In this document: positions 1-22,830 of the stretch, piece after piece
How positions within the stretch are numbered: the first letter of the stretch is position 1
Layout: the number at the start of each line of letters is the position of its first letter
UHGV virus genome: UHGV-0089399
Source of the DNA: a virus
Reading direction: 5' to 3' (one strand)
Length of the DNA stretch: 22,830 nucleotides
The notes under the pieces: generated by a model
What the model saw: only the letters and a program-made list of their open reading frames with translations
Told to the model about the DNA's origin: nothing
The model's database searches: none
Position numbers and translations under genes: made by a program

Positions 1-184
1 TTACGTTTATCATGTTAATTCATCATTATTACATCATCATTGTAAATAATTAAATTAACTTCCATAACATTAAAATATGTATCCACTGACGCTTTTTTAC
101 ATAACGAAGAATTGACCATTTTGTCCTGTTGTGCCTTAATGTAAGTACCGTCCACAGCGTGGGACATACTTCAAGGAACCTTTT

Positions 185-376
185 GTGAGTCAGGCAACCA
201 GTATGCGAAAACGACACCGATTTAACAGTCGCATGACCCGTATCGTACTGCTCATCAGCTTTATCTTCTTCTTTGGCCGTTTTATCTACTCGTCCGTCGG
301 TGCATGGCAGCACCATCAGAGCAAAAAAGAAGCTCAGCAATCCACACTCTCCGTCGAATCACCGGTACAACGTTAG
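185..376 (+). CDS. yfgG: Small hydrophobic protein, YfgG-like (63 aa)
   Basis: 63-aa ORF with an apparent GTG start and a hydrophobic core (IVLLISFIFFFGRFIY). Sits immediately upstream of the yfgH/yfgI-like genes, as in the E. coli K-12 yfgG-yfgH-yfgI arrangement recalled from memory. Confidence 0.55.
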   Translation: MSQATSMRKRHRFNSRMTRIVLLISFIFFFGRFIYSSVGAWQHHQSKKEAQQSTLSVESPVQR

Positions 377-686
377 CGGTTACCTTCTCCACTTTCACAG
401 AACATAACGGCACCTCGCTGTCGGATGCTTTTGCTCTTTGGGATTATCAAAGCGGCAGATATTCTTTCATCTTAAATTTTACGTCTTTGTCCTGACTGAT
501 GTTTATCCTGTTTGGCTGCGAAATAAATATAAAATTAATACATATGTTTTAATGATGTATTTTTATAAATTATTTTCCACATGAATTTTAATAAATTTAA
601 TCTATTCCTTAATACGCAATACATTTACTTTCCTCTTTTGATGATCTTAAATGTCTTATTTTTCGTAATGTGTATAACAAGGAATA

Positions 687-1205
687 GTGATGAAATTTAA
701 AAAATGTCTTCTGCCTGTGGTAATGTTAGCGTCATTCACTCTGGCAGGATGCCAGTCAAATGCTGATGATCATGCCGCCGATGTTTATCAAACCGATCAA
801 CTGAATACCAAACAAGAAACTAAAACCGTTAATATTATTTCCATTCTTCCCGCAAAAGTTGCCGTAGACAACTCCCAAAATAAACGAAACGCACAAGCCT
901 TCGGCGCGCTTATTGGTGCAGTCGCTGGCGGTGTTATTGGCCACAACGTCGGGTCTGGCAGCAATTCCGGAACGACGGCAGGTGCAGTTGGCGGCGGAGC
1001 TGTTGGCGCGGCAGCGGGTTCTATGGTGAATGATAAAACCTTAGTGGAAGGTGTTTCTCTAACGTATAAGGAAGGCACCAAAGTGTATACCTCCACCCAG
1101 GTGGGTAAAGAGTGCCAGTTTACGACAGGTTTAGCCGTTGTTATTACCACGACGTATAACGAAACGCGTATTCAGCCAAATACCAAATGTCCTGAAAAGA
1201 GCTAA
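687..1205 (+). CDS. yfgH: Outer-membrane lipoprotein with glycine-zipper region, YfgH-like
   Basis: Signal peptide followed by lipobox L-A-G-C (MMKFKKCLLPVVMLASFTLAGC). Gly/Ala-rich glycine-zipper segment (GALIGAVAGGVIGHNVGSG...GAVGGGAVGAAAG). 172 aa; the ATG at 690 is an alternative start. Confidence 0.8.
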   Translation: MMKFKKCLLPVVMLASFTLAGCQSNADDHAADVYQTDQLNTKQETKTVNIISILPAKVAVDNSQNKRNAQAFGALIGAVAGGVIGHNVGSGSNSGTTAGAVGGGAVGAAAGSMVNDKTLVEGVSLTYKEGTKVYTSTQVGKECQFTTGLAVVITTTYNETRIQPNTKCPEKS

Positions 1206-1220
1206 TAATCAGGAGGAGTC

Positions 1221-1760
1221 ATGAAGAAAGTTTTTCTTTGCGCCATCTTAGCTTCCTTAAGCTATCCGGCTATCGCCTCATCATTGCAGGATCAACTCTC
1301 TGCTGTCGCAGAAGCGGAACAGCAAGGTAAAAATGAAGAGCAAAGGCAGCATGACGAATGGGTCGCGGAGCGCAACAGGGAAATCCAGCAAGAGAAGCAA
1401 CGTCGCGCAAACGCCCAGGCCGCCGCTAACAAAAGAGCGACAACGGCAGCGGCAAATAAGAAAGCTCGTCAGGATAAACTGGACGCCGAAGCCTCTGCGG
1501 ACAAAAAACGCGATCAAAGTTATCAAGATGAGCTACGCAGCTTAGAGATTCAGAAACAAAAACTGGCGCTGGCGAAAGAAGAAGCCCGCGTTAAGCGAGA
1601 AAACGAATTTATCGATCAGGAACTGAAGCACAAAGCTGCGCAAACCGATGTGGTGCAATCTGAAGCTGACGCAAACAGGAATATGACTGAGGGCGGTCGA
1701 GATCTGATGAAAAGCGTGGGCAAAGCAGAAGAGAACAAATCGGACAGCTGGTTTAATTAA
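1221..1760 (+). CDS. yfgI: Secreted charged coiled-coil protein, YfgI-like
   Basis: AGGAGG ribosome-binding site 6 nt upstream of the ATG. N-terminal signal peptide (MKKVFLCAILASLSYPAIASS), then a highly charged K/E/R/Q-rich helical region. 179 aa, matching the remembered size of YfgI. Confidence 0.75.
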   Translation: MKKVFLCAILASLSYPAIASSLQDQLSAVAEAEQQGKNEEQRQHDEWVAERNREIQQEKQRRANAQAAANKRATTAAANKKARQDKLDAEASADKKRDQSYQDELRSLEIQKQKLALAKEEARVKRENEFIDQELKHKAAQTDVVQSEADANRNMTEGGRDLMKSVGKAEENKSDSWFN

Positions 1761-1799
1761 TCGATGTAAGTAACTTCAAGCCTATAATTCTTGAAGATA

Positions 1800-1831
1800 A
1801 AAAACCCTCTGTAGTAACAGAGGGTTTTGTT
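1800..1831. terminator. Bidirectional rho-independent terminator after yfgI
   Basis: Stem CCCTCTG (1805-1811) / CAGAGGG (1818-1824) with loop tagtaa. Flanked by an A-tract upstream and a T-tract (ttttgtt) downstream. Confidence 0.7.
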
Positions 1832-1854
1832 CATTCATAGTGCAGGGATCAAAA

Positions 1855-1872
1855 TCATTCCCACTCAATTAT
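1855..1872 (-). other. Remnant of the guaA 3' end (I-E-W-E-stop); candidate prophage/chromosome junction (att core region)
   Basis: The minus strand reads ATT GAG TGG GAA TGA (IEWE-stop), the C-terminus of GMP synthase as I recall it. It lies where convergent guaA is expected next to yfgI, but the reading frame closes after 5 codons and no guaA body follows. Confidence 0.4.
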
Positions 1873-1956
1873 TTACGGATACCATAACCAATTGATTGAT
1901 AACAACTTTCTGCAACATGATTTTCACCGTACCGTTTTATATACCGTCACCGGAAA

Positions 1957-2454
1957 TCAGTGCCACGATTTTTGCTTCTTCAGTGAATCGTATTGCTGTT
2001 CGCAGGATTCTCCTGCAATCCGATACTTTTCAGCCTCAGCTGCTGTTGCGTTGTAAACTCGATTGCTTTCTTCAAGCATGTCGGCGAGCACACCGATGAC
2101 CTTGCTGGCTGGCGTGCCAGTGGGGAAAGATCCGGTATAGTGTTCGGCGAGTCGCTTGGTTTTGTCAAGCTCGGCGCGCAGGCTGTCAGCAGCGGCATTA
2201 GCATGCTCAGCATCAACACGCGCCACATCGATACGGGATTGTGCTTCACGTTCAATTTGTGTTTTCTCCTGATCACGTTGTGACCTGGCCTTATCATCAG
2301 CCTGTTTCTGATCTTCCTGTGCCTGCGCATACCCGGCATCGTACTGGCGGCTGCCGTGCATATTCCAGGCAACCACTCCGACGATGAACAGAGCAGCAAG
2401 CATCAACACGATAAGCAACTGTTTCCAGTATGCTTTTACGAATGCCCAGATCAT
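1957..2454 (-). CDS. i-spanin (Rz-like lysis protein)
   Basis: 165 aa with an N-terminal transmembrane helix ([18 protein letters not shown]) followed by a charged coiled-coil periplasmic domain. Its ATG overlaps the endolysin stop (ATGA). Last gene of the lysis cassette. Confidence 0.75.
1980..2228 (-). CDS. o-spanin (Rz1-like lipoprotein) embedded in the +1 frame of the i-spanin gene
   Basis: Alternative-frame ORF wholly inside the Rz-like gene. Encodes [17 protein letters not shown] with lipobox L-T-A-C, followed by a Pro-rich short periplasmic segment ([19 protein letters not shown]). ATG confirmed at 2228; a later ATG at 2213 is an alternative start. Confidence 0.55.
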   Translation of the reverse strand: MWRVLMLSMLMPLLTACAPSLTKPSDSPNTIPDLSPLARQPARSSVCSPTCLKKAIEFTTQQQLRLKSIGLQENPANSNTIH

Positions 2455-3080
2455 ACCGCCAGCACATTACTGGCAGTGATGTACCGCGCTCTCCGGTCGT
2501 CGATGCCGTTCCTGCCACCATTGATAATCAAAGTTACACGAGCAATATCGCCGGTATACTTCATGCAACCTTTGCTGGAGAAGAACCACGCCGCGCTACG
2601 AGCCGCATATTCGTCCTGCGCTAACAGTTCAGGATTCTCCAGCAGGTCCACTTTCAGGCCGTTTCCGCAGTCACGATAGTTATTCAAACCGGTAATCTGG
2701 ATAAGTCCACGGCCTCGGTAATTCCAGCCGTCACCAGGGGAATTGTTCCCCATGCGTTTGCTGTACACCAGATTGGCGATCGCTCGCTGGCGCTCGAGTG
2801 GCAATGGTGGTTCACCAGCACGGCGACCCAGTGCATTAGCCTGCCCCTGAGTGAGACGCCCAGCCCGAACGAAGTTAGCCAGACCGCTGACACTGTAGTT
2901 GAAATTCTCCTGCAATCTGGTGAAGCCCACAGATTCATGCCCGACCTGAGCAATAAACATTGCCTGATCCTCTGCTTTGCTGATACCAAACTCTTTCATC
3001 GCAGAAGTTATATGCGAGAACCAGCGAGCGGCCAGCGCCTCTCTAATACCAGCAGCTCGCTGGAATTGTTTAATCTCCAT
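2451..3080 (-). CDS. Endolysin, glycoside hydrolase family 19 (chitinase-like lysozyme)
   Basis: 209 aa with GH19-like motifs (QVGHESVGF ... [16 protein letters not shown]). Sits between the holin-like genes and the spanins, with overlapping start and stop codons. Confidence 0.8.
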
Positions 3081-3378
3081 GTTTAGACCTCGTTATTTTG
3101 AAAATCTGAACGACGTTACCGCGCGTTTTAATAACCGCAGCAAGCATGACAGCGTTGATAATGACCTCAGATAAATCCACAGCCATTGGCGTGCGTAACC
3201 AGATTGCATAAACGACACGAACAGGAATACTGGCCGCAGCAACAATCAGGAAATAAGCAATCCACCCACCCCATCTTCGGTGTTGAGATCCGTTACGCTG
3301 GAAAGTGACAACGCGAATTGCTATGCCAGTACAAATAACTGCATTGGTGATAAGTAAAAACAGGTCATGCGTTACCAT
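3070..3378 (-). CDS. Holin/antiholin-like small membrane protein
   Basis: 102 aa with 2-3 predicted transmembrane segments and a charged C-terminus. Overlaps the endolysin start by 11 nt and the upstream membrane-protein gene by 14 nt. Confidence 0.5.
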
Positions 3379-3781
3379 CGTCTTTTCTCCCCGGAATTAA
3401 CTCGCGTGGATTATCGGAACGGTGATAGAGCCAGATACCAATTCGCACTGCGACAATTGCTGATACGAATGCGCCAGCAGAGAAAACAATCCCTTTCTCG
3501 AACGAGTCCTGCGTGATGGTAGGGATCAGGCTGGCTATGCCGATAAGAATTGATGCTGCTGGTTTGTAAAAAAGAAGGCCGCAGAGAAAGCTGAGCATCG
3601 ACAAGAATACGCGACGACGAATTGGATACTCTACCGCAGAGGTAACAAAAATTACCGCACCAGCAAGAGCACCGAGCGCCACCTCTGGCGGAACACCTAC
3701 GATAACCGCAGCAAGAGAGCTCACACTAAGCCATTGATTTAAAGACTCAGTTGTTATGTTAACCGACATAGCACACACCAT
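3365..3781 (-). CDS. Holin-like membrane protein
   Basis: 138 aa with several hydrophobic helices and a charged C-terminal tail ([18 protein letters not shown]). First gene of the lysis cassette. Two in-frame ATGs 4 codons apart (MVCAM). Confidence 0.5.
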   Translation of the reverse strand: MVCAMSVNITTESLNQWLSVSSLAAVIVGVPPEVALGALAGAVIFVTSAVEYPIRRRVFLSMLSFLCGLLFYKPAASILIGIASLIPTITQDSFEKGIVFSAGAFVSAIVAVRIGIWLYHRSDNPRELIPGRKDDGNA

Positions 3782-3944
3782 TTTTTTTGTACATATCGAA
3801 CCTCTTCACTTACAGGTCACCAAACACAATAAACCATATATGTTTAACCATCAGGTATTCTGAAATAACTATCAATTCATTGGTTTTTGATGACAATATT
3901 CATAAACAACCATAAATGTAAGGATGTTTATTAGTTGCCAAAAT

Positions 3945-6551
3945 TTATTTCCTGCAAACTCCAGATGATGTTAATCCATCAAAAATAACCTGCACTCTGG
4001 CAATAACAACATCAACTCCAGAAGTCGTTTCACTTGCATAACCAAGTTTTATTTTAGATACAATATCCTGAGTAAGTTCAGATATTTCAGTTTCTGCAAT
4101 GTTACCAGAGGCCATGTGATTATCGTATGCCATAGAATGAATTCCATTATTGACATCGATTGAACTAGTATGTTTGTGAAAAATAGATGGGTTTACCTGA
4201 AACGAATTTGAACCGATAAGATCAGAAGATACTCCATTCATCACTGCAGTACAGCGTGGAATATTATTATCGGTTATTGTCATATGCAGACGGTTACCAG
4301 TTAACCCCTCACCAAGTGTGACATAATACGCCAATTCTCCACCTGCATATTGTTTCCCCTCAACAATAACAGTAATCCCTCTTAATTTCTGATTAGCTAG
4401 CAAAAACTTATTACTGTCTATATAGCATTTATTTGCGGAACCAAAAACAGCCCCTTCTAAAATATCTGATGAATAGGAATAAATAAGGTCACCAGAAACA
4501 AAGGAAAGAATATCAGATACGTTTCCTTTTTTAGATAAGTTGGGAGAATAGCTATTAACTATTTCATATTGTCCTGTGATAAAATCAAGGTAAACGCCAT
4601 CAGTTTTCATCTCTTTAAAGAAAATGCTATTAAAGCATCCATCAAGAACCGGTGGATATATTCTAGAGCTTGCATAAGCTGTTGGGTGATTCTTATTATT
4701 ACCACTACCAGGCGAATAAACATCTTCGTTAGTCATTGACTTTTTAAGCTTAACAGGAATCATCGGCTGCATATCAATTTTGCAGTTCCCTGAACCACCG
4801 ATGCGAGGATAAAATAAACCACCAAACCTTACAATATTACTACTGAATAGTATTTCGTTATCGTTAAGTGTTATCTCAACGAAGTTTCCAATAAGTTTAA
4901 ATTCAACTGAAAACAAACCAAGTGGAGCAGATAATTTAACAATATTGCGCATAAAAACACCTACAGTCCCTGTTGATGCAGTATAGTGTGTGGTTTCAAA
5001 GGCAGAGCCTGTATATTTCAAGTTAATGAAATTATTATGGTATGAAGACAATTGGAATTGAATCCCAGAACTAAGGATTTCAATATCTACAAATTGAATC
5101 CTTACGGAGTAAGAATATGATAAATCTTCATATTCATAAGGCAATGTAACATCTTTTGAAATAGTTGCCCTCACATAATTACCAGAAACCACATCAACCC
5201 CATCACGTACTGCATTAAAGTAACGATTAAAATCAATAAGCCCAGCGCCAACATACTGCGCATATGAACGAGTCCATCCTGCCATTGCGTTTCGTCCATT
5301 CTGAGCTTCTAAACTGCTAAATTCAGAGTCACTTGTGGTACTTGATGGGAGGATATTTGTACAAAAAACAATTTCAGGCATTGAAGTAATATCATTCAGT
5401 TCAGCCATCAATTTAAAAAAAGTTTTCTGCGGGAAGTTACCAACATCCCAACCATCTCCGTCATTCATGCCAAAAGCAATAATAACAACATCAGGGTTAA
5501 TATCACGAATGTAATCAATCCAGCGTCTGTTCGTGTCTGAATACCATGGGTACTGTGAGTTATAAGAAGTAATTGCTGGTGTATCTTTTCCAAGGTCATA
5601 GTACCTCATTCCACCAATTGCTCTGTTAAATAAAGTAGAACTTGGGAATTTCTCTTGCAAAACTCTCTTAAGATGAGCGGCAAAAATGCTTGATCGATCC
5701 ACTGTGCTTATATTATATGGGGCACTTAAGCTGTCACCAACTAACACTATTTTTGAGTTAGGCCTTGATAATCTCTCAAGTGTTTTAGATGTGACTAAAC
5801 TGCAGGAATTAATGAACTGAGTACTATTTAGCGTCTGTTCAAGTGTATCACCAAATCTGGTACCAACGTATGATGATCCGTTGACACTTGCTAGCTTAAG
5901 GCATAAATCAGCAGTATCTGTAATTGAAAAAATAGGAACAGGACGTCCTAAACTGTCATACCCCTGAATTGAGTTTGCCCTAGAAGATGCTGATGCCATT
6001 TCGCTTACTATCTCAGGGAAGCGGAGTGTTTTAGATATGTTGCTGTTAATAACTCCTTTGATAGATGAGTCTGTATATTTCTTCGTGGAAGCGTCCTGAG
6101 GAAATAATGGATCATCAAGGTTACGAATACGATTGCCGAGTGCATCGTAGTAAGTGGCACTAAATGATGGTTTACGAAGAGCCAGCCGAGCCATGCTTTT
6201 GACTAACTGGATCAGCATCGTTAGCTTATCAAAAGCATCCTCATGCACTTCCGCAAAGAACTTACCCTGATTGCGCAGATCAGTTTCCTGTGTAACCGGT
6301 AGCTCTCGTGATATAGAAATCTTATAGCCATTGGCCAACGCCTTCGACAATATTACATTTCCACCATTGTATCCTCCGGCCCCGGTAACTATATAATCAG
6401 TATCAAGAGTCAGTACGGTGATATTTTCATGAATATCAACAACCTGCACAATCAAATCAGATTTATTGAAAACCCTAAAGGCATACGGAAACGATGTCGT
6501 AACGCCGTTACCGGTGTATTCGTTGTGGTCAACTTCGGTTGAGACCGTCAT
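3945..6551 (-). CDS. Tail fiber/tailspike with T7 gp17-like N-terminal anchor and SGNH/GDSL hydrolase (esterase-like) domain
   Basis: 868 aa. N-terminus (EYTGNGVTTSFPYAFRVF...LTLDTDYIV) resembles the conserved T7 tail-fiber N-terminal domain. Central GDS block (VLVGDSLSAPY), a conserved Gly block and a GxND block (VVIIAFGMNDG) are typical of SGNH hydrolases. GGAG ribosome-binding site upstream. Confidence 0.8.
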   Translation of the reverse strand: MTVSTEVDHNEYTGNGVTTSFPYAFRVFNKSDLIVQVVDIHENITVLTLDTDYIVTGAGGYNGGNVILSKALANGYKISISRELPVTQETDLRNQGKFFAEVHEDAFDKLTMLIQLVKSMARLALRKPSFSATYYDALGNRIRNLDDPLFPQDASTKKYTDSSIKGVINSNISKTLRFPEIVSEMASASSRANSIQGYDSLGRPVPIFSITDTADLCLKLASVNGSSYVGTRFGDTLEQTLNSTQFINSCSLVTSKTLERLSRPNSKIVLVGDSLSAPYNISTVDRSSIFAAHLKRVLQEKFPSSTLFNRAIGGMRYYDLGKDTPAITSYNSQYPWYSDTNRRWIDYIRDINPDVVIIAFGMNDGDGWDVGNFPQKTFFKLMAELNDITSMPEIVFCTNILPSSTTSDSEFSSLEAQNGRNAMAGWTRSYAQYVGAGLIDFNRYFNAVRDGVDVVSGNYVRATISKDVTLPYEYEDLSYSYSVRIQFVDIEILSSGIQFQLSSYHNNFINLKYTGSAFETTHYTASTGTVGVFMRNIVKLSAPLGLFSVEFKLIGNFVEITLNDNEILFSSNIVRFGGLFYPRIGGSGNCKIDMQPMIPVKLKKSMTNEDVYSPGSGNNKNHPTAYASSRIYPPVLDGCFNSIFFKEMKTDGVYLDFITGQYEIVNSYSPNLSKKGNVSDILSFVSGDLIYSYSSDILEGAVFGSANKCYIDSNKFLLANQKLRGITVIVEGKQYAGGELAYYVTLGEGLTGNRLHMTITDNNIPRCTAVMNGVSSDLIGSNSFQVNPSIFHKHTSSIDVNNGIHSMAYDNHMASGNIAETEISELTQDIVSKIKLGYASETTSGVDVVIARVQVIFDGLTSSGVCRK

Positions 6552-6654
6552 GTTAAATCTCCAGATAGTCGCAGCACCCGTTGCGCCGCATATCTGGTTA
6601 TTCTATTACCTGAAAAACCATATATGTATAGAAAGACTATAAATACCAATAGAT

Positions 6655-6671
6655 ATTACCTTTATGGTAAT
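6655..6671. promoter_or_regulatory. Palindromic operator-like site ATTACC-N5-GGTAAT (copy 1 of 3)
   Basis: Perfect 6-bp inverted arms with a 5-nt spacer, in the divergent region between the tailspike and the plus-strand accessory operon. Confidence 0.4.
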
Positions 6672-6709
6672 TTGCAAAACGTGCTGGATAGCAAACAAAT
6701 TATTTGATA

Positions 6710-6725
6710 CTGTATAAATATACAG
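6710..6725. promoter_or_regulatory. LexA (SOS) box, CTGT-N8-ACAG
   Basis: CTGTATAAATATACAG is a near-perfect match to the LexA consensus CTGT(AT)4ACAG. Lies about 20 bp upstream of the 6747 start and overlaps the likely promoter (TTGATA upstream). Confidence 0.6.
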
Positions 6726-6746
6726 TTATTGCATGGAGAAGATAAG

Positions 6747-7004
6747 ATGCAGCGGTATCACTATCCACTGGAAGACGGATTTACCGAAAGGATTCACACG
6801 CCGGGAGGCGTCAGGTCACTGGTGGAGGGATCGCACTTGATGAAATTACTCCGGGATCTCGATAAGGATGGATTTAATGTCGATGGCCCACTTGCCGAAC
6901 TGACTGCACTGATTAACTACGTCACCAGCTCACAGATGTCTATGCGGGATCTGCAAACACATCTCGACTATTGTGCCGAACAATTACGAAAACAAACCAG
7001 ATAA
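6747..7004 (+). CDS. Small protein paralogous to the C-terminal domain of the downstream Bro-N protein
   Basis: GGAG ribosome-binding site 8 nt upstream of the ATG. Residues ERIHTPGGVRSLVEGSHLMKLLRDLDKDGFNVDGPLAELTALINYV...MRDLQTHLDY align with RSLIHSPSGVLGLTENSLLMNLLNQLQEDGHDVSGAAAELTTMFCYI...LRDIQTHAEY of the 7319-8011 product. Confidence 0.55.
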   Translation: MQRYHYPLEDGFTERIHTPGGVRSLVEGSHLMKLLRDLDKDGFNVDGPLAELTALINYVTSSQMSMRDLQTHLDYCAEQLRKQTR

Positions 7005-7022
7005 GGTTTGCAATTACCAAGT

Positions 7023-7066
7023 GGAGTGCTTATATTTACCTTTGAGGTAAATTTACATCGCACTCC
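7023..7066. repeat. Compound inverted repeat containing palindrome copy 2 (ATTTACC-N5-GGTAAAT)
   Basis: Outer arms GGAGTGC (7023-7029) / GCACTCC (7060-7066) enclose inner arms ATTTACC (7034-7040) / GGTAAAT (7046-7052). Confidence 0.5.
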
Positions 7067-7143
7067 TCTTGTGCCATAGTAATCGGGCACTGGCAAAATC
7101 CGGTGCCGGGATTGGTCTCCCGGATTACTACAGAGGCACATAT

Positions 7144-7164
7144 GCCGCATAAGCGGTTTTTTTT
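7144..7164 (+). terminator. Weak intrinsic terminator/attenuator-like hairpin with U8 tract
   Basis: Short stem CCGC-ataa-GCGG followed by tttttttt, between the small ORF and the Bro-N gene. The stem is short, so function is uncertain. Confidence 0.35.
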
Positions 7165-7318
7165 ATGTGTAAAGCGCACCTATTCTATGGTGGGCTGTGT
7201 GGGGGCACCGAAAGGTGCGCCGGGTTCCTTTGTAGCCGGTAAGACCAACTCTGCACAGTTCACCACCATCTGATTGGTCTCAGCGGTGGTGATTAACCTA
7301 ACTACAAAGGTGATCGCC

Positions 7319-8011
7319 ATGAATACCAAACCTTCCATCTTTTCCTTTGAGTCATCCTGCCAGATCCGTATGTTCATGATTGACGGAGAACCTTGGTTTG
7401 TCACCAAAGATGTGTGCAATGCTTTGAATATTGATGTTACACAAGCGAGAAAACTTGATAAAAAAGGCTGGAACAAAAAGGGGCTGTATTCAATACAGAC
7501 CCCTGGTGGAATACAAGAACTATCCATCGTTTCAGAATCAGGTCTCTACATCCTTATTCTGCGTTGCAAAGAGGCAATGACTGAGGGAACGAGAGCATTC
7601 AGATTTCTTGAATGGGTTACAGGCGAGGTTCTTCCTCAGATCCGCCGCACCGGAAGTTACATTAAAAACTCGCTACCGCAGGAAGAACGCATAAAGATGG
7701 TTGCCGACCAGGTAGCCAACGCCACGGCGTCAGCAGTAATGCAGGCGATGAAGATAGAGAACAAAACCTACAACGCCCCGCTGAAGCCCGGCTACCGCAG
7801 CCTGATTCATTCCCCGTCTGGTGTTCTCGGCCTGACGGAGAACTCACTGCTGATGAATCTGCTGAACCAGTTACAGGAAGACGGGCACGACGTATCGGGC
7901 GCGGCGGCGGAGCTGACCACCATGTTCTGCTACATCGTCGGTGTGAGCAAATGCCTGCGTGATATCCAGACGCACGCGGAGTACATCAACGACAAAGCAG
8001 GGTTCTTCTGA
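7319..8011 (+). CDS. Bro-N domain protein (phage antirepressor-like)
   Basis: N-terminal region (FSFESSCQIRMFMIDGEPWFVTKDVCNALN...ESGLYILILRCKEAMTEGTRAFRFLEWVTGEVLPQIRRTGSY) matches the Bro-N/KilA-N-type domain pattern. AGGTGA ribosome-binding site upstream of the ATG at 7319; the track ORF begins earlier at a non-ATG codon. Confidence 0.8.
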   Translation: MNTKPSIFSFESSCQIRMFMIDGEPWFVTKDVCNALNIDVTQARKLDKKGWNKKGLYSIQTPGGIQELSIVSESGLYILILRCKEAMTEGTRAFRFLEWVTGEVLPQIRRTGSYIKNSLPQEERIKMVADQVANATASAVMQAMKIENKTYNAPLKPGYRSLIHSPSGVLGLTENSLLMNLLNQLQEDGHDVSGAAAELTTMFCYIVGVSKCLRDIQTHAEYINDKAGFF

Positions 8012-8083
8012 CGGGCGGCGGCACAGGGATGTGCCTTTAAATAATTCTGTACAGATTGCAGACTGGGGGTGAATAGCGTACTA

Positions 8084-8098
8084 TTACCTTAAAGGTAA
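8084..8098. promoter_or_regulatory. Palindromic operator-like site TTACC-N5-GGTAA (copy 3 of 3)
   Basis: TTACC (8084-8088) and GGTAA (8094-8098) with a 5-nt spacer, about 45 bp upstream of the 8141 start codon. Same architecture as the sites at 6655-6671 and 7034-7052. Confidence 0.4.
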
Positions 8099-8140
8099 AC
8101 CTGTTTTTATTTTATACCTGTAACTTACCGGAGATTAAAG

Positions 8141-8467
8141 ATGACAAAACTTGGATTCGTGATGAGAGGTCCGGTAAGAAGCGGAACTCATGCAAAGCGT
8201 AGCAAGAGTCGTATTTTTACTGGTAAGGTTGTAGCACGTAAATCAGCTATTGGCTCGTTCAATAGTGAAAATGCGGCATTGCGCCATATTTTTATCAGCA
8301 CAAAGCCAAGAGCATCCGCTGATGTGCATACAATGACTATTCCTATCACAAAGAATATAAAGCGGATAAAAAAGCTCTCATCTGCAGAATCAAAAGAGAT
8401 ATCTTTCCGCCAGCTTAACTCATTAGAAACGCATATGAAGGAAGAGGAATTCGATGTTTTTGAGTGA
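8141..8467 (+). CDS. Hypothetical basic protein (108 aa), first gene of a coupled pair
   Basis: GGAG ribosome-binding site 8 nt upstream. Lys/Arg-rich N-terminus. The 3' end overlaps the next gene by 14 nt. AT-rich relative to flanking DNA. No motif I recognise. Confidence 0.5.
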   Translation: MTKLGFVMRGPVRSGTHAKRSKSRIFTGKVVARKSAIGSFNSENAALRHIFISTKPRASADVHTMTIPITKNIKRIKKLSSAESKEISFRQLNSLETHMKEEEFDVFE

Positions 8468-8966
8468 GTATAGCGGGAAGGTTATACCTACTGGTGAGTT
8501 TAAAACTGATGACTTTCTGATTTCGCTAAAAGATGCTTTTAAACAACACTGGCGTCATGGTCATCATCCTGATCTGGGAAAAGATACTCTTTTTGAAAGA
8601 CCAGACGAAGTATTAGGTTTCCATCTCAGAAAGGTTCATGTCAATATTGGTGAATATGCATCATATTCATACTCATGTACTGAACAGTGTTGGGATGAGT
8701 GGTCATATGGATTGATTGATGAACAAGGAAATTACAGGCCAAAACCAACCAGTAACGCATATCTCATATATGCAGTCAATGAAATAAGAGATGCAGCCTT
8801 ACTAGCTTATTGGGACCCGCCCGCACACACCAAAGCTAACGCAAAAGTTTGGATGGATTCCGTATTGAATTTCACAAAATTATTTCATGAACGAACGAAT
8901 ACAGCTCCACTTAGTAGAAATGTTTATCCGTGGGATTATTCGTACAAATCCAAAAAGCCTGCATAG
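8454..8966 (+). CDS. Hypothetical protein (170 aa), second gene of a coupled pair
   Basis: GAGG ribosome-binding site inside the upstream gene; start overlaps the upstream stop region. Contains a His-rich stretch (WRHGHHPD). No recognisable family. Confidence 0.5.
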   Translation: MFLSEYSGKVIPTGEFKTDDFLISLKDAFKQHWRHGHHPDLGKDTLFERPDEVLGFHLRKVHVNIGEYASYSYSCTEQCWDEWSYGLIDEQGNYRPKPTSNAYLIYAVNEIRDAALLAYWDPPAHTKANAKVWMDSVLNFTKLFHERTNTAPLSRNVYPWDYSYKSKKPA

Positions 8967-9047
8967 TAGTTTTTTATGGACGAAACAAAAGTCAGTGCTA
9001 CACTCATTGACGCCACATTGAGGTGGATTATAGATGGAAATTTCACA

Positions 9048-9209
9048 ATGAAAAAAGCATTTGCTGCACTGTTCGTTTTGTTGTCTCTGGTAGCTTCAAC
9101 TCAGGCCTTTGCCGGTCGTTGTCAGCACGACAGCGATACTGCCGCTGACGGCTCCCGCTGCGGTGGGCGTTCTGCGGATTCCCGCCCGGGCGGCGGTGGC
9201 ATTCGTTAA
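9048..9209 (+). CDS. Small secreted peptide (53 aa precursor) with Sec-type signal peptide
   Basis: MKKAFAALFVLLSLVASTQAFA-GRCQHD... with a predicted AFA-G cleavage site. The mature part is about 31 aa, Gly/Arg/Ser-rich with 2 Cys. The longer track ORF from 8976 lacks a ribosome-binding site and would bury the signal peptide. Confidence 0.4.
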   Translation: MKKAFAALFVLLSLVASTQAFAGRCQHDSDTAADGSRCGGRSADSRPGGGGIR

Positions 9210-9231
9210 AAACAAGGCCGCGAAAGCGGCC
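9207..9231 (-). terminator. Rho-independent terminator of the minus-strand structural operon
   Basis: GC stem GGCCGC-gaaa-GCGGCC (9216-9231), followed on the minus strand by TTGTTTTTA. Lies about 10 nt after the stop of the 9241-9537 gene. Confidence 0.6.
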
Positions 9232-9240
9232 TGTGACATG

Positions 9241-9537
9241 TCACGTCCCTTTTCTGAATGATAGCCATTCGAAAAATGATGACATTCCACCGCAGACAAT
9301 AGCAAAGATGATCCCACCAAAGAAGAGAAGGCCAGCCTGCCACCACTCCCACCGCCATACATCCACAGCGCCAACCATACCAACAATCGCTCCAACAAAT
9401 GGAATATAGCTCACGATGAAAGCAATGGGGGCTGCAATTATCCAGTGCAATCCCCACCATGATTCAAGCCCAGCCATAATTGCTGCCAACTGAAAAAGAC
9501 CAACGACGATATAAACAATGAATCCTATAGCTTGCAT
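9241..9537 (-). CDS. Small integral membrane protein (98 aa, about 3 TM helices)
   Basis: Strongly hydrophobic, Trp-rich sequence. AGGTGA ribosome-binding site 4 nt upstream of the ATG. Positioned after the ejection-protein genes. Confidence 0.6.
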   Translation of the reverse strand: MQAIGFIVYIVVGLFQLAAIMAGLESWWGLHWIIAAPIAFIVSYIPFVGAIVGMVGAVDVWRWEWWQAGLLFFGGIIFAIVCGGMSSFFEWLSFRKGT

Positions 9538-9549
9538 GTAGTCACCTAT

Positions 9550-9723
9550 TTACCCAGTAAAAATAAGAGGCCTCCCCTCAATAAGGCTTGCAACAAGAAC
9601 TACTCCCTGCACAACAAAGATGAACCAGCAAATAGCTTGAGTCTGAGGGTTAAGAAAATATTTGTAGCGGTCAATAAATAACAATCCACCAGAAATTATC
9701 ACACTCAAAATAATTAAAAACAC
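9550..9723 (-). CDS. Putative small 2-TM membrane protein (about 58 aa, GTG start), not in the ORF track
   Basis: Hand translation of the minus strand gives VFLIILSVIISGGLLFIDRYKYFLNPQTQAICWFIFVVQGVVLVASLIEGRPLIFTG-stop. AGGAAG lies just upstream of the GTG. Fills the gap between the gp16-like gene and the 98-aa membrane protein. Confidence 0.3.
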   Translation of the reverse strand: MFLIILSVIISGGLLFIDRYKYFLNPQTQAICWFIFVVQGVVLVASLIEGRPLIFTG

Positions 9724-9732
9724 AACACTTCC

Positions 9733-12207
9733 TTATTGCGGAGTGACATCCTGAGGTCGCCACCAGTATGTCTGGTTAAACTCTTTCTTCGAACGTTGCT
9801 CCATTTTACGCAAATAGCCTAGTGAAAAATACTCCTGCATCTGATTAAAGATCATGTGATCGAGAGCCGCCTTCAAGTACCAGAGATTCGCACCTGGCAT
9901 CAAACCTTTCCCCAGCTTCACCAGATCACCACCAGTCTGCTCACTCTTCCCTTCCACAGCATTTAACGGTATGCCCTGAGCAATCTTCACTACGTCATCA
10001 ACCAGACCAGCTACCGGGCCAAGCATCGACGCCAGCGCGCCGCTTCCGTACCTAGTGTGATCTGACAATAAAAAGTCACCATAAAGGCCAAGACCACCAC
10101 CTTTCAGTAGAGCACCAAGCCAGAATTTTGCGGCATCTTCTCCTGTCATCTCTCGAGGATTACGACCAGACGCAAGGTCGTTAAGTTGTTGCGACAAAGC
10201 GCCAAGAATGGTCGTACTGGCAATAAACGTCGCAATATATGCCGCACGCCCACCAGCAGACGGCATACCCATAGCGCGTGACCAGTGACGCATAACAACC
10301 GAGATAGGGAACGATTTAAACAGGAAAACACTTCTCGTTAATTCACCTTTCCATGTTCCACGCTGAATACCAGAACCGGTTATCAGTTGCTCACGTGCTC
10401 CCGGTGTAATAACAGCCATATCAACTTCTTCAGTTACGGCACCGAGCAGTTTACGCATTGCCTCAAATTTCACGCGTTCAGGCTCACCAAGATGTTTAAC
10501 TGCTGAATCAGGGATACGCATAATGCTTTCCGGTGTCAGCATCGTATTATTACCGTTCCCCCAGTCCTCCTGTTGCGCCAGCTTCCATACGCTCCAGTCT
10601 GTGTCAGTAATCCCTTTGCTTTTCAGGATACGAAAATCAGAGTCATCGAGGCTACGAAGGTCTGGTGTTCGTGACACTACTTCTCCCAGGCTTCCCATCA
10701 TGGTTACGCCATAGGCGCGCTTGTGCGCATCTGACCATGCTGTAAGCCCACTGGCACGCATTACCGCCGTTGCCGCCCAACGAGACACTGACGGCCCCAT
10801 ATTATCCATCGCCCAGCGGTTAACGCTGCCAAGTAGAGATTCCATCGCCAGACCAGCGCGGCGCGCCCGCGCAAGTTCTGTACGGTTCGTTGGGTCCATA
10901 GCTTCAAGCTGGTTGCGGAATAACTGGTTCATTGGAAGGTTGGTAACCTTCGCAGACAGATACATGGTTCCAAGATCAGAGAACGATGACAGCAACGCGG
11001 ATCCGAGTCTGCTGGCAACCAGCCAGTTGCGGATATTGTCAGACCATCGCGCGATGTGCGGATTCGCTACAGGCTGTGTCTTTCCGGAAATAAAGTTGTA
11101 CAGATTCTCTGTGTTGTTCGCTAGCCGCTCGACTTTACCGGTTTTACTCGGGTTAGCGGTTGCCGTTTCTGCCTTCACCTGATCAAGAAGAGAGCGGAAA
11201 ACATGATCGGGGTTTGGGCCATATGTTTCCACCAGTGCAATATCTTTACTGATACCTTCCAGGTGACCGACCATGATTTCCCATAGAGAGCGATCGCCAT
11301 AAAGTTGCTGATATTGCAGATAGGAATCTGCATCTTTGAAATGTATCTGTCGTGATGCATTACCACGGTTAGCACGTGCGCCGGAAATTCGCATTCCGGT
11401 ATCAGTAAGCTTATTCAGCCCACCAGTAGCGATCGTGTTATAAGCCTCTCCAAGAAATGCAGACAACTCGGCATCGTTCATCAGTTGTCCATCGGCTCGG
11501 ATATAATATTTGCGATCCAGCTTACCTATAACATCGCTAACCCACTTATCCTTTGATACCGCCCCAACCTTTTCCATAGAATGATGTTGAGGGATCCCCC
11601 AGTTTTCGAGATAGCCAATGTCCCCACCAGCATCATTAAACCGGCGGCGCAGCAGCTCTGTAACTTCTCTCCACGCCTTAGCACCTTTTCTTGCTTTAGC
11701 ATTGCCAGTATTTTGCCCCCGCATTTCATATACCAAGTCACGTACGCCCGCTTCATCTTCAAACAGACCAAAAAAGCGAGGATCAACTGCTTCGAATGCC
11801 TCCTGCAATTGACTCAATGCATAATCACGGGTGGCTTTTGTTCTGGATTCAACAGAGAGGAAATTAGATTTACCGTCTGCATTAAAAGCTATAGTACGGT
11901 TAAGAGCGCCAAGTTTCCCATCAGCCCCTTGATAGCTATTGATAAATTTATCCAATCTCTGACGCGCGGCTATAGTGAGAGCCACACGACGTTTCTTTAA
12001 TGCCGCTTCTCGCTGTAATTCTTCAGATGCCAATTGTGCTGCTCGATATAGCCGCTCTGATTCGGAAAGTTGTCGCCACGACATCGGGTCATCACGAGCA
12101 ATGGAGCGCATATTTCGATAAATGCGGTCTTCAATGTTCTGTATTTCTCGCGCCGTTAACGTGCGCTGCGCCGCCTGCTGGACCGCTTGTATACATTCCT
12201 GTCTCAT
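9733..12207 (-). CDS. Internal virion/ejection protein, gp16-like C-terminal part
   Basis: 824 aa. C-terminal region (FLFKSFPISVVMRHWSRAM...AAYIATFIASTTILGA) resembles the T7 gp16 C-terminal hydrophobic segment as recalled. GAGG ribosome-binding site upstream. Follows the 600-aa gene after a 5-nt gap. Confidence 0.65.
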   Translation of the reverse strand: MRQECIQAVQQAAQRTLTAREIQNIEDRIYRNMRSIARDDPMSWRQLSESERLYRAAQLASEELQREAALKKRRVALTIAARQRLDKFINSYQGADGKLGALNRTIAFNADGKSNFLSVESRTKATRDYALSQLQEAFEAVDPRFFGLFEDEAGVRDLVYEMRGQNTGNAKARKGAKAWREVTELLRRRFNDAGGDIGYLENWGIPQHHSMEKVGAVSKDKWVSDVIGKLDRKYYIRADGQLMNDAELSAFLGEAYNTIATGGLNKLTDTGMRISGARANRGNASRQIHFKDADSYLQYQQLYGDRSLWEIMVGHLEGISKDIALVETYGPNPDHVFRSLLDQVKAETATANPSKTGKVERLANNTENLYNFISGKTQPVANPHIARWSDNIRNWLVASRLGSALLSSFSDLGTMYLSAKVTNLPMNQLFRNQLEAMDPTNRTELARARRAGLAMESLLGSVNRWAMDNMGPSVSRWAATAVMRASGLTAWSDAHKRAYGVTMMGSLGEVVSRTPDLRSLDDSDFRILKSKGITDTDWSVWKLAQQEDWGNGNNTMLTPESIMRIPDSAVKHLGEPERVKFEAMRKLLGAVTEEVDMAVITPGAREQLITGSGIQRGTWKGELTRSVFLFKSFPISVVMRHWSRAMGMPSAGGRAAYIATFIASTTILGALSQQLNDLASGRNPREMTGEDAAKFWLGALLKGGGLGLYGDFLLSDHTRYGSGALASMLGPVAGLVDDVVKIAQGIPLNAVEGKSEQTGGDLVKLGKGLMPGANLWYLKAALDHMIFNQMQEYFSLGYLRKMEQRSKKEFNQTYWWRPQDVTPQ

Positions 12208-12212
12208 TTAAT

Positions 12213-14015
12213 TTAACCTCTCAAGAAACACGCCACAGCGACATCAAACAGGCTGGAATCCTGTATTGCCTGCTCACTTTCCCTGTTCGCTTCATCCAGT
12301 ACTTCACGCGCGCTGCGCGATTGTGGATTACCATCATCATCCAGCACGGTGATTATCATGTCAGGTGATTCAAGCAGCGAGTCTTCAGCTATGCGCAGAT
12401 CAATATCTCCTGCCTGATCTGACATCATTTTTTGTTCTGCCTGTTGCAATATTTTATCAGGCTCAAAAGGAGCTACTTCGTCTGGCGTCCTGACCTCTGC
12501 TGTTTTATAGAATGAAACAGCCTGAGCATTAAGTTCACTTTCTGCCTGCTGTCTCCGAGCCAGTTCTGCTAGAGCTTCAAAAAACTGACCGCCAGGCTCG
12601 TGCGGTGCCAACGCGTTACGGGAAAATTCCAGGCGTTCTTGTGCCTGCCGGATTCGTTGATCAATATCGCGAAGTCTGGCCTGTTTATCTGATCGAGCAC
12701 GAGACAAAGCTTTACCGCTACCGGTTGGCTCTTCTGCAAGAATTTGTGCACGCTGTTCAGTGAGATTTTCAATAATTCGTTGGCTATTAGCGATTTCCGA
12801 CTGGTAAACCTGTCTATCGCCACGCGGCAAAAGCTGCGCGGCCTGTTCTTCAAGCAACCGATTTTCTATAGCGCGCGCCGTTACTCCATCATCTACAGAT
12901 GACAGAGCCTCATTAACTGCCTGAGACAGCAGACTCTTGCGCCCAGGAATTTCACTGAAAGATGCAGACTCAACAATGCTGGCAACGTCTACAGGTCTCC
13001 CCTGGCTAACATCAGACATGGCTTTTCGCAGAGCCTGAATGTGAGAATTGCGCGAAAGCACGTTGATCGGCACGCCGGGAGCAATATCAATTTCAGCATG
13101 ATGAGCGGCATTCGCCGCCAGTGCAGCATCGACATCAACTGGTGAAAAATTTGGTGCGCTTGTAGACTCGCCGCGAGAGTTAATAAATCTGCCGACACCA
13201 CCAAACGCCACTCCAAGAACAGCATCAATAGCAATTGCCTGTCGATCCAACACATCATACTGATTAGCCATTTCGCTATAGCCACCATCACGAAGCGTTT
13301 TTGCAGTAAGCCCACGCTGTGCCATACCGAACGCAATATTTGTACCTGCGGCATAGGCAATATCTGGCGTTGCACGTACTGCTGTTGCTGCGGCGCGTCG
13401 CACTGAACTTTCACCCGTCCGCGCAAGCTGAGCCGCCACACCTTCCGCCAGCGCACCACCAGCACGTAACCCGAGGCTCATAGGGATCAGTGTTCCGGCA
13501 CCAGCAGTAATACCCTGCACTAATCCCGCTTCCTGCGCCGTCCTGAAATCAACACCCTGTGCTGTCAGCCGTTCAAACTCAGAAAAACCCTGTAGCGAAG
13601 TTACCGCCGCAGCACCTCCGACCGGACCACCGAGCGTTGTACCGACAACAGCCTGCCCGCCCATATCGAACAACCCATAAAGGACCTGCCCGGCGGTTCC
13701 GGTTGTCGCGGCATCAGGCGTCAGCCGCTTAACCTGCTGCTCTGCTAGTTTTCTCTGCTCAGCAATGTATGAAACTGAAGTGTCATTGAACGAGGTGTTT
13801 TCGTTAACAAACTGAGCAATCGGGGATACGATTTTATCCATCCCTGCCCATAGCAACTGATCTGGCTTTGCCACCAGCCCGGAGTACAAACCAGACAATG
13901 CCGCTCCTACAGCATTGTCGAAAAAACCAACATCGCTGTTAAATCCAGCTGGATTTGATGCAGCTTCGTCAAGCTGCTGATTCTGGTTTACTGGATTAAG
14001 GCCAAAGTAACTCAT
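12213..14015 (-). CDS. Internal virion/ejection protein (gp16-like N-terminal part or separate core protein)
   Basis: 600 aa, Gly/Ala-rich with coiled-coil segments. Start overlaps the upstream stop (ATGA). Position between the gp15-like and gp16-like genes. Confidence 0.6.
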   Translation of the reverse strand: MSYFGLNPVNQNQQLDEAASNPAGFNSDVGFFDNAVGAALSGLYSGLVAKPDQLLWAGMDKIVSPIAQFVNENTSFNDTSVSYIAEQRKLAEQQVKRLTPDAATTGTAGQVLYGLFDMGGQAVVGTTLGGPVGGAAAVTSLQGFSEFERLTAQGVDFRTAQEAGLVQGITAGAGTLIPMSLGLRAGGALAEGVAAQLARTGESSVRRAAATAVRATPDIAYAAGTNIAFGMAQRGLTAKTLRDGGYSEMANQYDVLDRQAIAIDAVLGVAFGGVGRFINSRGESTSAPNFSPVDVDAALAANAAHHAEIDIAPGVPINVLSRNSHIQALRKAMSDVSQGRPVDVASIVESASFSEIPGRKSLLSQAVNEALSSVDDGVTARAIENRLLEEQAAQLLPRGDRQVYQSEIANSQRIIENLTEQRAQILAEEPTGSGKALSRARSDKQARLRDIDQRIRQAQERLEFSRNALAPHEPGGQFFEALAELARRQQAESELNAQAVSFYKTAEVRTPDEVAPFEPDKILQQAEQKMMSDQAGDIDLRIAEDSLLESPDMIITVLDDDGNPQSRSAREVLDEANRESEQAIQDSSLFDVAVACFLRG

Positions 14016-16525
14016 TGCGGAATATCTCCGGAGAATCTCTGGCGCTTCTGTGTCAGATTAAGAACAACGGGAGAACCATCATCTTTCAGCAGATAACCAG
14101 TACCAAGCTTCACCAGGTACTGACTATCGCCGTAACTTTGCAAACCATACTGACCAGGCGGTGTTTTTATCCCGGAGCCGACAACTTGTTCATTCCAAGC
14201 CTGATTAACCTGCTTATCGAATTGCTCTGCAGACATTCCCCACGGCAAAAGGACATTCCCCATTCCGTTATAGTCATGCACGCCACCTGTAGCTACGTTA
14301 ACAGCCTGTTTCCAGACATCATTGTCAATTTCTCCTGATACCACGCCTTTTTTCGCCATCACACCAGCGTAATAATCCTTTGCGATCTCGTATGCCATTG
14401 ATGCCCCATGAGCGTCACCAGCAAATGCATCCTTCACCATGTCAGAAAACTCAAGGCGAAGATCAGCATCTTTAGGCATCGGAATACCTTTCGCATCATC
14501 AGTACCTTTACGAGCCGCCGCGCCAGCAAGAATTGTCTGCGCAGCGGTTTCAGGAGACACGGAAACATCCGGATTAAACCAGTTTTTTTCTGCCAAAATA
14601 CCACCAGGCTTATCCATCAGTATCCCGGCAACGGCAGCAGATGGAGCGTTGGCACTGATCTGCTGTAGTGCTGACATATACATCTGCCCACCACCAGTGC
14701 TCTGCCTGATGGTATCGAGATATGCTGCCTGTTGGGAAACTGGAGCATCACGAAAGAAAACACCGATCTGATTGGCCTCGTCTTTGGAAAAGAACGTCAG
14801 TGGAGTGCCATATGACTTAGCAAGGTCACTGACCTGAGCGGCACGCAAGGCAACGCTCTGTCCAAAGTTATCCTTATTGCTCATGTCGATAGGCTTTGCC
14901 TGTCCGGAGGCAAGAGAGAACTGCACAGGATCCGACTGCCGCTGCTTTATCACCTGATTTGCAGCCGAAACAACGTTGTCATAAAGAGCTGCGCGTGCCG
15001 CATACCCCTCCCCTGTATCACCAGTATCCGGGCGTAATTGCTCAACATATGCTGTAATGCTGCTTGTCGGCATGTTGCGGAAAGAGCCTATATACTGTCC
15101 GGCGATCTGCGTATTCTTAAACTCGGTATATCGCAGGTTTCCTTCTCTGACTCCATAAGCTGCAATAAAATCATCCTCACCAGGTGGGTTAGGAAATTCA
15201 ACGCCACGCATATACGCAGCCGTCGCATCGCGAACCCGGCTGTCGAGCATCGTTTTATATTCAGCCTGCTGCTGCCGACGCAGTTGATCCGCCTGTCGCA
15301 TAAAACTTGCTTGCGCCTCAGGAGATGCCGCATCGAATGCTGCATTACCGGTATAGCGTTTGGTGTTGGTTGGAATTGTTGATAAACCAAGTGCTGCACT
15401 GACACCAGCAGTTAACTGCTGATCACTGTATGGCTGGCTACCGTTCTCATGATGGATAATGGCTGCACAAAGCGCCTTCAGGGTATCAGGATTAGATGCA
15501 TCGAGAGGCTCATCAGCAGAAACGCCAAGTTGTTCGCACACTGCTTTGATATACGACATAGTGTCATTTTTATCAGTAGGCGGTGCCCAGCGATTAATTA
15601 TCTCGCTGACGGTATCAATACCCTGCCTCTGATACGACATCAGGTTCCGCCCTAATGCACGAATCCCGTGTTCAGGTGTTTCGAATTTAGCAAATCGACC
15701 ATCATCACCGGTCTGGCCTACCCACGGATTAGTTTTGCTGTATTCGAGATTTCCTGGGTTATTGTTGCGTATGCCACGGGCACGCTCGGAAGAGTCACTA
15801 TCTGCTACAGCACGGCGAGCTCCAGCAGCAGTATCACTTAACTCGCCATTACTTTGGATGAATGCGGTCGCATTGTTTGCCGACCACTGGGACAATGCAG
15901 CATCAGCAACCTTCTCTTTAAACTCGATTTTCTTGGCCTGGATTTGCTCGTCACTCCAGCCATGTGCAATGCCGTAATCCTCAATTTGCTGGAAAGTTTG
16001 CTTATTAGCCAATACGTATGCGGCGTTGTCGCCATACAATGCTGCGGCATTTTTACCATTGTTCAGCAGCGTAGCCTGAAACTGGCCTTCTTCGTAGGCA
16101 TTTATTTGCCCTATCTCGTGCCGCCCTGCCTGCGTAGTGAACTGAATGCGCTGCTGCTGCGCCTGCTGCATGAAAGCATTACGAGCCTGTTCATCCGGCA
16201 GCGACATAGCCAGTTGTTCGACCTGAGCATCAAACTGCTGCGTATACTCCTGACCTTTTCCAATAGCATTTTTCCCTTTCAGGTTAAGCAATCCTGTTTC
16301 AGGATTATTCAGCAGATCACTGCTTATCTGACTGAGGTTAAGAGATGCCTCCTGAGCCAGAGCGATATTGGCACGCTGTTTTGCCTGACCAAAAACATCA
16401 ATTGCCTCTGTCCCTGCCCGAACAAAAGCATCACCAATACCTGGCTGAGAAAACGTCTGCAAGCCTGCTGACTGAACTCCACGGCTCTGAACCTGACGGC
16501 CGGATACTGTTGGTACGACTGGCAT
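14012..16525 (-). CDS. Internal virion protein, gp15-like, with an embedded conserved NNPGN-motif domain (possible cell-wall-active domain)
   Basis: Likely start is the ATG at 16525 (MPVVPTVSGRQ...), with a strong GGAGG ribosome-binding site and a TAATG stop/start overlap with the gp14-like gene. Q-rich coiled-coil N-terminus. Motif GIRNNNPGNLEYSKTNPWVGQ...FAKFETPEHGIRALGRNL. Confidence 0.6.
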   Translation of the reverse strand: MPVVPTVSGRQVQSRGVQSAGLQTFSQPGIGDAFVRAGTEAIDVFGQAKQRANIALAQEASLNLSQISSDLLNNPETGLLNLKGKNAIGKGQEYTQQFDAQVEQLAMSLPDEQARNAFMQQAQQQRIQFTTQAGRHEIGQINAYEEGQFQATLLNNGKNAAALYGDNAAYVLANKQTFQQIEDYGIAHGWSDEQIQAKKIEFKEKVADAALSQWSANNATAFIQSNGELSDTAAGARRAVADSDSSERARGIRNNNPGNLEYSKTNPWVGQTGDDGRFAKFETPEHGIRALGRNLMSYQRQGIDTVSEIINRWAPPTDKNDTMSYIKAVCEQLGVSADEPLDASNPDTLKALCAAIIHHENGSQPYSDQQLTAGVSAALGLSTIPTNTKRYTGNAAFDAASPEAQASFMRQADQLRRQQQAEYKTMLDSRVRDATAAYMRGVEFPNPPGEDDFIAAYGVREGNLRYTEFKNTQIAGQYIGSFRNMPTSSITAYVEQLRPDTGDTGEGYAARAALYDNVVSAANQVIKQRQSDPVQFSLASGQAKPIDMSNKDNFGQSVALRAAQVSDLAKSYGTPLTFFSKDEANQIGVFFRDAPVSQQAAYLDTIRQSTGGGQMYMSALQQISANAPSAAVAGILMDKPGGILAEKNWFNPDVSVSPETAAQTILAGAAARKGTDDAKGIPMPKDADLRLEFSDMVKDAFAGDAHGASMAYEIAKDYYAGVMAKKGVVSGEIDNDVWKQAVNVATGGVHDYNGMGNVLLPWGMSAEQFDKQVNQAWNEQVVGSGIKTPPGQYGLQSYGDSQYLVKLGTGYLLKDDGSPVVLNLTQKRQRFSGDIPQ

Positions 16526-17070
16526 TATAATCCTCCGGGTAATCTGGTTCCTGCTGCTGACCCGATTGGCGCAGGGGTGCTTTGAGTAAACGGACTCCAC
16601 GTCCCACCAAACATCTGGTACGCACCGTATGCCTTCAGAGGCGCAGTGAGCAATGTTGTTGCTGCTCCCACATTCTCCTGTTTACGGGCTGAACTGGCTT
16701 CTGCTTTATAGTTGGCAGCCTGAACCTGATAACCGTAAGCCTCGCGTTGCGCGTTATTCACCGTCGTCAGCGAATCAAGAGCGCCAAACTGGGCAGTGTC
16801 GCCAAATATATCCAGCGCGTTACCTGTAGATAAATCAGCGCCGGTAGCCCCCATTGTCGCCGCCTGTGTACCAAGCCGCTGTCGGGTCTCTCTGCGCCGT
16901 TGCTCAGCTTCAGCGTTACCTCTGTTTATTGCATCATTTGCCTGAGCTGTGGCTATATCTGCGTTCGCTTCTGCAACCTTCGAGGTATACTTTCCCTGTT
17001 GGTACTGGGTGTATGCCTGAATGCCACTCATGGCGAGCATTGCGCCACCAGCAATAACCGGATCGCACAT
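16525..17070 (-). CDS. Internal virion protein A, gp14-like
   Basis: 181 aa starting MCDPVIAGGAMLAMSGIQA, resembling the T7 gp14 N-terminus (MCWAAAIPIAISGAQAI) as recalled. TAATG overlap with the upstream gene. Confidence 0.65.
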   Translation of the reverse strand: MCDPVIAGGAMLAMSGIQAYTQYQQGKYTSKVAEANADIATAQANDAINRGNAEAEQRRRETRQRLGTQAATMGATGADLSTGNALDIFGDTAQFGALDSLTTVNNAQREAYGYQVQAANYKAEASSARKQENVGAATTLLTAPLKAYGAYQMFGGTWSPFTQSTPAPIGSAAGTRLPGGL

Positions 17071-17534
17071 TATTTTCTCTCCATGTGAAATCTGTGGAAA
17101 TTAAGACCAAGAGCACCATAAGGCGCGGCTTCTTCAAGCCTGAATCCAAGCCAGTGCAGCCATGCTTTGGCAACATGGTTTCGCTCGTCGACATAGTTTT
17201 CCAGGCGCGGATAAACTGCCAGCATCTGCTGCAATACAGGGCGGCAGTGGCGAAGAAATGTCTTCTGATATTTTTCGATACGGCTGGTTCCGACCAGCCA
17301 GGGCGTACCATTGCCACCGATCATTGACGCCGGAGATACGCCAAACATGGTTACCAGTTCTCCGTTCGCAAATCCTGACCAGGACATAGTCGCAGTACGC
17401 AGACCAACACGCAGCGCATCTTCGGTAGTCATCAGTGATACCGCATACAGTTCGTCAATATCAGCCTGACGAACATCCGGCAAAATCATCTGAAGATGCT
17501 CTTCGGTTGCGGGAATAATTTGAACATCGATCAT
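17070..17534 (-). CDS. Hypothetical virion protein at the gp13 position
   Basis: 154 aa, sitting between the gp12-like and gp14-like genes with overlapping stop/start codons. Assigned by position only. Confidence 0.4.
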   Translation of the reverse strand: MIDVQIIPATEEHLQMILPDVRQADIDELYAVSLMTTEDALRVGLRTATMSWSGFANGELVTMFGVSPASMIGGNGTPWLVGTSRIEKYQKTFLRHCRPVLQQMLAVYPRLENYVDERNHVAKAWLHWLGFRLEEAAPYGALGLNFHRFHMERK

Positions 17535-20005
17535 CAGAATCCCCCAACAGTAAGGCGAGGAATAACTGCAAGAACAGACAGCGGCAACGGATCAAGCTGA
17601 CGGATTTTTACACGTCCGTTTTTGCCCCAGTTACTGTCCAGTTTCACTTCTACTTTTCCGGTAGCATCATCAACAGGATCATCGTAGAACTCGAATTCAC
17701 GCTGTGGATATTCGTACCATTTACCGCCGGGCGTAGTCGCCCAGATGCCGCGACTGGCATTCACAACCAGAGTAACGGACGGGATCACCTGTTTTTTGTC
17801 CAGCAGCGTTTCCTGTCCGTTAATGTTGATATCCAGTGTTTCGAATTCAGCAGTTATTGGCAGGCCGATGTGCACTACAGCCCCCGGAGATTCCAGCGTG
17901 ACGGCACCTCCGGAAACCACTTTCTGTGGTTCCACGTTCGCATCAGAGAGGATGTTTACGGTCTGGCCTTCAAGATGAGACAAGCCGCCAAATGTCCGGC
18001 GCGCCATCTGCCAGTTCGTGGTGGCCACATTCCTGAGGGATGGCGGGACGTTCCTGTTAGCACGAACCACTACAGCGGTATTGCTGGTTACAGAAATAAT
18101 GTCGCAACGTAATTCTTTTGACACTTCATCGCCAATATCAGGAACAGTTCCGGCATAAGGGAACTGTAGTTGCGCGCCGACATCACTACTGGTGAAGTAC
18201 GCACCACCAGAAATACTGATTGTATATTCCGCGCGGTAATCCCATTCACCAGAACCACCAGTGATGGTCATCGTTCTGTCAGACGTATTTCTTCCATCAT
18301 AGCTAAGGCCAGAATCAACAAAGAAAGCATCTTCATCGCTGGTAAATAAACGGCTGGACAGTCGCTCTATGTATCTCACTGTTTGCCCGTTAACGGTTCG
18401 GTTAACGACGAAATACACCGCATCTTCATTGCCTTCGCTGATACTGCATGTGCTTTCATATTTCCCGGTACTGGATTGTGGTGCCCATGCAAAAACCTGC
18501 TGATCACGCAAATAGGTCATCACCAGTAATTTACCGTCATCACGAATGCAGAAGGCGCTGGAGTAAGGGACAATCGAGAAGCACCAGTCAACAATGCTGT
18601 GCTTCTGAAAAAGATGATTGGCAAGGATGGTCAGGTCGTTCCCCTGATAGCCGTCAACATCGAATGAGTAGGCCAGATCACGGACAACACTGCCTTTCTC
18701 CTGGACGAACAGAGCAATATTCGCCACGGCAATTGGTGGGACATTGCTCGAGCCATTTGATCCCTGAGAGCTGAATGCAAATGATGATGGGGTTAACACT
18801 TTGTTCTGGTCGCCGGTGATGACGTACTCACCTCCGGAAGTCAGCGCCACCAGCGAACCAACATCAATCAGGTGACGGATCTCATTAACCTGACGCCCGG
18901 CATAGGTGTAGATAATTCTGTCGTCATCCTGCGTAGGATTGCTTTTGCCAAAATCCTTATAATCCCCGGTACGGCTGGCCCAGATAGTCTGAGGGAACGC
19001 AGTCGATGCGGCGAAGTAAAGACGTTGTTGATAATAAACAACAGTGCCAGGATAACCATTAACTCTGTTCCAGGCATATTTAGCCCATTTATAGCTGGCA
19101 TTATCCTCGCCAACGACCTGCGAAGGGATATAGGAAATCACCTGGGCAGTTGCAGTAGTGCCATTTGCAACAGTGATACGGGCAATGCCAAAACCACTGT
19201 GCAGATATTCCCACTCAATGCCAGTATCATCATCTCCGGATCCGCCCCAGCCATCCCATGATGTGCCTTCTGTATGCGAAGGGCGCAAAGTGCCTGTTTT
19301 ACCTGCCGTAACAGCACGATAGTAGTTACTGTCTGCACGGCGAATATCGCCAATCGACGTACTCTTACTGGTTTCCCATACCGGTACTGAATCCACTGCT
19401 GGCTGTTCCAGATAGAACAATTTGCCTACCTGTTCCGCGCCAAAAATAGAGGCGTTTGCCGTTAACGTAATTGTCCCGGTGCTGGCGCTGGCATAAACCG
19501 TCACTGACTCGTCAATATTGATATCTTCAAATGGCCCGTTCTTCGTTACCACATCAACCAGTTGCCAGTTGTCATGCGCATAGCGGCGCAACTCTTTCGG
19601 CGGGTATGCCGGGTGAACCAGCGTAAGCACGTCGGCGCTTTGCGTGAATTTAATTCGGAACAGATCGGCTTCAGTATATGGCGTGGCAATTTCATAAATA
19701 ACATTGCTGCTGTTCAGCACCAACGCACCATCTTTGATAACGCGCATGTACTGGTGTCCGAACTCCAGAGCATAGGTCTGAACCGTCGAGAACTGGAACG
19801 GGATCAGACGGCATTTCCGATTTGGGTATTTGGCGGCACCGACAAAACGCGTACCAGGTCGATTCTCAACGCCGCCATACTGCCGCACGATAAAATTATC
19901 GCACTTGCGCAATGCCACCTGGTACTTCGCCATGTCGATACGTCCGAACAACGACGGTCCAATCTCACCACCGGCAAAGCTGGGCTGGATCCAACTGATA
20001 GCCAT
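17534..20005 (-). CDS. Tail tubular protein B, gp12-like
   Basis: 823 aa (T7 gp12 is about 794 aa). N-terminus MAISWIQPSFAGGEIGP...ENRPGTRF resembles the gp12 N-terminal pattern. Immediately downstream of the gp11-like gene with overlapping codons. Confidence 0.65.
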   Translation of the reverse strand: MAISWIQPSFAGGEIGPSLFGRIDMAKYQVALRKCDNFIVRQYGGVENRPGTRFVGAAKYPNRKCRLIPFQFSTVQTYALEFGHQYMRVIKDGALVLNSSNVIYEIATPYTEADLFRIKFTQSADVLTLVHPAYPPKELRRYAHDNWQLVDVVTKNGPFEDINIDESVTVYASASTGTITLTANASIFGAEQVGKLFYLEQPAVDSVPVWETSKSTSIGDIRRADSNYYRAVTAGKTGTLRPSHTEGTSWDGWGGSGDDDTGIEWEYLHSGFGIARITVANGTTATAQVISYIPSQVVGEDNASYKWAKYAWNRVNGYPGTVVYYQQRLYFAASTAFPQTIWASRTGDYKDFGKSNPTQDDDRIIYTYAGRQVNEIRHLIDVGSLVALTSGGEYVITGDQNKVLTPSSFAFSSQGSNGSSNVPPIAVANIALFVQEKGSVVRDLAYSFDVDGYQGNDLTILANHLFQKHSIVDWCFSIVPYSSAFCIRDDGKLLVMTYLRDQQVFAWAPQSSTGKYESTCSISEGNEDAVYFVVNRTVNGQTVRYIERLSSRLFTSDEDAFFVDSGLSYDGRNTSDRTMTITGGSGEWDYRAEYTISISGGAYFTSSDVGAQLQFPYAGTVPDIGDEVSKELRCDIISVTSNTAVVVRANRNVPPSLRNVATTNWQMARRTFGGLSHLEGQTVNILSDANVEPQKVVSGGAVTLESPGAVVHIGLPITAEFETLDININGQETLLDKKQVIPSVTLVVNASRGIWATTPGGKWYEYPQREFEFYDDPVDDATGKVEVKLDSNWGKNGRVKIRQLDPLPLSVLAVIPRLTVGGF

Positions 20006-20613
20006 CAGGACAACCTCGCAATGGTAAACTCATCAACCGGTGGCTGTGGTTCCTGTGATTCATTCTGGCTATGCGAGCCAGCACTAAGAATCACGCGATT
20101 GTACATATTGAGGGCAAACGTACCGAGGTCTGCATTCCCAGTCAGCGCCATGTTAATAGCTGCCGCAAGACGCCAGGCCAACGCCTCCATAAAAATGGCA
20201 TCAAACATGTTCACATCTGTAACGCGAGAGACATACTTGAGCCATGCCTGAGGCTGGTCTGTGTAGATCAACTTTCCTGTTCCGTTGGTGTCTGCACCAA
20301 CTTCGTACTGAACGCGCATTGATGCTGTTGGATTGCGTACACCAGGAAGCATAATTTCAGTAATGCGCAGACAATCTGACGGGTACTGGTACGCATATTC
20401 CCAGTCAGGCGGTGGATTGCTCGTATCTGCAAGCGCCACGCGTTTGGTAGCAAAGTTCCAGTCAAAATCAGAAAGCACAGCATCACGGCAGGCCTCAAAG
20501 TGCAGCGAACATTCCCCCGCTTCCTTGCTGGCTTCCGTCAGGCTGTTAATGCTGCGGCTGTTGCCAATATTGGACAGCGCACGATTGCAGATCTCTACTA
20601 CAGAGGCCATCAC
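20005..20613 (-). CDS. Tail tubular protein A, gp11-like
   Basis: About 200 aa. N-terminus (ICNRALSNIGNSRSINSLTE) resembles T7 gp11 (VNDILASIGEPPVSTLE) as recalled. GGAGGTGA ribosome-binding site upstream. Size and order match the T7 tail module. Confidence 0.65.
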   Translation of the reverse strand: MMASVVEICNRALSNIGNSRSINSLTEASKEAGECSLHFEACRDAVLSDFDWNFATKRVALADTSNPPPDWEYAYQYPSDCLRITEIMLPGVRNPTASMRVQYEVGADTNGTGKLIYTDQPQAWLKYVSRVTDVNMFDAIFMEALAWRLAAAINMALTGNADLGTFALNMYNRVILSAGSHSQNESQEPQPPVDEFTIARLS

Positions 20614-20933
20614 TCACCTCCGTTACCGTACAGAGTTTCAGCCGCTGATTTTTCTACATCCCCGGAAACAGGAGCGATCGCCATATCAGTGATCTGCAGA
20701 TCGGCGCTGCGATTAACGCCATCGTCAGTTTCTCTGGCAGACAGGCCTCGAATAACAGCCTTTGCAGTTATCATCACTTCTGTTCCGACGCCCTGAGGTT
20801 GCGCCTTCAGCTTATTCAATGTGTCGTTATTCAGCGTGATGCACAGCCCCCACGGGTATTCATCGCGAGTTCTGGTTTCTCCGCTCTCATCCTGGTAGCT
20901 GTCAGTGCCGGTTTTGAGGTTTACGAGTTCCAT
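20610..20933 (-). CDS. Hypothetical protein (107 aa), translationally coupled to the gp11-like gene
   Basis: Start MELVNLK at 20933, preceded by a GGAG ribosome-binding site and a GC hairpin. Stop overlaps the gp11-like start. The track ORF extends further upstream into the ArdC gene end and is probably too long. Confidence 0.4.
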   Translation of the reverse strand: MELVNLKTGTDSYQDESGETRTRDEYPWGLCITLNNDTLNKLKAQPQGVGTEVMITAKAVIRGLSARETDDGVNRSADLQITDMAIAPVSGDVEKSAAETLYGNGGE

Positions 20934-20950
20934 ATACACTCCTGCAATAA

Positions 20951-20966
20951 AGGGGCCGAAGCCCCT
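20951..20966 (-). terminator. GC-rich hairpin (AGGGGC-ttcg-GCCCCT) at the 3' end of the ArdC-like gene
   Basis: Perfect 6-bp stem with a UUCG-type loop, followed on the minus strand by TTATTG. Overlaps the ArdC-like stop codon. Confidence 0.4.
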
Positions 20967-21960
20967 ACCCTGCAATGTCATCAGGTTGGGTGTCGCCGAA
21001 TAGCTGCGCATCGAGACGTTCGCCGATGAACCGCACGACCTGACGCACATCGCTCAGAACCGAGAAGATGAATGCAGGTTCCGCGCGGATCTTCTCCAGC
21101 CAGCCTTTCAAGTAGGCGACGTTCTCTGAACGGATGCCGCTCGAAATCCCGAGGCCGCAACCGGCCAGAGCTGCCGAAAATTCAGCGACCAGCTCCTCGC
21201 GGCCGTAAGCCTGACGCGACCGATCCTCGAAGTGCCGGTCCAGACGGTCGGCAGTACCCGTCGAATGGCTCATCTCGTGAAGAAGCGTGGAATAAAATGC
21301 CTCCAGATCGGAGAACTGCTCTTTGAGAGGCACGACGATAATATCGTCCGCCGGAGAGTAGGACGCCCGGTCGCCGACCTTCAGGCGGATCGGACAGACC
21401 CAGGATTGCGCCTCGAGCATACGCTCGAGAGTCGGATGCGCCGTGCCTGCGGGACGCCGGGGATGAGCCTGCCGGTCGAAGATCTGCTGCCAACGCTGCG
21501 GATACCGTTCGGCAAAGTCCGTTTGGTCGAGATTCAGTACCGGGTAAAAACGCAAGCTGAACCGCAGCACATACTCCTTGCGCTCGGATTCGGAAAGATT
21601 TTTGAAATCCTCTACCGAAAGATAGCGGGGTTTGCCTTCAACCGGAGTGGCGGCCAGGTAAAAGGGCTTCCAGAAAATCACCGGAAATTGTTTCGAGCCC
21701 TTGCGGACCTGCAAACCGAGTTCTTTGGCCTGCTTAAAGGTGACGAATACAGGGCTCTGGTAGCCCTTAACCTCCGTAAGCATAAGCAACGTCAGAATGT
21801 TCGCGCCGGTATAATTCCTCCCGGAGACAATGTTGTAGGGAAGAACGCCCTGTCCGAAGATCCACGGCTTCTGCCAGGATTCGGTCATGGACTCGATCTT
21901 GGCGATCATCAATTCTGCGAAATGCGAAGAGACTTTCTCGAGAACATCAGAATGTGACAT
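20965..21960 (-). CDS. ArdC-like antirestriction protein (ssDNA-binding N-domain plus zincin-like metalloprotease C-domain)
   Basis: 331 aa. C-terminal metalloprotease motif LLHEMSHSTGTADRLDR (HExxH followed by TG...RL.R), characteristic of the ArdC family. GC-rich coding sequence unlike the neighbouring phage genes. Confidence 0.7.
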   Translation of the reverse strand: MSHSDVLEKVSSHFAELMIAKIESMTESWQKPWIFGQGVLPYNIVSGRNYTGANILTLLMLTEVKGYQSPVFVTFKQAKELGLQVRKGSKQFPVIFWKPFYLAATPVEGKPRYLSVEDFKNLSESERKEYVLRFSLRFYPVLNLDQTDFAERYPQRWQQIFDRQAHPRRPAGTAHPTLERMLEAQSWVCPIRLKVGDRASYSPADDIIVVPLKEQFSDLEAFYSTLLHEMSHSTGTADRLDRHFEDRSRQAYGREELVAEFSAALAGCGLGISSGIRSENVAYLKGWLEKIRAEPAFIFSVLSDVRQVVRFIGERLDAQLFGDTQPDDIAG

Positions 21961-22421
21961 AACGTAAATGCAGACTTTATCCTCCTGCGCCGGAGTTCTA
22001 AACTGCCTGAAACGCTCAGAACAGCGATGCAGACTCAGCCGATCCGGGCGACTGCTTCAAAGGCAAGGACCCGGAAGGAAATATTTGCCGTCGAGACATC
22101 GACGGGCGCAGCGGACAAATATTTCCGAATCGGGCCAGGCGGCCAGCCTAACCAGGCTGGACGATCCTTGCCGCTGTCGAACGGATGTCGGCTAACTTTG
22201 CATCCATGTTGTGAGTGGAAATACCGCTCTCCCCCGGATGACGAGTTCGCTTGTCGATCGCGGTCGTCCGCGAGCTGAGCCCGGCGGCATAGTCGCCGGG
22301 AGCTGCAAGTTCAGGGGGCCCGAAGGTCGTGCGACAGGATCGGAGATCCGCACGGCGAGATAGCCGGTGGTCAACCGGCAACCGGCTATGGCCGGGTCCG
22401 ATGAATTTCTATGTGATGAAT

Positions 22422-22448
22422 CACAAAAAAAGAGGGGCTTAGCCCCTC
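22422..22448 (-). terminator. Rho-independent terminator
   Basis: Stem GAGGGGC-tta-GCCCCTC (22432-22448), followed on the minus strand by TTTTTTTGTG. Lies just downstream of the stop of the 22454-22825 ORF. Confidence 0.6.
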
Positions 22449-22453
22449 CTCCA

Positions 22454-22825
22454 TCATCCAATGATGTGGATTTCTCCGGAAATCCCGAGTTCACGAAGGT
22501 TGCGAAGCAGGCGGCCGAGATGTTTAGCCTCCTGCTCCTTCGCATTGGAACCAGGCGTATCGAGCCAGGTGTTGATGTCTGACTTGTAATTGTCGGTCCG
22601 TTCGACAAGATCATCGATAACATTCACCAGGTTGTCTAAATACACCTCCGGAACACGGTTCGTCTCGGTTCCGGAATCATCCAGAAGGCGGACTTCGAAA
22701 AGATCCAGACCCTCGTCGTAGAGCACAGCGACCCAGCCTTTGTGCTTGAAACCACTGACATGGAACCAAAGGCCCTCCATATCATCCCTACGATACGGAG
22801 CCCGTTTCTCCAAGCCCCACGACAT
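22454..22825 (-). CDS. Hypothetical acidic protein (123 aa as seen; may extend beyond the window edge)
   Basis: Open frame reaching the last codons of the window, ended by a clear terminator. No recognisable motif. GC-rich. Confidence 0.35.
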   Translation of the reverse strand: MSWGLEKRAPYRRDDMEGLWFHVSGFKHKGWVAVLYDEGLDLFEVRLLDDSGTETNRVPEVYLDNLVNVIDDLVERTDNYKSDINTWLDTPGSNAKEQEAKHLGRLLRNLRELGISGEIHIIG

Positions 22826-22830
22826 CTGAA

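Follow-up and report, generated by a model that had tools for sequence, protein, structure and literature searches.

The attL junction of a phiV10/epsilon15-type prophage at the 3' end of guaA in Escherichia coli

P4, P22 and many genomic islands residing at tRNA genes enter the target gene at its 3' end and bring a replacement 3' end with them. The 3' flank of guaA is reported to be targeted by the tyrosine recombinases (integrases) of the epsilon15 cluster (PMC8138268), and a phiV10-like phage has been noted at guaA in an O103:H25 outbreak strain (PMC3293862). In the case of phage vB_EcoP_ZX5, attB, attL and attR have been amplified by PCR and Sanger-sequenced; the attP/attB core, attgagtgggaatgatt, falls within the guaA 3' end, at a distance of 190 bp on the 5' side of the integrase gene, and the same core sequence constitutes the attP of phiV10 and epsilon15 (PMC9782041). 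Earlier publications accordingly cover the attachment site together with its 17-bp core and the integrase family, and these have been experimentally verified in sister phages. For the prophage described here we delimit the repeat and its breakpoints, reconstruct attP, show that guaA is intact and identify the integrase. An apparent exchange of terminators and a set of conserved GACGGTAT repeats are modest additions to the known system.

The analysed DNA, a stretch of 22,830 nucleotides from the UHGV virus genome UHGV-0089399 which is designated the window in the following, is 100% identical to the chromosome of E. coli 50579417 (NZ_CP033884.1), window position p corresponding to record position 632847 + p. 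The last host gene before the junction is yfgI (DUF5384; 1221 to 1760, plus strand), as indicated by the ORF list and by the RefSeq annotations of NZ_CP033884.1 and K-12. Positions 1870 to 22830 comprise the left ~21 kb of a 40.3-kb Uetakevirus prophage, as revealed by megablast and by annotation of the full element, according to which the prophage runs past the end of the window and on to the integrase gene and attR. The part within the window harbours lysis genes, a tailspike gene, accessory genes as well as tail, core and head genes. Its megablast matches to phages phiv142-3, HEMP4, phiV10 and the O157 typing phages 9 and 10 amount to 69-71% coverage at 96-97% identity, with weaker matches (75-77%) to epsilon15-like Salmonella phages. 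According to its phage record, phiV10 belongs to the genus Uetakevirus. We regard it as virtually certain that window positions 1853 to 1869 represent the attL core of an integrated temperate podovirus of the phiV10/epsilon15 type (genus Uetakevirus) at guaA.

Two further features of the element lie remote from the junction. The megablast matches to phiV10-type phages end at window position 20966, where the major capsid gene region begins, so that the head module (20965 to 22830) seems to be mosaic with respect to the closest relatives. Beyond the window, a tRNA-Arg gene is located in the prophage between the portal and terminase modules, at positions 3987-4063 of the attR-side locus of the same chromosome (NZ_CP033884.1; outside the window and referred to as L003).

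Of the two direct repeats that bound the prophage, the left one is the attL copy of the core; it consists of the 17 bp AATCATTCCCACTCAAT at 1853 to 1869 and, when reverse-complemented, matches the published core exactly. It spans the last four codons of guaA, the stop codon and the two following nucleotides. On the minus strand, positions 1855 to 1869 read ATT GAG TGG GAA TGA, which translates to I-E-W-E-stop and constitutes a dead copy of the gene's last four codons and stop codon. A preliminary description of this DNA had taken the minus-strand I-E-W-E-stop following the yfgI terminator for the C-terminus of GMP synthase, and it is, in fact, the same as the end of K-12 guaA and of the strain's own guaA (...KPPATIEWE-stop). 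The description had, moreover, sought the att core within 1855 to 1880, which comes close, although the real core, made up of four codons, the stop codon and two nucleotides, occupies 1853 to 1869. The collapse of the frame and the subsequent onset of phage lysis genes, both likewise noted before, are borne out by a TAA at 1873-1875, which closes the IEWE frame two codons upstream and leaves five open sense codons (I-I-E-W-E), and by Pfam matches to a spanin, an endolysin and two holins.

The left boundary of the prophage is fixed exactly, position 1870 being the first phage-specific base. An alignment with K-12 shows identity through ...AATCATTCCCACTCAAT and full divergence from 1870 onwards, while the phage matches in the megablast search with 1870 to 22830 begin at position 1 of the query. 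The empty site of the near-identical strain RIVM_C019217 agrees with the window at every base from yfgI up to and including 1869, the local GGGATCAAAATC variant among them. In addition, window positions 1500 to 2300 were compared as a host-boundary query with 5426 complete E. coli genomes. Matches were obtained in 5417 of these and, among the matches listed, most stop at query position 370, equivalent to window position 1869; a query coverage of 80% or more, extending into the phage lysis gene, is attained by only 184 genomes. Alignment with the prophage-free yfgI-guaA region, be it of K-12, of RIVM_C019217 or of thousands of genomes, identifies the IEWE segment as the true 3' end of guaA together with the downstream spacer, in accordance with its earlier assignment to this gene. 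The phage P' arm of attL extends from the first phage base, where host homology has ended at 1869, to the stop codon of the spanin gene (1870 to 1956) and is colinear with the attP region of phiV10 (alignment of window positions 1870-1975). An Rfam scan of the whole window revealed no structured RNA in 1760-1957.

At the other end of the element, L003 shows the gene order tyrosine integrase (18520-19776, minus strand), guaA (19969-21546, minus strand) and guaB. The sequence AATCATTCCCACTCAAT is present once in the window and once in L003 (19967-19983), the spacing of the two copies being 40,266 bp. The second copy is situated 190 bp from the start codon of the integrase gene and forms the end, four codons plus the stop codon, of an intact guaA of 1578 nt (525 aa, no internal stop) that differs from its K-12 counterpart by one amino acid. 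Hence, as anticipated in the preliminary description, the phage is integrated at the 3' end of guaA with a replacement end at the opposite junction, and the same 17-bp repeat recurs there next to the integrase gene and an intact guaA; the gene is not disrupted by the prophage. The full-length integrase shares 99% identity with the phiV10 enzyme. Its Pfam domains, PF00589 Phage_integrase (6e-19), PF22022 Phage_int_M and PF13356 Arm-DNA-bind_3 (4e-20), fit the heterobivalent tyrosine integrases (lambda/P4-type; epsilon15 cluster of IntSXT), which possess a catalytic and an N-terminal arm-binding domain.

The phiV10 genome contains the 17-mer once, between the genes of the Rz-like spanin and the integrase. 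Its attP corresponds to the left, integrase-side arm of attR, followed by the core and by the right arm of attL (window positions 1870-1956), and three- and four-way alignments show all 17 bases to be identical in attL, attR, K-12 attB and phiV10 attP. attP and attB do not differ anywhere in the core, which makes the window copy a hybrid formed by recombination. A short copy of the guaA end, 15 nt in length, is thus present as claimed before, but it is not simply a displaced piece of bacterial DNA. Because the two cores are identical, the crossover point is not readable from the sequence; it would be located somewhere inside the 17 bp.

The P4-like tyrosine integrase of the phage, equipped with an N-terminal arm-binding domain, has most probably recombined the phage attP with the bacterial attB. 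From established knowledge of lambda/P4-type integrases we infer that Int would bind core-type sites around a short overlap region within the 17 bp and that its N-terminal domain would bind arm-type sites. Strand exchange within the shared core splits the site into attL and attR. At attR, the complete guaA reading frame is followed by phage DNA with a new intrinsic terminator and by the integrase gene; at attL, the dead 15-nt guaA end has the native yfgI/guaA terminator on one side and, on the other, the P' arm with the lysis cassette.

Flanking direct repeats are a signature of transposition as well, and the two copies found here are perfect. Nevertheless, we rejected a target-site duplication caused by a transposase-type insertion, the probability of which is negligible, because phiV10 itself has the 17-mer: its single occurrence in the free phage, flanked by the same arms, implies that the repeat is carried by the phage and does not originate from duplication of the target. 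Furthermore, the element has a gene for a tyrosine integrase, its annotation includes no transposase, and the same insertion site is used in many genera. Likewise, five codons on their own make a short match, and I-E-W-E-stop might be regarded as a chance resemblance or as what a deletion or rearrangement of guaA, independent of the phage, has left behind. Yet the match is part of a continuous yfgI-guaA intergenic homology of ~370 bp which ends exactly at the core, and shuffled windows contain on average 0.12 matches to the 17-mer even if three mismatches are allowed. On the grounds of the continuous homology and of the shuffle control a chance match was rejected and, given that guaA is intact at the far end, we consider either version of this explanation extremely improbable.

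Many E. coli prophages are cryptic, and the present one could accordingly be defective, its attL being a fossil relic no longer able to recombine. Several findings render this rather unlikely, although less so than the two explanations above. Both cores are perfect and the integrase is, as stated, full length and nearly identical to that of an active phage. With 40.3 kb the element compares to the 39.1 kb of phiV10, and its annotation flags no pseudogenes and presents complete lysis, tail, head, replication and immunity modules. This particular prophage can presumably still excise; even if it were defective, however, the origin of the junction would be unchanged.

The genes adjoining the P' arm form the lysis cassette, all of them on the minus strand. 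Its last gene (1957 to 2454) encodes an Rz-like i-spanin (DUF2514; Pfam PF10721, E = 1e-25) whose phiV10 counterpart, p30, is annotated as Rz-like spanin. Embedded in this gene is an ORF for a 91-aa Rz1-like o-spanin lipoprotein (1980 to 2255, minus strand), identified by translation and by comparison with p30a of phiV10, which also comprises 91 aa and a lipobox. The start codon of the embedded ORF is TTG, located 9 nt behind an AGGAG motif, and its product carries the lipobox LLTAC; the RefSeq annotation of NZ_CP033884.1 omits this ORF. The cassette further includes a GH19 endolysin (2451 to 3080; Pfam PF00182, RefSeq) and two holins (3070-3378 and 3365-3781, together 3070 to 3781; Pfam PF05449 and PF16931).

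Downstream in the window, the protein in tailspike position (868 aa, 3945-6551, minus strand) possesses an SGNH/GDSL esterase domain at residues 268-447, which suggests that this tailspike may deacetylate its receptor instead of acting as a glycosidase. The region encoding it is only partly shared with phiV10. On the plus strand, Rfam matches to isrK (7087-7163, 73.7 bits) and to C4 antisense RNA (7183-7270, 78.6 bits) lie directly upstream of a BRO-N anti-repressor ORF (7274-8011). By analogy to P1/P7, this arrangement looks like ImmI-style antisense control of the anti-repressor in a podovirus prophage. Two overlapping plus-strand ORFs, 8141-8467 and 8454-8966, occupy the accessory region where phiV10 has an O-acetyltransferase gene. 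The second one is annotated in RefSeq as a YafO-family toxin, with a Pfam score of 19.7 bits that stays below the cutoff of 25; the two ORFs possibly constitute a toxin-antitoxin gene pair.

A motif search yielded a candidate arm-type integrase site, ATACCGTCAC, of which a perfect copy is located in the P' arm at window positions 1941-1950. With at most one mismatch, nine copies are present in L003 compared to 1.4 expected. Five of the nine cluster beside attR (19255-19842), four of them being perfect. As three of these five lie inside the coding region of the integrase, the role of the clustered copies as arm sites is uncertain. The ATACCGTCAC repeats look like arm-type Int-binding sites. The copies in the 5' coding region of the integrase gene are three in number and perfect (L003 19255-19607), and two of the copies within the gene, 90 bp apart, are contained in a 13-nt repeat, TGATACCGTCACG; they may serve as extra arm-type or as autoregulatory Int sites. 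The motifs GACGGTAT and ATACCGTC recur in the P arms of homologous elements from other genera.

A further structural element of the junction is the native hairpin terminator common to the convergent genes yfgI and guaA, located by a terminator scan and RNAfold at 1801 to 1828. It consists of 12 pairs, is rich in GC, carries T-rich tails and is the same in strains with an empty site; RNAfold calculates -17.8 and -18.6 kcal/mol for the two strands. Read on the minus strand, it comprises the stem and TTTTTTATCTT and is, in the lysogen, situated 3' of the phage lysis operon instead of guaA. The P arm of the phage harbours a hairpin, too, which is labelled a rho-independent terminator in the phiV10 annotation. 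On the guaA strand it starts 46 nt past the guaA stop codon, its stem being followed by TTTTTGTTTTT. Alignment of the phage hairpin AAAAACCCTCTGCAAAAACAGAGGGTT with the native hairpin AAAAACCCTCTGTAGTAACAGAGGGTT reveals 24 identical positions out of 27, and the score of this alignment was reached by none of 2000 shuffles. Since the arm terminator of the phage is identical to the native one to this extent, integration swaps the two terminators. After integration the phage hairpin would terminate guaA, while the lysis operon would run into the native guaA hairpin. In this regard the replacement 3' end of guaA proposed in the preliminary description was conceived too narrowly: the last codons are indeed supplied by the phage, but the terminator is replaced as well.

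A terminator-like hairpin is present 42-47 nt past the guaA stop codon in all 15 element-side junctions examined, comprising those of this prophage, of phiV10, of the M8 and EC42405 islands and of ten loci of other taxa. Enterobacterial elements of the phage type have one and the same stem, to which the stems of the other elements are unrelated. We tentatively put forward, leaning slightly towards doubt, that element and host may reciprocally exchange terminators upon integration at guaA, an arrangement upheld by selection, that attP may derive from a guaA 3' end acquired along with its terminator, and that all elements of this integrase cluster might be obliged to bring one. If this holds true, the terminator of the element would protect the expression of guaA and insulate the integrase gene. 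A literature search for an earlier mention of such a terminator swap returned none, but only unrelated Gram-positive papers.

The 3' end of guaA turns out to be a busy integration hotspot. The uninterrupted 301-bp attB region is found in 4463 of the 5426 complete E. coli genomes, leaving 963 (~18%) without it. The attL type, defined by a match to window positions 1845-1960, occurs in 545 genomes (~10% of complete E. coli). Phages of this type also vary; one variant, for instance, has an extra HNH endonuclease beside attL. Cargo unrelated to the phage occupies the site as well. In E. coli M8, an integrase 52% identical to that of the prophage is found at the same core together with a terminator of its own, and the integrase homologues of Chromobacterium, Aquitalea and a Burkholderiales MAG are likewise located at the guaA core with their own terminators. 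Homologues of 52-90% identity with enough upstream sequence were compared in nine other taxa (genomes and one MAG): Pseudocitrobacter, two Citrobacter species, Kluyvera, Superficieibacter, Scandinavium, Klebsiella, Chromobacterium, Aquitalea and the Burkholderiales MAG. In all of them the integrase gene lies 189-294 bp downstream of a guaA ending in IEWE-stop, and a core-like 17-mer is present.

E. coli EC42405 contains a 3.4-kb island between yfgI and guaA (580-4030 of locus L006) without a complete integrase gene, which encodes an AAA ATPase, an integrase-core fragment and a response regulator. Its guaA ends in GAG TAG as opposed to GAA TGA and shows synonymous changes just inside the gene, making this a case with a visibly different guaA 3' end supplied by the element. 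Narrowing down the crossover by means of this island was abandoned because its guaA differs at synonymous sites beyond the core, too. For this reason the EC42405 element probably recombines elsewhere and is uninformative with regard to the overlap region of the phiV10-type phages.

Compared to its closest described relatives, the prophage shares with phiV10, vB_EcoP_ZX5 and epsilon15 the 17-bp core and its distance of 190 bp from the integrase start, with phiV10 an integrase of 99% identity and colinear P and P' arms, and with the phiV10-like phages lysis and tail modules of 96-97% identity. Unlike in the phiV10-type system, its tailspike is a different one which includes the SGNH/GDSL esterase domain. 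The accessory region encodes a BRO-N anti-repressor and a YafO-like toxin where that of phiV10 encodes an O-acetyltransferase, and the major capsid gene has no megablast-level match to phiV10-type phages. None of these differences touches the att site. As in P4, P22 and the islands at tRNA genes, the core overlaps the 3' end of the target, the gene remains intact and the opposite junction retains a short, dead duplicate; unlike in those cases, the target is the protein-coding guaA and the duplicate comprises only four codons and the stop codon. With the guaA elements of the epsilon15 cluster (IntSXT subgroup; e.g. CMGI-3, PMC8138268) the prophage has the same target flank in common. In contrast, the cargo of the other guaA-targeting elements consists of islands, whereas here it is a podovirus, and the sequences of arms and terminators differ.

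Follow-up and report, generated by a model that had tools for sequence, protein, structure and literature searches.

Spikes of esterase type, an alternative to depolymerases for passing the glycans of the bacterial surface, have received too little study; according to recent studies they seem to be common among temperate phages. G7C gp63.1, PP99 and Aristophanes gp41 are reported deacetylases (PMC7693777, PMC11058221), the petal of epsilon15 gp20 is a reported esterase (bioRxiv 10.64898/2026.07.31.742079), and two SGNH receptor-binding proteins from Klebsiella prophages cleaved p-nitrophenyl acetate (PMC13123978). These proteins are built in different ways. In the virulent N4-like phage G7C, gp63.1 (PDB 4QNL) is docked on gp66 through a TSP1/gp66-type N-terminal domain (PF18668) and has a contiguous SGNH domain with a classical DTTH block V. 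The tailspikes of epsilon15 and phiV10 have a trimeric beta-helix glycanase body, to which epsilon15 adds the petal as a C-terminal appendage with an insertion between blocks II and III (bioRxiv 10.64898/2026.07.31.742079). Another design, a gp17-type adaptor joined to an esterase, occurs in the Pectobacterium phages Q19, PP47 and PP81 and in the E. coli Kayfunavirus BDX03P1 / protein P0018. The locus described here is a fresh example of this already known kind of spike; it brings no new principle and leaves current concepts unchanged.

The DNA analysed, hereafter the window, is a stretch of 22,830 nucleotides, and the gene under study is the tailspike of a complete Uetakevirus (phiV10/epsilon15-like) prophage of about 40 kb in E. 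coli. We think it probable that the gene encodes the receptor-binding spike of an intact prophage, in which the glycanase has been swapped for an AT-rich SGNH esterase that deacetylates a surface polysaccharide and leaves its backbone intact. The features on which the argument draws are the following:

1853..1869, no strand: 17-bp att core AATCATTCCCACTCAAT (attR), the prophage end; part of a 17-bp att repeat
3848..6074, no strand: swapped low-GC cassette, 2,227 nt, 36.1% GC, delimited by the nucleotide homology breakpoints
3945..6551, minus strand: complete ORF of the tailspike (receptor-binding protein), 868 aa plus stop
6559..6562, minus strand: GGAG Shine-Dalgarno, beginning 11 nt upstream of the ATG; sequence read directly
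6075..6551, minus strand: particle-binding anchor of epsilon15/phiV10 type with the T7 gp17 N-terminal fold, aa 1-159
5817..6074, minus strand: neck / second knob, aa 160-245
5202..5753, minus strand: first part of the SGNH esterase fold, blocks I-III, aa 267-450
5730-5738, minus strand: block I GDS, aa 272-274
5610-5621, minus strand: block II AIGG, aa 311-314
5460-5471, minus strand: block III GMND (GxND), aa 361-364
4719..5201, minus strand: beta-sandwich (ConA/LamG/CBM-like) that interrupts the SGNH fold directly ahead of block V, aa 451-611
4617..4718, minus strand: return to the SGNH fold, block V and then a closing helix, aa 612-645
4680-4691, minus strand: block V NHPT with the putative catalytic His622, aa 621-624
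3948..4616, minus strand: C-terminal beta-sandwich (ConA/LamG-like) lacking conserved acidic residues, aa 646-868

The limits given in the original prediction, 3945-6551, coincide exactly with one complete, intact minus-strand ORF with an ATG start. Its product is RefSeq WP_021523201.1 ('SGNH/GDSL hydrolase family protein') and an identical member of phrog_17220; NCBIfam returned no match for the protein, and a scan for promoters and terminators around the gene gave nothing above chance. In its phylogroup-D E. coli host the prophage lies at the 3′ end of guaA and is complete from the integrase through the lysis cassette, guaA to yfgI; window bases 1-1852 are host DNA of the yfgG/yfgH/yfgI side. 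As in other Uetakevirus genomes, the spike has the tail genes on one side and the lysis cassette on the other, and the tail and lysis genes of the window are 96-98% identical to those of phiV10-like phages. Could the gene be a decayed remnant in a cryptic prophage, without a role in any virion? Such a reading would fit the fact that the full gene is known from chromosomes alone and is absent from every isolated phage in a collection of 50,697 records. Nevertheless, the ORF is unbroken and at least 99.6% identical across 37 complete genomes, the entire prophage appears complete, and the BP9 record contains the attP (lysis-integrase) junction of a near-identical phage. Because this junction forms only after excision, a near-identical phage must have excised, and we regard decay as highly improbable.

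At its N-terminus the protein is specifically of epsilon15/phiV10 (Uetakevirus) type. Residues 1-231 are 66% identical to the phiV10 tail fibre, aa 1-246 match phrog_1640 (E=6e-121), and the N-terminus of the Dpo31/Carin-1 fibre was matched in the PDB at E=5e-24. The neck resembles phiV10 (up to aa 231) and the tailspikes 9m4c/9m4d, which are capsule depolymerases, at the protein level only. The predicted resemblance of the first 150 or so residues to the T7 gp17 anchor is correct at the level of fold or superfamily and remote in sequence. Direct homology to T7 gp17 was rejected after BLASTP against that protein gave nothing significant and hhalign against the single T7 sequence nothing usable; kinship appeared only in a family-wide Pfam scan and a fold search. 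Pfam Phage_T7_tail (PF03906) scores 14.7 bits on the whole protein and 19.1 bits on aa 1-243, below the cut-off of 25.2 bits, but is matched by 25 of the 30 homologues of aa 1-243 (best E=1e-9). With the AF2 model of the N-terminal part, which is confident at aa 6-85 only, Foldseek retrieved 8ck1 at 1.9e-11 and the T7 gp17 N-terminal chains 7ey9 and 7boz at E~1e-4 (probability 1.0), and every one of the best 22 matches is a fibre adaptor in a podovirus tail complex. Residues 1-159 form the particle-binding adaptor, followed by a neck of about 70 residues; by analogy with relatives, this part would fix the protein on the tail in trimeric form.

The tailspikes of phiV10 and epsilon15 share with this protein their genome position and the N-terminal particle-binding region, and the structural genes around the spike are about 98% identical to those of the window. 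Past aa 231 there is no similarity, and the beta-helix body is missing. At the nucleotide level, homology to phiV10-like phages ends at the 3′ edge of the anchor, directly past a conserved PQDAxTKxY motif; in both phiV10 and PAS61 it breaks off at window position 6075, which is codon 159, and is picked up again at 3847, past the stop codon. The 2,227 nt in between stand in place of the C-terminus of the phiV10 TSP plus the oac acetyltransferase. These breakpoints, and the occurrence of the C-terminal module on unrelated N-termini, bear out the prediction of a horizontally swapped module. From about residue 160 on, recombination has put a foreign AT-rich cassette in place of the relatives' beta-helix glycanase. 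An epsilon15/phiV10-type phage has here traded a whole glycanase (and, with respect to phiV10, also an acetyltransferase) for a cassette that is esterase-only and cleanly delimited at its breakpoints.

The composition of the gene is clearly non-uniform, as predicted. GC content is 37.8% for the whole gene (GC3 29.9%) and 36.2% for aa 231-868 (GC3 26.8%), against 49-56% in the structural genes of the window. The lowest-GC segments of 2,227 nt in the entire window all overlap the cassette, whose 36.1% GC compares with a mean of 49.6% (sd 2.5, minimum 43.8%) in 314 segments of that length that lie clear of the gene. The AT-richness of the receptor module is real and exceeds local variation by far. 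A hand count of about 35% GC at 4381-4440 was wrong, the value for this 60-nt stretch being 28.3%. We also asked whether the esterase family as a whole is AT-rich and rejected this, because the homologous spike P0016, from another Uetakevirus prophage, has 46% GC. Low GC is rather typical of the cassette position: the C-terminus of the phiV10 spike has 42% and phiV10 oac 31%, and the PAS61 equivalents have 40% and 38%. An O-antigen acetyltransferase adjoins the spike in the phiV10 and PAS61 cassettes and is absent beside it in this prophage and in a second esterase-type Uetakevirus prophage. The cassette may also have ousted the superinfection-exclusion logic that phiV10 bases on oac.

What does the cassette encode? 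The GDS and GxND blocks on which the original prediction was built are present at aa 272-274 and 361-364, and PF13472 Lipase_GDSL_2 matches aa 271-447 above its gathering cut-off (E=2.4e-9; 38.4 bits against 32.9). In the AF2 model (pLDDT 83.4, pTM 0.80) the protein has the three-layer alpha/beta/alpha SGNH fold. Every part of the proposed reading that was open to a computational test was borne out. Ser274, Gly314 and Asn363 are kept in all 31 aligned sequences and His622 in all 29 that extend to block V, although the model is only moderately confident around His622 (pLDDT ~68). This histidine lies about 165 residues downstream of its canonical place because a beta-sandwich domain is inserted before it. 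In a PDB sequence search with a profile from which the insert had been deleted, the best match was 3p94 (E=1.4e-4), and its alignment stops at the splice point, which backs the position of the insertion and leaves the histidine unaligned. The cassette would accordingly be an SGNH carbohydrate esterase with Ser274 as nucleophile, Gly314 and Asn363 in the oxyanion hole and His622 as general base, its fold interrupted by one lectin-like beta-sandwich and followed by a second.

The position of the triad Asp, three residues before the histidine, holds Asn in this protein, and in its homologues Gly (23), Asp (5) or Lys (1). The DxxH Asp is not universal in the SGNH/GDSL superfamily, and SGNH enzymes that use a Ser-His dyad are known; with the canonical residue missing, catalysis would proceed through such a dyad or with an acid supplied from elsewhere. 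The loss of this Asp here and in most homologues, together with the presence of two ConA/LamG/CBM40-like domains, might also suggest a pure adhesin that binds through its beta-sandwiches and keeps a dead or irrelevant SGNH fold as a scaffold. However, all four blocks keep their Ser, Gly, Asn and His unchanged among homologues that are just 25-47% identical, a pattern that one would scarcely expect unless catalysis were under selection and that makes an adhesin of this kind unlikely. The reverse possibility, that one beta-sandwich is a cryptic GH16-like jelly-roll glycanase and the spike a depolymerase plus esterase like the dual-function epsilon15 gp20, has even less in its favour. Across the 31 aligned sequences neither beta-sandwich has a conserved Asp or Glu, which speaks against a glycanase of this kind; the model, with its SGNH fold and two beta-sandwiches, has no beta-helix matches, and non-catalytic lectin/CBM domains score better. 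We consider a concealed glycanase hardly credible.

If the protein is an esterase, which ester does it cut? The best structural matches of known function are carbohydrate acetylesterases, namely CEX, Ape1 and acetyl-xylan esterases, although CEX (6HFZ) and Ape1 (8GLD/4K3U) are cellular enzymes and not virion proteins, with 14-16% identity to the window protein. Acyl chains of lipid A or phospholipids, or some other ester whose cleavage would aid membrane penetration, are a very unlikely substrate in view of these matches, of the carbohydrate-binding-type folds that flank the enzyme and of its distal, receptor-binding position on the spike; besides, in the papers cited above all phage SGNH spikes of known substrate are glycan deacetylases, the other characterised ones having been assayed on a model ester only. 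Most likely the cassette strips acetyl groups from a surface polysaccharide; both this activity and the nature of the substrate are inferred. The two beta-sandwiches would grip the polysaccharide, an O-antigen or capsule-type glycan, and the SGNH site would cut O-acetyl esters while the backbone stays whole. Deacetylation, or binding of the acetylated glycan, would then set the virion for irreversible adsorption, as experiments have demonstrated for G7C gp63.1.

The parallel with G7C drawn in the original prediction is one of fold and architecture, and does not extend to sequence homology. We dropped the idea that the protein is a gp63.1 orthologue because BLASTP against gp63.1 found nothing and hhalign gave a probability of 5%. 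A profile built from homologues matches 4qnl solely via PF18668, a domain that is absent from the window protein, and in place of the contiguous gp63.1 fold and its DTTH block the window protein has an insert of about 160 aa and no Asp. Like the window protein, epsilon15 gp20 has an SGNH esterase; nevertheless, hhalign detected no profile similarity between its petal and the module, so that both likenesses are at the fold level only. The Klebsiella prophage proteins resemble the spike by description: they are temperate-phage receptor-binding proteins of esterase type and have no beta-helix, but they belong to a different host and carry gp11/gp12-type anchors (PMC13123978). The SGNH spikes of T7-like phages come from virulent Autographiviridae and, unlike the window protein, have an N-terminus that passes the Phage_T7_tail cut-off and an additional PF18668 domain. 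Among the spikes that share the adaptor-plus-esterase design, those of Pectobacterium phages are described as G7C-like (PMC7693777) and not as part of the lineage of this module, whereas P0018 and BDX03P1 carry at the gp17 locus a true homologue with 40-41% identity over 98% of the module.

Does the host point to the receptor? The carrier lineage is a multidrug-resistant O102:H6 clone, which makes the spike a candidate specificity determinant; from named strains we take this clone to be ST405. The O102 wzy gene was confirmed in 17 of the 30 listed carriers, and an allele 99.6% identical is found in one carrier with an O15 cluster. With alleles in O102 and O15 strains alike, the serogroup of the host does not point to the receptor. 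An inference of the receptor from host serotype was rejected for this reason and because the association is confounded by descent, as the carriers may all belong to related phylogroup-D lineages. No acyltransferase was found in the O102 gene cluster, in which the sole unannotated ORF has no Pfam match. The target here may be an acetylated glycan that is independent of serogroup and other than the O-antigen, such as capsule, colanic acid or ECA; this would fit the near-identical allele in O102 and O15 hosts. The spike might find use in typing, in phage or enzyme engineering, or in probing surface acetylation in O102:H6 strains.

The beta-sandwich before the catalytic His and the missing triad Asp may define a 'split SGNH' as a large lineage of phage receptor-binding esterases, in which we found no solved structure and no experimentally characterised member. 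That such a lineage, a serogroup-independent acetylated-glycan target and the displacement of the oac logic should all hold together is doubtful. The C-terminal module of 640 aa recurs with 28-47% identity on unrelated N-termini, namely genuine T7 tail, TSP1/gp66-N and tail-collar domains. A genuine T7-like phage has it at the place of gp17, and it is also carried by Kayfunavirus BDX03P1, by the 149-kb phage anhysbys and by an Aeromonas tail-collar fibre. One type of cassette travels between very different phage types, and the module appears to be exchanged as such among temperate epsilon15-like phages, T7-like phages, phages with tail-collar fibres and phages with large genomes. In all, 492 relatives of the module were counted among 1.84 billion cluster representatives, corresponding to about 490 clusters at 50% identity.

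The spike gene (window 3945-6551, minus strand) is a single ORF of 868 codons that begins with ATG, and a GGAG ribosome-binding site can be read starting 11 nt 5′ of this codon. The original prediction of an SGNH hydrolase in the protein was borne out: the Pfam family Lipase_GDSL_2 matches aa 271-447 above the cut-off, and the residues of the catalytic blocks are conserved in an alignment with 30 homologues of aa 227-868 (25-46% identical, mostly covering 93-98% of the query).

Catalytic blocks of the spike and their conservation in the alignment
Block I: Ser274, motif VLVGDS, conserved in 31/31
Block II: Gly314, motif AIGG, conserved in 31/31
Block III: Asn363, motif GMND, conserved in 31/31
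Block V: His622, motif NHPT, conserved in 29/29 sequences that reach the position

Block V of canonical SGNH enzymes lies within about 100 residues of block III, and so does that of the coliphage G7C tailspike gp63.1 (DTTH, near aa 470), whereas in the spike it has been displaced by an insert. According to the AF2 model, an all-beta domain of about 160 aa (aa ~451-611) is inserted just ahead of block V, the chain is back in the SGNH fold at aa 612-645, a stretch that comprises the loop with the His and then the closing helix, and aa 646-868 form a second beta-sandwich. This placement is supported by the family profile with the insert deleted, since its alignment with the GDSL enzyme 3p94 runs right to the DGVHPT position of the latter. 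The His loop is modelled with moderate confidence (pLDDT ~68). The classical Asp at His-3 is not conserved, being Asn in the spike, Gly in 23 homologues and Asp in 5. A different position, in the motif LTDxDIY and 14 residues N-terminal to the catalytic His, is Asp in 29/30 homologues and Asn in the spike (aa 608-622, window 4686-4730, alignment A1).

Nucleotide homology to phages phiV10 and PAS61 reaches from the tail side to window 6075, which corresponds to codon 159, just 3′ of the invariant PQDAxTKxY motif at the end of the adaptor, and restarts at window 3847, within the spacer that precedes the holin genes; the anticipated mosaic with a swapped module is thus supported. The cassette between both points comprises 2,227 nt with 36.1% GC, compared with a mean of 49.6% (sd 2.5, minimum 43.8%) in 314 windows of 2,227 nt without overlap with the spike gene. 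The lowest-GC windows of this size in the whole window all overlap the cassette, and GC3 of aa 231-868 is 26.8%. The receptor module is therefore AT-rich, as proposed, and the 60-nt stretch that had been put at about 35% GC by hand count has a computed value of 28%. Because of the Pfam match, the conserved catalytic positions and this low-GC cassette, both the absence of an SGNH fold and a uniform composition can be set aside as descriptions of the gene. The finding of a tailspike with an AT-rich predicted esterase module is real, and the first reading was essentially correct.

Is the low GC content a property of the esterase? The equivalent cassettes of phiV10 (beta-helix spike body, 42% GC, plus the O-antigen acetyltransferase gene oac, 31% GC) and PAS61 (spike body, 40% GC, plus an acetylase, 38% GC) are also low in GC, which indicates that this composition is general to the exchangeable cassette position. 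A family trait is ruled out by P0016, an esterase spike of another Uetakevirus prophage that is 42% identical and has 46% GC. The body of the canonical Uetakevirus spike is a beta-helix, which the present spike lacks. An acetyltransferase or acetylase sits between spike and holin genes in phiV10 (L003 3085-4101) and PAS61 (L004 1924-3780), and the same interval of the window holds a 163-nt spacer only (3782-3944). No acetyltransferase adjoins the spike in either of the esterase-type prophages (n=2 only), this one and L011, the latter having a 103-aa membrane-like ORF at that position.

The anchor, described in the original prediction as T7-type, is so in its fold and superfamily, though not by direct comparison with T7 gp17. 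BLASTP against T7 gp17 gave no significant match, and Pfam Phage_T7_tail scored 14.7-19.1 bits, under its 25.2-bit cut-off; however, 25/30 homologues of the N-terminal region match this model (best E=1e-9). The top 22 Foldseek matches of the AF2 model of aa 1-243 (overall pLDDT 61.8, confident for aa 6-85 only) are all podovirus fibre adaptors in tail complexes, T7 gp17 (7ey9, 7boz) among them with E~1e-4 and probability 1.0. More exactly, the anchor belongs with the particle-binding arms of epsilon15/phiV10: the phiV10 tail fibre shares 66% identity with aa 1-231 and no similarity past aa 231, PHROG tail families cover aa 1 to ~246, and aa 1-165 match the solved N-terminus of the Carin-1/Dpo31 fibre (E=5e-24).

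The best-supported reading is that of a trimeric virion spike that would deacetylate a surface polysaccharide. The conserved N-terminal arm would attach it to the tail, the exchanged distal module would hold the polysaccharide via lectin-like domains, and the Ser-His SGNH site would take off O-acetyl groups, leaving the backbone uncut. Published proteins to which such a spike would be functionally analogous are G7C gp63.1 and the spikes of Pectobacterium PP99 and Acinetobacter Aristophanes (gp41) (PMC7693777, PMC11058221), the petal of epsilon15 gp20, an esterase (bioRxiv 10.64898/2026.07.31.742079), and the SGNH receptor-binding proteins reported to be common in Klebsiella prophages (PMC13123978). 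By sequence, neither G7C gp63.1 nor the epsilon15 petal esterase is detectably related to the module, and membership of the gp63.1 family is ruled out by sequence and docking domain. Mosaic tailspikes whose receptor module is an esterase are already known, and RefSeq already labels the protein 'SGNH/GDSL hydrolase family protein' (WP_021523201.1); the moderate interest of this one lies in the split-SGNH architecture and in a predicted esterase-only spike on an epsilon15-type anchor. The single full-length PHROGs match is an identical sequence, phrog_17220 (unknown function).

The full three-domain module has been combined with other anchors as well: ~39-kb T7-like genomes (P0018; Kayfunavirus BDX03P1) have it at their gp17 locus, fused to genuine T7-type adaptors, and it is also found on tail-collar fibres (e.g. 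Aeromonas media), behind TSP1/gp66-type N-domains and in the 149-kb phage anhysbys. In N4-like Pectobacterium phages the SGNH-plus-insert unit is present with 27% identity. With a limit of E<=1e-3, an exhaustive HMMER search over 1.84 billion cluster representatives yielded 492 relatives, 44 of them with E<=1e-30. All three domains are spanned by about ten of the 492; many others match roughly query aa 35-413, the split SGNH unit, joined to other C-termini.

The spike gene, identical or at least 99.6% so, is present in 37/5,426 complete E. coli genomes, and the whole gene in 0 of 50,697 phage-collection records. The O102 wzy was confirmed in 17/30 listed carriers, and the named strains presumably belong to the ST405 O102:H6 lineage. 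The prophage type is not confined to one serogroup, since NZ_AP022222.1 (L009 12566-23251) carries a 99.6% identical spike allele with an O15 O-antigen cluster instead of O102; ISAs1 elements adjoin galF in this cluster. The receptor is not identified by host serogroup, as any association may be confounded by common descent and by switching of the O-antigen. No acyltransferase was found in the O102 gene cluster.

The window is chromosomal DNA, with a host part at 1-1852 (yfgG/yfgH/yfgI side) and the prophage integrated at the guaA 3′ end, whose last codons are duplicated.

Attachment site
Window 1853-1869, also L010 20543-20559: att core AATCATTCCCACTCAAT, 17 bp; second copy at the guaA 3′ end, ~40 kb off

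Between the att copies lies a complete-looking prophage, with integrase, early genes, terminase, portal, capsid, tail and internal virion proteins, spike, holins, GH19 endolysin and spanin, whose structural genes are ~98% identical to those of phiV10, PAS61, phiv142-3 and other Uetakeviruses. DNA of this type also occupies 5608-12320 of the GenBank record of BP9 (PP488543.1), an unrelated 138-kb Vequintavirus. The spike 3′ end (the last 320 nt, 100% identical, adjoined by an IS2 gene), lysis genes, att core, integrase and early genes are contiguous there. This junction is attP, and as such an order exists only after excision and circularisation, a near-identical phage is apparently inducible. 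The fragment suggests a chimeric assembly or captured DNA of a Uetakevirus that was induced in the propagation host.

Immediately outside the prophage, at window ~1801-1828, there is a hairpin that has features of a terminator (AAAACCCTCTGTAGTAACAGAGGGTTTT). Window 8141-8966, between tail genes and spike, is a second AT-rich island (38-40% GC, GC3 30-36%) that encodes a type II toxin of the YafO family (8454-8966, plus strand), with an overlapping 108-aa ORF upstream of it (8141-8467); the pair resembles an acquired toxin-antitoxin moron and has no counterpart on the phiV10 map. Window 7274-8011 (plus strand), transcribed divergently from the spike gene, holds small ORFs and a gene of the BRO family (anti-repressor-like); it is 83-89% identical to phiV10 and PAS61, whereas the tail genes are more conserved (98%). 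A tRNA-Arg gene of the prophage lies outside the window at L001 337-413, between the terminase and portal genes and directly 5′ of the latter.

Follow-up and report, generated by a model that had tools for sequence, protein, structure and literature searches.

One of the closest described systems to the locus analyzed here is the Rep-Ant-LexA switch of the Salmonella Uetakevirus SPC32H (PDB 5D4Z/5D50), reportedly studied by Kim and Ryu in 2013 and by Kim et al. in 2016. PDB 5D50 contains the SPC32H antirepressor Ant crystallized with its repressor Rep. SPC32H Ant is cited as a LexA-controlled antirepressor (PMC7380047), and its tetrameric form is described as disrupting the Rep tetramer (PMC9638917, PMC9986798). 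A second related system is the immI region of P1 and P7, comprising c4, icd and ant under the C1-controlled promoter P51b. Gifsy prophages are said to carry LexA-repressed antirepressors as well, a finding attributed to Lemire et al. in 2011. In Gifsy-1 lysogens, IsrK and STnc1160 are expressed (PMC7067206), and IsrK supplied in trans raises the translation of anrP, in the isrK-orf45-anrP locus, approximately 140-fold (Hershko-Shalev et al. 2016, PMC4825925). Finally, overexpression of ORF4 of phage vB_EcoP_ZX5 reduced prophage titres from 10^9 to 10^6, i.e. 1000-fold lower lysogeny (PMC9782041).

The locus described here lies in a 22,830-nt stretch of virus genome UHGV-0089399 (the window). 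With fairly good confidence, we interpret it as the anti-immunity region of a Uetakevirus (epsilon15/phiV10-like) Escherichia coli prophage, in which two independent antirepressor cassettes face one repressor. As part of the same joint interpretation, cassette 1 (6656-7004) would encode the known small antirepressor, triggered by DNA damage, and cassette 2 (7008-8011) a second antirepressor with the same kind of repressor-binding domain, restrained by small RNAs. Most of this biology is known, both cassette types (LexA-Ant-Rep and isrK/C4-antirepressor) having already been described; the combination is new. An E. coli chromosome that is 100% identical to the window over the tested stretch 6560-8140 served as the source for the rest of the prophage, and part of the region is present in 542 of 5426 complete E. 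coli genomes (~10%). RefSeq labels ant 'hypothetical protein' and leaves the isrK and C4 RNAs unannotated. The homologies, sites, RNA pairings and covariation reported below were observed directly at this locus and its relatives. The features of cassette 1 are as follows:

6656-6670, no strand assigned: Rep operator-like palindrome TTACCTTTATGGTAA, upstream of the candidate ant promoter
6685-6713, plus strand: candidate ant promoter, read from the sequence, with -35 TGGATA (6685-6690), a 17-nt spacer and an extended -10 TG-a-TACTGT (6705-6713)
6708-6727, no strand assigned: LexA box, matching 18 of 20 consensus positions and overlapping the -10 and start of the candidate ant promoter
6747-7004, plus strand: ant, 85 aa (ATG 6747, stop 7004), preceded by the Shine-Dalgarno sequence GGAGAAG; SPC32H Ant ortholog by sequence

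The translated product of ant matches PDB 5D50_E with an E value of 3.5e-46 (residues 2-84 against 3-85), and the protein is about 85-87% identical to SPC32H Ant (87% by tblastn). The protein was assigned to PHROG 450; Pfam has no family for it, and an NCBIfam search returned no match for any of the four proteins analyzed. In SPC32H and epsilon15, ant stands alone, with one match per record and no Bro-N gene. The first-pass annotation had cast the downstream Bro-N protein as the main antirepressor and the small ORF as its possible decoy or modulator. The match to 5D50_E reverses these roles: judged by homology, the small ORF is not a decoy but the ortholog of SPC32H Ant. The two loci also occupy the same genome position, beside the tailspike gene, and the LexA box, the promoter elements and an upstream TTACC-N5-GGTAA site are conserved between them. 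They differ in that a second cassette of ~1 kb follows ant only in the present prophage, and in that the Rep proteins are only ~50% identical.

The rep gene of the prophage lies outside the window, in the matching E. coli chromosome. Its product aligns over the full length with 5D50_A (E value of 4e-42) and contains two helix-turn-helix domains, with HTH_3 as the only family returned in the domain search. No Peptidase_S24 (autocleavage) domain was found in Rep, even at E values up to 1. Because Rep lacks a cleavage domain, SOS induction of this prophage would need a LexA-type input. Coliphage 186 Tum resembles this arrangement in logic only, as a LexA-repressed small antirepressor acting in a phage whose repressor is uncleaved by RecA; it has no sequence relationship to the present proteins in any search, a different genome context and a repressor of another family.

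A near-consensus LexA box approximately 20 bp upstream of the 85-aa ORF had been proposed from the sequence, and both the box and its placement were borne out. The 20-mer TACTGTATAAATATACAGTT (6708-6727) is a palindrome of the TACTG(TA)5CAGTA type, agrees with the E. coli LexA consensus at 18 of 20 positions and ends 21 nt before the ant ATG. Its core, CTGTATAAATATACAG (6710-6725, one base earlier than previously implied), is the sole CTGT-N8-ACAG sequence in the window, and a scan against the consensus found no second comparable box across the remaining prophage. The box could be a chance AT-rich palindrome, with ant under the control of Rep alone through the operator at 6656-6670: the 16-mer pattern by itself is not rare, occurring at least once in 18 of 100 shuffles, and the operator-like site is located 15 bp upstream of the ant -35. 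We consider this hardly credible, however, given that none of 100 shuffles contained a 20-mer as good, that the CTGT/ACAG arms are intact in 5 of 7 diverged phages and differ by one base in two Klebsiella phages while the spacer drifts, and that a Rep without a cleavage domain leaves SOS induction in need of such a site. Among the seven aligned loci, the box is common to SPC32H and five other phages. The LexA box is considered credible because its arms are conserved while its spacer varies and because the SPC32H ortholog is cited as LexA controlled. The elements of the candidate ant promoter are kept in 7 phages, including SPC32H; a consensus promoter scanner did not report the site, which we assign as the probable start of ant transcription.

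The motif TTACC-N5-GGTAA is strongly over-represented. Three exact sites are present in the window, where none of 100 shuffles reached four hits at ≤1 mismatch, and the rest of the prophage contains 8 more (12 at ≤1 mismatch), including in the rep-cro gap. SPC32H has 10 exact sites, 3 of them in its own rep-cro gap. At 6656-6670, both half-sites are unchanged across 7 phages except for one right-half mismatch in phiV10, and the spacer varies; at 7036-7050, the half-sites are invariant and the spacer variable in 8 loci. These sites are referred to here as operator-like, and Rep probably binds them. A minus-strand tailspike promoter using the 6656-6670 operator was sought, and no convincing -10 was found. 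The two further sites in the window are as follows:

7036-7050, no strand assigned: Rep operator-like palindrome TTACCTTTGAGGTAA, flanked by the two promoter-like sites that precede isrK
8084-8098, no strand assigned: third Rep operator-like palindrome, TTACCTTAAAGGTAA, with a weak -35/-10 pair immediately before it and a 108-aa/170-aa gene pair downstream

The weak pair preceding the third palindrome reads TTGCAG-17-TACTAT in the sequence. We place this palindrome outside the module, at its border.

Downstream of ant, cassette 2 comprises the following features:

7008-7036, plus strand: promoter-like site TTGCAA-17-TATATT from a consensus scan, putative in function, with its -10 abutting the 7036-7050 operator
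7052-7080, plus strand: candidate isrK promoter TTTACA-17-(TG)cCATAGT, ending 6 nt before the isrK 5' end
7087-7163, plus strand: isrK RNA (a1/b1 region), Rfam RF01394, 73.7 bits against a gathering score of 50
7112-7118, plus strand: isrK b1, TTGGTCT, the complement of C4 b'
7128-7136, plus strand: isrK a1, CTACAGAGG, complementary to C4 a'
7144-7157 (stem; T-run to 7165), plus strand: intrinsic terminator of isrK, predicted to be strong
7183-7270, plus strand: C4 antisense RNA, Rfam RF01695, 78.6 bits against a gathering score of 45, covering model positions 1-87 of 87
7227-7235, plus strand: C4 a' loop, CCUUUGUAG
7242-7248, plus strand: C4 b', AGACCAA
7274-7280, plus strand: C4 target b2, TTGGTCT, in the Bro-N leader
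7302-7310, plus strand: C4 target a2, CTACAAAGG, in the Bro-N leader, covering the Shine-Dalgarno sequence 9-17 nt before the ATG
7319-8011, plus strand: gene for the Bro-N::Ant-like protein, 230 aa (ATG 7319, stop 8011)
7364-7636, plus strand: Bro-N domain (aa 16-106), Pfam PF02498, E value of 1.6e-13, 51.5 bits against a cut-off of 25.6
7763-7993, plus strand: Ant-like domain (aa 149-225), matching 5D50_E with an E value of 4.9e-14

The Pfam match agrees with the earlier identification of a Bro-N domain protein after the small ORF. The paralogy that had been proposed between the small protein and the Bro-N C terminus was likewise confirmed by pairwise alignment: Ant and residues 149-222 of the Bro-N protein share 32 of 74 residues (43%) without gaps (BLASTP, E value of 8e-17). 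AlphaFold2 gave a poor model of the Bro-N protein (mean pLDDT of 52.7), because the underlying alignment covered the C terminus only. With this weak model as the query, the top two Foldseek hits were 5d50_G and 5d50_H (target-normalized TM scores of 0.69-0.77, E values of 0.07-0.1), which is supportive, and no more than that, of a common fold of Ant and the Ant-like domain. Across the family alignment, the two kinds of domain have 14 invariant positions. Identity between the Ant and Ant-like subfamilies stays at ~40% throughout the lineages examined, which marks them as old paralogs, and we therefore rejected the idea that the common domain arose by a recent tandem duplication. The Ant-like domain is conserved beside the local Ant in E. 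coli, Enterobacter and Klebsiella phages. An exhaustive profile search, used to collect domain architectures because a word-indexed protein search gave mostly fragments, found it fused to four N-terminal domains (Bro-N, AntA, Rha and ORF6N), once with an identical sequence. We infer that the Ant-like domain of the Bro-N protein binds the prophage Rep, although at only ~40% identity to Ant such binding is not guaranteed.

The Bro-N protein is 81% identical to ORF4 of vB_EcoP_ZX5, the C-terminal half being near-identical and the Bro-N domain only ~67% identical. ORF4 belongs to a phage of the same genus, occupies the same position and is preceded by the same isrK and C4; the ZX5 report mentions neither the small ant gene nor the LexA box, and is likewise silent on the RNAs and on the homology to SPC32H Ant (PMC9782041). 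This relative bears on the idea that the Ant-like domain antagonizes Ant through mixed, inactive oligomers and thereby sets a threshold for SOS induction. Hetero-oligomers are conceivable, considering the 14 invariant positions and the tetrameric state described for Ant (PMC9638917). Nevertheless, the near-identical ZX5 protein is pro-lytic when overexpressed (PMC9782041), and the other N-terminal domains that carry the module, AntA, Rha and ORF6N, are typical of antirepressors, so that antagonism seems very unlikely.

The ant and Bro-N ORFs are separated by 315 nt on the same strand. Two RNA genes with significant Rfam scores lie in this gap, together with an intrinsic terminator, promoter-like sites and a Rep operator-like site. 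The first-pass annotation had treated both genes as one SOS-controlled antirepressor module. Its link to the SOS response stands, with the LexA box and the Ant ortholog, whereas the single LexA-controlled operon does not, in view of the terminator, promoter-like sites and RNAs in between. Such an operon, in which Bro-N would be the real antirepressor and the small protein a decoy, modulator or minor second antirepressor, would be in keeping with adjacent genes that have the same orientation and a domain in common. Moreover, the terminator prediction returned nothing between the end of ant and the start of isrK, which could allow a degree of SOS-driven read-through into cassette 2. We nonetheless regard it as highly improbable, as the small protein corresponds to the crystallized antirepressor and is the only gene of this kind in SPC32H and epsilon15, and as the two RNA genes, the strong terminator, the Rep operator-like site and separate promoter-like sites all intervene between the genes.

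The distribution among relatives also speaks against a single operon. SPC32H has ant only, with no isrK, C4 or Bro-N gene, and epsilon15 is without the second cassette. TL-2011b, EC.W1-9 and one Klebsiella phage carry unrelated genes between the cassettes, some on the opposite strand, and in relatives with insertions the operator and promoter block stays joined to isrK. Because of these insertions and the content of the gap, our reading of the sequence is that the LexA box directly controls only ant, and that Bro-N expression is mainly under the C4/IsrK RNA circuit.

In each of the 8 Uetakevirus-type loci, irrespective of the upstream content, the operator directly adjoins a -35/-10-like pair, and the candidate isrK promoter, also from a consensus scan, is nearly invariant in these 8 loci. 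TTGCAA-17-TATATT (7008-7036) was considered as the isrK promoter and set aside: 7052-7080 agrees better with the alignment of related loci and is better spaced from the isrK 5' end, as given by the Rfam model alignment. The site at 7008-7036 may instead be an additional promoter that Rep occludes. The 7036-7050 palindrome adjoins the -35 of the candidate isrK promoter on its upstream side, with its centre near -44, and could serve in repression, in activation or as a roadblock to transcripts coming from ant.

The C4 fold is stable, and its 3' arm, which ends in ...CACCACCA, resembles an acceptor stem; this is only suggestive of RNase P processing from a precursor. The pairing between a' and a2 is an exact 9-nt complement, b' is exactly complementary to both b2 and b1 over 7 nt each, and the a1/a' pairing spans 9 nt with one G.U pair. 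Across 14 phages, the a and b sequences differ, yet complementarity within every cognate triplet is kept at unchanged positions. For a'/a2, the cognate matches mostly span 8-10 nt (n = 14 loci; 6 and 7 nt in VT2-Sakai and Gifsy-1, respectively), compared to mostly 4-6 nt for non-cognate ones, and b changes in step across C4, isrK and the leader in the 14 loci. A translationally coupled leader ORF of the icd/orf45 type would end at or overlap the Bro-N ATG, and none does; an ORF at 7103-7273 stops 45 nt upstream of this codon.

The order of elements is that of the Gifsy-1 isrK-orf45-anrP locus, where a terminator-bearing isrK comes first, then an Rfam C4 hit and then an antirepressor gene. The isrK RNA of Gifsy-1, like those of APSE-1 and VT2-Sakai, overlaps the Rfam model RF03163 c4-a1b1, for which the isrK of the window falls below the gathering score. 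Gifsy-1 also combines LexA-controlled and isrK-controlled antirepressors in one prophage (PMC7067206, PMC4825925). In contrast to the present locus, however, AnrP has an ORF6N N terminus and no Ant-like match in searches, the two Gifsy-1 antirepressor genes are not adjacent and have no common domain reported, and its promoter region has no TTACC-N5-GGTAA site.

Cassette 2 resembles P1/P7 immI in several respects. C4 is co-transcribed with its own target, its a' and b' are complementary to a1/b1 upstream and a2/b2 downstream, and the block falls at the ribosome-binding site of the antirepressor operon. The sequences covary and thereby define specificity, and the promoter carries an operator of the main repressor, which here is operator-like by its sequence. 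Unlike immI, the locus lacks an icd-like leader ORF, and a2 covers the Shine-Dalgarno sequence of the antirepressor itself. Further differences are the intrinsic terminator that lies between a1/b1 (isrK) and C4, the fusion of Bro-N and Ant-like domains in the antirepressor, and the phage type, a podovirus integrated in the chromosome.

This homology of layout raises the possibility that the Bro-N::Ant-like protein acts at infection or on other phages rather than in self-induction, with C4 as a second, RNA-based immunity specificity. The protein might shield an incoming phage from the Rep of a resident relative, or induce heteroimmune relatives in the manner of P22 Ant and P1 Ant. At immI, C4 reportedly defines the heteroimmunity of P1 and P7, as worked out by Citron and Schuster in 1990. 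The a/b specificities differ in the present family too, TTGGTCT/CTACAAAGG in the window compared to TTGGCGT/CTAAAAGG in phiV10, with matching changes in C4, and overexpression of ZX5 ORF4 lowered lysogenization during infection (PMC9782041). A role in self-induction is nevertheless compatible with the same data, and an Ant-like domain retained beside the local Ant in phages of three hosts fits a common target equally well. We thus treat a role at infection or on other phages as conceivable but on the unlikely side.

Under the preferred interpretation of two independent cassettes with one repressor, the promoter of cassette 1, with its -10 and start under the LexA box, would drive ant. Upon DNA damage, LexA would be cleaved and Ant produced. 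Ant would then bind the prophage Rep and, as SPC32H Ant breaks up the DNA-binding Rep tetramer, lead to prophage induction. In cassette 2, the promoter-like sites around the Rep operator would transcribe isrK, then C4 and then the Bro-N gene, the majority of transcripts ending at the isrK terminator. Read-through would yield C4 RNA, whose a' loop and b' segment would pair with a2 and b2 of the leader, mask the Bro-N Shine-Dalgarno sequence and prevent synthesis of the Bro-N protein. IsrK, with its decoy copies (a1/b1) of the C4 targets, could lift this block when abundant, as at the homologous Gifsy-1 locus. The Bro-N protein, with its Ant-like C-terminal 80 residues, would most likely inactivate the same Rep. 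The scheme draws on orthologs for Ant-Rep binding and LexA control, and on homologs for activation by IsrK and for a pro-lytic Bro-N protein (ZX5 ORF4), and would apply here by analogy.

A more far-reaching and rather doubtful extension is that the ~80-residue Ant fold is a portable Rep-targeting module on interchangeable N termini, and that mixed tetramers of Ant and the Bro-N::Ant-like protein integrate the LexA and IsrK/C4 inputs, the Bro-N domain perhaps tethering the mixed antirepressor to DNA. If this were true, Gifsy-1 'orf45' would be better seen as a C4 RNA and IsrK as its decoy. The sequence comparison itself points to a C4 RNA at the position of 'orf45' and to decoy a1/b1 sites for it within IsrK, and thereby joins two literatures without mutual citation.

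Mainly, the locus corrects an annotation gap. The Bro-N antirepressors of phiV10-like phages carry the repressor-binding domain of the crystallized Ant, which provides a testable source of Bro-N-type specificity. A repressor-binding role would also explain why the Ant-like domain occurs on four N-terminal domains, once identical in sequence, and this portability of the Ant domain is a point worth following. With one repressor and two differently wired antirepressors, one linked to the SOS response and the other to RNA, this prophage may offer a compact system in which to ask why phages keep both.

The small ORF at the head of this region (ATG 6747 to 7004, 85 aa) was analyzed against structural and sequence databases. 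Its product matches a single PDB entry, 5D50 chain E (E 3.5e-46, residues 2-84), which is the 'Anti-repressor protein' in the Rep-Ant complex of Salmonella phage SPC32H, and it is 87% identical to the annotated SPC32H ant (tblastn). According to secondary literature, SPC32H Ant is produced after LexA self-cleavage and inactivates the repressor by direct binding (PMC7380047); the Ant tetramer is described as engaging two Rep dimers and taking apart the Rep tetramer that binds DNA (PMC9638917, PMC9986798). The first-pass annotation had described a stand-alone copy of an antirepressor C-terminal domain. This copy exists and, given the 5D50/SPC32H Ant match and this secondary literature, represents the established antirepressor of the phage group. 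The prophage immunity repressor itself, Rep, is a 194-aa protein encoded outside the window (10563-11147 of L003, the rest of the prophage) that aligns from end to end with 5D50 chain A (Rep; E 4e-42). It contains HTH_3 domains, and no match to Peptidase_S24 appeared even with the E limit relaxed to 1, so RecA-linked self-cleavage of Rep is not to be expected.

The LexA box proposed upstream of ant was confirmed as CTGTATAAATATACAG at 6710-6725, the sole CTGT-N8-ACAG in the 22.8-kb window. Such a 16-mer is not rare by chance, appearing in 18 of 100 shuffles; the 20-mer at 6708-6727 agrees with the E. coli SOS-box consensus at 18/20 positions, a score reached by no shuffle. Nothing similar was found in the remaining 27 kb of the prophage. 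The ant upstream region was aligned between the window, phiV10, TL-2011b, SPC32H, the Enterobacter phages Tyrion and BUCT554, and two Klebsiella phages, among which Ant identity drops to 61%. Across this set the 8-nt spacer drifts between CTGT/ACAG arms that are kept, save for a single altered base in the Klebsiella phages. Also conserved are the elements of a candidate ant promoter, TGGATA resembling a -35 and TG-n-TACTGT as an extended -10, the latter covered by the LexA box; the consensus scanner made no call for this promoter. By all sequence-level criteria, this first cassette (6656-7004) belongs to the SPC32H Ant/Rep/LexA system.

The earlier picture of ant and the downstream Bro-N gene as a simple operon had to be abandoned. 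The 315-nt gap between them holds two RNAs, a terminator, promoter-like sites and a palindrome, with the following RNA features:

7087-7163, isrK RNA (Rfam, 73.7 bits, above the gathering threshold)
7144-7157, stem of an intrinsic terminator at the end of isrK, followed by eight T
7183-7270, C4 antisense RNA (Rfam, 78.6 bits, above the gathering threshold)

The C4 hairpin loop CCUUUGUAG (a', 7227-7235) is the exact complement of CUACAAAGG (a2, 7302-7310), which includes the Bro-N Shine-Dalgarno sequence, 9-17 nt before the ATG. The C4 segment AGACCAA (b', 7242-7248) is complementary to UUGGUCU at 7274-7280 (b2) and to the loop of the second isrK hairpin at 7112-7118 (b1). Within isrK, CUACAGAGG (a1, 7128-7136) also pairs with the C4 loop, with one G.U. 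This arrangement of a1/b1, a'/b' and a2/b2 is the same as in the immI operon of P1/P7. The Rfam model 'a1, b1 targets of C4' stays below threshold in the window and overlaps isrK in APSE-1, VT2-Sakai and Gifsy-1.

Comparison of 14 loci, covering Uetakevirus phages, Hafnia and Yersinia phages, APSE-1, Stx phages and phiP27, showed that the a and b sequences vary, whereas within each phage the three copies stay complementary and in the same positions. In phiV10, which is ~83% identical here, both a (CUAAAAGG) and b (UUGGCGU) are switched in all three places. In a cross-matrix of a' against a2, cognate pairs mostly reach 8-10 nt (VT2-Sakai 6, Gifsy-1 7), in contrast to mostly 4-6 nt for non-cognate pairs; Klebsiella phages with the specificity of the window score as cognate. 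In addition, GGUGGUGA at 7285-7292, a few nucleotides after b2, is conserved at the same position in 14 other loci except three: in PhiR47, phiP27 and phiV10 just 6-7 nt of it remain. The C4 closing stem has a 3' arm (UCACCACC) complementary to this sequence, and the two could form an alternative pairing in an unprocessed read-through transcript.

Upstream of isrK lie two promoter-like sites, TTGCAA-17-TATATT (7008-7036) and TTTACA-17-CATAGT with a preceding TG (7052-7080), the second stopping 6 nt short of the isrK 5' end. Between them is the palindrome TTACCTTTGAGGTAA (7036-7050), whose half-sites are invariant in eight Uetakevirus-type loci around a variable spacer; the lambdoid loci (VT2-Sakai, Gifsy-1) have an unrelated promoter in this position. 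Exact TTACC-N5-GGTAA occurs three times in the window (6656, 7036 and 8084), where ~0.4 matches would be expected with one mismatch allowed. Elsewhere in the prophage there are eight more exact copies, or 12 matches when one mismatch is tolerated, among other places in the rep-cro gap and on both sides of rep. In SPC32H, the rep-cro gap holds three of the exact copies; three more follow rep and one precedes ant. This palindrome is most likely the operator that Rep would bind. With at least 11 exact sites in the prophage (window plus L003) and 10 in SPC32H (L013), its spread beyond the rep-cro region suggests that the operators form a scattered network, much as for the P1 C1 repressor.

A further block, TCTATTACC..AACC.TATATG at 6601-6630, is located upstream of the tail-fibre gene and is almost invariant in seven diverged phages. 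Read on the minus strand (GGTAATAGAAT) it has a good -10 (TAGAAT) and possibly represents the promoter of the tail-fibre gene together with half an operator. The tail-fibre/tailspike protein (3945-6551, minus strand, 868 aa) is a SGNH/GDSL hydrolase family protein in RefSeq, which suggests an esterase-type, receptor-modifying function.

The Bro-N ORF is present as annotated (ATG 7319 to 8011; Pfam Bro-N 51.5 bits, cut-off 25.6), and formal pairwise alignment upheld its proposed paralogy with the small protein, at 43% gapless identity to Bro-N residues 149-222 (BLASTP, E 8e-17). Residues 149-225 also match 5D50 Ant (E 4.9e-14). The AlphaFold model is poor (pLDDT 52.7; 67-85 for the last 70 residues); its best two PDB matches are 5D50 Ant chains, with weak E-values. 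An exhaustive profile search of 1.84 billion representatives recovered the Ant-like domain in just 67 proteins at E up to 1e-3, either stand-alone (85-98 aa) or at the C-terminal end of longer proteins with Bro-N, AntA, Phage_pRha or ORF6N N-termini. The C-terminal domain of one AntA-type protein is identical to that of the window, and the Bro-N proteins of ZX5 and the window are near-identical in the C-terminal half with Bro-N domains only ~67% identical. Evidently, the whole domain is shuffled in one piece. The Ant and Ant-like subfamilies share ~40% identity alike in E. coli, Enterobacter and Klebsiella phages, which rules out a recent duplication as the source of the shared domain and marks the two as old paralogs. 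When overexpressed, the ZX5 protein, ORF4, brought prophage titres down from 10^9 to 10^6 and reduced transcription of the repressor; the small ant gene, the LexA box and the RNAs go unmentioned in that paper (PMC9782041).

In phiV10 (L001, 4166-4437), the Ant-like domain of the Bro-N gene is split over two frames, annotated as p23 (194 aa) and p22 (29 aa), by either a frameshift mutation or a sequencing error. In TL-2011b (L005, 6780-7055, minus strand), another opposite-strand gene ends in an Ant-like domain with 89% identity to the Bro-N C-terminus, which brings this phage to three copies.

Over 6560-8140, the sequence has 100% matches in many E. coli chromosomes and is 91-98% identical to EC.W1-9, TL-2011b, vB_EcoP_ZX5 and phiV10, Uetakevirus relatives of epsilon15. 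In E. coli 50579417, the prophage is inserted between yfgI and guaA. At its left end (185-1760) the window consists of host DNA with yfgG, yfgH and yfgI, and the prophage lysis genes start near 1957, placing the junction inside the window. The studied region is flanked by the tail-fibre gene and large internal virion protein genes.

The two cassettes are separable. SPC32H carries ant alone, between its tailspike gene and a membrane-protein gene, with no isrK or C4. BUCT554 has one Ant match and lacks both RNAs, and epsilon15 and other Salmonella relatives give one Ant-like match per record. Insertions recur where ant meets the isrK cassette, making this junction a hot spot, with ~1.1 kb extra in TL-2011b (L005, 3780-4868), two opposite-strand ORFs in EC.W1-9 (L015, 1969-2884) and two extra small ORFs, possibly toxin-antitoxin-like, in Klebsiella phage ST512-KPC3phi13.3 (L016, 2146-2604). 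Despite these insertions, the block of promoter, operator and isrK is intact in all three. After the Bro-N gene, a 108-aa ORF overlaps a 170-aa ORF (8141-8966), preceded by a weak -35/-10 pair and the exact Rep-operator-like palindrome at 8084-8098. The 170-aa product has a weak similarity to YafO toxin in Pfam (E 9.5e-4, below cut-off) and is named a YafO family toxin in RefSeq. Together the two ORFs resemble an inserted toxin-antitoxin module; the pair is present in ZX5 and EC.W1-9 and absent from phiV10 and SPC32H.

The second cassette (7008-8011) works like P1 immI and Gifsy-1 isrK-anrP, except that it has no coupled leader ORF and that its product is Bro-N/Ant-like. Translation of the downstream antirepressor in Gifsy-1 rises ~140-fold when IsrK is provided in trans (PMC4825925). 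Within that isrK-orf45-anrP locus (PMC4825925), isrK overlaps the Rfam c4-a1b1 model, and 'orf45' (L020, 34131-34316, minus strand) coincides with a full-length Rfam C4 match of 69 bits. Its reported conservation in nucleotides and not in amino acids (PMC4825925) fits an RNA gene. Gifsy-1 was already known to combine LexA-controlled and isrK-controlled antirepressors in one prophage (PMC7067206, PMC4825925). In the literature searched, no account was found of the Bro-N C-terminus being homologous to crystallised Ant, of the two cassettes lying side by side, or of a Rep operator being wired into the isrK promoter.

In the lysogen, LexA would occupy the ant promoter, and the Bro-N protein would be held untranslated by C4, by analogy with Gifsy-1 and P1; Gifsy-1 lysogens strongly express IsrK and the C4-like STnc1160 (PMC7067206). 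Upon DNA damage, loss of LexA would allow Ant to be made and to strip Rep from its many operators. Departure of Rep from 7036-7050, perhaps together with read-through from ant, would increase transcription of the second cassette, IsrK with its a1/b1 sites would compete for C4, and translation of the Bro-N::Ant-like protein would follow and strengthen the inactivation of Rep. Alternatively or additionally, the second cassette may be active at infection or against related prophages, in which case the C4 a/b sequences may constitute a second immunity specificity, by analogy with P1/P7.

Follow-up and report, generated by a model that had tools for sequence, protein, structure and literature searches.

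Three palindromes in an epsilon15/phiV10-like prophage of E. coli as probable operators of its master repressor, Rep

Three copies of a single palindrome, TTACC-N5-GGTAA, stand ahead of genes or operons in a 22,830-nucleotide stretch of DNA (referred to below as the window), and the questions that they raise are which protein reads them and what that protein controls. The window comes from an epsilon15/phiV10-like (Uetakevirus) prophage that sits between yfgI and guaA in E. coli; of 5426 complete E. coli genomes, 542 (about 10%) carry a prophage of this family. The best explanation of the three palindromes, and on sequence comparison a highly probable one, is that they are operators of Rep, the master lysogeny repressor of this prophage type. 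We infer from the same comparisons that Rep binds at all three (designated O1, O2 and O3; Table 1), and that it represses from them rather than activates. The Rep/Ant operator system itself is already known from epsilon15 and SPC32H, so that the finding is largely an ordinary one: the palindromes do not reveal a new kind of system.

Direct reading of the letters yields ATTACCtttatGGTAAT for site 1 (window positions 6655-6671), ATTTACCtttgaGGTAAAT for site 2 (7034-7052) and TTACCttaaaGGTAA for site 3 (8084-8098), exactly as a preliminary description of this DNA had given them. A pattern search of the window finds three exact matches to TTACC-N5-GGTAA (starting at 6656, 7036 and 8084), and each of 100 dinucleotide-preserving shuffles of the window yields none. 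All three sites lie in non-coding DNA, and the gene and RNA coordinates confirm that each precedes a gene or operon, as had also been proposed. The 40.3-kb prophage holds 11 exact copies against 0.11 expected from half-site frequencies (~100-fold), together with 4 one-mismatch copies; with up to one mismatch allowed, the full 48-kb locus has 16 matches against 0.74 expected. Host DNA sampled from the same chromosome contains 2 exact copies in 222 kb, a number near background, which makes the prophage ~30-fold richer and disposes of the concern that the motif is genome-wide background. Chance, or an AT-rich background, is ruled out by the shuffles and the host sample. When all 5-Nx-5 inverted repeats are counted without bias, TTACC-N5-GGTAA ranks first in the prophage and likewise in phiV10, epsilon15, SPC32H, Tyrion and BUCT711 (8-11 copies per genome, the prophage included); it is again the top-ranked inverted repeat in two further prophages with Rep proteins 59-61% identical. 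All 11 exact prophage copies are intergenic, the terS pair included once an over-long terS annotation is corrected. A restriction or methylation motif is ruled out because every copy is intergenic and promoter-proximal. To our knowledge, no host regulator reads this sequence.

Table 1. Operators, promoters, RNAs and genes of the window referred to in the text
Feature	Position	Strand	Basis
Tailspike, SGNH/GDSL esterase domain; leftward unit diverging from O1	3945..6551	-	annotation and domain match
Conserved block ATTCTATTACC..AACC.TATATG	6598..6626	-	invariant columns in alignment A1
Operator O1, ATTACC-TTTAT-GGTAAT	6655..6671	.	exact match; divergent tailspike/ant intergenic region
LexA box TACTGTATAAATATACAGTT ahead of ant	6708..6727	+	direct reading
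ant, 85-aa antirepressor, SPC32H Ant ortholog	6747..7004	+	PDB 5D50 chain E 'Anti-repressor protein', E=3.5e-46
Operator O2, ATTTACC-TTTGA-GGTAAAT	7034..7052	.	exact match
Predicted isrK promoter, TTTACA-17-CATAGT, TG extension	7052..7080	+	consensus scan
isrK-like sRNA with intrinsic terminator	7087..7163	+	Rfam RF01394, 73.7 bits, full length
C4-type antisense RNA (P1/P7 immI type)	7183..7270	+	Rfam RF01695, 78.6 bits, full length
Bro-N domain protein	7319..8011	+	Pfam Bro-N, E=1.9e-13; RefSeq CDS WP_001546910.1
Operator O3, A-TTACC-TTAAA-GGTAA-A	8083..8099	.	exact match; junction of Bro-N module and variable cargo
Cargo: 108-aa ORF and overlapping 170-aa YafO-like toxin	8141..8966	+	Pfam YafO_toxin, RefSeq
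Gene of small membrane-anchored protein, conserved; right boundary of cargo slot	9048..9209	+	RefSeq CDS WP_000708858.1

The rep gene lies outside the window, ~29 kb from the three sites (194 aa; L003:34563-35147; WP_000836290.1). The preliminary description had pointed to the immunity region as a place to look for the palindrome, and it is indeed present there on both sides of the repressor gene: copies at 34445/34493 fall upstream, between rep and a divergent cro-like gene, and a second pair lies downstream at 35205/35267, 62 bp apart. The same rep-flanking layout is found in phiV10, epsilon15 and two further loci (L006 and L007), and it resembles that of lambda CI at OR and OL in its paired operators, at fixed spacing, on either side of the repressor gene. 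Other regulatory regions of the prophage also carry the motif, with copies heading replication, packaging, head and accessory units. The epsilon15 RefSeq record has 7 'protein_bind: repressor' sites, all 7 of the form (A)TTACC-N5-GGTAAT with the same core as the sites of the window, an annotation that may itself be a prediction. Both phiV10 gp40 and ZX5 ORF21 match Rep with 100% identity; against PDB 5D50_A (SPC32H Rep) Rep scores E=4e-42, and it is ~42% identical overall to the Rep proteins of SPC32H and epsilon15. Overexpression of ZX5 ORF21 blocks lytic transcription (PMC9782041). A contig scan with Rep as the query returned only 2 loci.

How such a system might work is suggested by its relatives. 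SPC32H Rep is said to form a complex with Ant and to be inactivated by it, and not to be cleavable through RecA; Kim and Ryu reportedly described in 2013 that LexA controls ant of SPC32H. In a lysogen of the prophage considered here, the N-terminal helix-turn-helix domain of Rep would read the TTACC half-sites, with Rep assembling, presumably like its SPC32H homologue, as a tetramer of dimers on about 11-14 operators, one or two of them heading nearly every transcription unit. O1 would lie where the tailspike-lysis unit and ant diverge, O2 would mark the upstream edge of the isrK/C4-RNA/Bro-N promoter and O3 would lie over the predicted start of the promoter driving a swappable cargo slot; occupancy by Rep would most likely hold these units of the window shut or throttled. 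DNA damage would take LexA off the box ahead of ant, Ant would then bind Rep and remove it from all operators at once, and the release of Rep would switch on lytic genes, a second antirepressor module and cargo. With its 11-14 operators, one repressor thus appears to govern the lytic genes, both antirepressor modules and the variable cargo locus; this regulatory map predicts which accessory genes, toxin-like cargo among them, would be silent in a lysogen and set free by SOS induction.

O1 is syntenic with an epsilon15 site (19895-19911) annotated 'protein_bind repressor', and its half-sites are nearly invariant in a seven-phage alignment (A1) in which the spacer is variable; phiV10 has GGTGA as its right half. 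The CTGT-N8-ACAG of the LexA box is kept in 6 of the 7 sequences of A1, namely the 6 enterobacterial Uetakevirus ones; Klebsiella phage BUCT711 has ATGT at this position. Both features of an SPC32H-type Ant module are accordingly in place, a small Ant homologous to 5D50 chain E and a LexA box at the ant promoter. The conserved block on the tailspike side holds one TTACC half-site, ~50 bp from O1, and is, judging from its sequence alone, a candidate for the leftward tailspike/lysis promoter. O1 is located ~14 bp upstream of the best ant -35 candidate and ~70 bp from the candidate tailspike promoter, distances at which simple occlusion is not obvious; inspection by eye of O1 and of the inserted-module operator turned up no convincing -35/-10 pair at either. 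The likeness to SPC32H and epsilon15 extends to the palindrome itself (ATTACC-N5-GGTAAT, 10-11 exact copies in those genomes), the homologous Rep and Ant (PDB 5D50), the LexA box ahead of ant and the syntenic ant/tailspike operator. The arrangement also recalls P22 immI, a secondary immunity region beside the tailspike gene with an antirepressor that is silent in the lysogen. In P22, operators of Mnt and Arc control ant; here there are no Arc/Mnt-type proteins, and it appears to be the main repressor that holds the region.

Epsilon15 and SPC32H lack both the isrK/C4/Bro-N module and a cargo slot after ant, so that O2 and O3 have no counterpart in those phages. O2 is located 32 nt past the ant stop codon, directly 5' of the isrK RNA match. 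It adjoins the -35 element of the predicted isrK promoter, the start of which (~7087) coincides with the 5' end of the Rfam match; a terminator-like hairpin of the sRNA follows at 7144-7157. In 80 IMG/VR relatives, O2 is always directly 5' of the conserved isrK promoter while its left flank varies, and variation within O2 is confined to spacer bases. The C4 RNA gene and then the Bro-N ORF follow in one transcription unit, which is the order of P1 immI, and the Bro-N protein is a sequence-based candidate for a second antirepressor of the P1-Ant/AnrP type. In P1 and P7, Op51 stands before the immI operon (c4 RNA-icd-ant). Both P1/P7 C1 and Rep are single master repressors with operators dispersed genome-wide, and in both settings an operator stands at the head of a module in which an antirepressor gene comes after a C4-type antisense RNA. 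C1 is nevertheless unrelated to Rep, its operator being an asymmetric, non-palindromic 17-mer, and P1/P7 have neither the extra IsrK-type sRNA that precedes C4 here nor the separate LexA-controlled small Ant. Gifsy-1 of Salmonella offers another parallel. Its isrK promoter drives isrK-orf45-anrP, in which the isrK sRNA, whose terminator is leaky, comes first, then a C4-like RNA that is processed, and then the gene of a Bro-type antirepressor (PMC4825925); isrK, C4-type RNA and Bro-type gene have the same order here. Gifsy-1 differs in being a lambdoid siphovirus with another repressor, whereas the operator at the 5' edge of the module here is that of the resident Uetakevirus Rep. For ZX5, lytic growth was promoted by overexpressing ORF4, which is annotated as an anti-repressor and has a Bro-family domain at its N terminus, a result for the ZX5 protein only (PMC9782041). 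What had been described as a cargo region is thereby divided: the designation holds for the cargo slot, and its first part (Ant, LexA box, isrK and C4 RNAs, Bro-N) is instead a secondary immunity region.

The position of O2 bears on whether Rep, even if it is the protein bound, might activate at some of its operators, O2 being the clearest case, and so sustain the supply of IsrK and C4 RNAs in the lysogen, leaving the Bro-N antirepressor untranslated. The centre of O2 is near -44 relative to the predicted isrK start, and O2 ends at the first base of the predicted -35 hexamer; by analogy, a protein bound there can activate. Lambda CI does so at PRM from OR2, an operator adjoining the -35 with a geometry that matches O2 and the isrK promoter. 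P1 requires C4 RNA in the lysogen for the silencing of ant, and the Gifsy-1 isrK promoter is active in lysogens (PMC4825925). Against this, a second promoter-like site, TTGCAA-17-TATATT (7008-7036), has a predicted start that overlaps O2 and would be occluded, and O3 and the rep-flanking operators lie over predicted starts or -10 regions, as befits repression. Activation by Rep is judged unlikely.

Other proteins of the prophage could in principle read the palindrome: it encodes several small regulators (a 76-aa Cro-like protein, a gp49/N15-gp46-like regulator, AlpA and PerC), and the use of CI operators by lambda-type Cro makes shared use plausible, so that the Cro-like protein may be an additional user of the Rep sites. 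The Rep N-terminal domain (residues 1-68, NLVxRW) is kept in 8 of 8 Rep variants retaining the motif. Since all eight of these Uetakevirus variants, which are 42-100% identical, keep both domain and motif, covariation of Rep allele and operator within the Uetakeviruses is uninformative, and Pseudomonas phage PseuP_224 was taken as an outgroup in which to set half-site against N-terminal domain. Its cI resembles Rep in the N-terminal domain only, and TTACC-N4-GGTAA, with a 4-bp spacer, flanks cI on either side and occurs nowhere else in that phage (4 matches, with 0.31 expected); the two small genes neighbouring cI are unrelated to the Uetakevirus cro-like gene. The half-site thus appears to track the Rep N-terminal domain across unrelated phages. 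This recurrence, the assignment of the sites to the repressor in the epsilon15 record and their bracketing of rep make it quite improbable that one of the small regulators is the reader in place of Rep. The suggestion that the palindromes are operators for one dimeric protein, possibly the prophage repressor, is borne out in regard to the repressor by the rep-flanking copies, the epsilon15 annotation and the PseuP_224 half-sites; the simple dimer does not stand, SPC32H Rep working as a tetramer of dimers (PMC9638917). The Rep proteins of epsilon15 and phiV10 are only 42% identical and have the core motif in common, so that immunity specificity is not accounted for by the core palindrome alone.

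At O3, 73 nt past the Bro-N gene and 43 nt ahead of the next ORF, the relation to a promoter is more direct: a -10-like hexamer, TACTAT (8079-8084), has its end at the first T of the palindrome, which would place the predicted start inside O3. The cargo that follows is variable. At least 9 other cassettes occupy the same position in relatives; they are unrelated to one another and include YafO-like toxin pairs, DUF4760 and unknowns. The YafO_toxin match of the cargo in the window is a weak one (E=9.5e-4, below the Pfam cutoff), the RefSeq name being YafO family toxin. Among ten cargo proteins, Pfam recognizes DUF4760 and YafO_toxin only, and a PADLOC search of the same ten for defence systems gave no matches. 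With the exception of ctx9 (L043), each cargo variant has the gene of the small membrane-anchored protein behind it. Mosaic breakpoints coincide exactly with the O3 palindrome: the window's cargo, with 100% identity across 400 nt, follows either of two unrelated left flanks, and both flanks are found with four types of cargo. We would suggest, tentatively and with less than even confidence, that a Rep operator doubles here as the junction of mosaic modules, that a conserved unit of promoter and operator behind the Bro-N gene makes up the cargo slot, and that swappable cargo and an RNA-gated antirepressor module are wired to the master switch, to fire on induction or infection, unlike moron-style expression in the lysogen.

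The breakpoints, together with the constancy of O2 as the left edge of the isrK module whatever stands before it, could also be taken to mean that the palindromes are kept mainly as short homology linkers for module recombination, and that sites 2 and 3 regulate little or nothing. The immunity region and all other unit starts, however, bear the same sequence and show no exchange of modules; 15 bp of homology is very short for recombination; and the pattern is equally explained if each promoter is under selection for a functional operator. The two roles are not exclusive. Linkers in place of operators are accordingly very improbable. That the inverted repeats form RNA hairpins (terminators or processing sites) is more improbable still and is rejected: site 2 can fold into an AT-rich stem of 7-8 bp with TTTACAT behind it, but the stems are weak (-4.2 to -6.5 kcal/mol, with O3 no better than shuffled sequence, z = -0.47), 0 of the 3 sites pass a terminator scan, relatives, searched at syntenic positions with up to one mismatch, vary mainly in the loop with single, uncompensated stem departures (GGTGA), and other copies lie in untranscribed divergent promoter regions.

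Taken as operators of Rep, the sites have a 17-bp consensus, W-TTACC-TTWAA-GGTAA-W. Across 150 distinct contexts, chosen for exact TTACC/GGTAA half-sites, the spacer is variable with a preference for TTWAA, and A or T occupies its centre in 98%; among relatives compared at syntenic positions, with up to one mismatch allowed, changes fall mainly within the spacer. W-TTACC-N5-GGTAA-W is a simple sequence tag for transcription-unit starts and module boundaries in these phages, two of which, phiV10 and SPC32H, are in use as reporter phages.

Direct reading of the sequence places three palindromes, O1, O2 and O3, exactly where the preliminary description had put them, and the gene map bears out that each is non-coding and stands ahead of genes or operons of the plus-strand island. 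TTACC-N5-GGTAA has 3 exact matches in the window and 0 in 100 dinucleotide-preserving shuffles. All three sites match the operator consensus W-TTACC-T-T-W-A-A-GGTAA-W built from 150 distinct contexts, in 98% of which the central base is A or T. The window is part of a Uetakevirus prophage of the epsilon15/phiV10 kind, which is carried by E. coli strain 50579417, inserted between yfgI and guaA, and the region is matched in 542 of 5426 complete E. coli genomes.

The surroundings of the sites are listed in the table. What had been called an accessory island does carry cargo, but not cargo alone: the LexA box, ant, the IsrK and C4 RNAs, the Bro-N gene and the toxin ORFs identify it, therefore, as a secondary immunity region with the cargo behind it. 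Through the LexA box and ant (labeled only 'hypothetical protein' in RefSeq), the SOS response feeds into the prophage switch. The GDSL esterase domain of the tailspike suggests an O-antigen or capsule deacetylase, not a glycosidase.

Features around the three palindromes and occurrences of a second palindrome (window coordinates unless another sequence is named)
Feature	Position	Strand	Remarks
Tailspike gene	3945-6551	minus	Left of O1; SGNH/GDSL esterase domain, Pfam Lipase_GDSL_2
O1, ATTACCtttatGGTAAT	6655-6671		
LexA box, TACTGTATAAATATACAGTT	6708-6727		Perfect; right of O1, ahead of the 85-aa gene
85-aa gene, ortholog of SPC32H antirepressor Ant	6747-7004	plus	PDB 5D50 chain E, E=3.5e-46
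O2, ATTTACCtttgaGGTAAAT	7034-7052		
IsrK sRNA	7087-7163		After O2; full-length Rfam match
C4 antisense RNA	7183-7270		In tandem after IsrK; full-length Rfam match
Bro-N protein gene	7319-8011		Follows C4 RNA
O3, TTACCttaaaGGTAA	8084-8098		
108-aa ORF and overlapping YafO-like toxin gene			After O3
Second palindrome, GTGACATGTCAC	9233-9244; complete prophage locus (L003) 28433-28444; SPC32H (L088) 2145, 19634, 38629, 26696		Perfect palindrome

The comparison of prophage with host proposed earlier comes out in favor of enrichment: the prophage holds 11 exact copies (0.11 expected from half-site frequencies) and 4 with one mismatch, against 2 exact copies in a 222-kb sample of the same chromosome's host DNA. 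The 48-kb locus including host flanks has 16 matches at ≤1 mismatch versus 0.74 expected from shuffles. The two host copies are at NZ_CP033884.1 2,006,768 and 4,610,737 (L093:6768 and L095:10737); one is intergenic, adjoining uhpA and a hypothetical gene, and the other lies within yddB. When every 5-Nx-5 inverted repeat is counted without bias, TTACC-N5-GGTAA ranks first in the prophage, phiV10, epsilon15, SPC32H, Enterobacter phage Tyrion and Klebsiella phage BUCT711, with 8-11 copies each, and is also top-ranked in two prophages from other genera.

All exact prophage copies are intergenic once the start of terS is corrected. The sole apparent coding copies lie within the annotated 5' end of this gene (L003 27690-28400, outside the window), whose homology to epsilon15 TerS starts only at Met28; the annotated gene is probably 27 codons too long, so that its operator pair, 18 bp apart, would lie just upstream of the real start codon. 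The search near the immunity region outside the window, also proposed earlier, is positive: copies lie on both sides of rep, the gene of the master lysogeny repressor, two between it and the divergent cro-like gene and two just after it (L003 35205/35267, 62 bp apart). Another two lie ahead of the DUF1064/late-side genes (L003 32100/32162, likewise 62 bp apart), others are found ahead of terS, the portal operon and an accessory gene, and near int there is a copy with one mismatch. The 62-bp spacing (start to start, about six helical turns) is also found in phiV10, epsilon15, EC.W1-9 and the related prophage L006, and in one pair of L007; its recurrence suggests cooperative binding of a Rep tetramer on one face of the helix.

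That the three sites are operators of one DNA-binding protein, possibly the prophage repressor, is a proposition on which the epsilon15 annotation, the bracketing of rep and a Pseudomonas outgroup agree; they point to Rep. The epsilon15 RefSeq record has seven 'protein_bind: repressor / lysogeny' features, all seven of which read ATTACC-N5-GGTAAT, and the epsilon15 site at 19895-19911, in the ant/tail-fibre intergenic region, is syntenic with O1. Alignment of the O1 region of seven phages finds the half-sites nearly invariant, the spacer variable and the LexA box conserved. The 194-aa Rep protein carries a YdaS/Cro-like HTH at its N terminus and an HTH_3 in its center. Its homology to SPC32H Rep (PDB 5D50_A, E=4e-42) extends over the whole protein, and it is 100% identical to phiV10 gp40 and to ZX5 ORF21, whose overexpression brings endolysin and holin transcripts down by >99.9% (PMC9782041). 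Where Rep is only 42-78% identical overall, its first 68 residues, NLVxRW among them, are still conserved, as is the motif.

That some other phage regulator is the sole reader of the palindrome is unlikely, and it is the Pseudomonas siphovirus PseuP_224 (L091) that counts against it. The cI protein of this phage has only the Rep N-terminal domain in common (39% identity over residues 4-68), its C-terminal region is different and longer, and the small genes beside cI are unrelated to the Uetakevirus cro-like gene. The 43-kb genome contains 4 copies of TTACC-N4-GGTAA (the same half-sites, spacer 4 bp) versus 0.31 expected, and all 4 immediately flank cI, at 10906-10945 and 11768-11820. The half-site therefore travels with the Rep N-terminal domain, a co-occurrence that is the strongest computational tie of the motif to Rep. 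A role as RNA hairpins is also unlikely: the stems, at -4.2 to -6.5 kcal/mol, are weak, shuffled sequence folds as well as O3 does, none of the three palindromes passes a terminator scan, and syntenic sites vary mainly in the loop, the stem changes being single and uncompensated, with no compensatory pairs. Judged by features that can be tested computationally, all of them found here (sequence, a resident Rep homolog, bracketing of rep, enrichment, intergenic placement and co-occurrence with the DNA-binding domain), O1, O2 and O3 would count among the Rep operators of the epsilon15/SPC32H type. Neither epsilon15 nor SPC32H has a site equivalent to O2 or O3, because both lack the isrK/C4/Bro-N module and the cargo slot.

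O1, centered at 6663 in a divergent control region, is ~14 bp upstream of the best -35 candidate for a putative LexA-overlapped ant promoter. The block ATTCTATTACC..AACC.TATATG (6598-6626), invariant in seven phages from four genera, holds one lone TTACC half-site ~50 bp from O1 and is a probable candidate for the leftward tailspike/lysis promoter. The last base of O2 is the first of the -35 hexamer in a promoter-like TTTACA-17-CATAGT with TG extension, whose predicted start, ~7087, is where the IsrK match begins; the predicted start of a further promoter-like site, TTGCAA-17-TATATT (7008-7036), lies within O2. In 80 IMG/VR relatives, O2 is always directly 5' of the conserved isrK promoter, its left neighbor being ant or an inserted two-gene module with its own operator 93 bp away. 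The first T of the O3 palindrome is also the last base of a -10-like hexamer, which reads TACTAT here and TAATAT in the variant with the other flank. This puts the predicted start at the center of O3, in what reads as classical occlusion geometry.

In the lysogen, Rep would sit on O1, O2 and O3, so that their units stay closed or run at a reduced level. According to a passage of PMC9638917 citing Kim et al. 2016, SPC32H Rep contacts DNA as a tetramer, with each DNA-binding pair made up of subunits from different dimers; PMC9986798 connects its tetramerization fold with DNA looping. DNA damage would take LexA off the ant box, Ant would bind Rep and release it from DNA, and every operator would be freed together. 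LexA loss from the ant box, Ant binding to Rep and Rep release are reportedly what Kim & Ryu in 2013 and Kim et al. in 2016 described for SPC32H; supporting evidence comes from the Rep-Ant complex of PDB 5D50.

The direction of control, repression or activation, is the least secure step of this mechanism. At ~-44 of the isrK start, O2 could be in an activating position for Rep, as lambda CI activates from a like position at PRM; such activation could keep IsrK and C4 RNA in the lysogen, silencing the Bro-N gene. In P1, C4 silences ant. The Gifsy-1 isrK promoter, which drives isrK-orf45-anrP, is active in lysogens (PMC4825925). The layout functionally resembles P22 immI and P1, with its dispersed C1 operators and Op51 ahead of c4-icd-ant; Gifsy-1 isrK-anrP and P1 immI-like layouts are combined here within a podovirus prophage.

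The motif itself being already known from epsilon15, where it is annotated as repressor sites, the main interest attaches to the cargo slot at O3. This site is exactly at a mosaic junction, with the breakpoints falling exactly on the palindrome. Two flanks, unrelated to each other, occur on its left, and at least nine mutually unrelated cassettes on its right (window 8099-9047 and the equivalent position in L008-L087). Among the cassettes are two pairs with a YafO-like toxin, a DUF4760 protein and several unknowns; they are mostly unassigned in function, and PADLOC finds no match among ten cargo proteins of the slot. The same small membrane-protein gene (window 9048-9209) comes after each cassette except ctx9 (L043). 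Both left flanks occur with the window's cargo (100% identity over 400 nt) and with three other cargo types; thus, the operator marks a cargo slot. A purely recombinational role could come on top of the palindrome's proposed operator role but would not supplant it. The operator may also help to create this slot, in which the cargo would be wired to the master switch.

The second palindrome in the table recurs at transcription-unit ends. With 7 matches at ≤1 mismatch in SPC32H versus 1.0 expected, it may be bound by another regulator or form part of terminators.

Follow-up and report, generated by a model that had tools for sequence, protein, structure and literature searches.

The gap at positions 7005-7318 of the viral genome UHGV-0089399 (the window, 22,830 nucleotides in full) is very probably the regulatory leader of an antirepressor operon of the phage P1 immI type. 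It carries an IsrK-C4 cassette upstream of a Bro-N gene, which is a known phage RNA control system, real but ordinary, and which most likely holds the downstream antirepressor gene untranslated. A preliminary description of this DNA had given the gap, correctly, a length of 314 bp and had read it as either an attenuator or a small regulatory RNA controlling the antirepressor gene. The second reading agrees with what was found: IsrK and C4 are both matched over their full length, the loops of C4 have their complement in the ribosome-binding region of Bro-N, and this complementarity between loop and target co-varies across 187 related loci. The family membership of the leader, its anatomy and its co-varying complementarities were established in this analysis.

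The upstream half of the cassette is an IsrK RNA (Rfam RF01394, family title IsrK Hfq-binding RNA), the counterpart of the a1b1 leader in the P1 immI operon; it scored 73.7 bits on the covariance model against a gathering threshold of 50 and covered model positions 1-77 of 77. Its parts are as follows, with pairing given for 113 relatives.
7087-7164, + strand: IsrK small RNA (Rfam match 7087-7163)
7087-7093/7100-7106: IsrK helix 1, 91.7% paired, six of seven pairs changed on both sides
7107-7111/7118-7122: IsrK helix 2, 93.2% paired
7112-7118, + strand: a1, TTGGTCT, a copy of a2 in the loop of IsrK helix 2 and the exact 7-nt complement of C4 a'
7128-7136, + strand: b1, CTACAGAGG, a copy of b2 in the single-stranded linker of IsrK
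7144-7148/7153-7157 with T8 at 7157-7164: terminator-like site of IsrK, GCCGC-ATAA-GCGGT and T8 (7144-7164), the "short stem plus U8" of the preliminary description

The element is complete (two 5' hairpins, then a terminator ending in a U-tail), and it pairs with the downstream C4 region through a1:a' (duplex of -9.2 kcal/mol) and b1:b' (9 bp including one G-U, -14.7 kcal/mol). A helix flanking the terminator and extending its stem gave a moderately positive result in an alignment-free test (85% vs 38%); no conserved helix that would act as an antiterminator against this stem was found, the flanks extending the stem instead. The c4-a1b1 model (Rfam RF03163) remained below its gathering threshold at 7074-7126 (37.8 vs 46.7 bits, E = 7.7e-8), and this region is better described by the IsrK model. 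As the P1 leader scores on both models (51 bits on c4-a1b1 and 35 on IsrK, the latter match being full length), the two describe one homologous element. A pairing between the 5' end of IsrK and the region of the Bro-N start, which appears in the MFE structure of the full leader, was rejected, since at least 6 bp of it were found in 1.5% of loci vs 10.7% of controls.

The downstream half is a C4 antisense RNA, followed by its two target sites and by the gene that it would regulate (pairing again in 113 relatives).
7183-7270, + strand: C4 antisense RNA, Rfam RF01695, 78.6 bits against a gathering threshold of 45, model positions 1-87 of 87
7188-7204/7249-7265: C4 closing stem, 99% paired
7205-7209/7214-7218: C4 hairpin 1, 95.6% paired, four of five pairs changed on both sides; this is the local hairpin GCACC-GAAA-GGTGC (7205-7218) of the preliminary description
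7219-7223/7236-7240: C4 hairpin 2, 98.2% paired
7227-7235, + strand: b', CCTTTGTAG, one of the two antisense elements, located in the hairpin 2 loop
7242-7248, + strand: a', AGACCAA, the other antisense element, located in the single-stranded bulge that separates hairpin 2 from the 3' strand of the closing stem
7274-7280, + strand: a2, TTGGTCT, first C4 target site in the mRNA
7302-7310, + strand: b2, CTACAAAGG, second C4 target site, overlapping the Bro-N Shine-Dalgarno sequence AAGGTGA (7307-7313)
7319-8011, + strand: Bro-N-domain antirepressor, the regulated gene (Pfam Bro-N, E = 1.6e-13; ATG at 7319)

Assignment to the C4 family is indicated by the score, by a fold with covariation, by the complementarity of a'/b' to a2/b2 (duplexes of -9.2 kcal/mol for a'/a2 and -12.6 kcal/mol for b'/b2) and by the position in an antirepressor leader. 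The MFE structure of 7183-7270 is the Rfam structure (z = -4.5). Going by the ends annotated for its P1 homologue, with which the invariant AU|GGUGGG and the 3' ...CCACC agree, the mature RNA would comprise the 79 nt from G7189 to C7267. Both Rfam matches lie on the + strand and no minus-strand promoter-like site was found in 7005-7318, which does not fit an antisense RNA of the sar type.

The Bro-N gene starts 49 nt downstream of C4, and in 104 diverse loci the gene after C4 encodes an ORF6N, Bro-N, Rha, AntA or KilA-N protein. The Bro-N protein is 80% identical to ORF4 of phage vB_EcoP_ZX5, the overexpression of which lowered the prophage titre about 1000-fold (PMC9782041). Over its C-terminal 74 residues it is a paralogue of the small Ant encoded next to the gap at 6747-7004 (43% identity, E = 8e-17). 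We take the small Ant gene to be LexA-controlled, as SPC32H ant is; the prophage appears to have two antirepressors with a common C-terminal domain, one behind a LexA box and one behind the C4 and IsrK RNAs. Two differently controlled antirepressors are a plausible way to join SOS-dependent and SOS-independent induction signals, although the principle is not new.

The three-way complementarity was examined by an alignment-free k-mer test in 187 distinct related loci, collected by a pattern that keeps the C4 closing-stem ends constant, with mismatched loci as controls. Complementarity is kept while the sequences change, the loci containing 16 different a' words and about 57 b' words. The a2 site was found in 182 of the 187 loci vs 1 of 2494 mismatched controls (0.04%), and a1 in 176 vs 8 of 2503 (0.3%); b2 of at least 7 nt was present in 149 loci vs 4.4% of controls, and b1 of that length in 114 vs 5.1%. 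Scored by column, a'/a2 is 97-99% paired, with five of five variable pairs changed on both sides, and a1/a' is 97.4% paired, with seven of seven pairs so changed; none of 500 shuffles matched either value. Column-wise scoring failed for b'/b2 and b1/b' (only 42-67% paired) because of loop indels, and the support for these two pairings is therefore that of the alignment-free test.

For this leader we infer the ends and the processing of the transcripts, as well as repression by C4 and the direction in which IsrK acts. Transcription would begin at about 7087 from a promoter at 7052-7080, and a second, operator-overlapped promoter may begin at about 7043. Most transcripts would stop at the intrinsic terminator at 7144-7164, yielding the 77-nt IsrK RNA, while those that read through would contain C4, which would be released as a separate RNA about 79 nt long (7189-7267). 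P1 C4 is processed by RNase P, and C4 is probably excised from its precursor here by the same enzyme. C4 would then serve as an antisense repressor of its own operon mRNA, with the bulge a' on a2 and the hairpin-2 loop b' on b2, and since b2 overlaps the Shine-Dalgarno sequence this pairing would block ribosome start on the Bro-N gene. In the MFE structure of the full, unprocessed leader a'b' pairs with a1b1 and a2/b2 are left free, so that repression would need processed or excess C4. Having the same target sequences in a1 and b1, IsrK would be able to occupy a'b' in cis (on the unprocessed transcript) or in trans and so counteract C4, as genetics showed for Gifsy-1 IsrK. Disruption of a1:a' in cis increased translation in Gifsy-1 (PMC4825925), which a simple decoy does not predict, and the role of IsrK would therefore be more than titration.

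An alternative of the Gifsy-1 type, in which Bro-N expression depends on translation of a small ORF in C4 (the counterpart of orf45) and IsrK converts an inactive leader structure (A) into an active one (B) instead of lifting a C4 block of the Bro-N ribosome-binding site, was judged unlikely. The cis a1b1:a'b' pairing of the full-leader MFE is indeed structure A of PMC4825925, and mutations in the start or stop of orf45 lowered activation in Gifsy-1 (PMC4825925). The ORF concerned is the following.
7187 (ATG) to 7273 (TGA): counterpart of orf45, 28 codons, starting inside C4
It ends, however, 46 nt before the Bro-N ATG, which makes coupling by overlap impossible, and among the 113 relatives the ORF from this ATG is 3 to 443 codons long, so that no peptide is conserved. 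The ATG at 7187 itself belongs to the invariant stem and processing site of C4, and b2 directly overlaps the Bro-N Shine-Dalgarno sequence.

Control could also be transcriptional rather than translational: P1 C4 also lowers ant transcription, through Rho polarity. In P4 immunity the CI RNA acts by premature termination, and an equivalent mechanism, with C4 pairing to a1b1/a2b2 on nascent transcripts, would suit the location of a1 and b1 directly upstream of an intrinsic terminator; the Gifsy-1 authors themselves liken IsrK to P4 seqA and STnc1160 to CI (PMC4825925). It is nevertheless very unlikely here, as b2 lies on the Shine-Dalgarno sequence and its 3' end falls 9-13 nt 5' of the start codon in most of the 187 loci, which a translational block predicts, and as constitutive STnc1160 left the IsrK effect undiminished in Gifsy-1 (PMC4825925).

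Every string that the preliminary description quoted is present at its coordinates, and the gap is rich in stems: the leader at 7087-7325 folds beyond chance (-99.7 kcal/mol, z = -4.9), none of 200 shuffles folding as well, and the z-score of the hairpin at 7023-7066 is -5.1. Besides the terminator and C4 hairpin 1, it had named the following.
7023-7066: compound hairpin GGAGTGC...GCACTCC, with inner TTTACC/GGTAAA
7106-7123: stem CCGGGA-TTGGTC-TCCCGG
7174-7181/7213-7220: 8-bp long-range pair, GCGCACCT with AGGTGCGC

AATCCGG (7097-7103) and CCGGATT (7120-7126), thought to be nested with CCGGGA/TCCCGG, in fact exclude that stem, because both need CCGG at 7120-7123. RNAfold favours the AATCCGG/CCGGATT helix for this single sequence; it was rejected as poorly paired in relatives (57-73% of cells, vs 92-93% for the Rfam IsrK helices). 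The folding and covariance comparison with relatives that had been proposed thus upheld the Rfam helices and the a/b complementarities but neither this helix nor the 8-bp pair, which is exact here and was likewise rejected as not conserved. Mutually exclusive hairpins do exist and are conserved, although they differ from those named: a'b' pairs with a1b1 or a2b2, and the C4 3' arm with its own 5' arm or with 7285-7292. A transcription attenuator, in which 7174-7181/7213-7220 against the local hairpin 7205-7218 decides termination before Bro-N, is extremely unlikely in spite of the exact 8-bp complement, the predicted intrinsic terminator in the leader at 7144-7164 and an 8-fold rise of a transcriptional fusion with Gifsy-1 IsrK in trans (PMC4825925), since the U-tract at 7157-7164, said to follow the alternative pairings, lies upstream of them (7174-7220), so that the geometry is not that of a terminator and antiterminator, the 8-bp pair is absent from the leader MFE and poorly kept in relatives (52.6% of cells paired in 113, one pair kept in 7 of 111), the local hairpin co-varies within the C4 fold, and the terminator is flanked by an extending helix with no conserved antiterminator found. 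No tRNA or tmRNA was found in the gap, and the ORFs at 7103-7273 (+ strand) and at 6968-7150, 7036-7179 and 7180-7527 (all - strand) are mechanical only.

Upstream of IsrK, the gap contains two predicted promoters and a palindrome.
7008-7036, + strand: sigma-70-like promoter P2, -35 TTGCAA (7008-7013), 17-nt spacer, -10 TATATT (7031-7036), 9/12 match
7036-7050, no strand: operator-like palindrome TTACC-TTTGA-GGTAA, which forms the core of the 7023-7066 hairpin; its centre is about 44 bp upstream of the IsrK start
7052-7080, + strand: IsrK promoter, -35 TTTACA (7052-7057), 17-nt spacer, extended -10 TG-C-CATAGT (7073-7080)

The IsrK promoter places the putative transcription start at G7087. In all 14 phage copies inspected the predicted promoter ends about 7 nt upstream of the IsrK 5' end, and in P1 the annotated P1c4 -10 ends 7 nt 5' of the IsrK-model match. 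The -10 of P2 ends on the first base of the palindrome, so that its predicted start (about 7043) is inside it, a position analogous to that of P2c4/Oc4 of phage P1. A promoter of at least 8/12 whose -10 stops precisely at the first T of TTACC was found in 42 of 48 distinct related upstream sequences, the intervening sequence differing. Further perfect copies of TTACC-N5-GGTAA are located at 6656-6670 and 8084-8098 (four matches at no more than one mismatch, vs 0.38 expected), and in 54 distinct relatives the arms are invariant while the 5-nt spacer is free. Phage phiV10 has 14 matches vs 0.6 expected, two of which lie in the interval that separates the HTH repressor gene from the divergent gene. 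Judged by this distribution, the palindrome most likely serves as a binding site for a presumed regulator, the prophage repressor (a homologue of phiV10 p40) or Cro. The outer arms of 7023-7066, GGAGTGC/GCACTCC, differ in sequence but are complementary in some lineages and are absent in others; they may be a terminator of the upstream ant gene or an extended palindromic operator.

A further conserved hairpin involves the 3' arm of C4.
7260-7292, + strand: alternative hairpin, C4 3' arm TCACCACC (7260-7267) paired with GGTGGTGA (7285-7292)
It puts a2 in a 17-nt loop and excludes the outer part of the C4 closing stem (-17.1 kcal/mol, z = -3.9; 95.5% paired in relatives). In 87% of 172 distinct loci at least seven of its eight pairs are present, and where the arm differs so does its partner (TCGCCACC with GGTGGCGA; CCGCCACC with ...GG). 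P1 also has this a2-presenting hairpin (CCTGCCACC / GGTAGCAGG). No discussion of the conserved hairpin was found in the literature searched. One possible, still tentative, interpretation is that the leader is a multi-state RNA switch tied to the main immunity circuit, in which the C4 loops are held by IsrK a1b1 (in cis or trans) or by a2b2, the a2 hairpin competes with the tRNA-like closing stem on which RNase P processing of C4 depends, and the operator in the promoter region, found as well between the prophage repressor gene and its divergent neighbour, lets the repressor set the amounts of C4 and IsrK. If so, the prophage, with a LexA-controlled small Ant nearby, would gain a second, SOS-independent induction route through the Bro-N::Ant fusion protein, which has the same repressor-binding domain.

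The cassette is present in 540 of 5426 complete E. coli genomes (about 10%) and in many Stx-converting phages. The gap is unannotated in RefSeq, and in several GenBank records spurious protein genes have been placed over C4; recognition of the cassette sets those records right and marks the Bro-N gene as an antirepressor under RNA control.

Several phage systems invite comparison with this leader. In P22 immI (arc-ant, sar), also a secondary immunity region, antirepressor translation is limited by a small RNA; sar is made from the strand opposite ant and runs across the ant ribosome-binding site, whereas the regulator here is on the same strand and would act through short loop complementarities. 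In the immunity of the phage-plasmid P4 (CI RNA, seqA, seqC) a processed leader sRNA likewise pairs with repeated sites up- and downstream (via PMC4825925); there the outcome is premature transcription termination of replication genes, not a block of an antirepressor ribosome-binding site. The APSE phages of Hamiltonella carry isrK and c4, with a' and b' matching the sequence upstream of a BRO gene (PMC7313666; GenBank LR794151). This is the same three-part isrK, c4 and BRO cassette, with the a' and b' regions already annotated; it differs in its Sendosyvirus lineage and in its a'/b' words (GTCTCAA / CCTTGTTAG), and a1/b1 within isrK were not remarked on by the authors (PMC7313666).

The Gifsy-1 locus IsrK-orf45 (STnc1160)-anrP (RF01394) likewise consists of IsrK, a C4-type stable RNA and an antirepressor gene. 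Gifsy-1 IsrK has its own promoter and a leaky terminator, and when supplied in trans it raised anrP translation 139-fold (PMC4825925). Pairing of a1 with a' was verified there by the compensatory mutations G28A/C162U and G31A/C159U (PMC4825925), and these published mutants map onto a1/a'. The Gifsy-1 locus was explained by a 45-codon ORF coupled to anrP, whereas the 28-codon ORF here is not adjacent to the Bro-N start; the antQ or isrJ context of Gifsy-1 is absent within the window.

The elements of this leader follow one another as they do in the P1/P7 immI operon (C4 RF01695; a1/b1 element RF03163), and at the same spacing: operator, promoter(s), a1 in a hairpin loop, b1, terminator-like hairpin, C4, a2, b2 on the ribosome-binding site, and antirepressor operon. 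The curated P1 record annotates the Oc4 operator, the promoters, a1, b1, C4, a2 and b2, and then icd. In both leaders a1 begins 25 nt after the start and b2 ends 8-10 nt before the start codon, and the C4 RNAs have the same fold, the same G at the mature 5' end after AU, and an a2-presenting hairpin. The two differ in the a'/b' words (CUGUCAA / CACUAAC in P1, AGACCAA / CCUUUGUAG here), in the operator (an asymmetric C1 site in P1, a TTACC-N5-GGTAA palindrome here), and in the host element, a plasmid prophage for P1 and an epsilon15/phiV10-like podophage prophage here. Finally, the first regulated gene of P1 is icd, coupled to ant1/ant2, whereas here b2 lies directly on the Bro-N Shine-Dalgarno sequence.

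A search of the whole window with Rfam, at gathering thresholds, returned only two matches, both full length, on the + strand and within the gap between the small ORF at 6747-7004 and the Bro-N gene: IsrK and the C4 antisense RNA. With 37.8 bits the c4-a1b1 model stayed short of its gathering score, 46.7, and no tRNA was found in the window by ARAGORN. The elements of the two RNAs are listed below; a' and b' denote the antisense elements of C4, a2 and b2 their downstream target sites, and a1 and b1 the copies of both targets that are also present in IsrK.

7087-7163, + strand: IsrK (RF01394), 73.7 bits against a gathering score of 50
7112-7118, + strand: a1, TTGGTCT, in the loop of IsrK helix 2
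7128-7136, + strand: b1, CTACAGAGG, in IsrK; 9 bp with b', one of them G-U
7183-7270, + strand: C4 antisense RNA (RF01695), 78.6 bits against a gathering score of 45
7227-7235, + strand: b', CCTTTGTAG, in the loop of C4 hairpin 2; exact complement of b2
7242-7248, + strand: a', AGACCAA, in the bulge 3' of C4 hairpin 2; complementary to a2
7274-7280, + strand: a2, TTGGTCT, complement of a'
7302-7310, + strand: b2, CTACAAAGG, overlapping the Shine-Dalgarno sequence AAGGTGA (7307-7313) of the Bro-N gene, whose ATG is at 7319

The gap is 314 bp long (7005-7318), as the preliminary description gave, and every string quoted there was found at its position. Several of the stems it recorded are parts of the two RNAs: IsrK contributes helix 2 (the hairpin at 7106-7123) and its terminator (the "short stem plus U8"), and C4 contributes hairpin 1 (GCACC-GAAA-GGTGC). 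The stem-richness that it had remarked on is above chance, as the fold of the leader (7087-7325) has an energy of -99.7 kcal/mol (z = -4.9), which none of 200 shuffles equalled; z is -4.5 for the C4 stretch (7183-7270) and -5.1 for the hairpin at 7023-7066. Duplex energies were -12.6 kcal/mol for b'/b2, -14.7 for b'/b1, and -9.2 for both a'/a2 and a'/a1. Judged by homology to the annotated ends of P1 C4 (AU|GGUGGG... ...CCACC), mature C4 would run from G7189 to C7267.

The window comes from an E. coli prophage of the phiV10/epsilon15 type (Uetakevirus). Across the leader stretch many E. coli chromosomes are identical to it, a match being present in 540 of 5426 complete genomes, and the phages phiV10, vB_EcoP_ZX5 and Tyrion are 82-92% identical. 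The RefSeq E. coli records carry no annotation in the gap. In several GenBank phage records, IsrK or C4 is directly overlaid by short genes annotated as "hypothetical" or "ash family" proteins (1702-1815 in ZX5, locus L373, an "ash family protein"; 1109-1306, - strand, in L004; 913-1199 in L007; 1020-1145 in L005; 1005-1097 in L012), and these are probably mis-annotated RNA genes. Elsewhere in the window, the tailspike gene (3945-6551, - strand) encodes 868 residues with an epsilon15/phiV10-type N-terminus; its RefSeq annotation as an SGNH/GDSL hydrolase family protein suggests a receptor-destroying domain of the O-antigen deacetylase type.

Twelve phage loci from GenBank (phiV10, APSE-7, two Klebsiella phages, and Moraxella, Yersinia, Stx-type, Enterobacter, Salmonella and Actinobacillus phages) all carry IsrK, followed after 18-27 nt by C4 and, beyond it, by a gene of antirepressor type. 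Another 240 loci came from two pattern scans of IMG/VR; the 187 distinct IsrK-C4-downstream regions that resulted were tested for complementarity without alignment, with mismatched loci as controls. Helix pairs were counted in a 113-sequence alignment.

Complementarity (187 loci) and covariation (113-sequence alignment) of the IsrK-C4 elements
a2, perfect complement of a' of at least 7 nt: 182/187 loci; mismatched control 1/2494
a1, perfect complement of a' of at least 7 nt: 176/187 loci; mismatched control 8/2503
b2, complement of b' of at least 7 nt: 149/187 loci; mismatched control 4.4%
b1, complement of b' of at least 7 nt: 114/187 loci; mismatched control 5.1%
IsrK helix 1: 91.7% of cells paired; 6/7 pairs changed on both sides
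IsrK helix 2: 93.2% of cells paired; 3/5 pairs changed on both sides
C4 closing stem, the ends of which are fixed by the scan patterns: 99% of cells paired; 5/17 pairs changed on both sides
C4 hairpin 1: 95.6% of cells paired; 4/5 pairs changed on both sides
C4 hairpin 2: 98.2% of cells paired; 3/5 pairs changed on both sides
a'/a2: 97-99% of cells paired; all five variable pairs changed on both sides
a1/a': 97.4% of cells paired; 7/7 pairs changed on both sides

None of 500 shuffles matched the observed covariation score or percentage of cells paired, and slid-partner controls went down to 36-53% paired. The 187 loci contain 16 a' words and about 57 b' words, and in most of them 9-13 nt separate the 3' end of b2 from the start codon. 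In 104 diverse loci, the first gene past C4 had an ORF6N (32), Bro-N (27), Rha (25), AntA (4) or KilA-N (1) domain. Some phages carry two or three IsrK-C4-gene modules in tandem (241-429 and 897-1085 in L013; three C4 copies in L151; two each in L187, L203, L289, L308, L329 and L330), and their a'/b' words differ in at least L013, L151 and L187; this looks like the stacking of mutually orthogonal copies of one RNA control unit.

The mutually exclusive pairings proposed in the preliminary description have conserved counterparts, formed by other pairs than those it named. The a'b' elements have two alternative partners, a1b1 or a2b2. In the minimum free energy (MFE) fold of the unprocessed leader, a1:a' and b1:b' are paired at all positions, which corresponds to "structure A", the inactive leader fold described for Gifsy-1, a Salmonella prophage with IsrK, orf45 (STnc1160) and anrP. 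The C4 3' arm TCACCACC (7260-7267) likewise pairs with either the C4 5' arm or GGTGGTGA (7285-7292). In the second case this 3' strand of the closing stem and the downstream segment form a hairpin (7260-7292; -17.1 kcal/mol, z = -3.9) that excludes the outer C4 stem and holds a2 in a 17-nt loop. At least 7 of the 8 pairs are kept in 87% of 172 distinct loci (after a third scan), arm and partner co-vary (TCGCCACC with GGTGGCGA; CCGCCACC with ...GG), and the a2-presenting hairpin is also found in P1 (CCTGCCACC / GGTAGCAGG).

As for the named pairs, the 8-bp pair 7174-7181/7213-7220 is unconserved, with 52.6% of cells paired and one pair standard in 7 of 111 sequences. AATCCGG (7097-7103)/CCGGATT (7120-7126), for which 57-73% of cells are paired among relatives, is not nested with CCGGGA/TCCCGG; CCGG at 7120-7123 is common to both, and the two are mutually exclusive. 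The whole-leader MFE uses neither the 8-bp pair nor AATCCGG/CCGGATT, and both are most simply chance features of this single lineage. The specific model of an attenuator, with a U-tract after the alternative pairings, was wrong: the U-tract (7157-7164) lies upstream of the proposed competing pairings (7174-7220). The instinct that a small RNA controls the antirepressor gene was right. At the terminator itself, at least six contiguous pairs between the flanks 7136-7141 and 7165-7170 occur in 85% of loci vs 38% of controls, giving moderate support to a conserved helix that would, in read-through transcripts, lengthen the terminator hairpin over the U-tract. The flanks read GCACAT and ATGTGT here, and most relatives have complementary flanks of a different sequence (CGACAA/TTGTCG, CGATATG/CATATCG).

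The best-supported reading of the mechanism, judged from sequence, is the P1 paradigm. C4 would be cut out of read-through transcripts, and its a' and b' would pair with a2 and b2, blocking ribosome binding on the Bro-N antirepressor mRNA; IsrK, carrying a1b1, would compete for the a'b' loops of C4. In Gifsy-1, translation of anrP rose 139-fold with IsrK in trans, and the sites of the compensatory pairs G28A/C162U and G31A/C159U reported there fall on a1 (positions 26-32) and a' (PMC4825925). Basal translation also rose when a1:a' was broken in cis (PMC4825925), and since a pure decoy model fails to predict this rise, the cis a1:a' pairing has an extra role. The "orf45" coupling model of Gifsy-1 is unlikely to apply here: the counterpart ORF (7187-7273) ends 46 nt upstream of the Bro-N ATG and has anything from 3 to 443 codons in relatives, and the orf45 peptide sequence is unconserved according to a review citing the Gifsy-1 study (PMC12197685).

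The promoter region (7005-7086) contains two further elements:

7036-7050: palindrome TTACC-TTTGA-GGTAA, core of the "compound hairpin", abutting the -35 of the IsrK promoter
7008-7013 (-35) and 7031-7036 (-10), + strand: second promoter-like element, its last base coinciding with the first of the palindrome

Further perfect copies of the palindrome lie at 6656-6670 and 8084-8098, each 5' of a + strand gene, and at one mismatch or fewer the window holds four matches vs 0.38 expected. The arms never vary among 54 distinct relatives and the 5 nt between them are unconstrained, a pattern that marks a protein-binding site and not an RNA stem; the outer arms GGAGTGC/GCACTCC are complementary in some lineages only. 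The complete phiV10 genome has TTACC-N5-GGTAA 14 times vs 0.6 expected, with two copies in the interval that separates the HTH repressor gene p40 from the divergent p41 (a repressor/cro-like intergenic region) and others before early, lysis and integrase genes. We infer that the prophage repressor or Cro likely uses the motif as its operator. The place of the second promoter-like element, ending on the palindrome, is taken in 42 of 48 distinct relatives by a promoter with a score of 8/12 or more, although the intervening sequence differs. The copy at 8084-8098, the third, lies upstream of two overlapping ORFs (8141-8467 and 8454-8966), which may be a toxin-antitoxin moron; the latter is a YafO-family type II toxin in RefSeq, and scores 19.7 bits with Pfam YafO_toxin, below the cut-off of 25.

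The Bro-N protein (7319-8011; Pfam Bro-N, E = 1.6e-13) shares 80% identity with ORF4 of phage vB_EcoP_ZX5, which has the same IsrK-C4 pair upstream of it and whose overexpression took the prophage titre from 10^9 to 10^6 (PMC9782041). The small ORF shares 87% identity with the Ant annotated in Salmonella phage SPC32H. It is preceded, 21 nt 5', by a LexA-box-like CTGT-N8-ACAG site, CTGTATAAATATACAG (6710-6725), which has its equivalent in the same place in SPC32H (CTGTATGTTTATACAG), and is probably an SOS-controlled antirepressor. Along its entire length it shares 43% identity (E = 8e-17) with the Bro-N protein's C-terminal 74 residues; this paralogy makes the regulated gene a Bro-N::Ant-like fusion. 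The prophage thus seems to have two antirepressors sharing a domain, one probably SOS-controlled and one RNA-controlled. The IsrK-C4-Bro-N cassette is absent from SPC32H.

The IsrK-C4 cassette is real and already known, both RNAs being in curated families. Its mechanism was worked out earlier in P1/P7 and Gifsy-1 (PMC4825925), and the combination of isrK, c4 and Bro-N, in which a'/b' match the region upstream of Bro-N, has been published for APSE phages (PMC7313666) and is annotated in GenBank LR794151. Three minor points, drawn from sequence comparison, may be new: the a2-presenting hairpin with its covariation, the putative operator wiring of the promoter region, and the pairing of Ant with a Bro-N::Ant fusion.

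The curated P1 record gives the order operator Oc4, promoters P2c4 and P1c4, a1, b1, C4 (77 nt), a2, b2 and icd-ant, a series that the window parallels. The original P1 papers reportedly describe a C4 of 77 nt and Rho polarity. C4 of P1 is stated in the literature to repress ant synthesis and to be a substrate of RNase P. With Rfam, P1 yields C4 at 68.8 bits and c4-a1b1 at 51 bits; the IsrK model matches its leader at full length, with 35 bits, short of the gathering score of 50, starting 7 nt past the -10 of P1c4, and the a1b1 leader of P1 is therefore a homologue of IsrK. In P1 and the window alike, a1 starts 25 nt past the transcription start (a predicted one in the window), a2 follows within a few nucleotides of C4, and 8-10 nt separate the end of b2 from the start codon. 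The operator-overlapped P2c4 and the P1c4 of P1 are mirrored by the two promoter-like elements of the window.

Follow-up and report, generated by a model that had tools for sequence, protein, structure and literature searches.

The YafN-YafO system of K-12, encoded in the dinB-yafNOP operon, has an antitoxin-then-toxin gene order, as is listed for the YafO family (PF_YafO; PMC11980606), whereas in higBA the order is reversed and the toxin gene comes first (PMC11980606). The documented activity of the YafO family is mRNA cleavage (PMC11980606), with ribosome dependence debated even for K-12 YafO (PMC8546651). The two-gene prophage cassette described here, ORF1-ORF2, has the same gene order, and ORF2 has a borderline match to the same protein family (Pfam accession: PF13957) and shares a collinear set of motifs with YafO; however, ORF2 comprises 170 aa against the 132 aa of K-12 YafO, with a ~30-residue insert (W..W helix) and a C-terminal extension. 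Unlike K-12 YafN, ORF1 is basic and has no Phd/YefM domain, the DNA-binding/dimerisation domain that is absent from ORF1 and its relatives in Pfam and NCBIfam searches, and a phage operator apparently controls the cassette; reading of the sequence between the Bro-N stop codon and the ORF1 ATG (8012-8140) revealed no LexA box. Sequence identity of ORF2 to Vibrio cholerae HigB2 (PDB accessions: 5mje, 8a0x) and to other RelE, HigB and YafQ toxins is only 11-14%, and HigA2 carries an HTH domain, whereas ORF1 does not.

Phage-borne counterparts are found in TL-2011b, where gp45/gp44 occupy the same genomic slot behind the same promoter and operator and gp44 is 33-34% identical to ORF2, and in EC.W1-9, where WYA78249/WYA78250 are flanked by the genes for Bro-N and the 85-aa protein, with an operator copy of their own (L011 1916-1930) and the toxin is 47% identical to ORF2. 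In both, the upstream partner overlaps the toxin gene (by 26 nt and 11 nt, respectively, vs 14 nt in the cassette) and ends in a C-terminal tail related to that of ORF1, whereas the partner bodies, of 59 aa in TL-2011b and 139 aa in EC.W1-9, are unrelated to it. The genomic setting resembles that of morons and immI regions (P22 immI; P1/P7 c4-icd-ant), which are likewise low-GC inserts between structural genes, transcribed in the opposite direction, with C4/Bro-N neighbours; classical morons are constitutive in the lysogen, whereas the present cassette may not be, because its promoter carries the phage's putative global operator.

Within the window, meaning the whole stretch of 22,830 nucleotides analysed (UHGV virus genome UHGV-0089399), the pair is likely to be a moron cassette of a YafO-type toxin, ORF2, and its cognate antitoxin, ORF1, with expression under control of a phage operator; it would most likely be a module of a common type that combines an unusual partner protein with expression governed by the phage. 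The antitoxin family, the tail rule that would define it, and the phage-level wiring go beyond current annotation; the toxin itself is already catalogued, and the main value of the analysis is therefore corrective, in that a pair taken as unknown would be a YafO-type toxin-antitoxin module, and an operator taken as the module's own would be the phage's.

The cassette and its source prophage

ORF1 and ORF2 overlap by 14 nt (ATGTTTTTGAGTGA), and each is preceded by a Shine-Dalgarno site (Table 1), as a sequence-only reading of the window had described. Both genes are real: RefSeq annotates them at identical coordinates, homologues in other genera keep the pair together with its 14-nt overlap, and conserved ORF1 codons show synonymous changes. 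ORF1 is strongly basic as a whole (pI 10.6; 21 K+R vs 10 D+E), unlike its last 33 residues, which are acidic (pI 5.0). Within the cassette, Rfam identified no RNA family and TRF no tandem repeats, and nothing therefore points to an RNA antitoxin of type I or type III.

Table 1. Positions of the cassette genes, their predicted control elements and the right-hand boundary in the window.
Feature	Position	Strand	Remarks
Third operator copy, TTACCTTTATGGTAA	6656-6670	.	1 mismatch; ahead of LexA box and 85-aa ORF
Second operator copy, TTACCTTTGAGGTAA	7036-7050	.	Abuts promoter-like site ahead of IsrK/C4 leader and Bro-N antirepressor gene
Putative sigma-70 promoter	8056-8084	+	-35 TTGCAG (8056-8061), 17-nt spacer, -10 TACTAT (8079-8084); read from sequence
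Operator palindrome, TTACCTTAAAGGTAA	8084-8098	.	Copy of TTACC-N5-GGTAA; centre 50 bp 5' of ORF1 ATG
Shine-Dalgarno of ORF1, GGAG	8130-8133	+	7 nt 5' of ORF1 ATG; kept in alignment of relatives
ORF1, basic, proposed antitoxin	8141-8467	+	108 aa; RefSeq WP_000163644 'hypothetical protein'; phrog_5933
ORF1 C-terminal tail, KLSSAESKEISFRQLNSLETHMKEEEFDVFE	8372-8464	+	Residues 78-108; proposed toxin-neutralising segment
Shine-Dalgarno of ORF2, GAGG	8444-8447	+	6 nt 5' of ORF2 ATG, within ORF1 end; predicted translational coupling
ORF2, divergent YafO-family toxin, predicted HigB/RelE (BECR) fold	8454-8966	+	170 aa, includes HWRHGHHPD; RefSeq WP_000479990; phrog_1651
Right boundary, degenerate terminator hairpin remnant	8953-8975	+	Overlaps last ORF2 codons; homology with other-cargo phages resumes

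The cassette lies in an AT-rich plus-strand island (GC 0.38-0.40 over 8100-9000 vs 0.48-0.55 in the flanks) between oppositely transcribed genes, again in agreement with the earlier description; the minus-strand flanks are a tail-fibre or tailspike gene with a GDSL esterase domain (3945-6551) on one side and a row of large virion protein genes beginning at 9733 (the first at 9733-12207) on the other. This position had been likened to the accessory slot of P22-like phages. The flanks of the window match the Uetakevirus phages phiv142-3, TL-2011b, ZX5 and phiV10, which integrate at the 3' end of guaA (PMC9782041), and the source prophage, located beside yfgI/guaA, is therefore epsilon15/phiV10-like (Uetakevirus) and not P22-like; what survives of the comparison is that the same cassette occurs in the immI region of a P22-like Citrobacter prophage (L006), alongside Arc, P22_AR_N and Tail_spike_N genes. 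In the window, a Bro-N antirepressor gene and a C4 antisense RNA unit (IsrK/C4 leader) neighbour the cassette. Of 5426 complete E. coli genomes, 69 carry the 883-bp stretch spanning the operator and both genes at 99% identity or above, with a chromosomal location in all of them, and in strain PCN033 it lies within a prophage adjoining yfgI.

ORF2 and the YafO family

Neither protein had been recognised from the sequence alone; this holds for ORF1, which is unannotated everywhere, and not for ORF2, which RefSeq names 'type II toxin-antitoxin system YafO family toxin' (WP_000479990). ORF2 aligns with Pfam YafO_toxin (PF13957) over model positions 7-100 of 101 (94/101) at E=9.5e-4 and 19.7 bits, which falls below the gathering cut-off of 25 bits. 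Scores close to the cut-off are reached by P0009 (76% identical to ORF2; 25.1 bits) and P0028 (28.1 bits), the remaining members of the ORF2 clade score 16-24 bits, and K-12 YafO scores 135; the model is matched by 31 of the 46 profile-retrieved relatives of ORF2, with a best value of 6.8e-23. The ORF2 family is small, since only 54 clusters at E<=1e-3 came out of a profile search run exhaustively over 1.84 billion representatives. BLASTP of ORF2 against K-12 YafO was not significant, NCBIfam gave no match for ORF1 or ORF2, and PDB sequence searches with both proteins returned noise only.

Profile-profile comparison of the ORF2 clade with K-12 YafO (hhalign) was collinear across 111 columns (P=0.0075), and the two have in common the motifs F-x2-[YW]-[KR]-x-G-x2-P-x2-[FL]-G-[KR]-D, H-[VI]-H, [TS]-[SN]-[ND]..L.Y and P-x-H. 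Residues F29, G42, H62 and H125 are invariant across the family in the ORF2 alignment, with G36, D44, P50, W80, S100 and Y106 nearly so. An AF2 model built on the 46-sequence alignment (pLDDT 94.4, pTM 0.89) has a HigB/RelE fold, the toxin fold of the RelE/ParE superfamily (BECR), while a Foldseek search of PDB with this model was weak (best E=0.21); a shallow model from 10 sequences (pLDDT 39) was set aside in its favour. By profile and by predicted structure, ORF2 is thus a RelE/HigB-fold protein on a marginal, divergent branch at the fringe of the YafO family, and the profile searches and structure prediction proposed with the sequence-only reading arrive at a borderline YafO match and a HigB/RelE fold. 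By analogy with its family, ORF2 may cleave mRNA and arrest growth.

A possible metal site in the HWRHGHHPD stretch of ORF2 was considered and rejected: conservation outside the close clade is confined to G36, H38-P39 and G42-K43-D44, and His is absent from these positions in YafO. The stretch is treated, from the alignment, as the clade version of the family motif G-x-x-P-x2-G-[KR]-D.

The upstream partner and its C-terminal tail

ORF1 is unmatched in Pfam, NCBIfam, PADLOC and PDB, with no known antitoxin or DNA-binding domain, and all 25 database clusters of its family (25/25) carry the label 'hypothetical'. A search of the literature collection used, with the accessions WP_000163644 and WP_000479990, retrieved no paper on either protein. 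A separate scan of genome contigs with one further alignment gave no confirmed relative. Homologues of 100-120 aa occur in Citrobacter, Serratia, Klebsiella, Enterobacter and Yersinia, and in every locus inspected, on several prophage backbones, an ORF2 homologue of 170 aa comes directly after the ORF1 homologue, with an identical 14-nt overlap; the pair is a conserved and mobile unit occupying an accessory slot, a point that the earlier reading had proposed to check, and ORF1 lies directly upstream of ORF2 throughout, in antitoxin-then-toxin order. ORF1 diverges much faster than ORF2, with identities among homologues of 40-57% vs 70-79%, and does so unevenly: identity is 52-76% over the first 25 residues, which are conserved and K/R-rich, and 55-84% over the last 31, vs 16-41% in the middle.

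Sister toxin clades, 42-50% identical to ORF2, have upstream partners whose bodies are unrelated to ORF1 and its homologues (type A): type B (113-115 aa), type B' (150-175 aa), type C (139-171 aa, including that of phage EC.W1-9) and type D (TL-2011b gp45, 59 aa, upstream of the more distant gp44, which is about 34% identical to ORF2). Pfam identified no domain in types A, B, B', C or D, with one sub-threshold RHH_8 match in a single type C protein. Types A, B and C nonetheless share a gapless, stop-anchored motif, x-[IM]-[ST]-x6-[LI]-S-x2-[ML]-x7-[ML]-x4-[FY]-D-x2-E. With an HMM built from B and C tails, type A partners were the best non-training matches among 3425 ORFs (E=0.002), the tail of ORF1 from the window itself reaching only E=4.9; hhalign of family A gave P=0.0016 against B and P=0.004 against C, with the alignments at the extreme C-termini, scores that are weak because the motif is short. 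When tails were scored gaplessly from the C-terminus against 1085 background tails and 2000 column shuffles, the A-B and A-C scores were reached by none of either (0/1085 and 0/2000).

A fainter likeness extends to K-12 YafN, the tail score of type A against it being reached by one background tail (1/1085) and one shuffle (1/2000): YafN ends in ...MTDDDFNDFKE and ORF1 in ...MKEEEFDVFE, a weaker resemblance than that of A with B or C. Only the last 28 residues aligned when the ORF1 family was compared with YafN by hhalign (P=0.067), and BLASTP of ORF1 against YafN and against gp45 gave nothing significant.

The tail co-varies with the toxin and the remainder of the partner protein does not. Between loci L037 and L038, identity is 78% in the toxin and 87% in the tail vs 29% in the body, and between L041 and L042 the corresponding values are 75%, 94% and 36%. 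This pattern would be expected of a modular antitoxin that recognises its cognate toxin through a C-terminal segment. Constant pairing, the shared stop-anchored tail and tail-toxin co-variation together make ORF1 most likely the cognate antitoxin of ORF2, which it would bind and neutralise; the candidate toxin-antitoxin assignment of the earlier reading gains support both from this antitoxin-like behaviour and from the YafO/RelE-fold lineage of ORF2. ORF1 and at least three other unannotated types of protein are probably antitoxins united only by a tail of ~31 residues, which would provide a simple finder for cognate antitoxins of divergent YafO-like toxins that databases now label 'hypothetical'.

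Operator, cargo exchange and rival readings

The palindrome upstream of ORF1, noted in the sequence-only reading as an operator-like site of the cassette, is real, and is one of three in the island rather than private to the pair: TTACC-N5-GGTAA precedes each of the three plus-strand transcription units, where 0.58 occurrences with up to 2 mismatches would be expected by chance in the whole window, and it was found in 43 of 45 loci fetched. The complete genome of phiv142-3 holds 15 copies at up to 1 mismatch vs 0.54 expected, 14 of them intergenic (the exception, at 1787, lies inside Orf4). The repressor gene Orf43 is flanked by two copies on either side, the early-left and replication promoters are bracketed by pairs with a spacing of 62 bp, and further copies precede the genes for terminase and integrase. 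The -10 hexamer abuts the operator at the early promoters of phiv142-3, and the geometry is the same at the cassette, where the operator starts at 8084. The cassette promoter candidate is too weak to be called by a consensus scan, its position is kept in relatives, and it sits in backbone sequence common to phages with other cargo; in TL-2011b and phiv142-3 the operator precedes different cargo, with homology breaking right after it. TTACC-N5-GGTAA is probably the phage's global repressor site, predicted from this distribution to bind a CI-like repressor. Since the -10 of the cassette abuts this phage-wide operator, expression most likely follows the state of that repressor, and the pattern, if anything, suggests that the lysogen keeps the cassette repressed and does not express it as immunity cargo. 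The TTACC half-site recurs directly 5' of the ribosome-binding site of ORF1.

Homology between the window and phages with other cargo (TL-2011b, phiv142-3) ends at ~8100 and resumes at the terminator hairpin, which in relatives is intact (GCCCGC-ATA-GCGGGC-T6, overlapping the last ORF2 codons) and in the window is degenerate. The corresponding slot holds unrelated small ORFs and no ORF1 homologue in phiv142-3, a different YafO-like pair in TL-2011b, and a non-YafO pair in EC.W1-9, which has its YafO-like pair at another position within the island. A second cassette, of type C, is present ~1.2-2 kb upstream of the identical type A cassette in some prophages. Placement between a fixed promoter/operator and a terminator gives the cassette a moron architecture, and it has the further features of a moron, namely a predicted promoter and terminator of its own, low GC, and presence or absence between homologous phages. 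From these comparisons the ~870-bp cassette is swappable prophage cargo subject to moron-like modular exchange. Cassettes of this kind are inserted at a constant promoter/operator-terminator site in epsilon15-like and related podoviruses, a clear example of cargo exchange.

The palindrome at 8084-8098 could alternatively be an operator through which the cassette regulates itself, with ORF1 or an ORF1-ORF2 complex as the binding protein, as the overlap of the palindrome with the likely transcription start ~50 bp 5' of ORF1 and the repeated half-site just 5' of the ribosome-binding site would allow; however, the same operator stands before unrelated cargo in phiv142-3, whose slot lacks an ORF1 homologue, and in TL-2011b, phiv142-3 has 15 copies of it and the window has it at two further promoters, and ORF1 has no DNA-binding domain, so that this reading is very improbable. 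Autoregulation of the operon by ORF1 is unlikely because the operator is phage-wide. The protein chemistry of ORF1 bears on another reading, in which it is a basic nucleic-acid-binding accessory and ORF2 a RelE-fold protein of lytic growth (for example, in host mRNA shut-off) that requires no neutralisation: the pI of 10.6, the conserved K/R-rich N-terminus, the absence of an antitoxin domain, and an operator pattern suggestive of expression upon derepression would all suit it. Against this, the conserved, stop-anchored tail changes in step with the toxin whereas bodies are exchanged, its sequence is similar to the YafN C-terminus, and the upstream position and overlap fit the antitoxin-then-toxin order of the YafO family; we regard an accessory role as improbable.

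The remaining rival supposes a constitutive toxin-antitoxin system for lysogen defence or superinfection exclusion, in which infection by another phage would lead to antitoxin degradation, toxin release and abortive infection. RelE-superfamily toxins are discussed as defence toxins (PMC11980606), the accessory slot lies between structural genes and beside immI-type antirepressor control elements, TL-2011b holds another YafO-like cassette in the same slot, and the second, different YafO-like cassette of EC.W1-9 and some prophages looks like diversifying accessory cargo. A scan for defence-system models, which the sequence-only reading had put forward, went against it, however, with no PADLOC-DB v2 match at E<=1 for ORF1, ORF2 or four neighbouring ORFs, and the operator covering the cassette promoter is also found on the promoters for early functions, replication and packaging, a distribution that speaks for a silent cassette in the lysogen; a standing defence role is unlikely.

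In the preferred reading, a phage-controlled toxin-antitoxin moron, transcription would start from a weak sigma-70 promoter that is a fixed part of the phage backbone and would be governed by the state of the phage's CI-like repressor, not by classical antitoxin autoregulation. ORF1 would be made first and in excess through translational coupling; ORF2, as its YafO family membership implies, would cleave mRNA and arrest translation; and ORF1 would neutralise it through its C-terminal ~31 residues, conserved and acidic-aromatic, which would wrap onto the toxin, with the basic N-terminal part, which has no recognisable DNA-binding domain, serving as a swappable module. A more speculative and, in our estimate, unlikely extension to YafO-like cassettes at large is that the tail alone is dedicated to the toxin, the exchanged bodies (A, B, B', C, D) serve to sense triggers or to set stability, and control has been outsourced to the phage's master repressor, such that the toxin would be deployed only on prophage derepression or infection, for lytic-phase host shut-off or inter-phage competition and not for lysogen defence. 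If the repressor wiring proves true, it bears on when prophage toxin-antitoxin modules are active, whether in the lysogenic state or in lytic growth.

The 7-bp-arm palindrome is missed by an inverted-repeat finder at default length, and palindromes were accordingly counted by script, giving 14 in the window vs 5.4 ± 2.7 in mononucleotide shuffles.

Regulatory elements around the Bro-N antirepressor gene

A 15-bp palindrome, TTACC-N5-GGTAA, occurs 15 times in the complete phiv142-3 genome against an expected 0.54, is present at nearly all promoter regions within the phiv142-3 phage group, and in phiv142-3 forms pairs spaced 62 bp apart that flank the early promoters; three copies lie in the window (see table). 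This palindrome is probably the as yet unmapped operator of the Uetakevirus repressor.

Upstream of the cassette lies the Bro-N antirepressor gene (ATG at 7319), in whose leader Rfam identifies IsrK, a C4 antisense RNA and the a1/b1 C4 target element; the region 7074-7270 is an immI c4-ant control unit of the P1/P7 type within an epsilon15-like prophage. An 85-aa ORF whose product shares homology with the C-terminal portion of the Bro-N protein is preceded by a site, CTGTATAAATATACAG, that matches the LexA-box pattern CTGT-N8-ACAG; by analogy with the Gifsy phages and Tum of phage 186, this ORF may encode a small, SOS-controlled antirepressor.

Features of the window and of related loci
Feature	Position	Strand	Remarks
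Tail fibre/tailspike, 868 aa	3945-6551	-	
TTACC-N5-GGTAA	6656, 7036, 8084		
LexA-box-like site	6710-6725		~20 bp upstream of 85-aa ORF
85-aa ORF	6747-7004	+	phrog_450
a1/b1 C4 target element	7074-7126	+	Rfam
IsrK RNA	7087-7163	+	Rfam, 73.7 bits
C4 antisense RNA	7183-7270	+	Rfam, 78.6 bits
Hairpin GGCACA-GGGA-TGTGCC	8017-8040		3' of Bro-N stop codon
Degraded terminator hairpin	8953-8975		
53-aa protein gene	9048-9209	+	phrog_14503, 'membrane associated protein'
Bidirectional terminator	9215-9232		
98-aa hydrophobic protein gene	9241-9537	-	phrog_3075
Type C YafO-like cassette, prophage L018	2-959	-	
Type C YafO-like cassette, prophage L022	9-~960	-	
Type C YafO-like cassette, phage EC.W1-9 (locus L011)	2092-3007		

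Boundaries and neighbours of the cassette

The hairpin following the Bro-N gene, whose stem is kept in Citrobacter relatives (GGCGC...GCGCC at the equivalent position), is probably a terminator dividing the antirepressor unit from the cassette. At the other end, the cargo-slot terminator hairpin of relatives, GCCCGCATAGCGGGCTTTTTT, is degraded in the window to GCCTGCATAGTAGTTTTTT, so that cassette transcription may run on into the small gene downstream. The 53-aa protein has a hydrophobic, signal-peptide-like N-terminus and a Gly/Arg-rich tail; its gene converges at the bidirectional terminator with that of the 98-aa protein, which has a weak holin-family match. The tail fibre/tailspike combines a conserved N-terminal adaptor with a GDSL lipase/esterase domain (residues ~268-447), whereas the receptor-binding module at this position in the E. 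coli PCN033 prophage is a different one, a glycosyl hydrolase of family 28.

Cassette variation among relatives

Some prophages bearing the identical type A cassette (ORF1 with its YafO-like toxin) carry a second YafO-like cassette ~1.2-2 kb upstream of it, comprising a type C partner, whose body is unrelated to that of ORF1, and a toxin sharing 98% identity with the EC.W1-9 toxin; the window holds a single YafO-like cassette. Three Klebsiella pneumoniae homologues of ORF1 (P0093, P0095 and P0096) are truncated or frameshifted, with the conserved C-terminal tail gone.

Follow-up and report, generated by a model that had tools for sequence, protein, structure and literature searches.

The 3' end of the ejection-protein operon in an E. 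coli prophage carries two small genes, p57 and p98, in a slot whose borders are fixed and whose content is exchanged among close relatives. Substitution patterns show both to be genuine genes under purifying selection, and both are predicted to encode membrane proteins. Because near-identical phages have different envelope proteins at this place, p57 and p98 look like accessory cargo and not like parts of the virus. The comparative data are best read as a recombination hot spot in which p57 and p98 would be accessory envelope cargo. That this cargo acts in superinfection exclusion is plausible, and we put it forward tentatively, with somewhat less than even confidence.

The window analysed here is the whole 22,830-nt stretch of UHGV virus genome UHGV-0089399, and the element that hosts p57 and p98 is an epsilon15/phiV10-like (Uetakevirus) prophage. 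On the minus strand, a large gp17-like gene is followed by p57 and then p98, with the tailspike gene at 3945-6551 (-) (Table 1). The 824-aa gp17-like product matches PHROG 684, 'virion structural protein' (E=0), and is 28% identical over its full length to epsilon15 gp17 (E=5e-108), which Hardies et al. placed in the T7 IVP-D family (PMC4819975). By homology, it is an internal virion (ejection) protein, related to epsilon15 gp17 and belonging to the T7 gp16/IVP-D family, and its gene, the final large one in the ejection operon, bounds the slot on the left. The original prediction had placed two small membrane-protein genes after the last ejection gene; we confirmed their exact coordinates and found them on the minus strand. 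For the first of them, the proposed GTG start was borne out, and the length, estimated at about 58 aa, was corrected to 57 aa. Only 9 nt separate the gp17-like gene from p57, and 12 nt separate p57 from p98. The AAGGAAG element ends 4 nt ahead of the p57 GTG, as does AGGTGA ahead of the p98 ATG. The p57 gene stops at TAA (9552-9550), and the p98 stop codon TGA (9243-9241) falls inside the palindrome GTGACATGTCAC, which occurs once within the window.

Table 1. Coordinates of the small membrane-protein genes and their flanking elements in the window
Feature	Position	Strand	Source
gp17-like ejection gene, 824 aa	9733..12207	-	ORF list, PHROG 684
gp17 stop TAA (9735-9733), overlapping Shine-Dalgarno-like AAGGAAG (9734-9728)	9728..9735	-	sequence
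p57, 57 aa, GTG start, two predicted transmembrane helices	9550..9723	-	ORF list
Shine-Dalgarno AGGTGA	9542..9547	-	sequence
p98, 98 aa, ATG start, predicted Trp-rich membrane protein	9241..9537	-	ORF list
Perfect 12-bp palindrome GTGACATGTCAC	9233..9244		sequence
Intrinsic terminator, stem-loop 9232-9215 followed by TGTTTTTAAC	9205..9232	-	terminator scan

Transmembrane topology analysis supported the three-helix and two-helix assignments made earlier for these proteins. Hydropathy gives three hydrophobic segments in p98 (residues 1-21, 33-56 and 71-87) and two in p57 (residues 1-17 and 30-50), and AlphaFold2 agrees. The p98 model (pLDDT 90.9) has helices at residues 2-28, 32-42, 46-59 and 65-97, and the middle hydrophobic segment is interrupted at the invariant Pro46. 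Its loops are acidic, rich in Trp and free of Lys and Arg, whereas its C-terminal tail is basic. From this composition, both loops are predicted to face the periplasm, and the middle segment may be either a true TM segment or a re-entrant hairpin at Y44-I-P46. The p57 model is a helical hairpin (residues 2-20 and 26-49, pLDDT 76); the loop averages 2.1 Lys plus Arg, and this basic DRYKYF loop is probably cytoplasmic.

Homologues of p57 form 13 clusters, from E. coli, Citrobacter, Klebsiella, Salmonella and Enterobacter (67-98% identity), and their start codons fall at one position, reading GTG, TTG, GTG and ATG. The GC content of p57 is 36.8%, compared to 49.4% for gp17. One could argue that p98 alone is genuine and that the GTG reading frame arose by chance or has decayed to a remnant: the start is not ATG, Pfam, PHROGs, NCBIfam and PADLOC returned no match, several records leave p57 uncalled, and a related ORF encoding two transmembrane (TM) helices carries a frameshift in some phages. 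We regard this as extremely improbable. Length and frame are kept across the five genera, dN/dS is 0.18-0.38 at dS values of 0.5-1.3, the K. oxytoca homologue is the one that starts with ATG, and the Shine-Dalgarno site is a good one. Two other possibilities were considered and set aside. A fusion of gp17 and p57 by stop-codon readthrough, which are in frame and 12 nt apart in the window, was rejected because the spacing is 13 nt, and hence out of frame, in K. oxytoca (locus L015) and in loci L094 and L097-L100, which carry a different small gene (p46, below), and because the stop codon is TAA. A hairpin and T-run at 9564-9580, returned by the terminator scan within the 3' end of p57, was treated as a chance occurrence, because its stem is weak, with 3 G-C pairs besides G-T pairs, and because Klebsiella phage BUCT711 has a different coding sequence there.

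The p98 protein matches PHROG 3075 along residues 1-98 of 98 (E=1.6e-54), a family whose function is unannotated. We found 52 close clusters and, in a profile search at E<=1e-3, 736 representative clusters (clustered at 50% identity). Fifteen positions are invariant, namely G13, Q16, A19, W27, G29, P46, G49, G53, G56, A57, W63, A68, L71, F72 and F73, and p98 carries the family signature G-x2-Q-x2-A ... W-x-G ... (Y)-x-P-x2-G-x3-G-x2-GA ... W-x-W ... A-x2-LFF. Values of dN/dS range from 0.02 to 0.16; against BUCT711 we counted 44 synonymous and 8 non-synonymous differences (dN/dS 0.022). The GC content of p98, 46.5%, is not distinct from that of its neighbours. Searches of Pfam, NCBIfam and PADLOC gave nothing significant, a Foldseek search of PDB and BFVD with the p98 model had no match at E<3, and a word search of the profile hits for distant relatives returned only 'hypothetical protein'. 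Judged by these profile comparisons, p98 is a member of a large, unnamed membrane-domain family that lacks a Pfam entry.

The borders of the slot are fixed, with the gp17 stop and ribosome-binding site on the left and GTGACATGTCAC plus the terminator on the right. On the left, the gp17-stop junction TAAGGA is kept in phiV10, BUCT711 and SPN1S, and every cassette type begins 12-13 nt past the gp17 stop. Within the cassette, the AATAGGTGACTACATG junction ahead of p98 is identical in BUCT711. On the right, 85 of 104 loci compared have a single copy of GTGACATGTCAC, whatever the cassette, with carriers that include epsilon15, Cronobacter prophages, phiV10, SPN1S and BUCT711. The strong terminator that had been proposed to close the unit was confirmed at 9215-9232 by both the terminator scan and RNA folding (-19.2 kcal/mol, z = -2.1). 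It consists of AGGCCGC-TTTC-GCGGCCT, with seven pairs (six of them G-C) and a loop of four, followed by the tail TGTTTTTAAC, and it is kept in BUCT711, SPN1S and epsilon15 and also in phiV10, whose annotation lists it as a terminator.

To survey what lies between these borders, we used 80 IMG/VR contigs with gp17 94-100% identical to that of the window. The slot contains p57 and p98 in 36 of them, an unrelated 46-aa 2-TM protein, p46 (phiV10 p21), in 25, and lipoproteins in 19 (a 137-aa or 126-aa lipoprotein of PHROG 8691 or 3716). In other contigs, genes between gp17 and p98 encode a 2-TM protein of 54 aa, a 1-TM protein of 103 aa, secreted proteins of 123 and 175 aa, a 51-aa 2-TM protein with a 107-aa lipoprotein, or a 204-aa protein with no inferable location. 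The 54-aa 2-TM protein (locus L164) and the second TM segment of p57 have, by eye, an A-x2-WF-x-F/I-V-x-G stretch in common. Altogether, the survey turned up about ten different cassette genes at the slot. Presence or replacement between conserved neighbours among close relatives, as seen in these counts (36, 25 and 19 of 80), is a hallmark of morons, as are the terminator at 9215-9232 and the deviant base composition, which p57 has and p98 does not.

The two genes also occur independently of each other. Loci L013 and L015 carry p57 without p98, and L007-L012 and L020 carry p98 without p57. An obligate two-gene system was rejected; because each gene occurs alone, the 'pair' of the original prediction stands as two adjacent small membrane-protein genes and not as an obligate or functional pair. 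Nor does the cassette track serotype or receptor, a link that we rejected since one and the same cassette is seen alongside tailspikes with three unrelated receptor domains. Of 5426 complete E. coli genomes, 216 carry the cassette, which also occurs in Klebsiella, Salmonella, Citrobacter and Cronobacter prophages. The accessory region beside the slot includes, in the window and in relatives, a Bro-N antirepressor gene (7274-8011, +); in Cronobacter, it holds a HicA/DUF1902 pair. A YafO-like match in the window is weak and below the cutoff.

These patterns bear on whether p57 and p98 might be late helpers that, in the producing cell, chaperone, help assemble or hold inactive the phage's own membrane-active gp15-gp17, or else minor components of the virion or ejectosome. 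Within the late operon, p57 and p98 are closely linked to gp17, and epsilon15, phiV10 and SPN1S each have a small 2-TM gene at this place. Moreover, when viral contigs were scanned for p98 with the closer alignment (the diverse alignment had no sufficiently conserved stretch), an IVP-D gene preceded p98 in 80 of 80 contigs, with a gap of 1 nt in Cronobacter, which could alternatively reflect a functional link with the ejection protein of the same phage. However, nearly the same gp17 is found with non-homologous proteins, or with a lipoprotein only and no small TM protein, and one 2-TM slot gene bears an identical frameshift in seven contigs. Conversely, p98 at 89-100% identity sits behind three IVP-D types that are mutually only 24-27% identical, and in Cronobacter, p98 is 60% identical where gp17 is 24% identical. 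Relatives of p98 also adjoin integrases in non-podoviral integrative elements (L018/L019 and, in Mesorhizobium, L102), with no virion genes in the flanks examined. Virion or ejectosome components would be expected in all members and to co-vary with their structural partners; p57 and p98 do neither. A helper or structural role is, in our estimation, quite unlikely, and the virion role, one of the options raised originally, is disfavoured because slot content swaps between phages with near-identical gp17.

The other option raised originally was an accessory role in lysis. Small multi-TM proteins made late could act as lysis-timing factors (holins, antiholins or pinholin-like proteins), and p98 does have a weak Pfam match to Phage_holin_5_2 (PF16079; E=0.027). 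This match scores 15.2 bits, far below the 29.2-bit cutoff, and Foldseek matches to holins have E>7. Alternative slot genes include lipoproteins and secreted proteins, which do not fit such a role. In addition, a complete lysis cassette (Phage_holin_8, Phage_holin_3_7, a GH19 endolysin and a DUF2514 Rz-like protein) lies on the far side of the tailspike gene, about 5.5 kb off (1957-3781). Because that cassette stands elsewhere, a lysis role is disfavoured, and we consider it very unlikely.

Regarding accessory envelope cargo as the best reading, the natural comparison is with P22 sieA, the superinfection-exclusion gene to which the original prediction likened this position. The likeness holds for placement between ejection gene and tailspike: in P22, a temperate podovirus, sieA directly follows the last ejection gene and precedes the antirepressor/tailspike region, and the corresponding region here is accessory, paralleling P22 immI. 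SieA is, like p98, an inner-membrane protein with about three TM segments. Strand and promoter differ. P22 sieA lies on the strand opposite gene 16, and a promoter of its own is annotated for it, whereas p57 and p98 are co-directional with gp17, and a crude consensus scan, which weak or activator-dependent promoters may escape, found no sigma-70-like promoter on their strand in 9200-12300. The 9-nt and 12-nt gaps imply late-operon expression, unlike that of sieA, which is expressed from the prophage.

SieA is present in 22 of 66 P22-like phages, has 162-164 aa and a cytoplasmic motif, FxRYPxEAxxFNK, and blocks DNA delivery via the ejection proteins gp16 and gp20; types A-C of the family have about 160-200 aa and 3-4 TM segments (PMC10883804). 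Neither this motif nor any RYP is found in p98 (98 aa) or p57 (57 aa), and p98 has no soluble part, in contrast to SieA. A BLASTP comparison of p98 with P22 SieA gave E=20 (no homology), and SieA belongs to PHROG 7745, distinct from PHROG 3075 of p98, with no PHROG for p57. On the grounds of BLASTP score, PHROG, size and motif, we rejected p57 and p98 as SieA homologues. The exclusion phenotype is proven for SieA, with escape mutations in the ejection proteins, and is a hypothesis for p57 and p98.

Closer in position are epsilon15 gp18, phiV10 p21 and SPN1S_0020. Each occupies the same slot with the same start spacing after gp17 as p57, forms a 2-TM hairpin with a basic loop, and is followed by the same palindrome and terminator. 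These proteins fall into PHROGs 7892 and 29212, and the phages that encode them lack p98. Alignment of family profiles with hhalign gave the p57 family a probability of 1.6% against the p46 family and 0.5% against epsilon15 gp18, and we treat the small 2-TM slot proteins as presumptive analogues of p57.

Among more distant systems, T4 Imm and HK97 gp15 are very small inner-membrane proteins that block entry of phage DNA; the latter is a moron within the late operon, present in some relatives only, with its own promoter and expression from the prophage. Further comparisons are the morons of lambdoid late operons and exclusion lipoproteins, such as lambda bor and lom, phi80/N15 Cor and T5 Llp. 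Imm is listed in PMC11436027. The likeness of p57 and p98 to Imm and HK97 gp15, as small inner-membrane proteins, is one of description, and scans of PHROG and PADLOC gave no exclusion-annotated match for either protein. With these morons and lipoproteins they share the arrangement of extra envelope genes between conserved late genes, with their own terminator and, for p57, deviant composition, and the alternative slot cassettes encode lipoproteins, as Cor, Llp and Bor are. A classical moron promoter was not found for p57 and p98 in the consensus scan, and they have no sequence relationship to lambda bor or lom, Cor or Llp.

Accessory cargo need not act on phage entry. Lambda Bor and Lom, for example, contribute to stress or serum tolerance, and p57 and p98 could likewise serve lysogenic conversion or host fitness by changing the envelope, be it for tolerance of this kind or to modulate a host membrane enzyme. 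Among slot products with an inferable location, nearly all are envelope proteins, and the slot itself is accessory. The p98 domain is widespread outside phages: some cellular proteins have it fused to DUF805, RDD or MORN domains, and genes for it adjoin DUF805 and RDD membrane-domain genes. Because of these cellular fusions and the p98 dN/dS of 0.02, a general membrane role fits at least as well as one in an arms race. Epsilon15 itself employs a small (66-aa) 2-TM protein annotated as an O-antigen (alpha-)polymerase inhibitor. This inhibitor, however, is unrelated to the p57 family (hhalign probability 0.15%), the cassette shows no link to the type of tailspike or receptor, the consensus scan detected no promoter for expression in the lysogen, and p98 in viral contigs always stands behind an ejection gene. 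We judge host-fitness cargo to be unlikely.

Our preferred model, in which the cargo serves exclusion, would work as follows. Recombination would swap one to three envelope-protein genes (2-TM and 3-TM proteins, lipoproteins or secreted proteins) between the fixed borders, and in the window it would have left two separate inner-membrane protein genes, not one two-part system, at the operon's 3' end. On the simplest view, transcription of the late operon would run on through p57 and p98 at its tail, with each gene translated from a Shine-Dalgarno site of its own. Their products would be accessory ones and not virion parts. Their most likely job would be to alter the inner membrane such that another phage's DNA is kept out of the cell, which would make them functional analogues of P22 SieA, T4 Imm and HK97 gp15. 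In p98, the likely contact surface would be the conserved loops, which are acidic and rich in Trp. Protection might already operate in the lysogen or be confined to late infection. Literature searches on epsilon15 gp18, phiV10 small membrane proteins, uetakevirus transcripts and virion mass spectrometry returned nothing about these genes. A bolder version, which we think unlikely, is that the slot is a dedicated exchange site for envelope anti-phage proteins and that p98 founds a family of entry blockers (at least 736 clusters, also in non-phage mobile elements), with the p98 loops obstructing the trans-envelope DNA channel, of the gp16/gp17 type, of incoming podophages.

If slot occupants do block DNA entry, the slot would be a compact place to look for new envelope-level exclusion proteins, and an easily recognised one because its borders are conserved. 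Since the cassette is common, it could then affect the host range of therapeutic podophages, and p98 would give a first way into the function of a widespread membrane domain without a Pfam family. If they do not, the finding is an ordinary one, of two hypothetical membrane proteins ending a late operon. Either way, there is a minor gain for annotation, because the 57-aa gene is genuine yet often uncalled. Its absence from the ORF track of the window, which had been pointed out originally, matches public annotation: p57 is unannotated in RefSeq records of E. coli E2865, phiv142-3 and BUCT711, whereas NCBI calls it in other genomes.

The window is a temperate podovirus of the epsilon15/phiV10-like group (genus Uetakevirus), and its 9100–9900 segment shares 99.8% identity with Escherichia phage HEMP4 and 99.0% with phiv142-3. 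The 824-aa ejection gene (gp17), a 57-aa ORF (p57), a 98-aa ORF (p98) and a terminator follow one another on the minus strand; the phiV10 and epsilon15 annotations also list this operon-end hairpin as a terminator. Because the 824-aa product is a homologue of epsilon15 gp17, which Hardies et al. assigned to the T7 gp16/IVP-D internal virion (ejection) proteins (PMC4819975), the label 'gp16-like' in the original prediction is acceptable. Its outline of two small membrane-protein ORFs behind this gene, closed by a strong terminator, was confirmed by the ORFs, by hydropathy and AlphaFold2, and by the hairpin. Shine-Dalgarno-like sequences lie 4 nt before each start (AAGGAAG for p57, AGGTGA for p98).

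Features of the window around the p57–p98 locus
Feature	Coordinates	Strand	Description
172-aa gene	687-1205	+	Glycine-zipper (Rick_17kDa_Anti) and sub-threshold TraT-like matches
DUF5384 gene	1221-1760	+	E=1e-60
Lysis cassette	1957-3781		Complete
Tailspike	3945-6551	-	Conserved N-terminal head-binding domain (~200 aa); GDSL/SGNH esterase (Lipase_GDSL_2, E=2.4e-9)
108-aa ORF	8141-8467	+	Overlaps 170-aa ORF; low-GC block (~38-39%)
170-aa ORF	8454-8966	+	Same block; weak YafO-toxin Pfam match, below cutoff (E=9.5e-4)
77-aa ORF	8976-9209	+	Converges on p98 terminator; likelier start at internal MKKAFAALFVLLSLVASTQAFA signal peptide, giving 53 aa
Terminator	9232-9215 + TGTTTTTAAC	-	G+C-rich hairpin with T-run (terminator scan, RNA fold); closes operon
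Palindrome	9233-9244		Perfect, 12 bp, GTGACATGTCAC; immediately before terminator, p98 stop codon inside
Promoter-like site	9233-9262	+	Weak (promoter scan); begins in palindrome
p98	9241-9537	-	ATG start, 98 aa, 12 nt past p57
Weak hairpin	9564-9580	-	Followed by TTTTT, within p57 3' end; 3 G-C pairs, G-T pairs too
p57	9550-9723	-	GTG start, 57 aa, 9 nt past gp17 TAA stop
gp17	9733-12207	-	824 aa; PHROG 684 'virion structural protein'; 28% identity to epsilon15 gp17, full length, E=5e-108

Both p57 and p98 are genes. A GTG-started two-helix protein of about 58 aa, absent from the ORF track, had been proposed; it is real, at 57 aa, and RefSeq annotation of the E. coli cassette calls p98 and omits p57. 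Homologues of p57 (67–98% identical) fall into 13 clusters spread over E. coli, Citrobacter, Klebsiella, Salmonella and Enterobacter, and NCBI annotation includes some of them. The start always occupies the identical codon position, which reads GTG in the window and a Salmonella Muenchen prophage, TTG in BUCT711 (a Klebsiella phage) and ATG in K. oxytoca, and pairwise dN/dS is 0.18–0.38 at dS 0.5–1.3. That p57 is spurious seems to us highly improbable. The hairpin near its end could attenuate transcription into p98, but the BUCT711 coding sequence differs there, and it is probably a chance structure.

The p98 product belongs to PHROG 3075 (E=1.6e-54) and differs from its BUCT711 counterpart by 44 synonymous and 8 non-synonymous changes (dN/dS 0.022). 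Orf12 of phiv142-3 (locus L001, 6142–6498), the GenBank homologue, is annotated as 118 aa by starting at a TTG further upstream, which makes it overlap the p57 gene that the record lacks; conservation of the ATG and its Shine-Dalgarno site indicates that the 98-aa form is correct. Topology prediction, as originally suggested, returned a two-helix hairpin for p57 and three hydrophobic segments for p98, with hydropathy and AlphaFold2 concordant in each case (pLDDT 76 and 90.9). The middle p98 segment is interrupted at the invariant Pro46, giving short helices 32–42 and 46–59. Across the family nearly all K/R residues fall in the C-terminal tail, which would therefore be cytoplasmic, and both loops are acidic, Trp-rich and K/R-free. 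Given this charge pattern, three true TM segments appear no more likely than two TM segments and a re-entrant hairpin, an arrangement that would put both Trp-rich loops in the periplasm.

The two proteins had been described as a pair, a view that did not hold, since each occurs without the other across prophages. Salmonella and K. oxytoca prophages carry p57 alone. Conversely, p98 stands alone directly behind the Cronobacter IVP-D gene, from which 1 nt separates it, in another Salmonella podovirus prophage, behind a reverse-oriented gene in Yersinia, and, without an upstream IVP-D gene, beside the integrases of integrative elements from a JGI metagenome contig and from Mesorhizobium. The two are independent, selected membrane-protein genes.

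We then read the interval between the gp17 stop codon and the palindrome plus terminator (the slot) in 80 IMG/VR contigs whose gp17 is 94–100% identical to the window's. It held p57 and p98 in 36 contigs, the 46-aa two-TM protein of phiV10/SPN1S (p46; PHROG 7892) in 25, and a 137-aa (PHROG 8691) or 126-aa (PHROG 3716) lipoprotein in 19; every cassette began 12–13 nt past the gp17 stop. In a second survey, starting from p98, all 80 viral copies lay downstream of an IVP-D gene, at least 65 of them leading directly into the palindrome and terminator, and copies 89–100% identical stood behind three IVP-D types that are mutually only 24–27% identical. Between IVP-D and p98 we found p57, a 54-aa two-TM protein, a 103-aa one-TM protein, 123-aa and 175-aa secreted proteins, a 51-aa two-TM protein with a 107-aa lipoprotein, and a 204-aa protein; this last aside, a signal peptide, lipobox or TM segment marks almost every slot product. 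No homology among the p57, p46 and epsilon15 gp18 families was detectable with hhalign. The p57–p98 cassette occurs with three unrelated tailspike receptor-binding domains; of 5426 complete E. coli genomes, 216 carry it. Comparison of these loci shows a slot that behaves as recombinationally exchangeable, with fixed borders.

The 126-aa lipoprotein is sometimes preceded by a small two-TM ORF carrying an identical frameshift in seven independent contigs (L026, L048, L055, L063, L070, L075 and L092, at ~4985–5150). What remains is a 39-aa ORF as the first part, with the second TM segment (AAAWFGFVVFGIVLFGRIIK) in another frame; contig L164 has an intact 54-aa version. This suggests that the small two-TM slot genes are dispensable. 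A further cassette type occurs in K. oxytoca (L015, ~5270–5550), where p57 precedes a small hydrophobic ORF (MNINLKRFLIAIYTVTLILSALALSERNF...) missed by the gene caller, before the palindrome.

Of the 104 loci fetched at that stage, 85 contained exactly one copy of the palindrome (for example L005 9518–9529, L007 6302–6313 and L002 6047–6058). Among these 85 are epsilon15 and Cronobacter prophages, whose gp17 shares only 28% and 24% identity with that of the window. The GTGA of the palindrome provides the stop codon of several cassettes. The element may bind a protein, fold as an RNA hairpin or mark a recombination border.

A profile search of 1.84 billion representative proteins returned 736 p98-family clusters with E<=1e-3, of which 314 reached E<=1e-10. 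Some longer proteins fuse the ~95-aa module to DUF805, RDD or MORN domains. Family annotations and a word search of the profile hits gave no Pfam domain or informative name for any member, and Foldseek found no structural relative in PDB or BFVD. The module is a widespread membrane domain without a Pfam entry. Cellular and mobile-element proteins carry it (P0071, P0074, P0083, P0086, P0088, P0162 and others), with up to four copies in tandem in P0074, and in an integrase-bearing Mesorhizobium element (L102, 7001–7659) a p98 relative is directly followed by a DUF805 gene.

The 'sieA-like' description stands as to gene position and fails as to family. Shared with P22 is the order last ejection gene, small membrane protein, antirepressor region, tailspike. 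However, P22 SieA (164 aa) lacks similarity to p98 (BLASTP, E=20) and falls in a different PHROG, and the SieA hallmarks of 162–164 aa and a cytoplasmic FxRYPxEAxxFNK motif, which accompany three TM segments (PMC10883804), are missing from p57 and p98. Furthermore, sieA is antisense to gene 16 with its own annotated promoter, whereas p57 and p98 are co-directional with gp17, and a promoter scan of 9200–12300 found no sigma-70-like site on their strand. Without SieA similarity, that orientation or a recognisable promoter of their own, they are positional analogues only. The convergent orientation of sieA belongs instead to the 77-aa ORF, which matches PHROG 3117 and PHROG 14503 ('membrane associated protein', moron category) and is 98–99% shared with the unrelated phages TL-2011b and EC.W1-9.

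We infer that p57 and p98 are accessory rather than structural, because some phages sharing this gp17 lack both and because one p98 accompanies gp17 proteins that differ widely; that they help, or form a minor component of, the phage's own ejection machinery is unlikely. They are best classed with the known moron-type small envelope proteins; what stands out is a hypervariable slot with sharp borders, its invariant palindrome and the size of the unnamed p98 family. The slot adjoins an accessory region with an antirepressor and toxin-antitoxin-like genes. P22 offers a precedent, as the membrane protein encoded at the corresponding position there obstructs the conduit of the ejection proteins (PMC10883804). 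Based on accessory status, the predicted envelope destination of the slot products, this neighbourhood and the P22 precedent, our best single guess, a tentative one, is that p57 and p98 would act at the inner membrane to hinder the entry of phage DNA. A role as other envelope or host-fitness cargo is about half as probable. Modulation of lysis is very unlikely, given a complete lysis cassette elsewhere and a p98 holin match below threshold. Both genes are probably transcribed with the late operon. Late expression, which the sequence favours, would be better suited to shielding an infected cell than to lysogen immunity of the classical kind.

The 108-aa ORF and the 170-aa ORF that it overlaps may form an accessory pair resembling a toxin-antitoxin system; in Cronobacter relatives the matching region has HicA/DUF1902. 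The esterase domain of the tailspike suggests a deacetylating receptor-destroying enzyme. Beyond the lysis cassette, towards the end of the prophage, the 172-aa and DUF5384 genes probably represent additional envelope morons.

Follow-up and report, generated by a model that had tools for sequence, protein, structure and literature searches.

The segment at 9733–20613 of the window, by which we mean the whole stretch of 22,830 nucleotides analysed here, is almost certainly the tail and ejection-protein operon of a phiV10/epsilon15-like temperate podovirus (Uetakevirus), integrated in E. coli at the guaA-proximal att site. We established the identity of this element, the layout of its genes and the homology of five of the seven proteins of the block to proteins of T7, the link of the adaptor to gp11 being a moderate one. 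The reading of the block as an operon for tail and ejection proteins, T7-like in its architecture and part of an integrated temperate phage, is supported, and its kinship to T7 is real but remote.

The block was 98.0–98.2% identical in DNA sequence to phiV10, ZX5 and phiv142-3 over 100% of its length, and 75–81% identical to epsilon15 and Tyrion, with about 75% for epsilon15. Synteny was found gene by gene with epsilon15 gp10–gp17 and phiV10 p13–p20, and the Uetakevirus organization, as given in the phiV10 and epsilon15 records, was matched gene for gene from the staple gene and the gp11–gp17 block through small genes, the tailspike gene and the holin, endolysin and spanin genes to attP and the integrase gene. 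An earlier note on this DNA had placed the module in the chromosome next to host genes, and this was borne out: yfgG, yfgH and yfgI are found at 185–1760, and an exact match to the att core ATTGAGTGGGAATGATT (1853–1869, minus strand; 0 expected by chance) adjoins yfgI as the left boundary of the prophage. PMC9782041 gives this core as the attP of phiV10, epsilon15 and ZX5 and places attB at the 3' end of guaA. Positions 1–20966 of the window were 100% identical in 41 complete E. coli chromosomes, and in NZ_CP033884 yfgI and guaA flank a complete identical prophage; both the attP core and the guaA integration of Uetakevirus were thereby found for this element.

In the identical E. coli chromosomes, the full prophage has its integrase gene adjoining guaA at the far end, outside the window, together with genes for an HTH repressor, RecT and DnaT/P replication proteins and a head module comprising terminase, portal, protease, major capsid protein, Bbp16-type cement and staple proteins. 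Inspection of the rest of the prophage for integrase, repressor and RNA polymerase, as had been proposed, hence yielded the first two, whereas none of the genes annotated in the complete identical prophage encodes an RNA polymerase. The possibility that the region could be a remnant lacking head genes did not hold for the identical prophages of complete genomes, which have the full head module. The staple/adaptor segment occurred in 516 of 5,426 complete E. coli genomes and 485 IMG/VR contigs carried relatives of the nozzle, with 98–99% identity among the best 80; the element is a common temperate coliphage type that has already been described. The surprise implied earlier at finding a T7-type module in a temperate element consequently falls away, this being a known temperate genus with 98% DNA identity to phiV10.

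The head genes are missing from the window because foreign DNA begins at 20967. This final part (20967–22830) is Bacteroidales conjugative-element DNA, joined to the phage part at a shared 18-nt hairpin, and the right end of the window has probably arisen as a chimera during metagenome assembly, a warning that is one by-product of the analysis. It could be argued that the element in the sampled organism was instead a defective remnant, with the head and packaging genes replaced by a conjugative segment through recombination at the shared terminator hairpin; the ArdC-N/zincin gene indeed directly follows the staple gene in both the window and the source contig (ENA ERZ827482 NODE_391, L011), and the crossover falls inside an 18-nt sequence that is identical in both parents. 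We nonetheless regard a remnant as highly improbable, considering that the foreign part is the final ~2 kb of a 65-kb source contig with 4.7x coverage, that searches of 5,426 complete E. coli genomes, 72,556 plasmids and 50,697 phages did not recover it, and that the 41 complete genomes, 100% identical up to position 20966, run on from there into head genes. The same ArdC protein was moreover present on at least seven other contigs in a conjugative context (TraG, DUF5712, SSB) without phage genes, and its relatives were from Bacteroidales (e.g. Alistipes, Prevotella and Dysgonomonas), never from enterobacteria. A 44-mer taken from the foreign segment had no exact match in the species-representative genomes.

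Returning to the phage part, the coordinates and sizes given earlier for the seven minus-strand genes, from 20005–20613 to 9733–12207, were all confirmed. The last head gene before the block, also on the minus strand (20610–20933), encodes a 107-aa capsid staple protein of the epsilon15 gp10 type (Pfam Gp10-like PF21628, 2.9e-51; 'capsid staple protein' in PGAP). It is followed by the genes for the tail adaptor (20005–20613; a 'tail tubular protein A' of the T7 gp11 type; 202 aa, or 201 aa from the ATG used by PGAP; assigned by PDB, PHROG and hhalign), the 823-aa tail nozzle (17534–20005; T7 gp12 type; PDB and hhalign), a 154-aa internal virion protein of the gp13 family (17070–17534; phrog_308, hhalign and phmmer) and a 181-aa internal virion protein of the gp14 family (16525–17070; Pfam, hhalign and PGAP). 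Three large proteins complete the block: an internal protein of 837 aa, counted from ATG, with an inserted lytic transglycosylase/lysozyme-like domain, at the position of phiV10 p18 and epsilon15 gp15 (14012–16525; phrog_992), an all-helical internal protein of 600 aa at the position of phiV10 p19 and epsilon15 gp16 (12213–14015; phrog_1145), and an internal virion or ejection protein of 824 aa corresponding to phiV10 p20 and, by position and PHROG family, to epsilon15 gp17 (9733–12207; phrog_684 'virion structural protein'). Sizes and order follow T7 gp11–gp16 as had been proposed, with 202, 823, 154, 181, 837 and (600+824) aa compared with 196, 794, 138, 196, 747 and 1318 aa. Four junctions within the block were 1-nt overlaps of the TGATG/TAATG type and that between the 837- and 600-aa genes was a 4-nt ATGA overlap, but the 600- and 824-aa genes are separated by a 5-nt spacer; the description of stop and start codons as overlapping throughout was therefore nearly, although not strictly, true.

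The earlier note had also seen N-terminal sequence patterns like those of T7, which could not be reproduced: BLASTP and phmmer gave no pairwise similarity of the window proteins to T7 proteins, at the N-terminus or elsewhere. No module protein had a match in NCBIfam, and the window proteins belong to other PHROG or Pfam families than T7 gp11, gp12, gp15 and gp16. We compared the seven window families with six T7-side families (gp11–gp16) in a 7x6 matrix of hhalign profile–profile alignments, with KP34, Syn5 and HTVC019P included on the T7 side because 2–4 sequences there gave too little signal for gp11 and gp14. On the window side, a homologue search with the 600-aa protein and a related-locus search with the nozzle gave only copies of 98–100% identity, and profile diversity was drawn from tblastn against phage records and a search of representatives. 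Signal was found in five cells only, four of them on the positional diagonal and the fifth pairing the 824-aa protein with gp16, with the other 37 cells at or below 0.6%. This supports a specific, remote homology of five of the seven proteins to T7 gp11, gp12, gp13, gp14 and the C-terminal half of gp16.

The adaptor matched PDB 8ck1_E 'Connector Protein' (3.5e-26) and 9efk_T (2.9e-5) as well as phrog_394 'tail protein' and phrog_9239 'tail tubular protein', with no match to Pfam Tube PF17212; its alignment with the gp11 family (68.7%, E 4.5e-5, 134 columns) was the sole non-background cell in its row and represents a moderate link. For the nozzle, the corresponding matches were 8ck1_A 'Tail Nozzle' (4e-216, full length) and 9efk_M (1.5e-15), with 98.8% and E 4.4e-17 over 491 columns to the gp12 family. 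PDB 9EFK, with its homologues of both the adaptor and the nozzle, is presumably phage LME-1. The nozzle of the window had itself no match to the Pfam Phage_nozzle model, while clear homologues of it in MPK9, BcepC6B and YeP5 exceeded the gathering score of that model, and these comparisons indicate that a gp12-type nozzle is present in the block. The 154-aa protein shares phrog_308 with T7 gp13, aligned with the gp13 family at 99.0% (E 9.3e-18) and was matched to P-SSP7 gp13 by phmmer (2.9e-7). The 181-aa protein, named 'virion core protein, T7 gp14 family' by PGAP, scored 32.1 bits with Pfam T7_gp14 PF24072 (gathering score 27) and aligned over its full length with the gp14 family (83.4%, E 8.4e-6); homologues of the gp13 and gp14 internal virion proteins are thus indicated in the block, and the 181-aa protein is the predicted outer-membrane pore of the ejectosome. 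Single-sequence PDB searches with the 154-, 181-, 600- and 824-aa proteins returned nothing meaningful. P22-type ejection proteins were also considered and were rejected because sizes and families do not fit.

Taken together, the links to gp11–gp14 by hhalign, Pfam T7_gp14, PHROG 308 and the Carin-1 structures bear out a T7-type tail and ejection module within an integrated temperate element. Such kinship is already known from public annotation and papers, as are temperate phages with tails of this kind: the RefSeq note on epsilon15 gp11 cites an HHpred match to T7 tail tubular protein A (3j4b), and the LME-1 paper calls Carin-1 a T7-like virus (PMC12407071).

The three large proteins differed from each other in their relation to T7. 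In the 837-aa protein a muralytic domain is inserted at residues ~240–400, matching 9vvp Gp29 (3.9e-38) and the endolysin 7q47, with no phmmer match to the T7 SLT domain. The protein gave no hhalign signal to gp15, deeper alignments included, and when its AF2 model was used in a Foldseek search T7 gp15 chains took ranks 1, 2, 4 and 5 of 350,542, at non-significant values (E 0.017–0.41, TM 0.14–0.20). The predicted fold thus points weakly to the 837-aa protein as the gp15 counterpart, and its earlier assignment as gp15 turned out to be positional. Profile searches of the PDB with the 600- and 837-aa families gave no match. The 600-aa protein has a conserved N-terminal part of ~390 aa and a variable C-terminus, in a family of 1351 clusters at 50% identity whose long members bear ART-PolyVal or ddrB-ParB domains. 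No T7 or PDB counterpart of it was found in single-sequence and profile PDB searches or with hhalign, again including deeper alignments, and its AF2 model (pLDDT 81.6) retrieved generic helical folds only in a structure search. The idea that its long homologues are fusions with an 824-aa-like part, a finding that would have favoured a split gp16, was rejected, as their C-termini carry other domains.

The 824-aa protein aligned with the gp16 family (94.9%, E 4.6e-8), has the motif QFKSF in common with gp16, and has a homologue in Skadi-3 that matched phrog_342, the T7 gp16 family (E 0.0024), which supports its homology to the C-terminal half of T7 gp16. The block has no single large protein built like gp16, which combines an SLT domain at its N-terminus with a membrane-active C-terminal part. 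The proposal that gp16 is split into the 600- and 824-aa genes is therefore half supported, since the 824-aa protein matches the C-terminal half of gp16 and the 600-aa protein has no signal in either sequence or fold. Tables of 'epsilon15 ejection proteins' in print were found to disagree with the real genes.

Modelling the roles on homology to T7, Carin-1 and LME-1, and with stoichiometries, ejection order and the functions of the 837- and 600-aa proteins as we infer them, we suggest that the block would be read as a single late minus-strand transcript with translationally coupled genes. The 201-aa adaptor would form a dodecameric ring on the portal, and the 823-aa nozzle a channel-closing hexamer, the two together bearing the tailspikes (3945–6551). 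The gp13-like 154-aa and gp14-like 181-aa proteins would be packaged with the helical 837-, 600- and 824-aa proteins as an internal core above the portal, to be pushed out through the nozzle upon adsorption to O-antigen. The gp14-like protein may then open the outer membrane, the inserted transglycosylase domain of the 837-aa protein may cut peptidoglycan, and the 600- and 824-aa proteins may finish a periplasm-spanning conduit to the inner membrane, with the 824-aa protein supplying its gp16-C-type part. According to a review (PMC8954989), internal proteins of epsilon15 are ejected on infection and build a tube, and for LME-1 a T7-like tail has been solved (PMC12407071), to whose proteins the adaptor and nozzle of the window match.

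A different view would make the three large proteins external parts of the tail, as a central tail tube, rather than an ejected core, in line with the genetic work on epsilon15 by Guichard et al. 2013, which in the part cited in PMC12391199 has gp15 and gp17/gp16 in a tail packaging/injection device. This seems very unlikely, as the 201- and 823-aa proteins, with homologues solved as connector and nozzle, already take the adaptor and nozzle roles, and as the 824-aa protein aligns with the C-terminal half of gp16; the genes for the large proteins also come after the gp13 and gp14 homologues, like those of the internal core of T7, and pelagiphage annotation lists homologues as internal virion proteins. 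Keeping to the ejected core, one may tentatively go further, to a possibility we would not favour strongly, and regard the epsilon15-type ejectosome as a variant of the T7 machine in its own right, built on three proteins, with the C-terminal half of gp16 as a separate protein (824 aa), a mobile muralytic insert and, in the conserved N-terminal ~390 aa of the 600-aa protein, a general carrier for packaging into the virion and ejection. If so, the muralytic domain would move between the first and second large proteins, and fused ADP-ribosyltransferase and ParB-like effectors would enter the host with the DNA in other phages.

That the element is a true T7-family (Autographiviridae) phage turned temperate, with its own RNA polymerase and an acquired integrase, could draw on the T7-like gene order and sizes and on the Pelagibacter phage HTVC019P, which has both an integrase and an RNA polymerase, but has virtually no probability given the lambdoid-type regulation and replication genes of the complete prophage, its lack of an RNA polymerase, the grouping of the block with Uetakevirus phages at 98% identity, the differing PHROG and Pfam families for gp11, gp12, gp15 and gp16, and the absence from the window of T7 promoters. 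This last result, obtained for promoters of T7 specificity with up to 3 mismatches allowed, agreed with the earlier observation. We accordingly rejected membership in Autographiviridae, because there is no phage RNA polymerase.

Elsewhere in the window, the lysis cassette described earlier was present on the minus strand at 1957–3781, with genes for an Rz-like DUF2514 spanin (1957–2454; PGAP in the identical E. coli copy, Pfam DUF2514), a GH19 endolysin (2451–3080; PGAP, Pfam Glyco_hydro_19), a holin (3070–3378; PGAP in the identical E. coli copy) and a Phage_holin_8 protein (3365–3781; PGAP, Pfam), in the same gene order as in epsilon15 and phiV10. The tailspike of 868 aa (3945–6551, minus strand) matched phrog_17220 over its full length; residues 1–246 constitute a Uetakevirus-type particle-binding part, the N-terminus matching many tail fibre/tailspike PHROGs, and residues 268–447 an SGNH/GDSL esterase domain (Pfam Lipase_GDSL_2). 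The SOS regulation of an antirepressor did not hold in the form described earlier: the perfect LexA box (6710–6725) lies upstream of an 85-aa open reading frame and not of the BRO-N antirepressor-like gene, the latter sitting behind isrK and C4 antisense RNA genes.

The tail block is thus an ordinary one, that of a common and described phiV10/epsilon15-type phage with a distant relation to the T7 tail machinery, and it carries little weight as a discovery, the T7-like tail of this coliphage type having been recognised before; a further by-product is the gene-by-gene map of epsilon15-type proteins with and without T7 counterparts. Closest to the window are the phiV10 relatives (vB_EcoP_ZX5, phiv142-3 and the O157 typing phages 9/10), with 98% DNA identity over the 10.9-kb block. 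They agree with it in the order from staple gene to lysis cassette, in the att core and guaA site, and in the BRO-N gene between tail block and tailspike, whereas the window differs in the C-terminal part of its tailspike, here an SGNH esterase, in having no O-acetyltransferase (oac) gene between tailspike and holins, and in an extra YafO-like toxin pair at 8141–8966. The type species, Salmonella phage epsilon15, has the same seven-gene module and head type (staple, Bbp16-like cement), with ~75% DNA identity from gp10 to gp15, whereas the last two proteins of the block are mosaic: the 824-aa protein was 27.8% identical to gp17 of the epsilon15 isolate VB_ST_E15, compared with 94% to SPN1S and 44% to Pseudomonas phage MPK9. 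Epsilon15 also has serotype-conversion genes that the window element lacks, and its internal core and periplasmic tube have been reported (PMC8954989).

T7 is like the window in gene order, in sizes, in the remote homology for gp11–gp14 and the C-terminal half of gp16, and in having a muralytic domain borne by an internal protein. It differs in having two large proteins rather than three, with the transglycosylase at the N-terminus of gp16 rather than inside the protein at the gp15 position, and the window element is temperate, without RNA polymerase or T7 promoters. Cobetia phage Carin-1 (PDB 8CK1), with a solved connector and nozzle to which the 202- and 823-aa proteins are homologous in sequence, and Legionella phage LME-1, an integrated element whose tail is T7-like and whose structural genes are in T7 order (PMC12407071), have other hosts and low identity to the window, except for the Carin-1 nozzle (4e-216). 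The same seven-gene module, i.e. tube A, tube B, gp13-like, gp14-like and three large proteins, is finally found in Bordetella BPP-1, Burkholderia BcepC6B, Pseudomonas Ab31-type temperate podoviruses and Skadi-type pelagiphages, several of them with integrases, at phmmer E-values of 1e-5 to 1e-225 to the window proteins. Their replication and regulation modules are unlike those of the window, and the SLT domain of BcepC6B is in the second large protein, which in phage APEC is annotated as a lytic transglycosylase, whereas the muralytic domain of the window is in the first.

The gene block at 9733-20613 was found to belong to a prophage of the genus Uetakevirus. When 9733-20613 was compared by megablast with 50,697 phage records, phiV10, vB_EcoP_ZX5, phiv142-3 and the O157 typing phages 9 and 10 matched at 98.0-98.2% identity over 100% of the query, followed by Enterobacter phage Tyrion (81%) and Salmonella phage epsilon15 (about 75%); by the taxonomy lines of the records, these phages are the temperate podoviruses of Uetakevirus. 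Forty-one complete E. coli chromosomes were 100% identical to window 1-20966, and in one of these copies (NZ_CP033884) the element spans yfgI to guaA, with a tyrosine integrase adjoining guaA. Early genes of this copy encode an HTH repressor, RecT, a PD-(D/E)XK nuclease and DnaT-like and P replication proteins, and its head and packaging genes encode small and large terminase, portal, protease, major capsid protein, a Bbp16-type cement protein and the capsid staple protein, after which come the studied block, the tailspike and a holin-holin-GH19 endolysin-spanin cassette. Integrase and repressor, which an earlier note on this DNA had suggested looking for in the rest of the prophage, were thus present, and no RNA polymerase was found among the annotated genes of the full NZ_CP033884 prophage. 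ATTGAGTGGGAATGATT, described as the att core of phiV10, epsilon15 and ZX5, whose attB lies at the 3' end of guaA (PMC9782041), occurs in the window as a single exact copy at 1853-1869, with yfgI on one side and the spanin gene on the other; for ZX5, lysogeny at the guaA site was shown experimentally, together with spontaneous induction (PMC9782041). That the module lies in an integrated temperate element was accordingly borne out. The lysis cassette and the BRO-N antirepressor-like gene, which the earlier note read as a lambdoid combination, are ordinary Uetakevirus equipment, as seen in the epsilon15 and phiV10 records.

The block is an uninterrupted minus-strand series running from 20933 to 9733, encoding the 107-aa staple (Pfam Gp10-like, 2.9e-51) and then proteins of 202 (201 if counted from ATG), 823, 154, 181, 837, 600 and 824 aa. 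Coordinates, sizes and gene order agreed with those first proposed, as did the size parallel with T7 gp11-gp16 (196, 794, 138, 196, 747 and 1318 aa). Neighbouring genes overlap by 1 nt (TGATG/TAATG) or 4 nt (ATGA), but the overlap said to run throughout gives way to a 5-nt spacer before the 824-aa gene.

At the pairwise level of sequence comparison, the block is not T7-like. No BLASTP match was obtained between window proteins and T7 gp11, gp12, gp14 or gp16, nor did they match the families of T7 gp11 (PF17212/phrog_446), gp12 (PF25675/phrog_457), gp15 (phrog_1339) or gp16 (phrog_342). The 154-aa protein shares phrog_308 with T7 gp13, and the 181-aa protein reached 32.1 bits with Pfam T7_gp14 (gathering score 27); in an all-against-all phmmer comparison of 14 phages, gp13 and weak gp14 matches were the sole links between the two groups.

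Profile-profile comparison was performed with hhalign on all 42 pairs of module and T7 families, using module alignments from ten phages (the window, epsilon15, MPK9, BcepC6B, Ab31, VP5, YeP5, APEC, Skadi-3 and ST11-OXA245phi3.2) and T7-side alignments from seven Autographiviridae (T7, SP6, phiKMV, P-SSP7, KP34, Syn5 and HTVC019P). Five pairs gave signals: 202 aa with gp11 (68.7%, E 4.5e-5, 134 columns), 823 aa with gp12 (98.8%, E 4.4e-17, 491 columns), 154 aa with gp13 (99.0%, E 9.3e-18, 144 columns), 181 aa with gp14 (83.4%, E 8.4e-6, 169 columns, full length) and 824 aa with gp16 (94.9%, E 4.6e-8, 204 columns). All 37 remaining cells stayed at or below 0.6% and so provide a control within the matrix. 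The 824-aa protein aligned with about residues 725-1150 of T7 gp16, with a QFKSF motif in both, and its Skadi-3 homologue, independently of hhalign, matched phrog_342, to which T7 gp16 belongs, in that same part (E 0.0024). Nozzle homologues of MPK9, BcepC6B and YeP5, which match the 823-aa protein at 1e-97 to 1e-179 by phmmer, exceed the gathering score of Pfam Phage_nozzle. Among solved structures, the 823-aa protein matched the Carin-1 'Tail Nozzle' (8ck1_A) over its full length at 4e-216 and the 202-aa protein the Carin-1 'Connector Protein' at 3.5e-26, and both also matched the orf18/orf17 chains of 9EFK. Carin-1 is termed 'another T7-like virus' in the paper on LME-1, whose dodecameric adaptor and hexameric nozzle closely resemble the T7 tail (PMC12407071). 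The proposed T7-type module therefore stands as an architecture shared through distant homology, but not as that of a T7-family phage, and the equivalences to gp15 and the N-terminal part of gp16 are unproven.

For the 837-aa protein (14012-16525), no hhalign signal with gp15 or gp16 was seen with either a ten-member or a 40-member alignment of the family. When its AF2 model (mean pLDDT 70.7, insert poorly modelled) was compared by Foldseek with 350,542 PDB chains, T7 gp15 took ranks 1, 2, 4 and 5, yet at E 0.017-0.41 and TM 0.14-0.20; the entries were 9jyy_G, 7eyb_A, 6yt5_A and 7k5c_A, all four containing gp15 chains and 7eyb_A being explicitly gp15. This model-based ranking hints at gp15 kinship without demonstrating it. 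About residues 240-400 form a lytic transglycosylase/lysozyme-like insert (9vvp Gp29, 3.9e-38; endolysin 7q47, 2.7e-17), which the first large protein carries only in the versions from the window, epsilon15 and ST11. BcepC6B instead has an SLT domain in its second large protein, and the second large protein of APEC is annotated as lytic transglycosylase (regions compared: 8709-11000 of locus L095 and 2946-5558 of locus L099); because its position differs in this way, the muralytic domain appears mobile within the module.

The 600-aa protein is all-helical (AF2 pLDDT 81.6) and its family comprises 1351 clusters at 50% identity, with residues 1-390 as the conserved part. Long homologues of 1100-2100 aa (P0142, P0189 and P0193) keep the N-terminal 350 aa or so and end in ART-PolyVal (ADP-ribosyltransferase) or ddrB-ParB domains; they were rejected as fusions with an 824-aa-like part, their C-termini holding these domains instead. 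Such an arrangement is typical of 'polyvalent' proteins, which are probably injected along with the DNA. It is compatible with an ejected carrier role without proving it, and suggests that the N-terminal domain may carry injected effectors. The idea of a gp16 split into 600 and 824 aa hence held for the 824-aa half, with its hhalign signal and QFKSF motif, but found no support for the 600-aa half.

The best-supported reading of the block is the T7 scheme. An adaptor ring and nozzle would be mounted on the portal and bear the tailspikes, with the gp13-like, gp14-like and three large helical proteins held as an internal core; upon adsorption the core would be ejected to form a channel across the envelope, peptidoglycan being cut by the domain within the 837-aa protein. 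We infer the steps particular to the 837-, 600- and 824-aa proteins. According to a review (PMC8954989, citing Chang 2010 and Jiang 2006), epsilon15 expels internal proteins, which build a tail-like tube, and contains a core stack of T7 type. An older genetic assignment, as cited in PMC12391199, instead puts epsilon15 gp15 and gp17/16 in a packaging/injection device of the tail, which is less likely because gp11 and gp12 already fill the adaptor and nozzle roles. Table 1 of PMC8954989 lists gp11, gp12 and gp13 of 229, 499 and 708 aa as epsilon15 ejection proteins, whereas the epsilon15 record has 201, 825 and 154 aa; what the table describes is apparently a P22-like phage.

The block is mosaic. 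The 824-aa protein (9733-12207) is 94% identical to that of Salmonella phage SPN1S and 42-44% to those of Pseudomonas MPK9 and Yersinia YeP5; gp17 of epsilon15 isolate VB_ST_E15 is only 27.8% identical to it. The upstream genes share about 75% DNA identity with epsilon15.

Matches at Rfam gathering level to the Hfq-binding sRNA isrK (73.7 bits) and C4 antisense RNA (78.6 bits), at 7087-7163 and 7183-7270 (+), sit directly upstream of the BRO-N gene (7319-8011), a layout similar to the P1/P7 immI and Gifsy-1 isrK antirepressor cassettes. The antirepressor had been taken as SOS-regulated; the perfect LexA box CTGTATAAATATACAG (6710-6725), however, is closely followed by an 85-aa ORF (6747-7004, +) at the position of epsilon15 gp19 and phiV10 p24, in a unit closing with a terminator-like hairpin (7144-7157), and this ORF, not BRO-N, is the predicted SOS-controlled gene. 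Two overlapping plus-strand ORFs, 8141-8467 (108 aa, no family match) and 8454-8966 (170 aa, named YafO family toxin by PGAP, although Pfam YafO_toxin gave only 19.7 bits against a gathering score of 25), are a possible toxin-antitoxin moron that phiV10 lacks. In the tailspike (3781-6551 region), an N-terminal part of Uetakevirus type is joined to an SGNH/GDSL esterase domain (residues 268-447). The gap between tailspike and holin gene measures only 164 nt, and the genes with which phiV10 (oac) and epsilon15 modify O-antigen are therefore absent.

The right end of the window (20967-22830), with no match in the E. coli genomes, plasmids or phage records searched, is Bacteroidales-type conjugative-element DNA. 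It encodes a 331-aa ArdC-N plus zincin metallopeptidase protein (20965-21960), identical on at least 24 metagenome contigs; on seven other contigs listed, the gene lies beside those for a TraG-type coupling protein, DUF5712, SSB and a methyltransferase, a conjugative context. Its nearest genomic relatives belong to Bacteroidales: Alistipes comes first (46%, plus a fragment of 95% identity), followed by Dysgonomonas, Prevotella and Tannerella. Among the contigs listed, gene and phage block are joined solely on ENA ERZ827482 NODE_391 (65,103 bp, coverage 4.67), from which the window itself was taken, and the parental switch falls within an 18-nt terminator hairpin, AAAGGGGCCGAAGCCCCT (20949-20966), identical in both parents. 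An assembly or library chimera is most likely, being the simplest account of a cross-phylum join that falls in a short palindrome where a low-coverage contig ends; real recombination at the sequence common to both parents is very improbable. The head genes missing from the window are therefore no sign of a defective prophage, and the remnant without head genes considered earlier is contradicted by the complete set in NZ_CP033884.

The main points are all known already. Uetakevirus is a well-described temperate genus. In the RefSeq record of epsilon15, gp11 carries a remark on HHpred similarity to T7 tail tubular protein A, and gp13 and gp14 are called internal virion proteins; the PGAP name of the 181-aa protein is 'virion core protein, T7 gp14 family', and in pelagiphage records these seven genes appear as tail tube A/B and internal virion proteins. 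T7-type tails are on record for temperate phages, among them LME-1, Ab31 and the integrase-bearing BcepC6B, and HTVC019P is a member of the Autographiviridae with an integrase; LME-1, an integrated Legionella element, likewise has its structural genes in the T7 order (PMC12407071).

Follow-up and report, generated by a model that had tools for sequence, protein, structure and literature searches.

The window, that is, the whole 22,830-nt stretch of DNA analyzed here, is the last 22.8 kb of a metagenome contig (ENA ERZ827482 NODE_391; 65,103 bp, k-mer coverage of 4.7). An earlier note on this DNA had described an ArdC-like 'island' in the late-gene region of a T7-type phage. The features in the right-hand part of the window are:

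20005 to 20613, minus strand: gp11-like adaptor or tail-tubular-A gene (202-aa ORF), within a 20,966-nt block of 100% identity and outside the 'island'
20610 to 20933, minus strand: gp10 capsid staple protein gene, 107 aa from MELVNL..., Pfam PF21628 (Gp10-like), E = 2.9e-51
20949 to 20966, no strand: junction, the 18-nt AAAGGGGCCGAAGCCCCT, a terminator-type hairpin, placed by three-way alignment and BLAST end points
20965 to 21960, minus strand: ardC, 331 aa, recognized by Pfam and a PDB match; assigned to a Bacteroidales MobB-type ICE and not to the phage
21961 to 22410, minus strand: one copy of a repeated structured element of ~450 nt (the 'GC-rich spacer'), abutting the ardC start codon
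22412 to 22425, no strand: 14-bp palindrome TGTGATGAATCACA, operator-like, between the upstream terminator and the element
22428 to 22452, minus strand: intrinsic-terminator-like hairpin and T-run, ending the upstream cassette gene
22454 to 22830, minus strand: cassette gene, the 3' 125 codons of 141 aa, of the family MAKYIWSILRSAP..MSWG..GFKH..DLFEV

Judged by its matches, the stretch from 1 to 20966 is an E. coli prophage of the phiV10/epsilon15 type (Uetakevirus-type), and not the T7-type phage that had been supposed. It aligns as a single ungapped match, at 100.0% identity, with at least 41 E. coli chromosomes, and the match ends at 20966; the portion from 19500 to 20966 is 98-99% identical to phiV10 and 100% identical to E. 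coli prophages. This prophage part has gp11/gp12-like tail genes as well as a T7 gp14-family core protein, and its structural module has a GC content of 50.3%. Relatives of the 202-aa ORF are annotated as phage connector family protein, tail tubular protein A or adaptor, and the 107-aa gene that the earlier note had listed as unknown is labeled 'gp10: capsid staple protein' by RefSeq at the identical E. coli locus. All 527 matching E. coli genomes and all 22 phage records cover the region from 19500 to 22830 only up to 20966. What follows in the phage is taken from the annotation of one locus, NZ_CP033884, where the gene order is portal, two hypothetical genes, major capsid, Bbp16 cement, a hypothetical gene and gp10; the earlier note had correctly located the foreign DNA at the place where head genes are expected. 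The right arm of the window (20967-22830) was absent from 5,426 complete E. coli genomes, 50,697 phage records and 72,556 plasmids, the plasmids having been searched in distant mode as well.

By domain content, the product of 20965-21960 is a bona fide two-domain ArdC, in agreement with the earlier reading of it as ArdC-like. The N-terminal ssDNA-binding domain (ArdcN, PF08401) was found at residues 9-107 with an E-value of 1.1e-29 and 103.6 bits (cut-off of 22.6), and the C-terminal zincin domain (MPTase-PolyVal, PF18818) with an E-value of 3e-28. Nearly the full length of the protein (residues 12-312) matches the solved R388 ArdC (6i89/6sna; E = 4e-32), with the HEMSH of the window protein, an HExxH motif, aligned to the HEATH of R388 ArdC. 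The identical 331-aa protein occurs on at least 24 contigs. Among the ten contigs listed, nine have an ICE context, with SSB, MobB relaxase, TraG/MobC and methyltransferase genes as neighbors, and gp10 is a neighbor in the source contig only. On these sibling contigs ardC lies a few genes upstream of, and co-oriented with, a MobA-like/MobB/MobC operon, together with SSB and methyltransferase genes, a putative leading-region position as judged from gene order. The closest genomes for both ArdC and the ~450-nt element are those of Alistipes and other Bacteroidales.

The similarity extends well beyond the gene. From ~20940 to 22430 (20940 to 22407 or 22431) the window is 97-99.5% identical to nine other metagenome contigs, and onwards from ardC everything up to the contig end is ICE, namely the element, the cassette gene and a further copy of the element, with no return of phage sequence. 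We identify bases 20949-22830, from these alignments, as a piece of a Bacteroidales (Alistipes-like) ICE with a MobB relaxase and a MobC-type coupling protein. That this DNA is compositionally foreign, as had been claimed, is borne out by a GC content of 56.1% over 20967-22830 (56.3% in ardC, 59.6% in the spacer) versus 50.3% in the phage, and by tetranucleotide correlations of 0.31 with the phage versus 0.77 with non-homologous parts of the ICE contigs. The GC content of about 70% given in the earlier note holds locally, with 97 of 1820 sixty-nt windows at 70% or more and a maximum of 73%, but not on average. The GC hairpins said to bracket the segment are present on both sides, as AGGGGCCGAAGCCCCT at 20951-20966 and as the terminator-like site at 22452-22428.

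On the sibling contigs the segment belongs to a row of cassettes, each laid out as a terminator, a short palindrome, the ~450-nt structured element and a small gene. The small genes behind the element encode ArdC, PcfK, WYL_2/DUF2693, a Zn-ribbon protein and unknowns; about ten small gene families besides ArdC are found behind it. Most element copies are preceded by similar palindromes (TGTGATnnATCACA, GTAATATTGATATTAC, ATATTATTATA...TAATAATAT). The row adjoins an orphan N6 methyltransferase gene and SSB, all transcribed towards the mob genes, and the cassette genes are candidate 'establishment' genes. The 141-aa cassette gene at the edge of the window has its true start ~48 nt outside, with a further element copy in front of it. 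Locus L004 has inverted repeats (8271-8305 and 8673-8725) in the 1-kb gap that precedes its mob operon, and these may be oriT features.

The only sequence common to both parents is the 18-nt AAAGGGGCCGAAGCCCCT at 20949-20966. Phage identity stops at 20966 and exact ICE identity begins at 20949 according to the BLAST end points, and in a three-way alignment, with the E. coli prophage and four ICE contigs set against the window, the switch of parent falls inside these 18 nt; directly beyond them the phage reads AAT and the ICE AAA. In the ICE this hairpin terminates ardC, and in the phage it occupies the gap between gp10 and the gene upstream of gp10; in both parents it has the same orientation and follows minus-strand genes. 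The join lies ~2 kb from the end of the contig, which stops inside an ICE repeat: the last 56 nt of the contig repeat an internal copy of the ~450-nt element, which looks to us like a repeat break at k=55. In 241 million metagenome records scanned for a 43-nt sequence across the junction there was no exact match, and among the contigs examined that carry the identical ArdC, the phage-ICE join was present in the source contig only.

Taken together, these findings indicate, with a probability of roughly 0.88, that the window is an assembly chimera of an E. coli prophage and a fragment of a Bacteroidales ICE, and the 'ArdC island' almost certainly does not belong to the phage. The crossing from one genome to the other would have taken place at the 18-nt hairpin, either in the assembler or in a chimeric library molecule, and the path would then have halted 2 kb later inside the ICE repeat. 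The head genes would thus be missing because the assembly path left the phage and, with separate parents joined at the hairpin, the late region of the phage would hold no ArdC island. The smallest k in usual use by assemblers is 21, and the exact shared run of 18 nt is shorter than this; a k-mer join therefore needs one error or variant, or else a chimeric library fragment. Of the moron or recombination junction suggested earlier, the joining of a different mobile element at this point stands, but a biological feature of the phage is not supported, since each flank has its own parent (100% and 97-99.5% identity) and the join is found in the source contig only. The earlier note, in considering what would speak against its view, had left an assembly artifact out of account.

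A join formed in vivo is improbable in our judgment. It would require that, in one E. coli line, ICE DNA from a Bacteroidales donor recombined with a resident prophage through the 18-nt microhomology, so that the head genes were replaced and a defective prophage remained. Microhomologies of 10-20 nt are typical of junctions made by illegitimate recombination, so the junction alone does not discriminate between the two origins, and both the extra error or variant needed for a k-mer-driven join below the common k and the shared orientation of the two hairpins after minus-strand genes fit a recombinant. However, the left arm matches at least 41 sequenced E. coli without a single mismatch in 20,966 nt, the right arm occurs in none of the 5,426 E. 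coli genomes, 72,556 plasmids and 50,697 phage records, donor and recipient would come from different phyla, and the junction is confined to one contig of 4.7x coverage, 2 kb from an end that stops in an ICE repeat. Anti-restriction genes are indeed found in phages, terminators often flank morons and the segment does differ in composition from the phage backbone, but the idea that ardC and its neighbors form an older accessory module native to the phage, between its capsid and tail genes, is effectively refuted by the alignments: the segment is in no related phage or prophage (0/22 phage records and 0/527 matching E. coli genomes past 20966), it is 97-99.5% identical to ICE contigs with a composition not adapted towards the phage, and the place that the major capsid, scaffold, portal and terminase genes would need to occupy holds more ICE sequence.

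The 'anti-restriction island replacing the capsid gene' is thus best treated as a mis-join and kept out of phage annotation, host-range inference and counts of cross-phylum transfer. Such cases can be screened quickly by asking if each flank matches a parent of its own at 99-100% identity and if the switch falls within a short shared hairpin. The ~450-nt element, a by-product of the analysis, may matter more than the island. Its internal features in the window copy are:

21971 to 22009, minus strand: 3' tail hairpins (CUCC...GGAG), then an A-rich start region; helices 21-22
22015 to 22215, no strand: long imperfect hairpin, a ~100-bp stem with two side hairpins, from nhmmer self-antisense matches and covariation
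22167 to 22170, plus strand: -33-like CTTG within CCTTGCC, in nearly all copies; the consensus is TTTG
22193 to 22200, plus strand: -7 box match TAACTTTG (TAnnTTTG), on the antisense strand in an internal loop of the long hairpin, reading from apex to base
22223 to 22390, no strand: 5' domain of several short GC hairpins and a CCCCC/GGGGG long-range helix; helices 2-12

Searching with an nhmmer profile of the element gave 78 matches, 77 of them distinct, which are related copies, so that their conservation does not amount to 78 independent observations; 76 end within ~6 nt of an ATG. There are up to three copies per contig, all sense-oriented and abutting the ATG. Folded as ssDNA, 21961-22410 has z-scores of -6.3 (sense) and -7.5 (antisense). 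In the helix alignment 88.6% of cells are paired, compared with 33-45% when partners are slid, and compensatory cells number 145 versus 64 ± 5 in shuffles. The helices of the long hairpin (13-20) are 85-99% paired, with compensatory changes, and in 35 of 35 copies the antisense strand gives this hairpin the greater stability (z of -6.6 versus -5.0 with a shuffled composition control). For the 3' tail, the sense orientation is the slightly more stable one (29/35 copies), and roughly one copy in three has another 5' module in place of the 5' domain.

The element matched no Rfam family at gathering score when 4,227 other models and STAXI were run on the window and seven ICE loci, which excludes the STAXI and DUF2693-type motifs as its identity; the matches that did arise were C4/isrK in the phage and tRNAs, and the spacer searched at E-values up to 1 gave one chance match, to sbcD (E = 0.86). 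The nhmmer profile found no copy upstream of ArdC homologs in Prevotellaceae, Tannerella, Dysgonomonas and Parabacteroides loci. Upstream regions there are conserved between loci and are not repeated within a locus, with one exception, a 287-nt second copy in a Tannerella locus (L018).

The Bacteroidetes promoter consensus is TTTG at -33 and TAnnTTTG at -7, with a differing primary sigma factor (PMC7366714), the consensus being that of Bacteroides and not of Alistipes. The motif TAnnTTTG stands at the same aligned position on the antisense strand of 66 of the 77 distinct copies and on the sense strand of none. The arm of the internal loop opposite this box is hypervariable and non-complementary, such that the bubble is conserved on one side only. 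The CTTG, 22 nt upstream of the -7 box in the fully paired helix 16 (99.2% paired), is a weaker match to the consensus than the -7 box. Spacing between the -33 and -7 boxes is 19-21 nt in Bacteroides, and that of the element is thus 1 nt longer. In locus L002, TAnnTTTG is rare, with 11 occurrences per 41.6 kb on both strands, four of which lie 32-188 nt upstream of a gene on the same strand. The sense strand of the element and of its upstream region gave no convincing Bacteroidetes or sigma-70 promoter; within the 90 nt upstream of the element and its first 45 nt, TAnnTTTG occurred in just 1 of 32 copies. Elsewhere, a regex match at 3646 of a Dysgonomonas locus (L014) was rejected as chance, lying within a 1175-aa gene with z of -0.4 and no fold. 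A similarly built hairpin was seen only in one Porphyromonadaceae locus (L029), where it gives weak support, TAnnTTTG being common in this AT-rich DNA.

We tentatively propose, at somewhat less than even odds, that the element at 21961-22410 is a Bacteroidota counterpart of Frpo, a promoter confined to the single-stranded state of the ICE. The strand that enters by conjugation would be the template strand of the establishment genes, this strand (antisense) being assigned from gene order. Its long hairpin would rebuild the promoter, with the -33-like box in the paired stem and the -7 box exposed in the bubble, on the non-template arm. The host RNA polymerase could then transcribe ArdC, PcfK, WYL_2 and several small unknown proteins before second-strand synthesis, from a start that we infer to lie near 22022-22030 on the minus strand, giving a 5' UTR of ~65 nt. 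ArdC would be made before the DNA becomes double-stranded and, by analogy with R388 ArdC, may protect the incoming DNA from type I restriction. After conversion to duplex, the -7 box would point away from the gene and expression would be off. On double-stranded DNA, the same -7 box would drive antisense transcription.

We consider it rather less likely that the element is instead a structured 5' leader RNA of the riboregulator or antitermination type, with a promoter near the upstream palindrome and an antisense -7 box that either is there by chance or serves as promoter for a cis-antisense RNA, by which the leader is repressed in established cells. In favor of a leader, the element runs exactly up to the start codon, with an A-rich initiation region inside it, it is multi-branched with conserved unpaired blocks, as in many RNAs, and copies are preceded by an operator-like palindrome and a terminator. 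In addition, long leader RNAs are reported to control the establishment genes of pLS20-type plasmids (PMC6294495). On the sense strand, eight pairs are for the most part G-U, which suits an RNA, and a wobble test with the structure predicted from the sense strand gave 281 GU versus 140 AC cells but was biased by construction; the less biased test of minority wobble pairs (74 GU versus 86 AC cells) had no strand bias, and so speaks for neither the leader, for which no sense-strand excess was seen, nor the ssDNA promoter. We replaced the wobble-pair test by strand-specific folding energies with shuffles, and the greater stability of the antisense long hairpin in all 35 copies, also after composition control, argues against a leader RNA. 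So do the sense-strand counts of TAnnTTTG (0/77 in the copies; 1/32 in the upstream 90 nt and first 45 nt), the conserved loop side that spells the -7 consensus while the other side varies freely, and the lack of an Rfam family. An integron-like cassette recombination site, near a 425-aa tyrosine recombinase (L005/L068), was set aside in view of a complete tRNA gene that separates the integrase from the array, mosaic and gene-conversion-like variation among copies with no fixed crossover point, and the abutting of elements on start codons rather than their following stop codons.

If the element is indeed a promoter of single-stranded DNA, the genes behind it would be a ready-made catalog of candidate anti-defense or establishment factors in gut Bacteroidales ICEs. 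Promoters of this kind explain the immediate expression of anti-defense genes by F-like plasmids on entry. A repeated hairpin with a correctly oriented Bacteroidetes -7 box, before ardC and about ten other small gene families, would make the question of ssDNA promoters in Bacteroidota directly testable, and the element would point to uncharacterized establishment proteins in abundant gut ICEs.

Each part of the window has its counterpart among known systems. The stretch from 1 to 20966 is of the same type as phiV10 and Salmonella phage epsilon15, in which a hypothetical gene, Bbp16 cement, major capsid, two hypothetical genes and portal lie upstream of gp10, none with ardC. The join resembles inter-genome chimeras of short-read metagenomes in its abrupt cross-phylum switch at a short shared sequence, its low coverage, its place near a contig end that stops in a repeat, and the 99-100% identity of each side to its own parent; it differs in a shared run slightly below the usual minimum k, for which an extra error, a variant or a chimeric fragment has to be assumed. 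The ArdC of R388/pSa (IncW; PDB 6I89, 6SNA; PMC7213743) has the same architecture of ArdcN and HExxH zincin and is a distant relative of the window protein (HMMER bit score of about 114). It is encoded on a proteobacterial plasmid, whereas the window ArdC is encoded on a Bacteroidales MobB-type ICE, with SSB and methyltransferase genes around it and the relaxase operon downstream, and the anti-restriction activity of the latter is putative, by likeness to R388/pSa ArdC.

The element is akin to STAXI and other 'possibly ssDNA' motifs (Weinberg 2010, PMC2864571) in being a conserved structured element near antirestriction, SSB and integrase genes for which a role as ssDNA has been considered, but STAXI is enterobacterial and consists of repeated pseudoknots, and its Rfam model did not match the element. 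In the literature searched, including the main text of a 2024 leading-region survey, there was no mention of Bacteroidota or MOB_B. The likeness in build is to Frpo/ssi of the F and ColIb-P9 leading regions (Masai & Arai 1997; PMC7690428, PMC11541004), where several homologous copies of 300-450 nt also stand directly upstream of leading-region genes (anti-restriction, near ssb) and a long imperfect hairpin dominates, with the boxes on one arm and the transferred strand as template, an arrangement predicted for the element from its candidate boxes and from gene order. Frpo/ssi carries sigma-70 -35/-10 boxes and the element candidate boxes of the Bacteroidetes -33/-7 type (TTTG / TAnnTTTG); since the sigma-factor consensus differs, no sequence homology between them is expected, and the likeness is one of build. 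The element further differs in having its -7 box in a bubble with a hypervariable other side and in an extra structured 5' domain.

The DNA at 20951-22830 had been described in the earlier note as a GC-rich ArdC-like island lying where the capsid gene is expected. On the combined evidence, this ArdC island is almost certainly no genuine part of the late region of the phage. The genes concerned are as follows.

Genes and gap at the right-hand end of the window
20005-20613, minus strand: gp11-like gene
20610-20933, minus strand: 107-aa gene, gp10 capsid staple protein (Pfam PF21628, 2.9e-51)
20965-21960, minus strand: 331-aa ORF, ArdC (Pfam and alignment with R388 ArdC)
21961-22453: gap of 493 nt without a credible ORF
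22454-22830, minus strand: ORF cut by the window end

The observations behind that description stand. The 331-aa protein is clearly an ArdC as judged from its domains (ArdcN, 1.1e-29; MPTase-PolyVal zincin, 3e-28) and its alignment with the solved R388 ArdC (6i89/6sna; E 4e-32 over residues 12-312, where HEMSH occupies the HExxH site). GC content is 56.1% over 20967-22830 versus 50.3% in the tail/core module, with local peaks of up to 73% per 60 nt, and GC hairpins lie at 20951-20966 and 22428-22452. The 107-aa gene, called unknown in the earlier note, encodes the gp10 capsid staple protein. Tetranucleotide usage marks the right segment as foreign to the phage, with a correlation of 0.77 to non-homologous parts of one ICE contig and of 0.31 to the phage, against 0.84 in a phage-to-phage control.

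Sequence identity shows the left side to be an E. coli prophage that is already known. Positions 1-20966 have an unbroken match of 100.0% identity in at least 41 complete E. coli chromosomes. The query 19500-22830 matched 527 E. coli genomes and 22 phage records (phiV10, TL-2011b, HEMP4, Tyrion and others), in every case no further than 20966. In the prophage annotation of NZ_CP033884, the genes before gp10 are a hypothetical gene, a Bbp16-family cement protein, the major capsid protein, two hypothetical genes and the portal. Elsewhere in this prophage, the early/immunity region holds an isrK Hfq-binding RNA (7087-7163, plus strand; 73.7 bits) with a C4 antisense RNA (7183-7270, plus strand; 78.6 bits) directly behind it. 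We read this pair (7087-7270) as an immI-like module of the P1/P7 type for antirepressor control, here carried by a phiV10-type prophage. A low-GC block (35-39%, with neighbouring structural genes at ~50%) within an 868-aa ORF (3945-6551, minus strand), especially at 4000-5500, resembles an exchanged module for receptor binding or O-antigen modification; the ORF may be the SGNH/GDSL hydrolase family protein of the RefSeq annotation at the identical E. coli locus.

For the right side, near-identity searches of phages and E. coli genomes found nothing, and neither did a plasmid search, even in distant mode. The exact ArdC protein was found on at least 24 metagenome contigs. Nine of the ten places listed were ICE neighbourhoods with a shared gene set, in which ArdC is accompanied by an orphan N6 methyltransferase, small unknown genes, SSB, a 936-aa protein and a coupling protein of the TraG/TrwB type. 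NCBIfam assigns the 936-aa protein to the MobB relaxase family (216 bits; cut-off 200), and the coupling protein weakly resembles Bacteroides MobC, below threshold; a MobB/MobC-type mob operon is of the kind found in Bacteroides conjugative transposons (PMC3809561). The tenth place is the window's source contig (ENA ERZ827482 NODE_391; 65,103 bp, coverage 4.67), the only one of the ten in which gp10 adjoins ArdC. The closest genomes by ArdC are Alistipes and other Bacteroidales (at most 46% identity over the full length). The protein is a distant but ordinary member of its family, and its location is also usual for ArdC.

How were the two sides joined? In BLAST against the fetched loci, identity to the ICE is 97-99.5% over 20940-22407/22431 and identity to the phage is 100% up to 20966. 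A three-way alignment showed that the parents share exactly AAAGGGGCCGAAGCCCCT (20949-20966), with the window following the phage leftwards and the ICE rightwards; this hairpin lies after the ardC stop codon in the ICE and in the gap upstream of gp10 in the phage. A 43-nt probe spanning the junction had no exact match in a 241-million-record metagenome collection. The source contig stops 112 nt past the window and its last 56 nt also occur in an internal copy of the ICE repeat; we interpret this as the mark left by a k=55 de Bruijn repeat break. One arm matches E. coli perfectly and the other matches Bacteroidales almost perfectly, and the switch falls within a short shared hairpin; coverage is low, the join was seen once, and the contig breaks off in a repeat 2 kb on. 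From these points together we consider the join to be most probably an assembly or library chimera (probability about 0.88). Against this, the shared run is only 18 nt, so that a k=21 link across it requires one error or variant (AAT versus AAA just upstream) or a chimeric fragment. The suggested recombination junction with a different mobile element does exist as a switch at 20949-20966, but its origin in vivo, as a real illegitimate recombinant, is unlikely. A native phage moron, the captured anti-restriction gene first proposed, is excluded for practical purposes.

The GC-rich gap at 21961-22410 is itself a repeat, with its sense on the minus strand. Second copies, 92-93% identical, precede other genes on the same ICE contigs, which often break there. 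A profile search of loci fetched with a conserved 18-mer yielded 78 copies of this element (77 distinct); 76 of the 78 end within ~6 nt of an ATG. Behind it stand genes for ArdC, PcfK (PF14058, 1.5e-46), WYL_2/DUF2693 (PF10902, 2e-20), a 75-83-aa Zn-ribbon protein, a 94-101-aa family and three related 141-150-aa families, in rows of up to three cassettes, each ordered terminator, short palindrome, element, gene. No Rfam family matches the element.

Several further observations concern these rows. The short perfect palindromes (TGTGATnnATCACA, GTAATATTGATATTAC, or ATATTATTATA..TAATAATAT; window 22412-22425 and most copies, loci L002-L189) differ in type with the element subtype and resemble operator sites of a dimeric regulator. 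The ORF at 22454-22830, whose start lies just past the window end, belongs to a 141-aa family without a Pfam family; proteins of 100-150 aa with SWG...GFKH...DLFEV...IDxxVE motifs (22454-22830, minus strand; relatives P0001-P0091) recur behind the element, have no Pfam family or significant fold match, and are candidate establishment or anti-defence proteins. Alistipes montrealensis retains the element (86% identical) followed by only a 91-codon N-terminal stump of ardC (95% identical; its locus L030, 10001-10276), and the window's ardC is two-part in GC (21000-21960, minus strand; N-domain half ~50%, metalloprotease half 60-64%), which suggests mosaic or decaying copies. At two loci the first element in a row has a complete tRNA gene, in antisense orientation, directly upstream of it (L005 2365-2438, minus strand; L105 4423-4496, plus strand), and in L005 and a further locus, L068, this gene stands between the row and a 425-aa tyrosine recombinase; the ICE probably has its boundary or attachment site here. 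A lone copy of the element's first ~60 nt, with nested GCCGG inverted repeats, occurs at the start of the last gene before a 1-kb gap upstream of the mob operon (contigs L004 7667-7726, L002 13227-13286 and equivalents), and the 17- and 24-nt inverted repeats in this gap (L004 8271-8305, 8673-8725) may belong to oriT.

The element is strongly structured. Against shuffles, the window copy had z-scores of -6.3 (sense) and -7.5 (antisense) as ssDNA and -4.8 as RNA. Its main feature is a ~100-bp imperfect hairpin (22015-22215), also seen as a self-antisense profile match. Among 35 representatives (71-96% identity), onto which the structure was projected from the close-copy consensus, 88.6% of cells were paired versus 33-45% with partners slid by 1-3 columns; double changes occurred at 30 pairs (shuffles 21.4 ± 2.2; slid 14-23) and compensatory cells numbered 145 (shuffles 64 ± 5; slid 34-71). 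Covariation support is good but not overwhelming, since 'further pair types' showed no excess over shuffles and the copies are related. A test of wobble pairs favored neither strand (74 GU and 86 AC cells), whereas folding energies did. In the hairpin domain the antisense (window plus) strand was the stabler in 35/35 non-independent copies, by 7.6 ± 2.7 kcal/mol, and dinucleotide shuffles gave z -6.6 antisense versus -5.0 sense (antisense lower in 31/35). For the short 3' tail the sense strand has a slight advantage in stability (29/35).

The Bacteroidetes -7 box TAnnTTTG (consensus from PMC7366714) has exactly one antisense match in 66 of the 77 copies, at the same aligned position (22193-22200, TAACTTTG), and no sense-strand match in any of the 77; the other 11 mostly have TAACTTCG or TACCTTCG there. 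CCTTGCC, whose CTTG compares with the -33 consensus TTTG, is kept 22 nt upstream in nearly all copies, within a helix 99% paired. The -7 box lies in an internal loop between conserved stems, opposite a hypervariable, non-complementary side (at least 12 versions in 35 copies). L002, an ICE contig, has few such motifs (11 in 41.6 kb, both strands); four lie 32-188 nt upstream of a same-strand gene, mob operon included, and none precedes a cassette gene in the sense orientation. In a Porphyromonadaceae ICE (L029, 9520-9990 and 15500-15741; 34% GC, ArdC 42% identical), ardC is preceded by a ~230-nt hairpin (ssDNA z -5.2) that carries antisense TAACTTTG...GGAAATACC, like the window element. A second copy, 71% identical, lies upstream of a 93-aa gene, behind which come two genes that by eye look DUF3560-like and ParB-like. 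This similar build lends weak support, because TAnnTTTG is common in such AT-rich DNA.

We tentatively favor an ssDNA promoter of the Frpo/ssi type, at somewhat less than even odds. If the antisense strand is transferred, the box-bearing arm would be the non-template strand, from apex to base (geometry by hand), the opposite arm would be a template contiguous with the gene, and RNA polymerase would produce sense RNA from ~22022-22030 (minus strand) with a ~65-nt leader; in duplex DNA the same boxes would be directed away from the gene. Cassette genes, ardC and ssb are all directed towards the mob operon in 6/6 informative contigs, and relaxase operons usually enter last; we infer from these that the antisense strand is the transferred one. 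The structure could instead belong to a leader RNA in the sense direction, perhaps accompanied by a cis-antisense RNA that starts from this box; we consider that less likely, and another role, such as a priming signal or recombination site, is less likely still.

As far as our searches show, the element is undescribed so far, and the main text of a 2024 leading-region survey mentions neither Bacteroidota nor MOB_B (PMC11541004). If confirmed, it would be a variant of the ssDNA promoter, sharing its principle with Frpo/ssi of F and ColIb-P9 (PMC7690428; PMC11541004) but written in the Bacteroidetes promoter code.
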